Positions 1 through 39,663 of a stretch of 39,663 nucleotides of DNA are shown here, in pieces (position 1 is the first letter of the stretch; the number at the start of each line of letters is the position of its first letter). The notes below the pieces were generated by a model. It did not search any database and was not told the origin of the DNA. It saw only the letters and a program-made list of their open reading frames with translations. The stretch lies in sequence record DRR723986_10959; one strand, given 5' to 3'. Both the position numbers and the translations under genes were made by a program.

Positions 1-1
1 C

Positions 2-748
2 ATGGAATCAGAAGATCACAGAAAAAAAATTGAAGTTTGTTTTTCTCCTTACCTATTTTCTCTGTACAAAGAGGAATTTGATATTATCGTTGTAATTGAT
101 GTGTTGAGAGCAACTTCAGCCATTTGTGCTGCATTTCAGAATGGCGTGAAAGAACTCATCCCTGTCTCAACTATTGAAGAAGCAAGAGATTATCAAAAAA
201 AGGGATTTCTTGTTGGGGCTGAACGAAAAGGGAAAATAGTTGATGGATTTGATTTTGGTAATTCGCCCTATTCGTATATGATTCCAGAAGTAAAAAATCA
301 AACGGTTGTTTTGAGTACTACGAACGGAACCAAATCAATTAACATAGCAAAAGAGGCAGGTCAGGTTGTAATAGGAGCTTTATCGAATTTAGATGCGTTA
401 AACGAATGGTTAGTATTGCAAAACAAAAATGTGCTTTGCCTTTGCTCAGGATGGCAAAACAAGTTCAATCTTGAAGATACTATTTGCGCGGGCGCAATTT
501 TAGACCACATGTTAGCAACGGGAAATTATCACTCTGAAGAAGATTCTTCAATTGCGGCTAAATATCTCTTTTTAAGTGCAAAAGACAATATCCTAGGCTA
601 TTTAAAGGCTTCATCTCACCGTAGACGATTAAAGAATTTAAACTTGAACGAAGACATTAAATTTTGCTTAACGCCCAATACTGCTCCGGTAATTCCGGTA
701 CTAAAGGGTGATCGATTAATAGCTGTAAAATCAACAGTTGCCATTTAA
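2..748 (+). CDS. comB: 2-phosphosulfolactate phosphatase family protein
   Basis: ComB motifs IDVLRATSAI, GAER, GNSP, STTNGT and EDTICAG. The ATG is at the window edge, so upstream context is not visible. Confidence 0.9.
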   Translation: MESEDHRKKIEVCFSPYLFSLYKEEFDIIVVIDVLRATSAICAAFQNGVKELIPVSTIEEARDYQKKGFLVGAERKGKIVDGFDFGNSPYSYMIPEVKNQTVVLSTTNGTKSINIAKEAGQVVIGALSNLDALNEWLVLQNKNVLCLCSGWQNKFNLEDTICAGAILDHMLATGNYHSEEDSSIAAKYLFLSAKDNILGYLKASSHRRRLKNLNLNEDIKFCLTPNTAPVIPVLKGDRLIAVKSTVAI

Positions 749-753
749 ATAAT

Positions 754-1548
754 ATGAACCGAGCCATAATTTCTTTATCAGCTTGCTTTTTTATTATTCT
801 GTTTTCATGTGCAGATAAAAGTATTACTACAGCTAATACTGATGGAGAAGATTCTTTAAACTACCTGTCGAGCGATATTGTCATAAAATATAGTAACGCT
901 GGGGGCATGAGCCCATTTTCTGAGAATATTTTCATTAGCAATGACAGTGCAAGCTGGAAATATGGTCGTTATCGTGAAGAGATTATTTTAGCTTGGGTTC
1001 CTCAACCAAATGATATTGAATCTATAATTCAAGTTTTAAACGATAATAAATATTCCAAAATCCAATCTGATCGGAAGGAAGAAGTTTACGATCGTGGTGG
1101 AGTACATATAAAAATTAGTTATCAGAATCAAATGATCGATTTGAACAACTCGGGTTTAAATTTTATTAAGCAGGAGTGGCAAGAAAACTTCAGGGCGATT
1201 CAACTATACATCAATGATTATGTTCAAGGAGAGGTAGAAAAACAAATGTTGACGCTTGAATTCGTTCAAGCCCCATCTGCTCAAAACAGTGCTGAACCTG
1301 TCAAAGTTTGGTTGAACAATCAACTTTTTTATGATTCAAAAGAACAACAAAACCAAGCTCCTCAGCGTATTAACATTTATCCAGGTGTAAATAAATACGA
1401 ATGGACGCTATATTATGCGGATTCTGTAGGATTCAATAACCGACCAGTCAGAAAAAATGGAGGTGAATCTAAATTTGACGCTGCTCAAAGCTCAAAGAGC
1501 ATTACGTTAGAAATTATTGAAAGTGAGGTTATTATGAAAGTAGATTAA
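754..1548 (+). CDS. Hypothetical lipoprotein
   Basis: Hydrophobic signal peptide ending in lipobox-like LFSC. Lies 5 nt after comB. No family recognised. Confidence 0.7.
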   Translation: MNRAIISLSACFFIILFSCADKSITTANTDGEDSLNYLSSDIVIKYSNAGGMSPFSENIFISNDSASWKYGRYREEIILAWVPQPNDIESIIQVLNDNKYSKIQSDRKEEVYDRGGVHIKISYQNQMIDLNNSGLNFIKQEWQENFRAIQLYINDYVQGEVEKQMLTLEFVQAPSAQNSAEPVKVWLNNQLFYDSKEQQNQAPQRINIYPGVNKYEWTLYYADSVGFNNRPVRKNGGESKFDAAQSSKSITLEIIESEVIMKVD

Positions 1549-1859
1549 AATTCTCTTTCAGAAATACATTTGATTCTTACGATATCTCCTAAACCACAAG
1601 TACTAGCTCCTGAAGCCGGCTTAGAGTCTAACCAAACTAACATCCCTTCTTCGTAATCAAGACCAGGAAATTCTGAAAGATTTGTTGCTTCTAACTTTGA
1701 ACCATCTTCTAATTCAAAAACGATACCACATGAGTCGGTATCTGAAAAGTCACGTACAATTGCTTTATCTGAATTGTTTGGGCATCCATTATTCTTGTTA
1801 CAAGCCGTAAGAGTTGCAATTCCGCAGGTGATTAAGCTTAAAGCAATGTATTTTTTCAT
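1545..1859 (-). CDS. Small Cys-containing lipoprotein
   Basis: Start moved to ATG 1859 (MKKYIALSLITCGIATLTAC, signal plus lipobox). The mature part has four further Cys. Confidence 0.7.
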   Translation of the reverse strand: MKKYIALSLITCGIATLTACNKNNGCPNNSDKAIVRDFSDTDSCGIVFELEDGSKLEATNLSEFPGLDYEEGMLVWLDSKPASGASTCGLGDIVRIKCISEREF

Positions 1860-1926
1860 CTTAATTTTATTCGGTCCTAAAAAGGAAAAGTTTGAGTTCA
1901 ATGATAAATATACGGATTTTTACGAA

Positions 1927-2289
1927 TTATGTTCCAGAGTATGTTTCAATCCCATCTTCTGTCACTAAATAGGTTTTTTGCACACCAGCTCTTCTTGAAA
2001 ACAATACATCAAATTGAATATCCTTTTCTACCTTCATGATTAACCTGGCGTAATCGGGATAATTTTCAGCATCAAGATCTGCCTTACAGTTAGTACATTG
2101 AAAGGTAACAAGTTCTCCATTCTCGAAGGCATTAGCAGGACTGTGTTTATAGCTATAATTCCCCACTGAAGTGGACATCATAATTTCGCCCATATCACCG
2201 TTAGATCTTTTAGTTAATAGAATAATTTCGTTGTTTTTATCTAGTTTGGAATCGCAGTATGGACAGTGAAAGTCATATTTTTGTATCAT
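1927..2289 (-). CDS. Hypothetical protein with two CxxC motifs (putative Zn-binding)
   Basis: CPYC near the N-terminus and CTNC mid-protein in a 120-aa ORF. Confidence 0.7.
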   Translation of the reverse strand: MIQKYDFHCPYCDSKLDKNNEIILLTKRSNGDMGEIMMSTSVGNYSYKHSPANAFENGELVTFQCTNCKADLDAENYPDYARLIMKVEKDIQFDVLFSRRAGVQKTYLVTEDGIETYSGT

Positions 2290-2345
2290 GGTTTGAGGAT
2301 TTATTCGGTACTATAATATACCACTATTTTCGGATAAAAACAAGA

Positions 2346-3380
2346 TTAAATAATTATTTCACTATCCCTAACTTCACTCTGATACTTGCCTCCTGGGTAT
2401 CGGTCATTATAATCAAAGTTTAGCCAAATAAAGCCTTTACCATCTAGGTAATAATTGATAGCATTACCTTTCGACTCTTCAACAAAATAAACACTTTTAA
2501 TCAAATAAACTATTGTCTCTAAATCTTCTTCACTACCAAATTTAACCTCTGGATATAAATGTCCAATTTGATCTCCATTGGATTGTTCTACTGTAGTTCG
2601 AACCAACCTTACCTCTCCCCCTATTGCTTTTATACATGCAGCCATCATAATAGAATAATCATCACAATCTCCTTTAAAAAACTCATCATACTGTAATTGA
2701 CCTAATGTTTCAGAGGCTTTTGAGTAATAATCTTCATTTGCTGGATCATAGACATACTTCCATTGACCGTAAATTTCTTTAAAAACACTGAAAAATTGCA
2801 CCCATTTTCTTTTTGGCGATAAGTGTCGTTGCTCATCAAAATACTTTATTGCAATACTTGCTGCATAGTTACGCAGATCTGGGTTTGTATAATCAATTGC
2901 TGCTCGTAACTCTTTTTCTTTTCTAAACTCACCTGCTCCTTGCACAAAATCTTGCTCAAAGGAATCTCCTGACAATCTAAACAAAAAGGAATAATAATCT
3001 TCCTTTAAATCACCAACTGTGTATGTTCCAGCGAAATTAGTGATGGTCAAAACAATTAGAGAAGTGACCACTAACCCAATTACAATAATTCTGAACTTTT
3101 TTAGAAGGTAATAGAGCAAAAAGAAAATAGCTAAAAACAAAATAATGTAGTCTAACTTTATCAAAGAATCACCCAAATAAAATTCTAGTTTGGGCATAAA
3201 CTTGTATAGAAAAATGAAGAGCGGCATAGTAATCACCGCAGAAACCCCTCCTAAGACCAAAATTCCATAACCAAAGTTCTTATCGGCCTCAGGTCTTTTT
3301 TCTGAAGACGTACTCTCTTTTTTAATTGGGGATGGTTCTTGATGTTCTTCCACGTATCTAAAATAACTATTGCCTTTCAA
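2346..3380 (-). CDS. Membrane-anchored transglutaminase-like (Cys-His-Asp) protein
   Basis: Three N-terminal hydrophobic segments, then GDCDDY...GHLY...WLNFD as a triad-like arrangement. The TTG start is uncertain. Confidence 0.7.
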   Translation of the reverse strand: MKGNSYFRYVEEHQEPSPIKKESTSSEKRPEADKNFGYGILVLGGVSAVITMPLFIFLYKFMPKLEFYLGDSLIKLDYIILFLAIFFLLYYLLKKFRIIVIGLVVTSLIVLTITNFAGTYTVGDLKEDYYSFLFRLSGDSFEQDFVQGAGEFRKEKELRAAIDYTNPDLRNYAASIAIKYFDEQRHLSPKRKWVQFFSVFKEIYGQWKYVYDPANEDYYSKASETLGQLQYDEFFKGDCDDYSIMMAACIKAIGGEVRLVRTTVEQSNGDQIGHLYPEVKFGSEEDLETIVYLIKSVYFVEESKGNAINYYLDGKGFIWLNFDYNDRYPGGKYQSEVRDSEIII

Positions 3381-3410
3381 TAAAGTAACAGCTAAATGTC
3401 ATTTTATGTT

Positions 3411-3445
3411 AAAAAAAAAGAAGCCCATTCTTCAATGAGCTTCTT
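3411..3445 (-). terminator. Intrinsic terminator in a divergent intergenic region
   Basis: On the minus strand: AAGAAGCTCATT-GAAG-AATGGGCTTCTT (12-bp stem, one G-U) running into a U-tract (A9 at 3411-3419 on +). Confidence 0.75.
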
Positions 3446-3516
3446 CGTTTTTCATTTCAAAAGTTGATTTTGAACTTATGCTTTCATATCTAATCACGGG
3501 AGTGAATAAAAAAGGG

Positions 3517-3545
3517 TTGGGTTAAGGCGAAAATAATTATCTTTA
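3517..3545 (+). promoter_or_regulatory. Putative Bacteroidota sigmaA promoter for hbd
   Basis: TTG at 3517-3519, 18-nt spacer, TATCTTTA at 3538-3545 (variant of TAnnTTTG). Confidence 0.45.
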
Positions 3546-3581
3546 TGGCTCTTATTTTAAACCTAATTTAATCAAGATAAA

Positions 3582-4469
3582 ATGAAAAACATCACAGTAA
3601 TTGGAGCAGGAACAATGGGTAACGGAATCGCACATACCTTTGCTCAATTTGGTTATCAAGTTTCACTAGTAGACATCTCACAAGAAGCTTTAGATAAAGC
3701 GATTGCTAAGATTTCTAAGAACCTAGACCGAATGGTTGCCAAAGAGAAAATTACTGAAGATGACAAAACTTCTACTCTTGCAAACATTAAAACCTTAACC
3801 AGTTTGGCTGAAGGAGTGGCTAATGCTGAATTAGTTGTTGAAGCTGCTACAGAAAATGTCGATTTGAAACTTAAAATCTTCAAGGATATTGATCAAAACA
3901 CTTCGGACAACTGCATTCTTGCAACGAATACATCTTCGATTTCAATCACGAAAATTGCTGCTGTTACATCCAAACCAGATAAAGTGATTGGTATGCACTT
4001 TATGAATCCGGTTCCAGTAATGAAGTTAGTAGAGATTATTAGAGGCTACTCTACTTCAGATGCCGTGACAGAAGAAATTATGGCAGTTTCTAAAACCTTA
4101 AGCAAAGTTCCTGTAGAAGTCAATGATTATCCTGGATTTGTTGCTAATAGAATATTAATGCCAATGATTAACGAGGCTATAATTACTTTAAATGAAGGTG
4201 TTGCAGGAGTTGAAGAGATCGACACTGTTATGAAACTAGGAATGGCGCATCCAATGGGACCGCTACAGTTAGCTGACTTTATTGGATTGGATGTTTGTTT
4301 AGCAATCATGAATGTATTGTATGAAGGATTAGGAAATGACAAATATGCTCCATGCCCATTATTGGTAAATATGGTAACTGCTGGTAAAAAAGGTGTAAAA
4401 TCTGGAGAAGGATTCTATTCTTGGGGTCATGGTACAAAAGACCTTATAGTTGCTGACAACTTCAAATAA
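3582..4469 (+). CDS. hbd: 3-hydroxybutyryl-CoA dehydrogenase
   Basis: Rossmann GAGTMG motif, EAATEN, ATNTSS, catalytic GMHFMNPVP, PGFVANR and HPMGPL. Confidence 0.93.
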   Translation: MKNITVIGAGTMGNGIAHTFAQFGYQVSLVDISQEALDKAIAKISKNLDRMVAKEKITEDDKTSTLANIKTLTSLAEGVANAELVVEAATENVDLKLKIFKDIDQNTSDNCILATNTSSISITKIAAVTSKPDKVIGMHFMNPVPVMKLVEIIRGYSTSDAVTEEIMAVSKTLSKVPVEVNDYPGFVANRILMPMINEAIITLNEGVAGVEEIDTVMKLGMAHPMGPLQLADFIGLDVCLAIMNVLYEGLGNDKYAPCPLLVNMVTAGKKGVKSGEGFYSWGHGTKDLIVADNFK

Positions 4470-4496
4470 GTTATTTTTTAAAGGTAAATTACCCCT

Positions 4497-5330
4497 ATGA
4501 AAAAAGTAGTATTCGTACTTTGCCTTGCTTCCTCGTTTTGTTCCTATGGTCAAATTAAATTTGACAAGGATGAATTGTTGAATAATTTGGTTGGTACGAT
4601 TGAAAGTGACCGACCGGGTCAAGCGCTGAACGCTACAACTTGTGGAGTTCTTGCCTTTCAAATTCAATCGGGTTTTAATTATACGAGTTTAGATTTTCCT
4701 TTTGGTGCGAGTTCTAAAAATCAAACGGTACCCACTAACATAAGGTTTGGAATAACAGATGTTTGGGAGTTGAACACCAGTTTTTCATTTACGAATCAGA
4801 TTTTTAACAATGGCTTGGGTCCCACAACTGTTAACGGATTCCCAAGTCCAGAAATAGGATTGCGAGCTGCATTTTTGAAAGGAGATCGCTGGAAGCCCTA
4901 TTTAGCCATTCAGGTTAATATGTCAATTCCATCAAAACGTGGAACCTATCAACAGCCAGGATTAGGAAGCTCATTTTACTTGGTCACATCCAATCGATTT
5001 AAGCACATATCAATAAATACAACTACAGGAATTAGCTACTCTGGATTCGGGGGTAATGCTGCAAACTACCCTTATGTTTTAAATATTGGAACCATGCTCA
5101 CCAGTAAATTGGGAACTTTTGTTGAGGCATTTGGAAGCTTTAATAATTCAACGCTTAACCTAGACGGCGGATTTTCTTACTTAGCGACTCCAAATCTACA
5201 ATTAGATTTATTTGGAGGATGGCTTGGCGATTCAAATTGGTTCGCTGAAATAGGTTTTTCTTGGCGATACAGTTTCTTTCAAAAGATGGTCGGAAAAAAC
5301 ATCAAAGAGATAGATTCAATTTTGAATTGA
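4497..5330 (+). CDS. Outer-membrane beta-barrel 'transporter' (phenol MetA-pathway-like family)
   Basis: Signal peptide, N-terminal ESDRPG motif, alternating beta-strand pattern ending NLQLD...IGFSWR. Confidence 0.65.
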   Translation: MKKVVFVLCLASSFCSYGQIKFDKDELLNNLVGTIESDRPGQALNATTCGVLAFQIQSGFNYTSLDFPFGASSKNQTVPTNIRFGITDVWELNTSFSFTNQIFNNGLGPTTVNGFPSPEIGLRAAFLKGDRWKPYLAIQVNMSIPSKRGTYQQPGLGSSFYLVTSNRFKHISINTTTGISYSGFGGNAANYPYVLNIGTMLTSKLGTFVEAFGSFNNSTLNLDGGFSYLATPNLQLDLFGGWLGDSNWFAEIGFSWRYSFFQKMVGKNIKEIDSILN

Positions 5331-5393
5331 TACTGATTTCTTTTGAAGGTACGTTTTACTTAAATAACTGGAATTACGCGGCTTTTAGAGATT

Positions 5394-5520
5394 TTATAAC
5401 TTCACGCCCATTACCCATTCGACCGCTCCTCGACTTCGCTCGAAGAATTGCTCAGGGTAAACTGCTCTACTTCGACAGGCTCAGCACAGGCATGGGTGTT
5501 CATAACTTCACACCCATTAC
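5394..5520. repeat. 21-bp imperfect direct repeat duplicating the 3' end of the sensor phosphatase gene
   Basis: Minus strand: GTAATGGGTGTGAAGTTATGA (5520-5500) versus GTAATGGGCGTGAAGTTATAA (5414-5394). Both read VMGVKL*. Confidence 0.85.
5416..5490. repeat. Cluster of REP-like TCGAC...GCTC palindromic units
   Basis: CATTCGAC...TTGCTCAGGGTAAAC, CTCGACTTCGCTCGAAG and CTTCGACAGGCTCAGCACAGG form a GC-rich patch between convergent genes. They resemble short dispersed repeats common in Bacteroidota. Confidence 0.65.
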
Positions 5521-8500
5521 GCAAACATCATCAAGTTGATTGATTTCTCCTTTCCACTCGTTGAACTCGTTTTTCAATAATTCATGCTGTTGCTCAAATG
5601 GTGCCTCTGAAACTTTCACCAACAATTCTTGGAATCTTCGTTGTGAATATTTCTTACGTCTCTCACCTCCAAACTGATCTGGATACCCATCAGAAGACAA
5701 ATAGACTACATCATTTTCTTCAGTAATGTGTTCATGACATGTAAAATGTTTAATTGTGAAATCACTTGCGCTTACTCCCGATTTATCTCCTTTAAGCGTA
5801 ATTAATTCTCCTGCACGGACAACATGTAAATTGATATTTGCACCAGCAAATTCAATCAACTGATTTTCATTATCGTACACACAAATACCAAGGTCCATTC
5901 CATCCTCTACGTCATTGTTTTCGGCTTCTTCGTCAGCACCGAAGGCAAATCTTAAACCTGCTCTCAAAAAAGCCAAAATCATTGATGGATCTGTCAAGCC
6001 TTTCTCATTGACCGCTTGGTCAAGAATGTTTTTACCAATAATACTCATTAAAGCTCCCGGAACACCGTGACCTGTACAATCTACTACAGCAAAAAAGACC
6101 TTTCCAGCCGATCGCTCAACCCAATAAAAATCTCCACTTACAATATCTCTCGGTTTATAGAAAACGAAGTTATTTGGCAACAATTGAGACATAAAACTCT
6201 CCGAAGGCAGTATTCCCCTTTGAATTCTTTTGGCGTAGTTAATACTCGCCATGATGTCTTTATTTTTCTGAGCCAATTCCGTTGTTCGCTCTTCTACTTT
6301 TTGCTCTAAGGTATCATACAAATTGGCGTTACTAATCGCAGCAGAAGTATATGAGGCTAGTGTTTTTACTATGGCCAAATGGTACGGCGTATAAGCTCCT
6401 ATTTTAAAACTTTGCACTGTTAACACGCCTACAACGCCCTCATCATCATGTAATGGATAAAATATCAATGAATTAGGCATTGCACCCAATGGAACTTTAA
6501 TCTCGCTCACATATTTACTATACTCATTGACATTGTCATTCAAGAAAATCTCTTTGTCATTTTCAACACACCAAACAGAATAATTGTCTTTATCATCCAT
6601 TGAAATAGAAAAAGGTTCATCCCGTTGTCCATTTTCCATTTCAAATTTATATTCAATTTCGTTTTTGTCTTTATGATACAAACGAACTCCAAAGACTTCA
6701 GCATCCATCAACTTTACTACACTTTCATATAGTGATTGGTAAATATCCTCCATTTCTAAGCTTGAAGAAATGGTAACACCCAATTCACTCAATAATTTAG
6801 TATTCTCAAAATTTAACTGGAGTTCTTCTTTTTGTTGAGTTACCTCTTTCGTTCGTTCAGCAACTCGCTCTTCCATGTTTTCATACAGTCCAGCATTTTC
6901 AAGGGCGATAGCCACATAAGTAGCCAAAGTCCGAACGATATTCATTTCTTCTTCTCCATAAGCGTGTTTAGCCATGGTTTGAACTGAAATAACGCCCATT
7001 GTTTTCCATTTGGAAATTAGTGGCATATAAATAATCGAATTGGGTTGATCTCCTTGCACTGGTGAAGTATCTTCTCCCGTAACGGCATTCCGCTCAATCT
7101 CATCACCAACAACGATTTCTTTATTCTCTAAAAAACACTTAACGGCAATTCTGTTCTTATTTTCAAGGTCGTAATTAAAACTTGGTAATTTGTTTCCTCT
7201 TTCAATTGGCTCTGGGAAGAATAAAAAGTTATCTGTTTCTTGATAAATACCAATACCCAAGTTTTGAGCATCCATCATTTTATTTACGTTTTCATAAACC
7301 TTTTCAATGATGTCTTTAACGGATAAGGTAGAAGTTATTTGACGACCAATCTCATTTAACAGTATAGTTCTGTCATGTGATTTCTGTAATGCCAATTGCG
7401 CCTGGTGAATATCTGAAATATCAGTAGCTACACTCACGTAACTCATAATTTCTCCGGCATCATTTAATAAAGGAGTCACACTAATAGAAATCCAATAGCC
7501 TGATCCATCTTGACGGTGAAAACTAGATAATTCCATGGTAAACACTTCACCTCCTTTAAAATTTCGTTCTAACTCTTTTTCTTTTTCTTTCGGAAGTTCG
7601 GGTCCGTTGTAAAATTCAAGAAAATATTTTCCTTTGACATCTTTTAAGGTAAGTCCAGTTAATTTTTCAAATCCCTGATTCACCCATTCTACTTTAATCT
7701 CTTTATCGAAAATAACAATGGAATTAGTTGTATGGCTCGTAGCCAGTGACAACACACGAAGTTCTTTTTCTTTTTTATTAATATACCGTAGTCGAAGAAT
7801 CATCAAAATCACCAAAACGGTGACAAATACCAAAATCCCGATAATGATGTTTCTATTCAGTTTTTCATTTTCAATCTCAAGACTGTGATTCTTTTGCTCT
7901 TCATTTAATCGCTGGATTTCATTCTCACTAACCATTTTCTCATAGTTAGTTTGATATTTTTTGTTCTGCTCTTTTATCTGATTAGAATTCAACGAATCTT
8001 TGAAAGTCGTATATTTTATAAGCGTGGTATAGGTCTTTTTATAATCTCCGGTTGCATCATAAATCTCAATTTGAGATTTATAATTATCCATTTTTTCTTT
8101 GGTCAAATTGAGTTTATTAGCAATTTCTAACCCCTTTTCAGTGGCCTCGATAGCAGAATAATAATCACCTGACATCATGTACACCATGGCCAATTGCGAA
8201 TAGGTATAAGACTCAAATCTCGGGGATTCCTGAACTTCACGGGTTCCTAATCCATCTAGATAAATTTGTTCTGCTATTTTATAATCACCGTTTAGCCTAT
8301 GGTACATTCCCAAAGAGAGATGCAGTCCAACATTTTCCCCGGTTAACTTCCCTCCCTCATACAAGCTATTGACACGACCGAAATAATCTTTAGCCAATTC
8401 CATTTCATCAATTTCAAGATATAAATCCCCTAGATAAGAATATAGATTTGCCAGCTTATCATATTGTTTTCGTTGCTGCGCTATTCGAATGGACTTATTG

Positions 8501-8967
8501 TAATAATCAATTGAAGCGTCATTATCACCCATTAAATGCTTCAAAAAGCCAAACGATTGATAAATTTCGAGTAAAACATCTGTTTTATGAAGTTCTTCTG
8601 CAATTTCTAAAGCCTTAGAGAGGTGGTTTATCCCTTCATAATAATTGAGGTAATAATCTGTATAGTAGTGTGAAATTGCTTTTTGTGCAAACATTTCTCC
8701 TTCAGGATAATCTGCAGACTTAGCCATCTCGAGAGATTTTTGAGCATACTCTAATCCCAGTTCATAATTGCTGTACTCATTGGCAAAAGAAATTTCTAGT
8801 AAAACATCTGCTTTATCCGACTTAGATTCTAAACCAATCAATAGTTGAATTAACGAATCTATTCTAGCTTCGCTTTCATCTTGAGCCTTAGCGGTCATAC
8901 CATTGAATAAAAAAATCAATAGCAGAAGCTTTAGATAATAAGTAGGTATTTGAGTGGCTTTGTTCAT
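5500..8967 (-). CDS. Membrane sensor PP2C/SpoIIE phosphatase (TPR-TM-PAS-GAF-GAF-SpoIIE)
   Basis: Signal peptide, TPR-like helices, a TM segment (IIIGILVFVTVLVILMIL), PAS (WVNQGFEKLTG...YWISISVTP), two GAF repeats (PNSIIYMPL / PNSLIFYPL), SpoIIE motifs VSGDFY, DCTGHGVPGA, DGMD, SDGYPDQFGG and DDVCVMG. ATG 8967 preferred over TTG 8970. Confidence 0.88.
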   Translation of the reverse strand: MNKATQIPTYYLKLLLLIFLFNGMTAKAQDESEARIDSLIQLLIGLESKSDKADVLLEISFANEYSNYELGLEYAQKSLEMAKSADYPEGEMFAQKAISHYYTDYYLNYYEGINHLSKALEIAEELHKTDVLLEIYQSFGFLKHLMGDNDASIDYYNKSIRIAQQRKQYDKLANLYSYLGDLYLEIDEMELAKDYFGRVNSLYEGGKLTGENVGLHLSLGMYHRLNGDYKIAEQIYLDGLGTREVQESPRFESYTYSQLAMVYMMSGDYYSAIEATEKGLEIANKLNLTKEKMDNYKSQIEIYDATGDYKKTYTTLIKYTTFKDSLNSNQIKEQNKKYQTNYEKMVSENEIQRLNEEQKNHSLEIENEKLNRNIIIGILVFVTVLVILMILRLRYINKKEKELRVLSLATSHTTNSIVIFDKEIKVEWVNQGFEKLTGLTLKDVKGKYFLEFYNGPELPKEKEKELERNFKGGEVFTMELSSFHRQDGSGYWISISVTPLLNDAGEIMSYVSVATDISDIHQAQLALQKSHDRTILLNEIGRQITSTLSVKDIIEKVYENVNKMMDAQNLGIGIYQETDNFLFFPEPIERGNKLPSFNYDLENKNRIAVKCFLENKEIVVGDEIERNAVTGEDTSPVQGDQPNSIIYMPLISKWKTMGVISVQTMAKHAYGEEEMNIVRTLATYVAIALENAGLYENMEERVAERTKEVTQQKEELQLNFENTKLLSELGVTISSSLEMEDIYQSLYESVVKLMDAEVFGVRLYHKDKNEIEYKFEMENGQRDEPFSISMDDKDNYSVWCVENDKEIFLNDNVNEYSKYVSEIKVPLGAMPNSLIFYPLHDDEGVVGVLTVQSFKIGAYTPYHLAIVKTLASYTSAAISNANLYDTLEQKVEERTTELAQKNKDIMASINYAKRIQRGILPSESFMSQLLPNNFVFYKPRDIVSGDFYWVERSAGKVFFAVVDCTGHGVPGALMSIIGKNILDQAVNEKGLTDPSMILAFLRAGLRFAFGADEEAENNDVEDGMDLGICVYDNENQLIEFAGANINLHVVRAGELITLKGDKSGVSASDFTIKHFTCHEHITEENDVVYLSSDGYPDQFGGERRKKYSQRRFQELLVKVSEAPFEQQHELLKNEFNEWKGEINQLDDVCVMGVKL

Positions 8968-9033
8968 CAAACTAATGAGGTTATCTAATATAGTTAATAA
9001 ATCAACTCCACATCATTAGTTTAGACGAACCAT

Positions 9034-9069
9034 AAAAAAAACCTGCTCAATTTACTTGAACAGGTTTTT
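9034..9069 (-). terminator. Intrinsic terminator of the rpsF-rpsR-rplI operon
   Basis: Minus strand: AAAAACCTGTTCAA-GTAAA-TTGAGCAGGTTTTTTTT, about 20 nt after the rplI stop. Confidence 0.85.
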
Positions 9070-9090
9070 AAATTAACTGAGAAGAACTAT

Positions 9091-9537
9091 TTATTCTCCA
9101 ATAACTTCAAAATTGAATGATTTAATAACCTCTTTGTGTAAGTTAGCAGTAGCAGTGTATGCTCCAACTTCTTTTACAGGTTCTTGATCAATTTTCAATG
9201 ATTTTCTGTCAATCTCAACACCTTCAGCTTTAAGCGCATCAGCAAGAGCGATAGTTGTAACAGAACCAAAGATTTTTCCGCTTTCACCAACTTTCGCAGC
9301 TACTTTTACAGTTAAACCTTCAAGTTTAGCTGCAATTGCTTCAGCTTCTTCTTTTACTTTTGACTCTTTGTGAGATCTTTGTTTCATTACTTCGGCATGT
9401 GCTTTCTTAGCTGATTCAGTAGCAAGAGATGCATAGCCTTGAGGAATTAAAAAGTTTCTTCCGTATCCTGCTTTCACAGTTACGACATCATCTTTATATC
9501 CTAATTTATCTACGTTTTTCTTTAATATAACTTCCAT
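9091..9537 (-). CDS. rplI: 50S ribosomal protein L9
   Basis: MEVILKKNVDKLG...VKAGYGRNFLIP and GKIFGSVT. Confidence 0.98.
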   Translation of the reverse strand: MEVILKKNVDKLGYKDDVVTVKAGYGRNFLIPQGYASLATESAKKAHAEVMKQRSHKESKVKEEAEAIAAKLEGLTVKVAAKVGESGKIFGSVTTIALADALKAEGVEIDRKSLKIDQEPVKEVGAYTATANLHKEVIKSFNFEVIGE

Positions 9538-9563
9538 GATATATGGATTAATTCGTTAAACAA

Positions 9564-9827
9564 TTACTTCATCAAATCAGCAACATAAGGTAAAATAGCT
9601 AAGTGTCTAGCTCTTTTTACTGCCTTATTTACTTTCTTTTGGAATTTTTGTGAAGTTCCAGTTACTCTTCTTGGTAAAATCTTACCTTGTTCGTTGATGA
9701 ACTTTAATAAGAAATCTGGATTTTTATAATCTATATATTTGATTCCACTTTTCTTGAAACGACAGTATTTGTCTTTTTTAATTTCAATGTTGATGGGAGT
9801 TAAATATCTAATATCTGATTGTGCCAT
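9564..9827 (-). CDS. rpsR: 30S ribosomal protein S18
   Basis: [26 protein letters not shown]...[11 protein letters not shown]. Confidence 0.98.
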
Positions 9828-9852
9828 TTTATAAATTTCAATTAATTAAACA

Positions 9853-10191
9853 CTACGCTTCAGCTTTCGCCGCGTTTCTAGTTTTTTCAGCAAATGCAAC
9901 GTGATCTTTCTCCATTCTTACAGTTAAGAATCTCATGATTCGCTCATCTCTTTTAAATTCAACCTCTAATTTCTTAATTAGAGTTCCGTCGTTTTCAAAT
10001 TCAACTAAATTGTAAAAGCCAGTCGATTTCTTTTGGATTTGATAAGCAAGCTTTTTCAATCCCCAGAATTCGTTGTGTTTAATTTTACCACCATTTTTAG
10101 TGATATAATCTTCATAGACTTTTACTGCTTCCTTTGCCTGTTCTTCAGACAAAACGGGAGTTAAAATGAAAACAGTTTCGTACCTATTCAT
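9853..10191 (-). CDS. rpsF: 30S ribosomal protein S6
   Basis: YETVFILTPVLS...WGLKKLAYQI...DERIMRFL. Confidence 0.98.
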   Translation of the reverse strand: MNRYETVFILTPVLSEEQAKEAVKVYEDYITKNGGKIKHNEFWGLKKLAYQIQKKSTGFYNLVEFENDGTLIKKLEVEFKRDERIMRFLTVRMEKDHVAFAEKTRNAAKAEA

Positions 10192-10216
10192 ATTTGTTTT
10201 TATTAAAATTAGGGTG

Positions 10217-10246
10217 CAAAGATACTGTTTTTATTCGGATTCCAAA
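10217..10246 (-). promoter_or_regulatory. Bacteroidota sigmaA promoter of rpsF
   Basis: Minus strand: TTTG (10246-10243), 18 nt, TATCTTTG (10224-10217). Confidence 0.75.
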
Positions 10247-10339
10247 GGATTTTTGTGTAATTCCGAATTTTTTGAATTCTAGAAGCCCTAATGTTAATAA
10301 ATCTCCTTCAATTGCTCACAAATTTGAGCGTAGAATAGA

Positions 10340-10347
10340 TATATTTG
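10340..10347 (+). promoter_or_regulatory. -7 element upstream of dnaX
   Basis: TATATTTG matches TAnnTTTG and ends 16 nt before ATG 10364. No well-spaced -33 element. Confidence 0.5.
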
Positions 10348-10363
10348 TCTATCAATTTTGAGT

Positions 10364-11485
10364 ATGAGTAATTTCGTAGTATCTGCAAGAAAATATAGAC
10401 CCCAAACATTCGATTCTGTAGTAGGACAAGGTGCTATCACCACTACCCTTAAAAACGCGATCAAGAATGATCATTTGGCTCAAGCCTTTTTATTTTTTGG
10501 GTCAAGAGGAGTTGGAAAAACGACTACTGCTCGAATTTTAGCCAAAACACTAAACTGTCTCAATCTAGGTGATAATATTGAACCTTGTAATGAATGTGAA
10601 TCGTGCACTTCGTTTAATGAAGGACACTCGTTTAATATTTTAGAGTTAGATGCGGCTTCAAACAATTCAGTTGATGATATTCGAAATTTAATTGACCAGG
10701 TTCGAATCGCGCCTCAAATAGGAAAACATAAAATCTTTATCATTGATGAGGTTCATATGCTATCTACCTCAGCCTTTAATGCTTTTTTAAAGACCCTTGA
10801 AGAGCCGCCAGAACATGCTGTTTTTATTCTAGCAACAACCGAAAAACACAAGATTTTACCAACCATTTTATCGCGTTGTCAGATTTTCGATTTTCACAGA
10901 ATTCAAATCAATGACATTGTTGGACACTTGATGAAAATTGCCAAGAACGAAAAAATTAAGGTTGAAGAGAAAGGATTGCACGTCATTGCACAAAAAGCTG
11001 ATGGCGCCTTAAGAGATGCGCTCTCCATTTTTGACCAAATCGTTTCTTTTTCTAACAATAATGTGAGTTACGAGGCTGTTCTTCAAAATTTAAATGTTCT
11101 TGATTACGAATACTATTTTAAAATCACTGATTTTTCATTGGAAGGAAACATACCTGAAAATCTGTTGATTTACAATGAAATTTTAGAACACGGATTTGAC
11201 GGAAGTCAATTCGTTTTAGGTCTGGCAGAACATTTACGTAACCTACTTGTCTGTAAGGACCCTAAAACTCTTGATTTGTTGGATATCCCGGGAGACTTGA
11301 AACAGAATTATCTAGATCAATCTGCTAAATGTTCACAAGACTTATTAATGACGGGAATTGATTTAATGCGCGCAACAGAATCAAATTACAAGGCAAGCAA
11401 GAATAAACGACTACATGTCGAATTATGCTTAATGAAAATGAGCAGCATTGCATCTACACTAACCCAAAAACAAGCGGTATCTTAA
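10364..11485 (+). CDS. dnaX: DNA polymerase III gamma/tau, N-terminal (gamma-length) part
   Basis: ARKYRPQTF, Walker A GSRGVGKT, Zn cysteines, IIDEVHML, LKTLEEPP and SRC. ATG 10364 preferred over TTG 10358. Confidence 0.96.
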   Translation: MSNFVVSARKYRPQTFDSVVGQGAITTTLKNAIKNDHLAQAFLFFGSRGVGKTTTARILAKTLNCLNLGDNIEPCNECESCTSFNEGHSFNILELDAASNNSVDDIRNLIDQVRIAPQIGKHKIFIIDEVHMLSTSAFNAFLKTLEEPPEHAVFILATTEKHKILPTILSRCQIFDFHRIQINDIVGHLMKIAKNEKIKVEEKGLHVIAQKADGALRDALSIFDQIVSFSNNNVSYEAVLQNLNVLDYEYYFKITDFSLEGNIPENLLIYNEILEHGFDGSQFVLGLAEHLRNLLVCKDPKTLDLLDIPGDLKQNYLDQSAKCSQDLLMTGIDLMRATESNYKASKNKRLHVELCLMKMSSIASTLTQKQAVS

Positions 11486-12123
11486 GTTATAGAGAAATAG
11501 AAATATTGCCTTACCCGGGTCAAAACGAACCTAAGGAATTAAAACCTGCTGTGAAAGAGGCTAAAGTAGCTGTTCAAAGTCACACAAGTTATTCCAAACC
11601 TGAGGCATCTGTGACCGCCGCTCCTGTTGAACGGAAAAAGACGATTCAGCTCTCTGGTGCGAAATTGAGCTCTAAGAATCTGGGTATTGAGTCAATCCTT
11701 AATCCTAAGCAGAAAAAATCTAACAACCAAAAATCAAGTATCCTTCAAGAAAAGAATGAAAAATATTCACCAGATGAATTTGATCATGCTTGGAAGGAAT
11801 TTGCTTTAGGAGTTAAAAGAGAAAAGAAAGACAGCTTGTTTACCACTTTAATGAGTTGCGAAAAGAATGTGGATTCGCAGCACATGATAAAGATGTTAAT
11901 TCAAAATACGATTCAAGAAACTGAATTAGACTTGATAAAAGGCGATTTAGTTCGCTTTTTAAGAGAGAAACTACAAAATACCAATATTGATTTAAGCTAT
12001 ACCATAACCGAAACAAAATCGGTAGCTGTGATGGATAGCAAAGGTACTTTTGATAAGCTTGCAGAAGAAAATAGCTCCCTAAACAAGTTCAGGAAGCTAT
12101 TCAATTTAGATATAGAGTTTTAA
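11425..12123 (+). CDS. Probable DnaX tau linker and C-terminal part, in the -1 frame relative to the upstream ORF
   Basis: Overlaps the dnaX 3' end. Low-complexity K/P/A/S linker followed by a folded domain ending DKLAEENSSLNKFRKLFNLDIEF, resembling Bacteroidota tau C-termini. True start or frameshift point unknown. Confidence 0.7.
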   Translation: MLNENEQHCIYTNPKTSGILSYREIEILPYPGQNEPKELKPAVKEAKVAVQSHTSYSKPEASVTAAPVERKKTIQLSGAKLSSKNLGIESILNPKQKKSNNQKSSILQEKNEKYSPDEFDHAWKEFALGVKREKKDSLFTTLMSCEKNVDSQHMIKMLIQNTIQETELDLIKGDLVRFLREKLQNTNIDLSYTITETKSVAVMDSKGTFDKLAEENSSLNKFRKLFNLDIEF

Positions 12124-12444
12124 TTATTTTTTGGCTCCTAGCATTTCATCTGGATTGGCAGATACTGATGCTTTTTCCACTCTCAATTTCCCAGCTCCTT
12201 CAGTTAAAATCAATACGGTATTCTCATTAATTTCTAATACTTTTCCGTGAATTCCACCAGTGGTTACTATTTTATCACCTGTAGCTAAACCTTCTCTGAA
12301 CGCTTTGGCTTCTTTTGATCTTTTGATTTGTGGACGTAACATGAAAAAGTAAAATACCAATCCAATTAAACCAAACATTAAAATTTGATTCATAAACATT
12401 CCTTCTGGCGCTTTTTCAGCCAATAACATAAATTCCATTTTCAT
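12124..12444 (-). CDS. yajC: Preprotein translocase subunit YajC
   Basis: VFYFFMLRPQ...GDKIVTTGGIHG. Confidence 0.95.
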   Translation of the reverse strand: MKMEFMLLAEKAPEGMFMNQILMFGLIGLVFYFFMLRPQIKRSKEAKAFREGLATGDKIVTTGGIHGKVLEINENTVLILTEGAGKLRVEKASVSANPDEMLGAKK

Positions 12445-12446
12445 AA

Positions 12447-12878
12447 TTATTTTCTTTTTACCACTCCTGTCAATGTTAATTCTGACAATGAGGGATTCGT
12501 ATTTGCTTCAACTCTTACGTTTTTTCTCACATTTCCAATTCTATCTTGAGAATCAAAAACTACTTTTATTTCACCTGTTCCTCCTGGCTCAATTGGATTT
12601 TTTGGCCAATCTTCTGGAACTGTACATCCACATGAACCTTTTACATTGACCAATATCAAATTTTGATCCCCAGTGTTTTTAAATTTAAAGGTGTGTCTTA
12701 CCTGTTCGCCTTCCTCAACAATTCCAAAATCGTAGTCCATTTTTTCAAATGACATTTCAGTGGGATTATCAATATAAGCCGCGTAATCTGTTCTTCTTTG
12801 ATCTGTATCAGTTTCACTGTTAGAAGTACAAGCAAATCCGAATAAAAGTAAACCGATATAAACTATCATTTTTTTCAT
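12447..12878 (-). CDS. DUF1573 domain lipoprotein
   Basis: Lipobox GFAC, YDFG...FKFKNTG...SCGCTVP...PIEPG. Usual position between nusB and yajC. Confidence 0.88.
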   Translation of the reverse strand: MKKMIVYIGLLLFGFACTSNSETDTDQRRTDYAAYIDNPTEMSFEKMDYDFGIVEEGEQVRHTFKFKNTGDQNLILVNVKGSCGCTVPEDWPKNPIEPGGTGEIKVVFDSQDRIGNVRKNVRVEANTNPSLSELTLTGVVKRK

Positions 12879-12884
12879 ATTCTA

Positions 12885-13838
12885 TTAATTTATTAGTCCT
12901 CTTCCTATTTTCTTTAGTTTTCCGTCTTTTTCCAGCATATCTACTGCTTTATCTAAAATCCCATTGATGAAAACTTGGCTCTTTGGGGTGCTATAGAATT
13001 TAGATATTTCAATGTATTCATTCAATGTCACCTTTTTTGGAATAGATGGAAGCTCTGTTAATTCAGTCAAAGCCATTTTCAACAAAATGATATCCATTTT
13101 CGCAATTCTATCCAATTCCCAATTCTGAGTTAGTTCGTCAATGAGTTTTGCATTTCCATCATCTTTTTTAATGGTTTGGCGAATTAACTTTTGAATGAAA
13201 TCCTTTTCGTCATCCCCTTCTTTATACAAAGGAAGAATCGCATCATTTTCAGTTGAGTCTTCTTTTACTCCCTTGATTGTTTTTAATACCATTGAGCAAA
13301 TCAAATCAATATCATCTAGCCAATAAATACTTTCATTCTCAAAAAAGTCATGCAACAACGAAAAGTTTGCGATTTCTTGTTTAAAAATATCAATCGCAAA
13401 TTTCTTTTGGATTTCGAAATTGGTCTCTTCCAACGCCATATACTCCTCAAAAGCTGGAGTTTCAGAGATATGCACGAACAATTTTCTCATGAGATCATTC
13501 TTCACAGCACCACCCCAATTGATCTTTAAATTTTCAGAATTCTTTCTCAGCTCAATATTATTGGCAAAGTGCTTGAATATGGCGTTATCAACAAAATTTC
13601 TGTTTGGAGTTAGATCTTCCTCTGAAGGTCTGATTTTTCTTTGTCTGTCTTCAATTCTTCGCTCAGCAAAAGTCACAACTTCTTCAAAGGATAACAAAAA
13701 GTATAAGTACAACTCATACATTTTATCAATCGATCGAATCAGTTCTTTTTCAGCCGCATGAGGTTCTTTGTTCTCAGTCTGAAAATAAGCGTATAAAATT
13801 TGTAGTACCTTAATTCTAAGGTGTCTTCTGTTGAGCAT
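12885..13838 (-). CDS. nusB: Transcription antitermination factor NusB (long Bacteroidota form)
   Basis: MLNRRHLRIKVLQ...NWELDRIA...VTLNEYIEISKFYSTPKSQVFINGILD. Confidence 0.95.
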   Translation of the reverse strand: MLNRRHLRIKVLQILYAYFQTENKEPHAAEKELIRSIDKMYELYLYFLLSFEEVVTFAERRIEDRQRKIRPSEEDLTPNRNFVDNAIFKHFANNIELRKNSENLKINWGGAVKNDLMRKLFVHISETPAFEEYMALEETNFEIQKKFAIDIFKQEIANFSLLHDFFENESIYWLDDIDLICSMVLKTIKGVKEDSTENDAILPLYKEGDDEKDFIQKLIRQTIKKDDGNAKLIDELTQNWELDRIAKMDIILLKMALTELTELPSIPKKVTLNEYIEISKFYSTPKSQVFINGILDKAVDMLEKDGKLKKIGRGLIN

Positions 13839-13842
13839 TATG

Positions 13843-14940
13843 TTATAAAGGTAATTTTACTTTTCCGATTGCTGAAATTCGTTCTTCAGCCATTTTGTTC
13901 GCAATTTTATAAGTAGGTGTTCCGTCCGCGTTCGAACGGTTAATAATTTCTAATGTTCTATCGTAAATTTCTGATGCTTTGCTCATAGCCCACTCTGAAC
14001 TTAAGCCTTTCACTTCAGCATAGCAGTTAATTACTCCTCCAGCATTCAACATAAAATCAGGAACGTAAACCATTCCTTTTTCACGAACGATTTCTCCGTG
14101 AATTGATTCATCCGCTAGTTGGTTGTTGGCCGCACCAGCGATAATTGAGCACTTTAATTGAGCAAGCGTATTGTCATTAACAGTGGCACCTAGAGCACAT
14201 GGCGCATAAATATCCATGTCAATTCCATAAATTTCATCTAATCCAACTACAGTCGCACCGTACTCATTTGAAACTCTTTTTAAAGTGTCTTCATGAATAT
14301 CTGAGATAAAGATCTGGGCGCCCTCATCTTTAAGGTGTTTTACTAAATACTCTCCAACGTGTCCAACGCCTTGAACCGCAACTTTTTTACCTGAAAGAGA
14401 ATCTGACCCGTATTGTAATTTCGCAGCTGCTTTCATCCCCATATAACAACCATAAGCTGTCACTGGTGATGGATCTCCAGATTTTCCTGGTAAACCAACC
14501 ACATTATTTGTTTCCATATTCACCCAAGTCATGTCCTGAGGAGAAATTCCTACATCTTCTGCAGTAATGTATTTACCACCTAAACTTTCAACAAATTTTC
14601 CAAATCTTCTGAATAAAGCCTCTGACTTTTGTTTTCTGGCATCCCCAATAATTACGGCTTTACCACCTCCCAAATTCAATCCTGAAATTGAATTTTTATA
14701 AGTCATTCCTCTTGACAATCTTAAAACATCATTCAATGCTTCTAATTCATTGTTATATGCCCACATTCTTGTTCCACCTAATGCTGGACCGAGAGTTGTG
14801 TTATGAACTGCGATTATAGCTTTTAGCCCAGTTGCATTATCATTACAAAATAATAATTGCTCATGGTTATATTTAGACATGCGCTCTACGACAGGATTTT
14901 CTGCCAGTGCCGTTTCTTTAATATCTTTTACTTCGAACAT
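13843..14940 (-). CDS. ldh: Leu/Phe/Val dehydrogenase
   Basis: LGPALGGTRM, LSRGMTYK, GGGKAVI, YITAEDVG, QGVGHVG and GAANNQL. Confidence 0.92.
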   Translation of the reverse strand: MFEVKDIKETALAENPVVERMSKYNHEQLLFCNDNATGLKAIIAVHNTTLGPALGGTRMWAYNNELEALNDVLRLSRGMTYKNSISGLNLGGGKAVIIGDARKQKSEALFRRFGKFVESLGGKYITAEDVGISPQDMTWVNMETNNVVGLPGKSGDPSPVTAYGCYMGMKAAAKLQYGSDSLSGKKVAVQGVGHVGEYLVKHLKDEGAQIFISDIHEDTLKRVSNEYGATVVGLDEIYGIDMDIYAPCALGATVNDNTLAQLKCSIIAGAANNQLADESIHGEIVREKGMVYVPDFMLNAGGVINCYAEVKGLSSEWAMSKASEIYDRTLEIINRSNADGTPTYKIANKMAEERISAIGKVKLPL

Positions 14941-14979
14941 AAATGAGGTGGTTTACATTATTATACTAAATCTTAATAC

Positions 14980-14987
14980 TAACTTTG
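14980..14987 (+). promoter_or_regulatory. -7 element for the ABC transporter operon
   Basis: TAACTTTG. Confidence 0.55.
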
Positions 14988-15025
14988 ACCAGATTTTAGG
15001 CCTCTAGCTTATCGTTAGGCAGGCA

Positions 15026-15033
15026 CAAAAGTA
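15026..15033 (-). promoter_or_regulatory. -7 element for the ldh-nusB operon
   Basis: Minus strand TACTTTTG. Confidence 0.55.
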
Positions 15034-15044
15034 CTAAATTTTAA

Positions 15045-16814
15045 ATGTCTTCATTATCCTATTTAAATAAATATTTGATCAAATATAAATGGCATCTCAT
15101 ACTAGGGGTGGTTTTTATTATTGGCCAAAATATTTTCAAAATTGAGATGCCGGGTATTCTAAGAGACGCGGTGAATGAAATTATATTGGATGAAGGACCT
15201 AATAAAGGAGCAACGCCTCTAGTTAAAGGTCTAAAAGCATCCGGACTTTTTGTACTTTTTTCGGTAATTGCGGGTGTATTTCTTTTCTTGCAAAGACAAA
15301 CAATCATCAGAACATCAAGATACATTGAATACGATTTAAAAAACGAAATATACCAGCAATATCAAAGGCTGTCTTTTAATTTCTATAAGAAAAACTCTAC
15401 TGGAGATTTGATGAACAGAATTTCTGAAGATGTCTCCAAGGTTAGAATGTATTTAGGTCCAGCAATTATGTATACCATTAATTTGGTGTTTCTATTTGCC
15501 TTTGCACTCTACAAAATGTTGTCCACCAACCCTGAACTTACCATGTATGTGTTGGCGCCGCTTCCAATCATGTCGATTCTTATTTATTTTGTAAGTAGTA
15601 TTCTAAATAAGAAGAGCGAAAAGGTTCAAAAACAACAATCGTATTTATCGACTATTGTACAAGAAACTTTCTCCGGCATCAGGGTAATTAAATCGCATGT
15701 TAAGGAGGCTGAAACTGAAGAAAGATTTAATGCTGAAGCCCAAGAATACAAGAGTCTATCCATGAATTTGGTGAGAACTCAAGCTTTTTTCATGCCGACA
15801 ATTGTTTTATTGATTGGTGTAAGTACTATTCTAACAGTTTATGTTGGAGGTTTGCAAGCACAGGCTGGAATTATTAAGCCAGGAGAAATTGCTGAGTTTG
15901 TGATCTATGTGAATTTATTGACTTGGCCGTTTGCTTCTGTAGGTTGGGTAACTTCTTTGGTACAACGTGCCGCGGCATCCCAAAAAAGAATCAATGAATT
16001 TTTGAATGAAGAAACTGAGATCTACTCTAAAACTGATACTCCATTCAGTTTCAAAAATGAAATTCAATTCGACAATGTAAAATTGACATTTGAAAACTCA
16101 GGAGTTGAAGCAATTAAAGGCCTGAACTTTACTGCTAAGAAAGGCCAAACAATAGGAATAATAGGCAAAACAGGATCTGGCAAATCTAGTTTGGCTTATT
16201 TAATCATGCGATTAATTGATCCCACTTCTGGAAAAATAATGGTTGATGGGATTGAGTTATCTGAAGTGAATTTAGAAGATTGGAGAAAACACCTAGGTTA
16301 TGTTCCACAAGAACATTTTTTATTTTCTGACACCATCAAAAACAACATTGCATTTGGTGTAGATGCTGATAAAATTTCTGATGAACAAATCATTGCAGCA
16401 GCAAAATCTGCTGGAATTCATGAAAACATTATGAACTTCCCAAATCAATATGAAACAAGATTGGGTGAAAGAGGTATTAACTTATCAGGAGGTCAGAAAC
16501 AACGAATTTCAATTGCGCGTGCTTTAATCAAAAAACCAGAAATTTTGGTGTTAGATGATTGCTTGTCTGCTGTGGATAATGAAACTGAGGAAATCATACT
16601 GAGTTCAATCAAAGAAAATTTGGTGGATAAAACTGCCTTTATCATCTCACACCGAATTTCGAGCATTAAATATGCGGATACTATATTGGTGATGGAAGAT
16701 GGAAAAATTATTCAAAACGGGAATCATGAATCCTTAATTGCGCAAGAGGGGCAGTACAAAGTAATTTTTGAGAAACAAGAATTACAAAATGAAAACGATC
16801 AATTATCATCATGA
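15045..16814 (+). CDS. ABC exporter, fused TMD-NBD (MdlA/MsbA-like)
   Basis: Multi-TM N-terminal half, Walker A GKTGSGKS, signature LSGGQKQR, degenerate Walker B LDDCLSAVD. Confidence 0.92.
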   Translation: MSSLSYLNKYLIKYKWHLILGVVFIIGQNIFKIEMPGILRDAVNEIILDEGPNKGATPLVKGLKASGLFVLFSVIAGVFLFLQRQTIIRTSRYIEYDLKNEIYQQYQRLSFNFYKKNSTGDLMNRISEDVSKVRMYLGPAIMYTINLVFLFAFALYKMLSTNPELTMYVLAPLPIMSILIYFVSSILNKKSEKVQKQQSYLSTIVQETFSGIRVIKSHVKEAETEERFNAEAQEYKSLSMNLVRTQAFFMPTIVLLIGVSTILTVYVGGLQAQAGIIKPGEIAEFVIYVNLLTWPFASVGWVTSLVQRAAASQKRINEFLNEETEIYSKTDTPFSFKNEIQFDNVKLTFENSGVEAIKGLNFTAKKGQTIGIIGKTGSGKSSLAYLIMRLIDPTSGKIMVDGIELSEVNLEDWRKHLGYVPQEHFLFSDTIKNNIAFGVDADKISDEQIIAAAKSAGIHENIMNFPNQYETRLGERGINLSGGQKQRISIARALIKKPEILVLDDCLSAVDNETEEIILSSIKENLVDKTAFIISHRISSIKYADTILVMEDGKIIQNGNHESLIAQEGQYKVIFEKQELQNENDQLSS

Positions 16815-17281
16815 AAAAGAAATGGCCCTTAACGGATGAGCGTTTTTTTGGTATAGGAATATACCGTCCAAAAACAAGTCATAACATTGGAACTTTATGG
16901 CGTACGGCTTACATTTTAGGAGCTCAGTTCATTTTCATAATAGACGGTAAATACAACGGCCAAACATCCGACACCCAAAAAACCTGGTCTAAAATTCCGT
17001 TTTATAAATATGATGATTTCGACCATTTTTATAAGTCTCTACCCCACTCTTGTCAACTAGTTGGAGCAGAAATTTGTGATAATTCAACTCCTATTCGTAA
17101 CTTTGTGCACCCTGATCGAGCGGCCTACTTATTAGGAGCTGAGGATACGGGTTTACCTGAAAAGGTTTTAAATAGATGCCACAAACTCGTTGCTTTACCA
17201 GGCGAAAGCTCGTTAAATGTATCGGTAAGTGGAAGTATTTTAATATTTGATAGAATAAATAAACAAGCAATTGAAGACTGA
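16811..17281 (+). CDS. SpoU/TrmH family RNA methyltransferase
   Basis: [17 protein letters not shown] and [15 protein letters not shown] motifs. Confidence 0.88.
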
Positions 17282-18101
17282 AAGAGAAGCGACAGAAGAA
17301 CGATTAAACCGTAAAATCAAAAAGACGGTTTGGAATGCCATCAATGATTACAATATGATTGAAGATGGTGATCGTATTATGGTTTGTATGTCTGGAGGAA
17401 AAGACAGTTATGCCATGTTGGATATTCTAATGCAAATCCAAAAAGCTTCTGTATTCAACTTTGAACTGATAGCTGTTAATTTGGATCAAAAGCAACCCGG
17501 CTTCCCCGAAGAAGTTTTACCTAATTATTTTGAGTCGGTTGGCGTTGAGTACGAAGTAGTAGAAAGAGATACTTACTCAATTGTTAAGGAGAAAACTCCA
17601 GAAGGAAAAACTACCTGCAGCTTGTGCTCTCGTTTAAGAAGAGGAACGTTATATACTGCTGCAGAGCGTTTGGGCTGTAATAAGCTGGCCTTAGGTCATC
17701 ATAGAGATGATATTTTAGAAACGTTTTTCTTAAACCTGTTTTTCGCTGGAAAAATTGAGACCATGCCAGCCAAATACAAAACCAATGATGATCGTTTTGT
17801 AATACTACGACCATTGGCTTTTGTCAAAGAGGCACAAATAAAACAACTTTTAGAGTTCAGAAATTACCCGATAATTCCTTGTACTTTATGTGGAGCTCAA
17901 CCCAACCTTCAACGTCAGGTTGTGAAAAAAATGCTTCAAACTTGGGATGAAGCTTATCCTGGTCGTTCAGAGATCATGTTTACTGCATTAAAAAACATCT
18001 CTCCTACTCATATGCTTGATGAAAGCTTGTTTGATTTCAAAAACCTACAATCAAAACTCGTAGGTGAAATGAAAGCTGGAACAGAGTTTGAAATGATGTA
18101 A
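17271..18101 (+). CDS. ttcA: tRNA 2-thiocytidine(32) synthetase
   Basis: PP-loop [33 protein letters not shown] and CTLCG. TTG start overlaps the upstream gene. Confidence 0.93.
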
Positions 18102-18197
18102 ACATTACAATTAACAAGGGTTTCAAGCCATAATTACCCCTCGTTTTCTTTTACAAGTTGAATTCATTACATTTACGCTAATTGTAAACCTACACTT

Positions 18198-20588
18198 ATG
18201 TCTTTCAATTTCTTGAAGAAACTTACGCTTGGATTTGTTTTAGTATTCAGTCTTGCAAATTATTCTATTGCCCAGCATGACGATTTTGACAGTACAGAAG
18301 CCGAAGATCTTGAGCTCATTTTAAGTGATAGTACGAACCATGAGGGAATCATTGAAGAAGCCCATATAGGCGAAGGTCATGATGAACATGGAAACGGTGA
18401 GACCATTTCTGAAAATCACGGATCTACGCATGATGAAGGTCATGGAGAAGACCATGAAGGAGGGCATCACGCCGATTTCAGCCCGCTATTATTCATCATA
18501 GTTGCTTTAATTATTGGAGCCGCTACCCGTCATTTCTTATCTAAAATTGGACTTCCGTTTACCGTAGCACTACTACTCATTGGAATTGGAATAGGCGTAT
18601 TAGGACGTCATGAGTTTTTTGGTGAATTTGATATTGCTGGATACATTATAGATGCTAGCGTAGTAGATCGATCAATAGAATGGGCCGCACATATAGATGC
18701 GCACATGTTACTATACGTATTCCTACCAATCTTAATTTTTGAGGCGGCCTTTGCAATGGACGTTCACACTTTTAAAAAGTCATTCACCAACTCAGTTTTA
18801 CTTGCAGTTCCTGGAATATTAATCGCTATTTTCCTAACAGCAGCCTGTGTTTGGGCGCTAATTCATTACGGATTAGGGCTAGAAACTTGGTCTTGGGAAA
18901 TGGTCTTATTATTTGGTACCGTAATTAGTGCAACTGACCCCGTAGCGGTTGTTGCCATTCTAAAAGAATTGGGAGCGAGTAAAAAACTGGGGACCTTGAT
19001 AGAAGGAGAGTCATTACTGAATGATGGTACTGCTATCGTGATTTTCATGGTGATATTCTTAGGAATTACTGGCCAAGCTTTAGACCACTCTCCTCTACTG
19101 GAATTCTTTAGAGTTGCTTTTGGTGGAGTATTAATCGGTGCAGTGATTGGATTAATCGGATTGCGTTGGATGCGCTCAGTATTCAATGATATGCTGATCG
19201 AAATTACAATAATCGTTTCCTTGGCTTACTTAACCTTCTTTGTAAGTGAATACATGTTTGGAGTTTCAGGTGTACTTGGACTGGTGACTCTAGGACTATT
19301 GATGGCAGGTCCAGGAAGAACGAAGATTTCTCCGGAAGTGCAGCACTTCATCCATGAATTTTGGGAATTCACAGCCTTTACGGCCAATGTGCTTATCTTC
19401 TTGATAGTAGGTGTTGTTATTGCTGAGAGAACGAATTTTACCTTGAACGATATTTGGATGCTACTGGCTGTTTATGTCATTATCCACTTAGTACGTGCAG
19501 TGGTTATCGCAGTGCTTTATCCTATCATGAAACGGGCAGGATACGGATTAGGAAAAAATCACCCGCAAGCCATGTGGTGGGGAGCATTAAGAGGAGCTAT
19601 AGGATTAGCTTTAGCACTTATTGTTGAGTCTTCACCTGCTATCCCTCAAGTAATTAGAGATGAATTTTTGTTCTTAACGGCTGGAATTGTAACCATGACG
19701 CTTTTGATCAATGCTACAACCATGAAAGCCGTGGCCAACAAACTGGGCTTAACTGCCGTTTCTAGCTCTAAAAAATATGTGATAGAATCTGCTAAAGATT
19801 TTGTATTCAATCAAACTGTTGCTTCCATTGACGGATTAGAAAAAGATCGATTCTTTAAAAAGGTGAACTGGGAGGCTGTTGGTGCTTACTTACCACCTTC
19901 ATCTGCAGTAGAATCTTTATCAGACTTGAATAACTTCAAAGAAGAATCAAGACGAAGAATTCTAGAGAAAGAAAAGAGTTCTTACTGGGCACAATTTAAA
20001 GAAGGTTTGATTTCATCAGGAGCATACAACCTCTTGGTATCAGAAATTAATGAAATATTAGATTCAGGTGGAGAACGACTTTTATCTGACCGTGGAGATT
20101 TAGATGAACTTTTGGATACTAAGAATTCATTGAAAAAATTTGGAATTTTTAAAGGATTTTTCTCAAAGAGATATGTAAATCAGTTGGGGGCAAGTTTTGA
20201 TGCCGCTAAAGGATTTTACGGAGCTCAAGTTGAATGCATGAAGATGTTGAAAGAACTGCAGAAAGGAACATCTTCCGAGCAAGAGTTGGAGATATTAACT
20301 GCTATGGAGAGTGAAATTGAAGAGAATAATATTCAGGCCTTAACCTTCCTAAGAAACTTTAAAAATCAATATCCAAATATTTACCGACATGTATCTACAA
20401 GACAGGCGATCAGAACTCTCCTTAATACTGAGAAACAGAAGGTAAACGAATTGCTTAAAGCAGGTAGAATAACTGGTGAAGAGGCGAATTCAATGATTGT
20501 TGATATTGAATCTAGAATGTTGAGTTTGAGTAAGGAGAAAATGTCTAAAAGCGATCAGGATAAAGAGCAACCAAAAGAAAAACCTTAA
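18198..20588 (+). CDS. CPA1 Na+/H+ antiporter, SOS1/NhaP-like, with His-rich N-terminus and long C-terminal tail
   Basis: FLPILIFEAAF, SATDPVAVVAILKELG, IEGESLLNDG and WWGALRGAIGLALAL. Confidence 0.9.
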   Translation: MSFNFLKKLTLGFVLVFSLANYSIAQHDDFDSTEAEDLELILSDSTNHEGIIEEAHIGEGHDEHGNGETISENHGSTHDEGHGEDHEGGHHADFSPLLFIIVALIIGAATRHFLSKIGLPFTVALLLIGIGIGVLGRHEFFGEFDIAGYIIDASVVDRSIEWAAHIDAHMLLYVFLPILIFEAAFAMDVHTFKKSFTNSVLLAVPGILIAIFLTAACVWALIHYGLGLETWSWEMVLLFGTVISATDPVAVVAILKELGASKKLGTLIEGESLLNDGTAIVIFMVIFLGITGQALDHSPLLEFFRVAFGGVLIGAVIGLIGLRWMRSVFNDMLIEITIIVSLAYLTFFVSEYMFGVSGVLGLVTLGLLMAGPGRTKISPEVQHFIHEFWEFTAFTANVLIFLIVGVVIAERTNFTLNDIWMLLAVYVIIHLVRAVVIAVLYPIMKRAGYGLGKNHPQAMWWGALRGAIGLALALIVESSPAIPQVIRDEFLFLTAGIVTMTLLINATTMKAVANKLGLTAVSSSKKYVIESAKDFVFNQTVASIDGLEKDRFFKKVNWEAVGAYLPPSSAVESLSDLNNFKEESRRRILEKEKSSYWAQFKEGLISSGAYNLLVSEINEILDSGGERLLSDRGDLDELLDTKNSLKKFGIFKGFFSKRYVNQLGASFDAAKGFYGAQVECMKMLKELQKGTSSEQELEILTAMESEIEENNIQALTFLRNFKNQYPNIYRHVSTRQAIRTLLNTEKQKVNELLKAGRITGEEANSMIVDIESRMLSLSKEKMSKSDQDKEQPKEKP

Positions 20589-21103
20589 TGTTCTACCTTA
20601 CTGATATTGAATCAGAACGTTTAGTTTTCAAACCGCTCAATCATCTTTACGATAAAGATTGGGCGAGATATTTATCGAACCCCATTAATACAAAGTATTA
20701 TCCTAAAATTCCGGTTACCAGCCCAGAGCGAGCCGATTTATGGATACAATCTCAAATCGACCGGTACAAAGACAATACCCTGGGCATGTGTGCGGTTCAT
20801 TTAAAATCTACGGATGAGTTCATAGGGCAAGCAGGAGCTTTGGTTCAAGATGTGGATGGTCGAAAAGAATTTGAAGTCGGTTATCATTTTTTTGCCGAAC
20901 ATACAGGAAAAGGATATGCCACTGAGGCTGCTGTTCATTTCAAAAATTGGATTTTCAATAATTTCGATACAGATTCAGTGATCTCAATTATTCGAACTGA
21001 TAATATTCCCTCTCAGAAAGTAGCGCTAAGACACGGAATGACTAAAGATTCAGAAACTATCTGGAAAGACATGGAAGTCTTTATTTATAGAGAAAGACGT
21101 TAA
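20588..21103 (+). CDS. GNAT acetyltransferase (RimJ/RimL-like)
   Basis: ESERLVF, EVGY...GKGYATEAA and NIPSQKVA. TAATG coupling with the antiporter gene. Confidence 0.88.
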   Translation: MFYLTDIESERLVFKPLNHLYDKDWARYLSNPINTKYYPKIPVTSPERADLWIQSQIDRYKDNTLGMCAVHLKSTDEFIGQAGALVQDVDGRKEFEVGYHFFAEHTGKGYATEAAVHFKNWIFNNFDTDSVISIIRTDNIPSQKVALRHGMTKDSETIWKDMEVFIYRERR

Positions 21104-22017
21104 GCAATCTCGTATTGAGTGCTCAGATAATTTGATGCCCAAACTTCGGGGTTTCCTTTTTTATCGAAATAAAAATCGACCCTTCCTAAATAAAGACCTG
21201 CCCAGCCAACCTGATTAATGAGGACGGACCTTCCAGCTTTATTTTTATGCATTTCAGGCTTATCCATAAAGGTATGAGAATGACCACCAAGAATCAAATC
21301 TATATTTTCGGTTTCAGCGGCTAATACCTGATCACACATTTCGTTCAGTCGCTTATAATGTCCTAAATGAGACAAGCAGATTACCAAATTACACTGATAT
21401 TCTTTCTTTAGCAGAGCGGCATAATAATTTGCTTTCTCAATGGGATTCAGGTATTGAGTATTGCCATAAAGATCTTTAGGAACAAGACCATCTAACTCCA
21501 CGCCTAACCCAAAAACACCAACTCTTATAGCTCCTTTTTGAAACATTTTAAATGGAATTGTCTTGCCATTCAGTTCAGTATCACTAAAATCATAATTTGA
21601 ACATAAAAAAGGAAACTTGGCATGCGGCATTGCTTTAATGAATCCATCTATTCCCCCATCAAAATCATGATTCCCCATGGTTGCGGCATCATAACCCATT
21701 TGTGACATTAGTTTTAATTCTAACTCTCCACCATGCACATTAAAGTAAGGAGTCCCTTGAAAAATATCTCCAGCATCCAACAGGAGTACTTCTTTTTCTT
21801 GACTTCGGATGGTGTTAATTAAACTCATTCTCCTGCTTACCCCACCTTTATTCGGATATTTCTTGTGATTTTCAGGGAATGGGTCGATATGCGAATGTGT
21901 ATCGTTAGTATGAAGAATAGTGATCTTCTGGCCTTTCTGTTTGTCTTTAAATGAAGACAAAGAGGCAATGGCTAAGCTGCCAGTGGCGATTGAGGTTAAA
22001 AACTTTCTTCTATCCAT
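21100..22017 (-). CDS. 5'-nucleotidase metallophosphoesterase subunit with Tat signal
   Basis: MDRRKFL twin-arginine signal, ILHTNDTH, LDAGD, GNHDFD, LSHLG and GGHSH. Confidence 0.9.
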   Translation of the reverse strand: MDRRKFLTSIATGSLAIASLSSFKDKQKGQKITILHTNDTHSHIDPFPENHKKYPNKGGVSRRMSLINTIRSQEKEVLLLDAGDIFQGTPYFNVHGGELELKLMSQMGYDAATMGNHDFDGGIDGFIKAMPHAKFPFLCSNYDFSDTELNGKTIPFKMFQKGAIRVGVFGLGVELDGLVPKDLYGNTQYLNPIEKANYYAALLKKEYQCNLVICLSHLGHYKRLNEMCDQVLAAETENIDLILGGHSHTFMDKPEMHKNKAGRSVLINQVGWAGLYLGRVDFYFDKKGNPEVWASNYLSTQYEIA

Positions 22018-22760
22018 TAATTCAGTTTTATTCGGTTTTCAACCGGATACGCCTTGAGTTCACCCACTTTTTTGATATGTTCAATGTAGATATCGCGCAT
22101 TAAAATTCCAGAATTCCATGAATTTTTCGCTCCCTTAAAGAATTCCATTTTATCTCCTCCTCCTGCTAAATAATCTGAAGTAACAATTAATACATCTGAT
22201 TCTTTATCGAATTCTCTGCCGTTAATTACAATAGAATGATGGTCACCACTGAGATCAATTTTAGCCCCTGAAATGGGTTGTCCTTGAACTTTTTTCAGAT
22301 AATCCATCATATCAAAAAGATTACTTGCTGACAGTTGTACTAAAGTCAAGGTATTATCAAAAGGCATCAATTCGTAAACGTTTCCAACACTGATATCCCC
22401 CTGATTAACAGTAGATCTTAATCCTCCAAAATTCAGCAAGCAAAACGTATTTTTTATTAGATTACTATCAATATCTGCCTGTTTGTAGGCGTATTTCAAT
22501 CCCGCCTCTAGCATCACGTCCGCTGAAAAATTGCCTAAAGGTGATTCGGGTGTATATTTTTCCAACGACTGATTGGTATACCCGATTTTGACATTCATAG
22601 TAGCCCTCATCTCTTCACGATAAGGATTGATTATCGAGTCTAATGATGAAGACTCTTGCTCGGCATTTATCTCTGTTGTTCCTGATGAATAATCAGCAAT
22701 TTGACGAGTACCACAAGCACTCAACAATAATATGAAGAGATAAAGGCAGTAATTCTGCAT
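22017..22760 (-). CDS. 5'-nucleotidase C-terminal (substrate-binding) domain lipoprotein
   Basis: Lipobox LSAC, ESPLGNF, NFGGLR, ELMPFDN and TSDYLAGGGD. Confidence 0.9.
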   Translation of the reverse strand: MQNYCLYLFILLLSACGTRQIADYSSGTTEINAEQESSSLDSIINPYREEMRATMNVKIGYTNQSLEKYTPESPLGNFSADVMLEAGLKYAYKQADIDSNLIKNTFCLLNFGGLRSTVNQGDISVGNVYELMPFDNTLTLVQLSASNLFDMMDYLKKVQGQPISGAKIDLSGDHHSIVINGREFDKESDVLIVTSDYLAGGGDKMEFFKGAKNSWNSGILMRDIYIEHIKKVGELKAYPVENRIKLN

Positions 22761-22761
22761 C

Positions 22762-23811
22762 TTAATTCGCTACTTTTTTCAAAATAACATAGGTCGGAAA
22801 GTGATCAGAATAACCGTTTGTATATTGCCCAGCCGCGAATGTTCTCAAAGGATAATCCGCATAATTACCTTCTTGTTGAATCATATATTTTTTCTTGAAT
22901 ATTTCTGCCGTATGTAAAGTGTATCCAACCTGCGATTCATCTAAGAATGATTGAGAAATAATTATTTGATCAAATAAATTCCATGTCCCCCTATACGCCA
23001 AGGTACCGTTTCCTTTTTTCCAGGTTTTGTAGAGGGTATTGTACATATCCCCTTTTTCTAATTTCGCTTGTTTACCTTTCGCCTTGATATATTCTGTTAC
23101 TGCTAAATTGTTAGGGTCATCATTTAAATCACCCATTAAAATGATTTTTGCTTCAGGATTATCTGTAAATAAAGAATCAATTATCCTTCTCCCTAATTTC
23201 CCAGCCTCTATTCTATTGGGTTCTGATGCTTGCTGACCACCTCTTCTAGAAGGCCAATGCGCTACAATAAAAGTCACATCTTCGCCATCCATATTTCCCG
23301 TTACGACTAATTGATCACGCGTTTTATAATCCTCATTAAAAGGCATAATCAATTCATAGGATACCGCTTTTTTTAATTTGAAGTATTTTTCTTGATACAA
23401 TAATCCAACATCAATTCCTCTTCTATCAGGAGAATCGAAATGCGCAATTTGATACTTTCTTTTAGCAATGCTAGGTTCTTTGACTAAATCTTCAAGAACT
23501 CTTTTATTTTCTACTTCACAAACTCCTAAAACAGCAGCTCCATCTGGCGTATAAGCTGTTCCGATTTCAGAAATGACCTTAGCCATATGATTCAATTTTG
23601 TATGGTACTTAGTAGAGTCCCATGCTTTTTCAGAATCTGGCATGTATTCTTCATCTCTGATCTTAGGATCATCTTCATAGTCAAACAGGTTTTCTAAATT
23701 GTAAAAGCCTGAACAAACTATTTTGTAGGCCACTTGATCTTGTGAATAAGCTGAACCTGAAACAGTTAAAAGAAATGCAAGAATAATAATTAACGAGTTG
23801 GAACTTTTCAT
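22762..23811 (-). CDS. Exported endonuclease/exonuclease/phosphatase (EEP) family protein
   Basis: Signal peptide from ATG 23811, YNLENLFD, GVCEVEN, SPDRRGIDV, HWPSRRGG, MGDLND, WNLFDQI and YSDHFP. Confidence 0.9.
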   Translation of the reverse strand: MKSSNSLIIILAFLLTVSGSAYSQDQVAYKIVCSGFYNLENLFDYEDDPKIRDEEYMPDSEKAWDSTKYHTKLNHMAKVISEIGTAYTPDGAAVLGVCEVENKRVLEDLVKEPSIAKRKYQIAHFDSPDRRGIDVGLLYQEKYFKLKKAVSYELIMPFNEDYKTRDQLVVTGNMDGEDVTFIVAHWPSRRGGQQASEPNRIEAGKLGRRIIDSLFTDNPEAKIILMGDLNDDPNNLAVTEYIKAKGKQAKLEKGDMYNTLYKTWKKGNGTLAYRGTWNLFDQIIISQSFLDESQVGYTLHTAEIFKKKYMIQQEGNYADYPLRTFAAGQYTNGYSDHFPTYVILKKVAN

Positions 23812-23829
23812 TGTAATGATTTGTGTGTT

Positions 23830-23837
23830 CAAATTTA
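23830..23837 (-). promoter_or_regulatory. -7 element for the EEP/nucleotidase operon
   Basis: Minus strand TAAATTTG. It covers the ORF-track TTG 'start', which supports ATG 23811 as the real start. Confidence 0.55.
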
Positions 23838-23921
23838 TTCATAATTATCAAATGCCAGACCAAAGTTGGATGAACCAAATGTTAACAACTTATTATAAGA
23901 TTATAAAATTTGGTAGATGGA

Positions 23922-23954
23922 TTTGGTAGGTTACTTCTTAATTTTGTAGCTTTG
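23922..23954 (+). promoter_or_regulatory. Bacteroidota sigmaA promoter of the TonB-dependent receptor operon
   Basis: TTTG 23922-23925, 21-nt spacer, TAGCTTTG 23947-23954. Confidence 0.75.
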
Positions 23955-24000
23955 CCAGGCCTTTTTTCAAAAACGAGGGCTTCAATCACACAGATTAAAC

Positions 24001-26535
24001 ATGTTGAAAAACTTTACACTACTCTTACTTATGGTGACCTCGTGCACCTTAAGTTTTGCCCAAGATGACTCAACAAGAGTTGGTTCAATTGAAGATACAT
24101 TAAACGACAACACCCCCGTTTTCATTTCAAGTTTAGATGACATTGGAAATAATGGAGGAAACGTTTCAGGTTTATTACAGTCTTCAAGAGATGTTTTTGC
24201 CGCAACTGCCGGTTTTAACTTTTTTGCAGCCCGTTTCAGAATTAGAGGATATGACGGAGATAAAACAACAATTTTCGTTAATGGGGTTCCGACTGGGGAC
24301 GCAGTAACTGGATGGAGCCAATTCTATAAATGGGGTGGTCTAAATGATGTGACTCGTTATGCAGAAACTAAAAAATGGCTAACTGATAACCCTTACCATT
24401 TTGGTGGAATCGGAGGATATTCTAATATTGACATTTCGGCAACATCCGTTAGAAAAGGATGGCGTGTATCATATGCGAACGCCAATAGATCATATCGTCA
24501 ACGATTAATGTTGACTTATGGTACGGGTATGATGAAAAATGGATGGGCATTTGCTTTCTCAGCATCAACAAGATATGCTAGAGAAGGGTATGTAGAAGGT
24601 ACATACTATAACAATGTCTCTTATTATGCTTCTGCTAAAAAACAAATCAATAAAAACCACAGTTTAAACTTCTCTATTCTTGGATCTCCTAGAGAAAGAG
24701 GTCGTTCAAACATTTTTGTGCAAGAAGTTTATGACTTAACTGGAGATATTTATCACAACACCAATTGGGGCTGGCAAACGTTATCATCAGGTGATTCAGT
24801 TAAACGAAATGGAAACATTGCACGAGAGCACGTTCCAATTTTAACTTTAAATCACGAGTGGAAAATCAATGATAAAACCAAATTGAACACCTCTATCCTA
24901 TCTTCTTTTGGAAAACGAGGAAGAGAGCGATTGAACTGGTATGATGCAAAAGATCCTAGACCTGATTACTACAGATACCTACCTTCTTATTACGAGTCCT
25001 TAAACGACCAAGCTAATGCTAATGTATTAAGAAATGGGTGGGAAAATGGGAATCCAGATTTTACGCAAATTAATTGGGACGGATTATATCGTGCAAACGA
25101 TAATAATTTATACACGTTATTAGATGCAGATGGGCAAACAGGAAATACGTTGAACGGGAAGAGGTCTAAATATATCATGGAGAATCAATGGAATAATGAA
25201 TTATCAATTTCAGGAGCATCTGTGTTGACCAAGTATTATGATAAAATGAATTTCACTGCTGGGGTTTACTATCAAATGCAAAGAAACCATTACTTCAAAA
25301 CGATTGCCGATTTATTAGGTGGGGATTATTGGGTAGATGTTGACCAGTTCGCAGAGCAAGACTTCCTGGATCCAGTAGCAGCTCAAAACAATGCTGAAAC
25401 ACCAAATAGAACAGTTAGAGTTGGTGATACGTTTGGATGGGATTTCTATATCCACAACCATGAAGCCACGGCCTTCGCGCAAGTGGCCTACACATTAAAA
25501 AACATTGACTGGTATGCGGCAGTTGAAATATCTGACCAATTCTTTTATAGAGAGGGTGTTTATCAAAACGGAAGATTTTTAGAGGATTCTAAAGGAAAAT
25601 CAGATACTTACAATTTTTTCAACTATGCAGCTAAAGGTGGAATCACTTATAAAATTTCTGGAAGACAATATATTACTGCGAATGCAGCTTATTTGACTGA
25701 GGCACCTACTTCAAGAAACGTATTCATTTCTCCTAGAACGAGAGATTATACAGTAGATAATCCGCAAAACGAAACGATCTACACAGGTGATGTATCTTAC
25801 ATCTTAAGATACCCGAAATTAAAAATGAGAGCTACTTATTATTATATGGAGAGAAAAGACGCCTTATGGTCAAGAAGTTTTTATCATGACGAATACAGAT
25901 CTTTTGTGAATTATGTGATGGAAGGAGTTGATTACTGGCATCATGGAGCAGAATTTGGAGTTGACGGAACCATTGTTGGAGGATTAAGTGCAAATGGTGT
26001 TTTAGCTTGGGGACAACACCTCTATAATTCAAGACCAACTGCTTCAATCTACAGAGACAACTCTGCAGAATTAATTGATGAGGATAAAACAGTTTATTTG
26101 AAAAATTATAAGATTGGTGGAATGCCTCAGTCGGCTGCATCATTGGGATTAAAATATTCAGGAAAAAAATATTGGTTTGCAGGCGTTAGCTTCAATTATT
26201 TTATGGATATCTACTTAGATCCTTCTCCGGACAGAAGAACAGAAGAGGCAGTAGCGAACTTTGTTGAATCTGATCCACAATGGAATGAAACATTAGACCA
26301 AACGAGATTAGACAACGGTTATAGCCTAAACATTATTGGAGGTAAGTCCTTTAAATTTGGAGATTACTATTTAAGCCTTTTCGGAAACATTACCAATGTA
26401 ACGAATAACAGAGATTTTATTACAGGAGGATTTGAACAGTTGAGATTCGATAAAACGAATACAAATAAGTTCCCACCTAAAGTATCCTATATGTACGGAA
26501 TCAATTATTTCGTTTCAGCAACATTAAGATTTTAA
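24001..26535 (+). CDS. TonB-dependent receptor-like outer-membrane protein
   Basis: Signal peptide, plug-like FRIRGYD...IFVNGVP, aromatic-rich beta strands, NITNVTN and a C-terminal Phe (VSATLRF). Confidence 0.82.
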   Translation: MLKNFTLLLLMVTSCTLSFAQDDSTRVGSIEDTLNDNTPVFISSLDDIGNNGGNVSGLLQSSRDVFAATAGFNFFAARFRIRGYDGDKTTIFVNGVPTGDAVTGWSQFYKWGGLNDVTRYAETKKWLTDNPYHFGGIGGYSNIDISATSVRKGWRVSYANANRSYRQRLMLTYGTGMMKNGWAFAFSASTRYAREGYVEGTYYNNVSYYASAKKQINKNHSLNFSILGSPRERGRSNIFVQEVYDLTGDIYHNTNWGWQTLSSGDSVKRNGNIAREHVPILTLNHEWKINDKTKLNTSILSSFGKRGRERLNWYDAKDPRPDYYRYLPSYYESLNDQANANVLRNGWENGNPDFTQINWDGLYRANDNNLYTLLDADGQTGNTLNGKRSKYIMENQWNNELSISGASVLTKYYDKMNFTAGVYYQMQRNHYFKTIADLLGGDYWVDVDQFAEQDFLDPVAAQNNAETPNRTVRVGDTFGWDFYIHNHEATAFAQVAYTLKNIDWYAAVEISDQFFYREGVYQNGRFLEDSKGKSDTYNFFNYAAKGGITYKISGRQYITANAAYLTEAPTSRNVFISPRTRDYTVDNPQNETIYTGDVSYILRYPKLKMRATYYYMERKDALWSRSFYHDEYRSFVNYVMEGVDYWHHGAEFGVDGTIVGGLSANGVLAWGQHLYNSRPTASIYRDNSAELIDEDKTVYLKNYKIGGMPQSAASLGLKYSGKKYWFAGVSFNYFMDIYLDPSPDRRTEEAVANFVESDPQWNETLDQTRLDNGYSLNIIGGKSFKFGDYYLSLFGNITNVTNNRDFITGGFEQLRFDKTNTNKFPPKVSYMYGINYFVSATLRF

Positions 26536-26537
26536 TT

Positions 26538-27803
26538 ATGAAGATGAACAAAATTTTTGCTCTACTCCTATTGTCAGCGGTATTCGTGGCTTGTAAAAAA
26601 GAGCCAGACTCTCCACCTGTAAACACATTGAATCAAGGAAAAGTTGTCACGATAGATTCTTTACGTGCTATGCAAATGGCCGTTGCACCAGGTGGAGTAT
26701 CGATTGATGATTCGTTGACCACATTCGCAATTGTTACCATGGATGAATCTTCAGGAAATATCTACAAAAATCTATACATACAAGATCACACTGGTGGAAT
26801 TCAGGTAAGATTGACTGCATCAAGCGATTTTGCGGTTGGAGATTCTTTACGTATCAATCTTTTGGGAGCATATCTTAGTGAGTATAACGGAACCATTCAA
26901 TTAGATTCGATTGATCCGGACAATGACATTGTTCGCCAATCACAGGGATATCCAATCAGTCCAGCAGTAATGACAGTTGAAGATATTATTGCCGTAGCGA
27001 ATGATCCAGACCCAACAAAATTTTCGGACTTAGAAGGTACATTGGTTAAGGTGACTGATATTCAATTCACCACTGGAAATTTAACAACTACTTATGCAGA
27101 TGCCATCAATCAATCTTCTGAAAACAGAATTTTAGAGTCATGTGCAGGAGGTGCAAATATTTTAGTAAGAACTTCTGGTTTCGCTGACTTTGCAGGAGAT
27201 ACAGTTGCACAAGGACAAGGTGATATGACTGTTATAATCGGTCGTTTTGGATCTGATATTCAATTATTGATTAGAAATCCGAATGAAATAAATCTAAACG
27301 GGGCAAGATGTGCTGGTCAAATTTTAATTAAAGATTTTGATGATAATGATGTGACTTCAGGAGGCTGGTCTGATGTTGTGGTTGTTGGAACAACTATTTG
27401 GGAAACCAGTACTGCTGGAGGAGCTCCTAGTCCCTATGGAGTTATCAGTAACTATAATGGTACTAACACGGCTGCAGAGAATTGGTTAATATCGCCAGAT
27501 ATTGATTTATCAGGCTCTTCTACTCCTAACTTGAGCTTTAGAAATGCTTATAACTATACTGGTCCCGCGCTTGAATTATTGGTATCAACAGATTATACCG
27601 GAGTTGGAAATCCTAACTCAGCGACTTGGATAGATTTATCATCTCAGGTGACATGGTCAACTGGAGGTTTTACGTTTGTAGAATCAGGCAGTATTGATTT
27701 GTCAGCTTATGCTGGAGGATCATTGCGTATTGCGTTTAAGTATACTGGTTCAAACAGTGACGGCAGTACTTGGGAAATTGATGACATTATAATTAACGGA
27801 TAA
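26538..27803 (+). CDS. Surface lipoprotein, DUF5689-like (OB-fold) plus choice-of-anchor-J/cleaved-adhesin-like domain
   Basis: Lipobox FVAC-KKEPD, DESSGNIYKNLYIQD..GGI, VRTSGFADFAG, then WLISPDIDLS...GSTWEIDDIII. Confidence 0.72.
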   Translation: MKMNKIFALLLLSAVFVACKKEPDSPPVNTLNQGKVVTIDSLRAMQMAVAPGGVSIDDSLTTFAIVTMDESSGNIYKNLYIQDHTGGIQVRLTASSDFAVGDSLRINLLGAYLSEYNGTIQLDSIDPDNDIVRQSQGYPISPAVMTVEDIIAVANDPDPTKFSDLEGTLVKVTDIQFTTGNLTTTYADAINQSSENRILESCAGGANILVRTSGFADFAGDTVAQGQGDMTVIIGRFGSDIQLLIRNPNEINLNGARCAGQILIKDFDDNDVTSGGWSDVVVVGTTIWETSTAGGAPSPYGVISNYNGTNTAAENWLISPDIDLSGSSTPNLSFRNAYNYTGPALELLVSTDYTGVGNPNSATWIDLSSQVTWSTGGFTFVESGSIDLSAYAGGSLRIAFKYTGSNSDGSTWEIDDIIING

Positions 27804-27804
27804 G

Positions 27805-29040
27805 ATGAAGTTGAAAACATTAAACTATTTAGGAGCTGGGCTATTGGCATTAATTGTCCTTGCATCTTGTAAAAAAGAATACGACACTCCACCACTAACT
27901 TATCCTGAAGATGGTGGTAATATTACTATCGATAGCCTGAAATTATTGCAAGCCAGCAATGGATCAGTATCCTTTACCAGCAACAAAACGGTTTCGGGTA
28001 CCATCACTATGGATGAAAATGACGGAAACATTTATAAAAATGTTTACATGCAAGACAGTACTGGCGCCATCAACGTGCGTTTGCTGACAGGAGGAGGTCT
28101 GTATGTTGGTGATAAAGTTAAGATAAGCCTAGACGGTTGTTATTTAAGTCGTTTCAACGGTGTTTTACAGTTAGACTCAGTTAATGCAGATGTGAATGTA
28201 ATTAAACAATCATCTGGGAATTATTTTGCTCCAGAGGTAACAACAATTGATCAATTAACGACTTTGAAAGAGTCTGAGTTGATCCAACTCAATAATGTTC
28301 AATTTATTAGCTCTGAGCTCGGTGAAACATACGCGGATAAGATCAATCAAATTTCTCAAGATCACTTATTAGAAGATCAAAACGGTAATACGGTCGTAGT
28401 GAGAACAAGCGGATACGCAAGTTTTGCTGGAGAATTAATGGCAAGCGGAAGCGGAAGTATCGTTCTAATTGCAGCCGTTTATAATGGCGCAATGCAATTG
28501 TTAATTCGCGATTATTCTGAGATTAATTTTAATCAACCGAGATTCAATGGCTTAGCTTTATTTAAAGATTTTAATGATGATGAAATCACTTCGTTTGGAT
28601 GGACAACTCATCAGGTGGCAGGAACATTTACTGAATGGGAGGCTAGTTCAGCTGGTGGAGCACCCAATCCTTATGCTGCGATTTCAAACTATGACGGTTC
28701 AGTCAATGAAGTTGCTGATGTATGGTTAATTTCTCCATCTGTAGATTTATCTAGTTTTTCTACACCGAAACTGTCATTTGATAATGCTTACAACTACACG
28801 GGACCCGCTTTAGAAGTGTACATTTCAAATAATTATATGTCAGGTGCACCAAACACTGGAACATGGACGGACATAACATCTATGGCAAACTGGTCTTCTG
28901 GTGGATTTACATTCGTCAATTCCGGATTAATTGACATTTCTGCTTATACGGGAACAAATGTACATATAGGATTTAGATACCAAGGAACAGGCTCAACTGG
29001 AAGCACCTGGGAACTTGATAATATCTTAATAAAGGATTAA
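27805..29040 (+). CDS. Surface lipoprotein, paralog of the upstream gene
   Basis: Lipobox LASC-KKEYD, DENDGNIYKNVYMQD, VRTSGYASFAG, WLISPSVDLS...GSTWELDNILI. Confidence 0.72.
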   Translation: MKLKTLNYLGAGLLALIVLASCKKEYDTPPLTYPEDGGNITIDSLKLLQASNGSVSFTSNKTVSGTITMDENDGNIYKNVYMQDSTGAINVRLLTGGGLYVGDKVKISLDGCYLSRFNGVLQLDSVNADVNVIKQSSGNYFAPEVTTIDQLTTLKESELIQLNNVQFISSELGETYADKINQISQDHLLEDQNGNTVVVRTSGYASFAGELMASGSGSIVLIAAVYNGAMQLLIRDYSEINFNQPRFNGLALFKDFNDDEITSFGWTTHQVAGTFTEWEASSAGGAPNPYAAISNYDGSVNEVADVWLISPSVDLSSFSTPKLSFDNAYNYTGPALEVYISNNYMSGAPNTGTWTDITSMANWSSGGFTFVNSGLIDISAYTGTNVHIGFRYQGTGSTGSTWELDNILIKD

Positions 29041-29082
29041 CTTGCCTTAAAAGTTAAATGAATAATTTTAAATAAAAACAAT

Positions 29083-30477
29083 ATGAAAAAAACTTTACTT
29101 TTTATTGCAGCAGCATTTACTTTAAGTTCAGCTGAAGCTCAGTACTTTCAAGACGATTTTGAAGGTGGAACGTTAACGGCTAACCATGCTTGGCAAACTC
29201 AGGTAATTTCAAATCCAGACGCAATTAATGGAGATTGGGTATTAGGAACAGTTTCTGGGAATTATGCCAAATTATCAAACTTTGTGTCAAGTGCAAATCA
29301 CGTTTTAAATTCTTGGTTTATATCGCCATCAATTGACTTGAGCACTTCTACTCAACCAGTATTAAAATTTGACAATACAAAAAGATATGCAGGTGATGAT
29401 ATGATTGTACACATTTCAACTGATTATACTGGTTCTGGGGCTCCGAGTTCTGCTACATGGACAGATATTACAAGTTTGTTTACTTTGAATGCAGACGAAT
29501 CTTCATGGAGTTTTACGGGTTCTGGAGATGGTGACATTTCAGCCTATATTTCAGCTAACACTTACATAGCTTTCGAATATATAGGAACTGCAACTGATGG
29601 TTCTACTTGGGAAGTGGATAATGTTGTTATCCAAGAAGGTCCAACTGTGACCACTATAACTTCTATTTATGACATTCAGTACACTACTGCTCCTGGAGGA
29701 GAATCTCCAGAAGATGGGAACGTTGTTACAACAAGAGGAGTGGTAACTGGAGTTTATCAAATTGGTACAAACGCGGACCGTTTCTTCATCCAAGACGGAG
29801 ATGGCGCATGGAACGGAATCTATGTGTATGAAAATGGATTTCCTGTTGCAATTGGTGACTCAGTATTGGTAACTGGAGAAGTAACTGAATACTTCGGTTT
29901 GACTGAGATTTCATTTGTCAGTGATGTTACAATTTTGAACTCTGGAAATGCTATGCCTAATCCAGCAGTAGTAACTAACGCAACATTAGGTAACGAAGAG
30001 TACGAAGGCGTTTTGGTAACATTAGAAGATGCTATTTGTATTACAACTGAAAATCAATACGGTGAATGGACTGCAAATGATGGTACAGCAACTTTCGTAA
30101 CAATTGATGACGATTTATTACCGGCTATGTATTCTCCGGTATTAGGAGATGGATATGACATCACTGGTATCAGACATTTTGCGTTTGATTTAAACATCAT
30201 CTACCCTACTTCAAGTTCTCAAATTGTAACTGTAGGATGGGCTGGAATTGATGAGAACAACCCAACGTTCTCAATTTACCCTAATCCTGCAACTGATGTG
30301 ATTACATTAAACGTTGATCCAACTGCGATTGTAAATGTTTATTCTATTTCTGGAGCAGCTGTTTATACTGGAACTGCTACTAATACAATTGATGTATCAA
30401 ATTTAGATGCTGGAATCTACACTGTTGCTGTTACAACAAATGGTGTAACTGAATCACAAAGATTAGTGATTAGATAA
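29083..30477 (+). CDS. T9SS-secreted protein: choice-of-anchor-J-like domain, nuclease-accessory OB folds, type A CTD
   Basis: WFISPSIDLS...GSTWEVDNVVI; SIYDIQ...GNVVTTRGVVTG...FFIQD...GIYVY...GDSVLVTGEVTEYFGLTEI; EEYEGVLV; CTD IYPNPATD...LDAGIYTV...QRLVIR. Confidence 0.78.
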   Translation: MKKTLLFIAAAFTLSSAEAQYFQDDFEGGTLTANHAWQTQVISNPDAINGDWVLGTVSGNYAKLSNFVSSANHVLNSWFISPSIDLSTSTQPVLKFDNTKRYAGDDMIVHISTDYTGSGAPSSATWTDITSLFTLNADESSWSFTGSGDGDISAYISANTYIAFEYIGTATDGSTWEVDNVVIQEGPTVTTITSIYDIQYTTAPGGESPEDGNVVTTRGVVTGVYQIGTNADRFFIQDGDGAWNGIYVYENGFPVAIGDSVLVTGEVTEYFGLTEISFVSDVTILNSGNAMPNPAVVTNATLGNEEYEGVLVTLEDAICITTENQYGEWTANDGTATFVTIDDDLLPAMYSPVLGDGYDITGIRHFAFDLNIIYPTSSSQIVTVGWAGIDENNPTFSIYPNPATDVITLNVDPTAIVNVYSISGAAVYTGTATNTIDVSNLDAGIYTVAVTTNGVTESQRLVIR

Positions 30478-30494
30478 TTACAAATGAAATCAAT

Positions 30495-30532
30495 AAAAAA
30501 CCTCCTTAGAATTTCTAAGGAGGTTTTTTTTT
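30495..30532. terminator. Bidirectional intrinsic terminator
   Basis: AAAAAACCTCCTTAGA-ATT-TCTAAGGAGGTTTTTTTTT is a perfect inverted repeat between convergent genes. Confidence 0.92.
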
Positions 30533-30552
30533 ATGTCTTTATAATAGAGATT

Positions 30553-32067
30553 TTACTCAGCGTCCAACTCAGCTCTTATTCTCTGGCTAAGCTGTCTGTT
30601 ATACGTTTCTTTCAACCAGTTGAGATAGTTGTCAGTTGCTTTAGTAATGCATTTTGTATAATGCTTTAAACGTCTCTCGATATCATCCTGCATTTCATTC
30701 AACAACAACAAACCATCATACATATCTTCTGAATTCTCTGCAATCACTTCAAAGTGGTTATCCAAAGAAACATCTACTGCTTCTTTTCCTTTCTTCCCCT
30801 CTTCAATGCAGGTATCATAGACATGCTTCATTGAGAACTCTTCTAGTTTGGCAGGATTCTTCAACTTTTCTTTCAAGTTTCTTGAAAGCTCATAGTCTGC
30901 CTCAAATAACAAATCATCCTCTTCACTTAAACGTGCTTCTAAAAATCTATCAGGATAATTAAAGGCGTCTTGCCAGTCAATGTACTCTTGCCAGTAACCA
31001 AATCTTCTTACGTTATTCCCTAAGTCAATGACTTGGAATACGCTTTTATTTTTCAATTTTCTGGACCCACGACCTATCATTTGATGATAAAGTGTCAAAG
31101 ATCGAGTGGCTCTGTTCAAAATGATCGTTTCTACTGTTGGTTCATCAAAACCTGTTGTCAAAATTCCGACAGATGTCAGAACAGCTCCAGGTGTCTCTTT
31201 AAACCACTTCAAAATATCTTTTCGATCGCCATCTGAGAAGGTGCTATCTAGATGTCTTACTTTATAATTGTGCTTCTTAAATAGATCATAAACTGATCTA
31301 GAAGATTCAATCCCTGAATTAAAAATTAAGGTCTTTTTCCCTACTGCCACCTCTTCATAGGCAAATAGTAATTTCTCTTGCATGAAGTAATTACTGTAAA
31401 CTTTATCAGAAGATGATACTGTAAAGTCTCCGTTAACACCTATTTTTAAACCGTGCAAGTTTACATCATAAGTATAGGTCTCTGCATTTGATAAGTACTC
31501 CTTTTCGATAAGCGATTTAATGGATTCACCAACAATCAACTTGTCGTAATTATCTTTTAAGGGTAATGCTTTATTAGAACTTAAAGGAGTTGCAGTAACA
31601 CCTAAAATATTTATGTTTTCGAAATATTGGAAAATCTTTCTAAAGGAATTATTGTGGGCTTCATCCACAATTACCAATCCTACATTTTCAATGAATTGCT
31701 TATTTTCTTGCAATCTATTGTTAAGGGTTTCAACCATTGCAGTGAATGATTGATATTGATCTTGATCATCTAATGTTTTTACCAAGCTATTGATTACCTT
31801 ATTTTCAACATTCAAGGCTGTCAATTGTTTTGAAGTTTGAACACACAATTCAATTCGGTGTGTTAGGATCAAAACTTTTTTATTGGTTTTTTTAATATAA
31901 TCCTTGGCAATGTTTGAAAAGATGACCGTTTTACCTCCTCCAGTTGGAAGTTGGAACAAGAGATTAAAATTCTCTCCCTCCTTAACCAGCTCGTTAATTA
32001 TCTGGTTTACAACCTTTTTCTGAAATGGATATAATTCTTTTTTCTTAAAAAGACTCTTGTCTATCAT
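30553..32067 (-). CDS. SF2 DEAD/DEAH-box helicase
   Basis: LYPFQ, QLPTGGGKT, IVDEAH, TATP, LTTGFDEP and QMIGRGSR. Confidence 0.92.
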   Translation of the reverse strand: MIDKSLFKKKELYPFQKKVVNQIINELVKEGENFNLLFQLPTGGGKTVIFSNIAKDYIKKTNKKVLILTHRIELCVQTSKQLTALNVENKVINSLVKTLDDQDQYQSFTAMVETLNNRLQENKQFIENVGLVIVDEAHNNSFRKIFQYFENINILGVTATPLSSNKALPLKDNYDKLIVGESIKSLIEKEYLSNAETYTYDVNLHGLKIGVNGDFTVSSSDKVYSNYFMQEKLLFAYEEVAVGKKTLIFNSGIESSRSVYDLFKKHNYKVRHLDSTFSDGDRKDILKWFKETPGAVLTSVGILTTGFDEPTVETIILNRATRSLTLYHQMIGRGSRKLKNKSVFQVIDLGNNVRRFGYWQEYIDWQDAFNYPDRFLEARLSEEDDLLFEADYELSRNLKEKLKNPAKLEEFSMKHVYDTCIEEGKKGKEAVDVSLDNHFEVIAENSEDMYDGLLLLNEMQDDIERRLKHYTKCITKATDNYLNWLKETYNRQLSQRIRAELDAE

Positions 32068-32092
32068 AATTGGAGGGGCCTATAAATCCGCG

Positions 32093-32123
32093 CAAAAATA
32101 CGGCCTTTATATTGAAAGTCAAA
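32093..32123 (-). promoter_or_regulatory. Bacteroidota sigmaA promoter of the helicase gene
   Basis: Minus strand: TTTG (32123-32120), 19 nt, TATTTTTG (32100-32093). Confidence 0.75.
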
Positions 32124-32230
32124 ATTAATCGGGTCTATTCTTGAAATCTTATTCACATTCTATTGCTTTTTTCTATTCGAGAATCAATTTTTTTGATGGA
32201 TTTTCTGAAAATAATGTAAGGCAAAGACAT

Positions 32231-32238
32231 TATATTTG
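32231..32238 (+). promoter_or_regulatory. -7 element of trxB
   Basis: TATATTTG, overlapping the ORF-track TTG start. Confidence 0.6.
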
Positions 32239-32271
32239 TCAACCAATAAAAACGAAAATAAATCAATCCAA

Positions 32272-33222
32272 ATGAGTGAAGGAATCGAAAAAGTAAAATG
32301 CCTAATTATCGGATCAGGACCAGCAGGTTATACGGCAGCTATTTATGCAGCTAGAGCAAATATGAATCCTGTATTATACCAAGGTTTGCAACCTGGAGGT
32401 CAATTAACAACCACCAACGAAGTAGAAAACTTCCCTGGTTACCCTGATGGCGTTACTGGACCAGAAATGATGATTCAATTGCAAAAACAGGCGGAGCGAT
32501 TTGATGCAGATATCAGAAATGGTTGGGTTTCTAAAGTAGATTTTTCAGGACCTGTTCACAAAGTTTGGGTAGATGAGAAAACTGAAATTCACGCCGATAC
32601 GGTTATTATTTCTACCGGCGCATCTGCAAAATATCTAGGATTAGAGTCAGAGCAACATTATCTATCAATAGGTGGAGGTGTTTCTGCGTGCGCAGTGTGT
32701 GATGGATTCTTTTATAGAGGACAAGAAACGATTATCGTAGGAGCTGGTGATTCAGCTTGTGAAGAGGCGCATTACCTTTCAAAATTATGTACAAAGGTGA
32801 CTATGCTTGTGAGAAGAGATGAGTTTAGAGCATCAAAAATCATGGCTGAAAGAGTAAAAAAGACAGAAAACATTGAGATTTTATACAATACTGAAACTGT
32901 TGAAGTTTTAGGAGATGGACAAGGTGTTACTGGAGCCAAAGTGAAGAACAATAAAACTGGTGAAGAAACAGAAATTCCTGGAACAGGATTCTTTGTTGCT
33001 ATTGGTCATAAGCCGAACACCGATATTTTCAAAGATTGGTTAGAATTAGACGAAACAGGATATATCATTCACAAGCCTGATTCAACTAAAACCAATATTG
33101 AAGGTGTTTTTGTATCAGGTGATGCAGCTGACCACGTTTATCGTCAAGCAGTGACTGCTGCAGGAACGGGATGTATGGCAGCTTTAGATGCTGAAAGATA
33201 TCTTGCTGCAAAAGAAGGATAA
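32272..33222 (+). CDS. trxB: Thioredoxin reductase
   Basis: IIGSGPAG, GGQL...VENFPG, active site SACAVCDG, GAGDSACEEA and RQAVTAAGTG. Start moved to ATG 32272. Confidence 0.96.
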   Translation: MSEGIEKVKCLIIGSGPAGYTAAIYAARANMNPVLYQGLQPGGQLTTTNEVENFPGYPDGVTGPEMMIQLQKQAERFDADIRNGWVSKVDFSGPVHKVWVDEKTEIHADTVIISTGASAKYLGLESEQHYLSIGGGVSACAVCDGFFYRGQETIIVGAGDSACEEAHYLSKLCTKVTMLVRRDEFRASKIMAERVKKTENIEILYNTETVEVLGDGQGVTGAKVKNNKTGEETEIPGTGFFVAIGHKPNTDIFKDWLELDETGYIIHKPDSTKTNIEGVFVSGDAADHVYRQAVTAAGTGCMAALDAERYLAAKEG

Positions 33223-33245
33223 GAAAATTTCAAATAGGATTGATG

Positions 33246-33278
33246 AAGCCTTTCGCCTTGCGGAGGGCTTTATTTTTT
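33246..33278 (+). terminator. Intrinsic terminator of trxB
   Basis: AAGCCTTTCGC-CTT-GCGGAGGGCTT followed by TATTTTTT. Abuts the recR stop. Confidence 0.75.
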
Positions 33279-33890
33279 CATCAAGTTCATATCAAAAGGG
33301 AGTCGATTGATAATTGATCGACCTAAGGTCAATTCATCTGCATATTGCAATTCTGTGCCTACCGCCACTCCTCTTGATAATGTCGTGACTTTAATATCAA
33401 AATCAGCCAGTTTTCTAAACAGATAAAAATTGGTGGTATCACCTTCCATTGAAGCATTCAGGGCTAATATCACTTCACTGATTTCACCGGTCTGAATTCG
33501 ACTCATTAAACTCTCAATATTCAGATCATTTGGTCCAATTCCCTCCATTGGAGAAATAACTCCTCCTAAAACATGATAGGTTCCAAAATATTGCTGTGTA
33601 CTCTCAATTGCCAAAATATCTCGGATATCTTCAACTACACAAATGAGTTCTTGCTTTCTAGAATCTTGTAAACAAATTTCGCAATGCTCGGCATCAGAGA
33701 TATTGCCACAATTTCCGCAAGTTTTGATTTTATCTTGTATTTCTCCTAGAGACTTTGAAAAAGCCTCTAACTCACTTTGATCTCTTTTTAGCAGGTTAAG
33801 CACTAATCTCAATGCCGTCTTTTTCCCTATTCCCGGCAAAGACGAGAAATGTTCAACGAGATCTTCTAAGTATTTTGAAGGAATATTCAC
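33270..33890 (-). CDS. recR: Recombination mediator RecR
   Basis: LPGIGKKTALRL, CGNC...CEIC, ICVVE, YHVLGGVISP and YADELTL. Probable GTG start at 33890. Confidence 0.95.
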   Translation of the reverse strand: MNIPSKYLEDLVEHFSSLPGIGKKTALRLVLNLLKRDQSELEAFSKSLGEIQDKIKTCGNCGNISDAEHCEICLQDSRKQELICVVEDIRDILAIESTQQYFGTYHVLGGVISPMEGIGPNDLNIESLMSRIQTGEISEVILALNASMEGDTTNFYLFRKLADFDIKVTTLSRGVAVGTELQYADELTLGRSIINRLPFDMNLMKK

Positions 33891-33894
33891 TTGA

Positions 33895-33902
33895 CAAAAA
33901 TA
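33895..33902 (-). promoter_or_regulatory. -7 element of recR
   Basis: Minus strand TATTTTTG, ending 4 nt before the GTG. Confidence 0.55.
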
Positions 33903-33981
33903 AAACAAAGTCTTTCATCAATCACGCGATATTTAATAGAATATCAACAATCTAAAATCAATAATTAATATCTTAGAGGGT

Positions 33982-35001
33982 ATGTACACAGCAACTGTCG
34001 AAAAAGTAGAATTAAATTTTAAGTTACCTGCGGGTACCTCAAGAGGTATCCTTAAATCCAAAAACTCTTGGATTGTGAAGTTGAGAGATTCAAACAACCC
34101 AGGAAAAATCGGAATCGGAGAGGCATCAATCATTGAGAATTTATCCCCTGAATGGAGCGATCAATACGAAAGTAAACTTCATGAATGTATAGAAAAAATC
34201 GACAGTCATGTGCAGACTAAATTTGTTCATTTAAAGTCATTCCCTTCAATCAGATTTGCCTTTGAAGCTGCATATCAAAACTTACTTCAGTCTGAGAACG
34301 TTTTTTATCCTAGTGAGTTTACACAGGGTAAAGAATCTATTAAAATCAATGGATTGATTTGGATGGGGGAAAAAGATTTCATGTTAGATCAAATAAAAAC
34401 TAAGTTGGATAATGGATTCGATTGCATCAAATTAAAAATAGGAGCAATTGATTTTAATGCTGAATTGGACCTATTAAAATTCATTCGTTCTAGATTTTCT
34501 AAAGAAACGGTAGAAATTAGGGTAGATGCTAACGGCGCATTCAAGGCTTCAGAAGCATTAGATAAACTGAACAAATTAGCGCAACTTGATATTCACTCGA
34601 TAGAACAGCCGATTCAAGCCAAACAATGGGAATCTATGGCTGAATTGTGCAAAAACACTCCTCTACCGATTGCATTAGATGAAGAGTTAATTGGAATTAA
34701 AGAAATTGATTCTAAGCTATTGATGTTATCTTCGATAAAACCGCAATACATTATATTGAAACCTTCTTTAATTGGTGGATTTGAGTCGAGTGATGAATGG
34801 ATTGATTTAGCGAATTCCTATAACATTAAATGGTGGATAACCTCAGCATTAGAAAGCAATATTGGACTAAATGCTATTGCCCAATATGCTTATACAAAAA
34901 GTAACCCCATGCCTCAAGGATTGGGCACGGGGTTACTGTTTACGAATAATTTAGAAAGTCCTTTACAGTTGAAAGGCGATCAATTATTTTACAATATTTA
35001 A
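33982..35001 (+). CDS. menC: o-succinylbenzoate synthase (enolase superfamily)
   Basis: KLKIG, RVDANG, IEQP, ALDEE, ILKPSLIGG and TSALES. Confidence 0.85.
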   Translation: MYTATVEKVELNFKLPAGTSRGILKSKNSWIVKLRDSNNPGKIGIGEASIIENLSPEWSDQYESKLHECIEKIDSHVQTKFVHLKSFPSIRFAFEAAYQNLLQSENVFYPSEFTQGKESIKINGLIWMGEKDFMLDQIKTKLDNGFDCIKLKIGAIDFNAELDLLKFIRSRFSKETVEIRVDANGAFKASEALDKLNKLAQLDIHSIEQPIQAKQWESMAELCKNTPLPIALDEELIGIKEIDSKLLMLSSIKPQYIILKPSLIGGFESSDEWIDLANSYNIKWWITSALESNIGLNAIAQYAYTKSNPMPQGLGTGLLFTNNLESPLQLKGDQLFYNI

Positions 35002-35606
35002 TAGAATGTTACTTCGCCGTTGTCAACACTGTACATAGCTCCAACGATTTCAATATCTCCATTTTTTTCTAATTCAGCCAATATTGGGCTTTTTTCTCTG
35101 ATTTCTTTGATAGACTCATGCACGTTTGCTTCGGCTACTTTTTCTGCGTAAGCCGGAGAATACTCTGTATCTGCTCCTATTTTATCCATTGCCGGTTTTA
35201 TTTTTGACAACAGAATTGATAAGTTACCCATTTCTACGTGCTTACATGCTCCATGAACTGCACCACATTTGGTGTGCCCCATTACCACTACAATTTTGGA
35301 ACCTGCTAGTTTACAGGCAAACTCCATGGATCCTAAAATATCTTCATTGATAATATTTCCAGCTACTCTTGCAGAAAAAATATCTCCTATTCCTTGATCA
35401 AATACAAGCTCAGCCGGAACTCTTGAATCAATGCAACTTAATATTACAGCAAATGGAAATTGTCCTGTACTTGTCTCTAGCACTTGTGTTTTAAGATCTC
35501 TTGAAGCTTTGTTATTTTCAACAAATCTTTTGTTGCCCTCTACTAATATTCTGTGTGCATCTGCAGCAGTTAAATTTTCTTGTGTTTCTTTTGTTTGTGT
35601 TCTCAT
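34998..35606 (-). CDS. Beta-class carbonic anhydrase
   Basis: LVEGNKRF, Zn ligands SCIDSR and GHTKCGA, RVAGN. Confidence 0.94.
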   Translation of the reverse strand: MRTQTKETQENLTAADAHRILVEGNKRFVENNKASRDLKTQVLETSTGQFPFAVILSCIDSRVPAELVFDQGIGDIFSARVAGNIINEDILGSMEFACKLAGSKIVVVMGHTKCGAVHGACKHVEMGNLSILLSKIKPAMDKIGADTEYSPAYAEKVAEANVHESIKEIREKSPILAELEKNGDIEIVGAMYSVDNGEVTFY

Positions 35607-35645
35607 TTTATATTTTTTTTCTATTAATAATTTTATCTCAGCCGT

Positions 35646-37295
35646 TTAAACGGTCTTTAATTTTTCAGACCCTAGTACCTCTACATTAATATTTCTATCC
35701 TCTGCAGAATCAATAAAATCTTTCAATGCTTCATTGACATCATAGTCCATATCTACGCATTTGGTTAAATCTAGCACCACATCACTGCCGTCTTTAATAT
35801 TTTCCAATGTCGACATGATATTTGCCTTATTCATGAAGTTAGCATGAGCGGTCAATACCAATGTAATGGTTTCCGTATTTCCATCACTTTCGTGAAAAGA
35901 TTTAGTAATTGAAGTTTCGTGTGAATCAGCATCATTCTGTTTCTTTACAAAGTAAGATACTTTGTAGTTTTTATACATTAAAATGATGAACGCTACAATC
36001 ATTCCGGCTCCAATCCCTTTTAATAAATCTGTCAAAAGCATAACAATGATAACTACAAAGAAGGGCACAAACTGTTCCCAGCCTGCCTTCACCATTTGTT
36101 TCATTGACTTTGGAGAAGCTAATTTATATCCTATTAACAATAATACCGCCGCCAAAGTTGCTCTTGGAATCATATTTAAAACGCCAGGAATGGCAATTAC
36201 GAAAACCAATAAAAATACACCATGAATAACCGCAGACCATTTCGATTTAGCACCTGCTGTTATATTGGCTGTAGAACGCACAATAACTTGAGTAATTGGT
36301 AATCCCCCTAACAATCCTGAAATCGTATTTCCAATTCCTTGAGCTCTTAGCTCTTTGTTCATTGGAGTTCTTCCTTTGGCAGGGTCCATCTTATCAGTAG
36401 CCTCAACGCACAATAATGATTCAATTGATGCAACCAAGGCAATTACTACAGCTACTCTCCAAACCGCCGGATCGCTAATTGCTGAGAAATTCGGGAAGTA
36501 CAACATCCCTTTAAACTCTTCGAAATTCTTAGGTGTAGGTACATTTACTAAATGTTCTCCCGTCACCTGTAAATCAACATTTCCGCTTAAAAGTAAGCCT
36601 ACTAAAACAGAAATTACAATAGCTAATAAAGGTCCAGGAATCATGTTTAAGACCTTATTATTCTTAATAAATTTCATTCCCCAAACAATCAAAATTATGA
36701 TTGAAATAACAGCGATAATAGTGGCACCAACATGGATGTTTTCCATCATATAACCTAACTCAGAGAATGTATTGTGGCCGTCTACTTGTAAGAATTGCAA
36801 ATCACCTTCAGGATCTTTATCATACCCAAAAAAGTGAGGTAATTCTTTGATAAAAATGGTTATTCCAATTCCGGCTAGCATTCCTTTTATCACTGAAAAA
36901 GGAATAAAATATGCCACAAAACCAGCCTTTATAAGTCCTAGAATAAATTGGAGTACTCCAGCAATGGCAACTGCCAGAGCAAATTTTTCGAAGCCTCCAT
37001 TTCCGAATCCTCCAAATTCTATAATTGCAGCTGTTACTATAGTAATTAACCCTGCTGCTGGTCCACTCACCCCATATTTTGAGCCGCTAAAAGTACCTAC
37101 AACGATACCACCAATAATTCCGGCTATTAACCCTGGAAATACAATACCGGCAAAATCTTCTACTCCGTCAATTCCGCTGTATGACGTTGATGCCAATGAT
37201 ATTCCTAAGCACAATGGCAACGCCACAAAAAACACAACCAAACCTGAGGCAAAGTCGAATTTTAAATTTTTTAATCCTGTTTTTTCTTCTTTCAT
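35646..37295 (-). CDS. SulP/SLC26 anion (probably bicarbonate) transporter with STAS-like tail
   Basis: GLVVFFVALPLCLGISLAS, VSGPAAGL, ASIESLL, QGIGN...GGLPITQVIVRS. Adjacent to carbonic anhydrase. Confidence 0.92.
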   Translation of the reverse strand: MKEEKTGLKNLKFDFASGLVVFFVALPLCLGISLASTSYSGIDGVEDFAGIVFPGLIAGIIGGIVVGTFSGSKYGVSGPAAGLITIVTAAIIEFGGFGNGGFEKFALAVAIAGVLQFILGLIKAGFVAYFIPFSVIKGMLAGIGITIFIKELPHFFGYDKDPEGDLQFLQVDGHNTFSELGYMMENIHVGATIIAVISIIILIVWGMKFIKNNKVLNMIPGPLLAIVISVLVGLLLSGNVDLQVTGEHLVNVPTPKNFEEFKGMLYFPNFSAISDPAVWRVAVVIALVASIESLLCVEATDKMDPAKGRTPMNKELRAQGIGNTISGLLGGLPITQVIVRSTANITAGAKSKWSAVIHGVFLLVFVIAIPGVLNMIPRATLAAVLLLIGYKLASPKSMKQMVKAGWEQFVPFFVVIIVMLLTDLLKGIGAGMIVAFIILMYKNYKVSYFVKKQNDADSHETSITKSFHESDGNTETITLVLTAHANFMNKANIMSTLENIKDGSDVVLDLTKCVDMDYDVNEALKDFIDSAEDRNINVEVLGSEKLKTV

Positions 37296-37377
37296 TTTAT
37301 ATAATTATCCGTAACAATTTTGCCCCTCTATTTTAATAGGAGAGCGCATAAACATTAATTAACTTGTAACAAGTTGG

Positions 37378-37698
37378 TTAGGATAATTCAGGAGGTGGGG
37401 ACGGAACCCCTGGAAGATAGACTGTATTCTTTAAGAAGATATTTGAAAAATAATTTTTAGTATTCCAATTACTTGATTCTTGATGATCAATATCGAAATT
37501 CATCAACTTCTTAGATTCATTATCATCTACCTCTTCTTCTGATTCTTCAGAATCTTCTTCCTCTTCTTGAATATTGAAGCAGTTTGTTTGATCAGATAAG
37601 TCATCCATGTTGTCTTGTATAAAAACAACTCCAGCCACTAACACTGGTGTAACCAGTATGAACGAAAATAATACAGCTATGATTTTAAATCTTATCAT
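37378..37698 (-). CDS. Small membrane-targeted acidic protein ending in PSPPPELS (candidate regulatory leader ORF)
   Basis: Hydrophobic N-terminus, poly-Glu/Asp tract and Pro-rich C-terminus. First ORF after a promoter and 82 nt upstream of sulP. Confidence 0.7.
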   Translation of the reverse strand: MIRFKIIAVLFSFILVTPVLVAGVVFIQDNMDDLSDQTNCFNIQEEEEDSEESEEEVDDNESKKLMNFDIDHQESSNWNTKNYFSNIFLKNTVYLPGVPSPPPELS

Positions 37699-37733
37699 CT
37701 AAACGACCTTTACGGCATTCCCTTGAATCTATA

Positions 37734-37741
37734 CAAAAATA
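37734..37741 (-). promoter_or_regulatory. -7 element for the leader-sulP-carbonic anhydrase operon
   Basis: Minus strand TATTTTTG, 35 nt upstream of the leader ATG. Confidence 0.6.
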
Positions 37742-37854
37742 ACATTTTCAGTATGTAAAGCTTTTAAACATTCGGTTTTTTTTACTGATTATAAATAAAA
37801 GATGAAGTTTAATTGATCTGTTTTCACTAAATTTAACCCAAGACAAAAGCAAAG

Positions 37855-38241
37855 ATGACCCTATACATTGAAGGACAAAGACGATCGTTAAAAGTGGATA
37901 TTAATTCTGAAACTGGAGAATTTTTATTTGCAGGTGTATCATTACCTGAAAACACGAATTCATTTTTCCAACCGGTAATAGAAGAAATTGAAGCTTATTT
38001 GGAAAACCCTAAAGAACACACTACTATTAACTTTTTTGTAGAGTATCTCAATACAAGTTCTGCACTTTTTTTAAGAAGAATAGTGTTGTTGTGTGAGGAA
38101 GCGATTGATGAAGGTAAATTAACAGTGAATTGGCATTACGAAAAAGATGATGAGGACATTCAGGAGTTTGGATATGATTTTCAATCCATCTTCAAGAAAG
38201 TAAGGGTTGAAGTCAAAGAAATTGAGGAAAACCCTTACTAG
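37855..38241 (+). CDS. SiaC family (DUF1987) regulatory phosphoprotein
   Basis: GVSLPEN...FFQP, YLNTSS and VNWHYEKDDEDIQEFG. Confidence 0.8.
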   Translation: MTLYIEGQRRSLKVDINSETGEFLFAGVSLPENTNSFFQPVIEEIEAYLENPKEHTTINFFVEYLNTSSALFLRRIVLLCEEAIDEGKLTVNWHYEKDDEDIQEFGYDFQSIFKKVRVEVKEIEENPY

Positions 38242-38894
38242 TCAATCTTTTTCCAACAAGACTCGCACAGTACTCCTGTACTGTTATCAATAGTGGTTAT
38301 TTTTTCGTTAGCATCATTCATTAGACATGCCTTTTCAGGACAATGATGTAATCCTAACACATGGCCAATTTCATGACAAGAAATGCGCGTTAAACGAGTA
38401 TAGAACTGAGCTTTTGTGCCATTTTTATGCAACCTGTTGGATGACACTACACAGGCCGATCCTTTTACCCTTCCTAATCCATAAATACCAAAATCACGAT
38501 ATTGCCAAGTGGGTTCTTTAATTTTTTTCGTCCCCTTTTTGTATTTGGTTATTGAGATATCCTTATTAGTTAAGCCAATTACAATATCTACACTGTCTGG
38601 TTTGTGATCAGTTAACCATTGCACCAAGGTGTCGGCCCTATATCGAGGGTATCTAATTTCTGTAAAGGCATTTTTAGGCAATTGTACTGAATTGAGTATA
38701 ACCACTTCAAAATCGTACATTTTTTCAATGCTGAGTTTAACTGAATCAATTTCAGTTTGAGCCACATTTCCAAAGGGTTGAATTCCTACTTTGGTTTCTC
38801 CAGACCAAGAGCCAAATTTTCCAGACTTTTCACAAGAAATAAAAAGGGCAATTCCGAAAATCAGAATCGCCCTAATAGCTTTTTTATTTTTCAT
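38238..38894 (-). CDS. Archaemetzincin-like (M54) zinc metalloprotease lipoprotein
   Basis: Lipobox FISC, HEIGHVLGLHHC...CLM...LCESC. Confidence 0.85.
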   Translation of the reverse strand: MKNKKAIRAILIFGIALFISCEKSGKFGSWSGETKVGIQPFGNVAQTEIDSVKLSIEKMYDFEVVILNSVQLPKNAFTEIRYPRYRADTLVQWLTDHKPDSVDIVIGLTNKDISITKYKKGTKKIKEPTWQYRDFGIYGLGRVKGSACVVSSNRLHKNGTKAQFYTRLTRISCHEIGHVLGLHHCPEKACLMNDANEKITTIDNSTGVLCESCWKKID

Positions 38895-38901
38895 AGACGA
38901 C

Positions 38902-39663
38902 TTATTTCATATCAATCGCCTGAAGTGTGTTTAACATTAATGATGCAATAGTCATAGGACCAACTCCTCCAGGAACTGGAGTAATGTATGAAGATTTTGC
39001 CGCCACTTCGTCAAATTTAACATCTCCTAACAATTTAAATCCTGACTTTTTGCTCTCGTCTTTTACACGTGTGATTCCGACATCTACTACCACTACTCCT
39101 TCTTTCACCATATCTGCTGTGAGAAACTCACTTTTACCTAAGGCAACAATCACAATATCCGCTCTTTTAGTAATCTCCTTCAAATTTTGAGTTCTCGAGT
39201 GAGTCAATGTTACGGTACAATTACCAATTTTAGTATTTCTCGCCATTAACACTGACATTGGAGACCCCACAATATGGCTTCTTCCTATTACAACGCAATC
39301 TTTTCCAGAAGTTTCAATGTTGTATCGATCTAACAATTCTAATATTCCAGCTGGAGTTGCTGGTAAAAAACAAGGCAAATTCAACATCATTCGCCCCAAA
39401 TTCTCTGGATGAAATCCATCTACATCTTTCATTGGATCTATTGCCAAGGTCACCTTGTGTTCATCTATATGATCTGGTAAGGGAAGCTGAACAATGAATC
39501 CATCTATATCTTCATTCGTATTCAACTCAGTGATTTTAGCCAGTAATTCATCTTCAGTTACCGAAGTTGGCAATTTAATTAAGGTAGATTCAAAGCCTAC
39601 CTTCTCACAGGCCTTTACCTTTGCATTAACATAAGTTAAGCTAGCTCCATTATCTCCAACTAT
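38902..39663 (-). CDS. folD: Methylene-THF dehydrogenase/cyclohydrolase (5'-truncated by the window edge)
   Basis: The frame stays open to the window end ([23 protein letters not shown]...). [24 protein letters not shown] and [12 protein letters not shown]. Confidence 0.96.

Follow-up and report, generated by a model that had tools for sequence, protein, structure and literature searches.

The closest described relative of the locus examined here is ddbABCDEF of Bacteroides thetaiotaomicron, whose deletion abolishes the depletion of exogenous DNA, a requirement confirmed by complementation, and whose products DdbA, DdbB and DdbF degrade DNA in vitro (PMC12478041). DdbD is annotated as DUF5689 and has an AlphaFold3-predicted interface to DdbC, and the ddb locus was explicitly likened to a PUL by its authors (PMC12478041). 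By a mapping made here, ddbABCDEF apparently corresponds to BT3558-BT3563 of strain VPI-5482. In the part of PMC8851478 available to us, BT3560 is a TonB-dependent receptor, BT3561 is hypothetical, and BT3562 and BT3563 are nuclease lipoproteins, while in the corresponding part of its supplement BT_3558 is annotated as 'endonuclease' and BT_3559 only as 'hypothetical protein'. The B. thetaiotaomicron cluster around BT3559-BT3563, which an initial annotation of the present DNA had cited, is real and does place a receptor together with nuclease lipoproteins.

A second relative comes from Riemerella anatipestifer, in which RA0C_RS04915 (outer-membrane protein) and RA0C_RS04920 (DUF5689 and DUF5017, choice-of-anchor J) are needed for transformation, according to the available portion of PMC8459023; the two genes neighbour a ddbB homologue (PMC12478041). 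The pairing of a transporter with a DUF5689 lipoprotein has therefore already been published twice, as DdbC/DdbD and as RA0C_RS04915/RS04920, and the system is no longer undescribed.

The window considered here, meaning the whole stretch of DNA that was analysed, comprises 39,663 nucleotides and belongs to a Crocinitomicaceae lineage, judged by the names of the best matches and by the tree, in keeping with the "probably aquatic lineage" first proposed. The seven genes, their junctions, the divergent intergenic region and the terminator were all confirmed where the initial annotation had placed them (Table 1). In the leftward arm, the ORF layout bears out the claimed 1-bp junctions, with a 1-nt gap between the EEP gene and the C-terminal nucleotidase half and a 1-nt overlap between the two halves, and in the rightward arm the gaps are 2, 1 and 42 nt in order. 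The intergenic region measures 168 bp with the TTG start of the EEP gene and 189 bp with the ATG start, the latter fitting the earlier figure of about 190 bp. We favour, with moderate confidence, the reading that these genes encode a Ddb-type system for the capture, import and digestion of extracellular DNA in a Crocinitomicaceae bacterium; the earlier proposal of a PUL-like nucleic-acid system is supported for DNA by homology and synteny, and its kind is already known.

Table 1. Features of the locus, with positions in the window.
Feature	Position	Strand	Product or description
Split 5'-nucleotidase, N-terminal half	21100..22017	(-)	305 aa
Split 5'-nucleotidase, C-terminal half	22017..22760	(-)	247 aa
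EEP nuclease gene	22762..23832	(-)	356 aa from TTG 23832; 349 aa from ATG 23811
Divergent control region	23833..24000		sequence
TonB-dependent outer-membrane transporter gene	24001..26535	(+)	844 aa
Surface lipoprotein 1	26538..27803	(+)	421 aa
Surface lipoprotein 2	27805..29040	(+)	411 aa
T9SS-anchored paralogue	29083..30477	(+)	464 aa
Bidirectional intrinsic terminator	30495..30529		hairpin with A-run and T-run

Like the ddb locus, and as judged from gene order and domains, the window has a transporter followed by a DUF5689 protein (here after the 2-nt gap), a nuclease with a predicted signal peptide beside the transporter that may correspond to DdbB, additional uncharacterized surface proteins and a PUL-like logic with no SusD. 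Unlike ddb, it is without a nuclease of the lipoprotein or secreted kind and has nothing corresponding to DdbA and DdbF, it carries two full-length lipoproteins with DUF5689 and choice-of-anchor J together with a T9SS-anchored paralogue, a split 5'-nucleotidase is added, and the nuclease arm diverges from the transporter arm. It should be noted that 'nucleotidase' and 'phosphatase' have no mention in the main text of PMC12478041, nor 'nucleotidase' in five text supplements. SusC/SusD loci offer a broader parallel in their logic of binding at the surface, import by a TonB-dependent transporter paired with a lipoprotein and final hydrolysis in the periplasm; unlike them, the window has neither SusD nor a glycoside hydrolase among the seven genes or their flanks (Pfam), as first claimed, and the polymer is presumed to be DNA.

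The EEP gene product belongs to PF19580 (Exo_endo_phos_3, E 3.6e-125), and an alignment of 57 homologues reveals N45, E47, E106, E108, D235, N237, D238, D288, D343 and H344 to be invariant in all 57, while a lipobox is missing from 54 of them; a sequence search for a PDB relative found none. Because the window protein, its N-terminal sequence judged by eye, has a Sec-type signal peptide without a lipobox, the nuclease is probably periplasmic, and the exported EEP nuclease first noticed here stands with its catalytic residues intact. What the locus lacks from the published model is extracellular cutting, since Pfam and NCBIfam searches between 21100 and 30532 found no lipoprotein- or T9SS-signal nuclease of the DdbA/DdbF kind; the Pv2 subtype of published ddb loci is likewise without a secreted nuclease (PMC12478041).

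The two remaining genes of the leftward arm, which overlap, carry the domains of a 5'-nucleotidase, as had been claimed. The catalytic N-terminal half (PF00149 Metallophos, E 1.6e-16) covers positions 25-257 of the NCBIfam UshA model (E 2.1e-33) and bears a predicted twin-arginine (RRKFL) export signal, an RRxFL-like motif being shared by 109 of the 117 homologues that are at least 295 aa long. The substrate-binding C-terminal half (PF02872 5_nucleotid_C, E 6.3e-16) matches the C-terminal parts of the UshA and PRK09419 models (positions 343-543 of UshA; NCBIfam) and is a predicted lipoprotein with an LSAC lipobox, a lipobox being found in 7/7 copies including the window's. The metallophosphatase and 5_nucleotid_C domains and the export are thus shared with UshA-type periplasmic 5'-nucleotidases, but the single-chain form does not occur here and the enzyme is divided between two overlapping genes, whose products are predicted to be exported by different routes, one half having a Tat signal and the other a lipoprotein signal. 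The N-terminal half has at least 8000 homologues at E<=1e-20, those of about 305 aa being named metallophosphatase or bifunctional metallophosphatase/5'-nucleotidase, and judging by these relatives the split form is common in itself and so not new. The pair adjoins the system in only 6 of 80 related loci and is retained by every one of the 6 rows that make up the window's clade on the tree. The nucleotidase step is indeed physically included in the nuclease operon, as the initial annotation had it.

The linkage of receptor and nuclease genes, on which the initial annotation had staked its reading beforehand, proved strong across the 80 related loci (Flavobacteriales, Chitinophagales, Saprospirales and Bacteroidales), 72 of which were evaluable for it. 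In 53 of the 72 a PF19580 EEP gene lies next to the transporter in divergent orientation (median gap 138 bp), in 5 more it lies elsewhere in the locus, an Endonuclease_NS gene takes its place in a further 3, and some nuclease-family gene is nearby in 61; the other 11 have none nearby. The downstream side is similarly conserved, with a DUF5689 gene within two genes of the transporter in 61 of 65 loci, and the neighbourhoods also contain EEP nucleases with a T9SS tag, Endonuclease I bearing a T9SS domain and Endonuclease_NS joined to an OB domain. Against this background, the local features of the window are the split exported 5'-nucleotidase, the duplicated lipoprotein, the T9SS-anchored paralogue and the lack of a secreted nuclease.

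The transporter itself was recognized chiefly by structure. Its Pfam Plug match is weak (7e-4, under the curated cut-off), and its homologues carry the name TonB-dependent receptor. The AlphaFold model (pLDDT 80.6, pTM 0.81) matches YncD, PqqU, Fiu, FhuA and FecA in Foldseek over about 800 columns (E 1e-23 to 1e-20; best match YncD 6v81, E 1.3e-23), which upholds the receptor call of the initial annotation; the 50 structural matches listed are all of the classical siderophore or metal type, with no SusC among them. Going by this model and by gene order, the protein is a TonB-dependent transporter whose family partners DUF5689 lipoproteins and is probably that of DdbC and RA0C_RS04915. The conserved DUF5689 partner points indirectly to this kinship, as does family member L074, which carries the carboxypeptidase-regulatory-like domain annotated in RA0C_RS04915.

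From these components we infer a sequence of steps with DNA as the substrate and the acquisition of nutrients as the purpose. The two surface lipoproteins and the T9SS-anchored paralogue would hold DNA at the cell surface through their DUF5689 tandem-OB-like domains, one lipoprotein would cap the TonB-dependent transporter, and the transporter would draw DNA or its fragments into the periplasm. There the PF19580 EEP nuclease, delivered by its signal peptide, would cut the DNA, and a 5'-nucleotidase assembled from the Tat-exported catalytic half and the substrate-binding lipoprotein half would free phosphate and nucleosides, which may then be taken up by transporters encoded elsewhere. A more far-reaching version, which we offer tentatively, is that the trio of EEP nuclease, transporter and DUF5689 protein is an ancestral, phylum-wide machine hauling polymeric DNA whole, and that Crocinitomicaceae import first, without outside cutting, and carry out all hydrolysis down to phosphate and nucleosides in the periplasm by means of the split nucleotidase; the DNA so imported could serve either transformation or nutrition. 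If this were true, dissolved DNA would be a direct phosphorus source for these aquatic bacteria, which would consume it 'selfishly'.

Utilization is one possible reading among others because the same core serves natural transformation in Riemerella. In the foremost alternative, which we regard as unlikely, the EEP nuclease, transporter and DUF5689 lipoprotein are chiefly the outer-membrane DNA-uptake step of transformation, and the nucleotidase only cleans up the discarded strand. The Riemerella pair resembles the window closely: a barrel protein is followed in one operon by a DUF5689 and DUF5017/choice-of-anchor J protein with the very domain architecture of the window's lipoproteins, a ddbB-like gene is adjacent, both organisms belong to the Flavobacteriales, and the window's lipoproteins match the Riemerella-named M949_1556 lipoprotein model of NCBIfam end to end (E 1.1e-55, under the cut-off). 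Transformation is moreover inhibited in tonBA and tonBB mutants (PMC8383284, in the part available), and the lack of a secreted nuclease in the window locus suits the import of long DNA. The demonstrated role of the Riemerella pair is transformation, and no nucleotidase is reported in the available portion of PMC8459023. Against the alternative, a complete nuclease and nucleotidase operon is coupled to the transporter in the window, which argues for full degradation. The carboxypeptidase-regulatory-like N-terminal domain annotated in RA0C_RS04915 is also missing from the window transporter (Pfam), and among 16 transporter family members scanned it occurs in one (L074). No comEC, dprA or comF was found within the 39.6-kb window, though such linkage is not required. 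Finally, the part of PMC7965970 at hand describes Flavobacterium johnsoniae as not competent under the conditions used, yet homologues of both Riemerella genes occur in the genus Flavobacterium (Table 4 of PMC8459023, as far as available).

The favoured reading of DNA capture and digestion draws further on the surface proteins, for which the initial annotation had proposed two paralogous OB-fold-like lipoproteins and a T9SS OB-fold protein, and both descriptions agree with the domain searches. The two lipoproteins are 49% identical and share the same two domains, DUF5689 (PF18942) and DUF5017 (Pfam, E 1.9e-45 and 3.1e-42), and NCBIfam assigns choice-of-anchor J to all three downstream proteins. 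Lipoprotein 1 combines DUF5689 (tandem OB-like, putative DNA binding) with a choice-of-anchor J / DUF5017 jelly-roll, and its model (pLDDT 91.8) has an N-domain with many beta strands, which form two blocks. Its lipobox Cys19 is followed by KKEPD, and an acidic residue at +2 to +6 is present in 64 of 70 lipobox-bearing family copies. The T9SS protein has DUF5017 and a type A sorting domain (PF18962, 8.9e-12; TIGR04183, 1e-12; profile match to the PDB sorting domain 8glj_D, 6.2e-12) in a permuted order, in which choice-of-anchor J precedes a DUF5689-like / ExeM-NucH-N-terminal-like domain (188-392) and the sorting domain. This middle domain matches the ExeM/NucH N-terminal region (NCBIfam, 2.5e-14), and the protein's profile matches residues 2-112 of 9sf8_A, an EEP-domain protein in the PDB (E 4.6e-9). 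Aligned by hhalign with the lipoprotein N-domain, the trimmed middle domain gave 96% probability (E 3.8e-9, 192 columns), and whole-length hhalign of the two proteins gave the jelly-roll match only.

According to the available part of PMC6085458, ExeM depends for its activity on an N-terminal region with two putative OB folds, and the OB-containing N-terminal region of ExeM/NucH/YhcR-type extracellular nucleases resembles the middle domain of the T9SS protein. Unlike those enzymes, the window's three surface proteins have no catalytic nuclease domain, and going by their domain content they would bind DNA rather than cut it. When longer proteins joining DUF5689 with a nuclease domain were sought, none turned up; of the 2 matches, one had a lamin-tail domain.

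The jelly-roll raises the alternative that the substrate brought in by the transporter and lipoproteins is not nucleic acid but, for instance, a glycan or glycoconjugate bound by this domain, with the nuclease neighbourhood incidental or regulatory. The best Foldseek matches of lipoprotein 1, made through its C-terminal domain, are carbohydrate-binding modules, MAM domains and gingipain adhesin domains, while the p204 HINab-dsDNA structure (5z7d_B), a match of the N-domain that speaks for the DNA reading, stands only at rank 17 (E 7.4e-6, TM 0.22-0.23); a sequence profile matches the carbohydrate-binding domain of a putative chondroitinase (PDB 8jiy, E 1.3e-12), and the literature cited here holds no experimental demonstration of DNA binding by DUF5689. 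We nevertheless consider this alternative improbable: the nuclease genes that accompany the transporter in 61 of the 72 loci come from four families and span several orders, the conserved gene set has no carbohydrate-active enzyme, and the ddb deletion phenotype is DNA-specific (PMC12478041). A role in handling surface DNA for matrix or biofilm remodelling instead of import, as proposed for the BT3563 DNase, would accord with the three surface proteins with putative DNA-binding domains with the identification of BT3560-3563 in a biofilm screen and with the degradation of biofilm extracellular DNA by BT3563 (PMC8851478, available part), but is highly improbable here, given that the locus has no surface or secreted nuclease, that a TonB-dependent transporter with periplasmic enzymes implies import, and that the same portion of PMC8851478 traces the B. 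thetaiotaomicron effect mainly to BT3563 itself.

Returning to the Ddb-type reading, the two arms are probably co-regulated, since one short divergent control region serves both. A candidate -7 box, TAGCTTTG at 23947-23954, would serve the rightward operon and is of the type TAnnTTTG, which we take to be the relevant consensus. The region also contains the palindrome TGTTAACA at 23880-23887, which is present twice in the window, chance predicting 1.13 copies, and two exact repeats of ATTTGGTAG at 23908 and 23921. A sigma-70 promoter scan was not above chance (39 found, 38.1 expected), nor was the terminator scan taken overall (4 found, 6.8 expected). The terminator claimed to close the rightward operon is nonetheless present as a 16-pair stem with a 3-nt loop, flanked by an A-run and a T-run, between this operon and a convergent helicase gene. 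An alignment of the window with five Crocinitomicaceae loci shows the palindrome core kept in 5 of 6 sequences and the -7 box likewise in 5 of 6. In the lipoprotein tree the copies, first and second alike, cluster according to lineage, a pattern that suggests they arose by repeated duplication or underwent gene conversion.

Seven open reading frames were called across 21100..30532, at exactly the positions proposed in the initial annotation, and these form two divergent arms. In the leftward arm, the gene for the exported EEP-superfamily protein (hereafter the EEP protein) is followed after a 1-nt gap by that of the 5_nucleotid_C protein, which in turn overlaps the metallophosphatase gene by 1 nt, while the rightward arm closes with the terminator predicted there. 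The divergent region measures 168 bp from the TTG start of the longest EEP ORF; taking the ATG at 23811 as the EEP start instead lengthens it to 189 bp, in line with the roughly 190 bp given previously. As had also been claimed, neither SusD nor a glycoside hydrolase was found by Pfam in the seven genes or their flanks, and the locus is not a SusCD PUL.

Features of the divergent locus and the evidence for each
Feature	Coordinates	Strand	Evidence
EEP-superfamily protein, PF19580	23832..22762	leftward (-)	Pfam E 3.6e-125
5_nucleotid_C protein	22760..22017	leftward (-)	Pfam E 6.3e-16
Metallophos protein	22017..21100	leftward (-)	Pfam E 1.6e-16
844-aa transporter	24001..26535	rightward (+)	Pfam Plug, weak (7e-4)
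Lipoprotein 1, DUF5689+DUF5017	26538..27803	rightward (+)	Pfam
Lipoprotein 2, DUF5689+DUF5017	27805..29040	rightward (+)	Pfam
DUF5017 + T9SS sorting domain protein	29083..30477	rightward (+)	Pfam
16-pair hairpin + T-run, end of rightward arm	30495-30529		hairpin scan

Given the weak Plug match, a structure model was needed to identify the transporter as TonB-dependent. The model (pLDDT 80.6, pTM 0.81, disorder at 17-62, built from a 49-sequence alignment) aligns in Foldseek with classical TonB-dependent transporters across about 800 columns, with YncD at the top (E 1.3e-23) followed by PqqU, Fiu, FhuA, and FecA, and no SusC among the 50 structure matches listed. A PDB search with the transporter profile gave one short hit, judged spurious, and the best named hits were to Crocinitomicaceae. 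The EEP protein returned no match in a PDB sequence search; it keeps the conserved acidic, asparagine, and histidine positions of its superfamily, which are invariant in 57/57 aligned homologues. The metallophosphatase and 5_nucleotid_C proteins correspond to the N- and C-terminal portions of NCBIfam UshA models, respectively; such a split is ordinary, given how widespread the short form of the metallophosphatase is (8000/8000 scored candidates at E<=1e-20).

Reading of the N-termini by eye suggests a Sec signal in the EEP protein, the transporter, and the T9SS protein, lipoboxes in the 5_nucleotid_C protein and both DUF5689 lipoproteins, and a predicted Tat-type route for the metallophosphatase, which carries the twin-arginine motif RRKFL. 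The Sec reading agrees with the absence of a lipobox from 54 of 57 EEP homologues. A lipobox was found in 7/7 copies of the 5_nucleotid_C protein, and an RRxFL-like motif in 109 of 117 metallophosphatase homologues. Of 90 DUF5689 proteins, 70 bear a lipobox, 64 of these with an acidic residue at +2..+6 of the cysteine, and such residues are described as a surface-export mark in Bacteroidota (in part from PMC12478041).

The three downstream proteins are built from the same two modules, permuted in one of them, and none has a catalytic domain. Lipoproteins 1 and 2 are 49% identical, and choice-of-anchor J domains were assigned by NCBIfam to all three proteins. The model of lipoprotein 1 (pLDDT 91.8) places two beta-strand blocks with helices between them at residues about 60-255 and a jelly roll at about 260-421. 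Whole-length hhalign comparison of the T9SS protein with the lipoprotein recovered the shared jelly roll only; the DUF5689-like relation emerged after domain trimming, when T9SS-protein residues 188-392 aligned with the lipoprotein N-domain (96% probability, E 3.8e-9, 192 columns), and it is this alignment that extends both modules to all three proteins. The T9SS protein also has an ExeM/NucH N-terminal match (NCBIfam, 2.5e-14), and its profile matches residues 2-112 of the EEP-domain protein 9sf8_A (4.6e-9) as well as T9SS sorting domains in the PDB. The counterpart of its middle domain in ExeM is required for activity and is said to contain two putative OB folds (PMC6085458).

The lipoproteins belong to a large family, in which 14,346 representative clusters reach E<=1e-3 and 2,750 reach E<=1e-30. 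In a tree of 31 lipoprotein sequences, sampled from 24 chosen Flavobacteriales-type loci, first and second copies group by lineage, which points to repeated duplication or gene conversion. Many relatives (P0243-P0392) are 600-700 aa or longer with 2-6 profile stretches each, and thus carry repeated DUF5689 and/or jelly-roll domains. One relative (P0241) joins a lamin-tail domain to DUF5689, and a search for longer proteins with DUF5689 fused to a nuclease yielded two proteins, neither with a nuclease domain. An Atlas search returned DUF5689 clusters at a score of 0.85, as a lead only.

To place the locus among its relatives, species-representative genomes were scanned with a 15-sequence transporter alignment, giving at least 600 stretches, 597 of them confirmed. 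Examination was centered on the best 80 loci among these stretches (37-64% identity), a sample that therefore represents the nearer part of the transporter family, and ORFs were labelled by phmmer (E<=1e-5) against the seven window proteins. Upstream counts are based on 72 loci, leaving out L039, which has no transporter ORF, and seven loci with <1.3 kb upstream. The EEP gene lies directly upstream and divergent in 53/72 (median gap 138 bp), elsewhere in the locus in 5, and is absent from 14. A Pfam scan of 72 genes neighboring the system in these 14 detected Endonuclease_NS genes in three (L036, L053, and L078) and no nuclease-like gene in the other 11, some of which lie on short contigs. Downstream, a DUF5689 gene follows the transporter within two genes in 61 of the 65 loci with >=1.3 kb of sequence; where >=4 kb is available (56 loci), 37 have one DUF5689 gene, 16 have two, and three have none. 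The T9SS paralogue occurs in 19 of 53 loci with >=5.5 kb downstream, nearly all Flavobacteriales. Recurrent neighbors include T9SS-tagged PF03372 EEP proteins (two clusters, in 10 and 7 loci) and an Endonuclease_NS that also has an OB domain. L005, L007, and L076 encode an Endonuclease I bearing a T9SS domain, and seven loci carry RecJ a few genes further downstream.

Only 6 of the 80 loci have the nucleotidase pair alongside the system. In a FastTree phylogeny of 76 transporters, which left out five loci with the ORF missing or <780 aa, the window belongs to a clade with full support that comprises six Crocinitomicaceae rows, each with the pair; a seventh occurrence (L021) lies elsewhere on the tree, requiring two changes by parsimony. 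The tree otherwise tracks taxonomy. In 10 Chitinophagaceae-type loci (L042, L043, L044, L045, L050, L054, L067, L068, L069, and L080) the EEP gene abuts the ribosomal S6-S18-L9 operon. A connection between this arrangement and the S6 and L9 genes of the window (9091-10191) was rejected as coincidence, since they lie 12.5 kb from the system. In L054, a Chitinophagaceae MAG, the EEP gene appears as two overlapping ORFs of 236 and 136 aa (8784-9494 and 9481-9891), a frameshift or assembly error.

Systems of this kind have been described in two other settings. In the Bacteroides thetaiotaomicron locus ddbABCDEF, which is needed for DNA depletion and for uracil and xanthine production, DdbA, DdbB, and DdbF are nucleases in vitro, and an interface between the TonB-dependent transporter DdbC and the DUF5689 protein DdbD was predicted by AlphaFold3 (Sharan et al. 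2025, PMC12478041). The same paper describes the locus as PUL-like and related to Riemerella genes that adjoin a ddbB homologue; the word "nucleotidase" occurs 0 times in its main text and five text supplements, and "phosphatase" 0 times in the main text. The B. thetaiotaomicron cluster BT3559-BT3563, named in the initial annotation, was borne out: besides a TonB-dependent receptor, BT3560-3563 encode one hypothetical protein and a pair of nuclease lipoproteins, of which BT3563 is an extracellular DNase; BT_3559 is annotated "hypothetical protein" in the supplement (PMC8851478). By features and published descriptions, the locus shares with the Ddb and Riemerella kind the fold of the transporter and a DUF5689 protein beside it, and its putatively exported EEP nuclease is a candidate counterpart of DdbB; a surface nuclease is lacking. 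Gene adjacency and the DdbC/DdbD model suggest by analogy that transporter and lipoprotein would form a complex. As a variant of this kind, the locus has its nucleotidase encoded within the operon, two copies of the two-domain lipoprotein, and a permuted paralogue anchored through the T9SS, and it lacks a predicted secreted nuclease. Ten Chitinophagaceae-type loci have a short DUF5689-only lipoprotein (about 240-265 aa, e.g., L056:12538-13269) between the transporter and a longer DUF5689 protein, and DUF5689-only genes of ~260 aa also occur in Bacteroidales loci (e.g., L052:12523-13305); this arrangement resembles the DdbD/DdbE pair more closely than do the two full-length copies of the window.

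Taken together, the gene content of the locus probably reflects surface capture, TonB-dependent import, periplasmic cutting, and dephosphorylation of DNA. In this scheme, the three DUF5689 proteins would capture DNA at the surface, the transporter would import it, the EEP nuclease would cut it in the periplasm, and the split nucleotidase would dephosphorylate the products. The published Bt1 model includes an outside nuclease, whereas none is encoded in the window locus, so that cutting would fall to enzymes encoded elsewhere or long DNA would be imported. The main rival, to which we assign a lesser but appreciable likelihood, is natural transformation. Huang et al. (2021, PMC8459023) found that transformation of Riemerella anatipestifer is lost or lowered when transposons disrupt RA0C_RS04915, which encodes an outer-membrane protein, or RA0C_RS04920 (DUF5689+DUF5017, choice-of-anchor J), and they proposed DNA binding and transfer through the outer membrane as the role of both products. 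A literature search for RA0C_RS04915 gave nothing beyond the DNA-uptake and utilization works cited here, and no link was found in the literature between RA0C_RS04920 and the NCBIfam M949_1556 lipoprotein family, a mutant of which is reported with changed antigenicity, LPS, and virulence. One Saprospiraceae transporter (L074:8950-11606) has the N-terminal carboxypeptidase-regulatory-like domain annotated for RA0C_RS04915, which is absent from the other 15 transporters scanned and from that of the window. The conserved core fits either role, and nutrition and transformation may coexist. It is unlikely that the substrate is something other than nucleic acid, held by the jelly-roll domain. Foldseek matches of lipoprotein 1 run mostly through this domain, to the carbohydrate-binding domain 8jiy and to MAM, gingipain adhesin, and ephrin-receptor domains, and the p204 HINab-dsDNA complex ranks 17th (E 7.4e-6, TM 0.22-0.23). 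Surface DNA handling for biofilm purposes seems very improbable.

In water and sediment, much phosphorus and nitrogen is bound up in dissolved DNA, and Bacteroidota are major degraders of polymers in these habitats. If DNA capture and import is the correct reading, the DNA-handling transporter system of gut Bacteroides and of Riemerella would also operate in free-living Crocinitomicaceae, with the operon in the window extending to the phosphate-releasing step and its putative surface binding module triplicated, one copy taking the type IX secretion route. In at least four orders the nuclease-transporter-lipoprotein core retains a constant divergent layout, which offers a simple marker for such loci in environmental genomes, and Crocinitomix algicola and Putridiphycobacter roseus are tractable for asking whether a TonB-dependent transporter carries polymeric DNA. 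Because the kind is already published, no new category is opened; what remains of interest beyond the 2025 paper (PMC12478041) is the environmental setting, together with a possible import-first logic.

Within the divergent control region, the 8-bp palindrome TGTTAACA at 23880-23887 may be a candidate regulator site, since its core TTAACA is kept in five of six aligned Crocinitomicaceae loci (the window, L001, L002, L031, and L048); the motif by itself is not significant, with 2 occurrences in the window vs 1.13 expected by chance. Two exact copies of ATTTGGTAG (23908-23916 and 23921-23929, 13-nt spacing) are followed by a third with one mismatch (23941-23949), which overlaps the putative -7 box of the rightward operon (23947-23954); the exact pair is not conserved in aligned relatives. 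Terminator and promoter consensus scans of the window gave overall no enrichment over shuffles, and no Rfam family was found in it.

The locus is flanked by convergent genes on both sides, namely a GNAT acetyltransferase gene (20588-21103, +) that shares 4 nt with the end of the metallophosphatase gene, and a ResIII/DEAD helicase gene (30553-32067, -) facing the rightward arm. Together with RecR at 33270-33908, these genes are not conserved beside the system in related loci. Further out, the window encodes a sensor protein of 1156 aa that combines TPR, PAS, two GAF, and SpoIIE-type phosphatase domains (5500-8970, -) and, next to genes for a SulP transporter and a carbonic anhydrase, a SiaC-family regulatory phosphoprotein (37855-38241).
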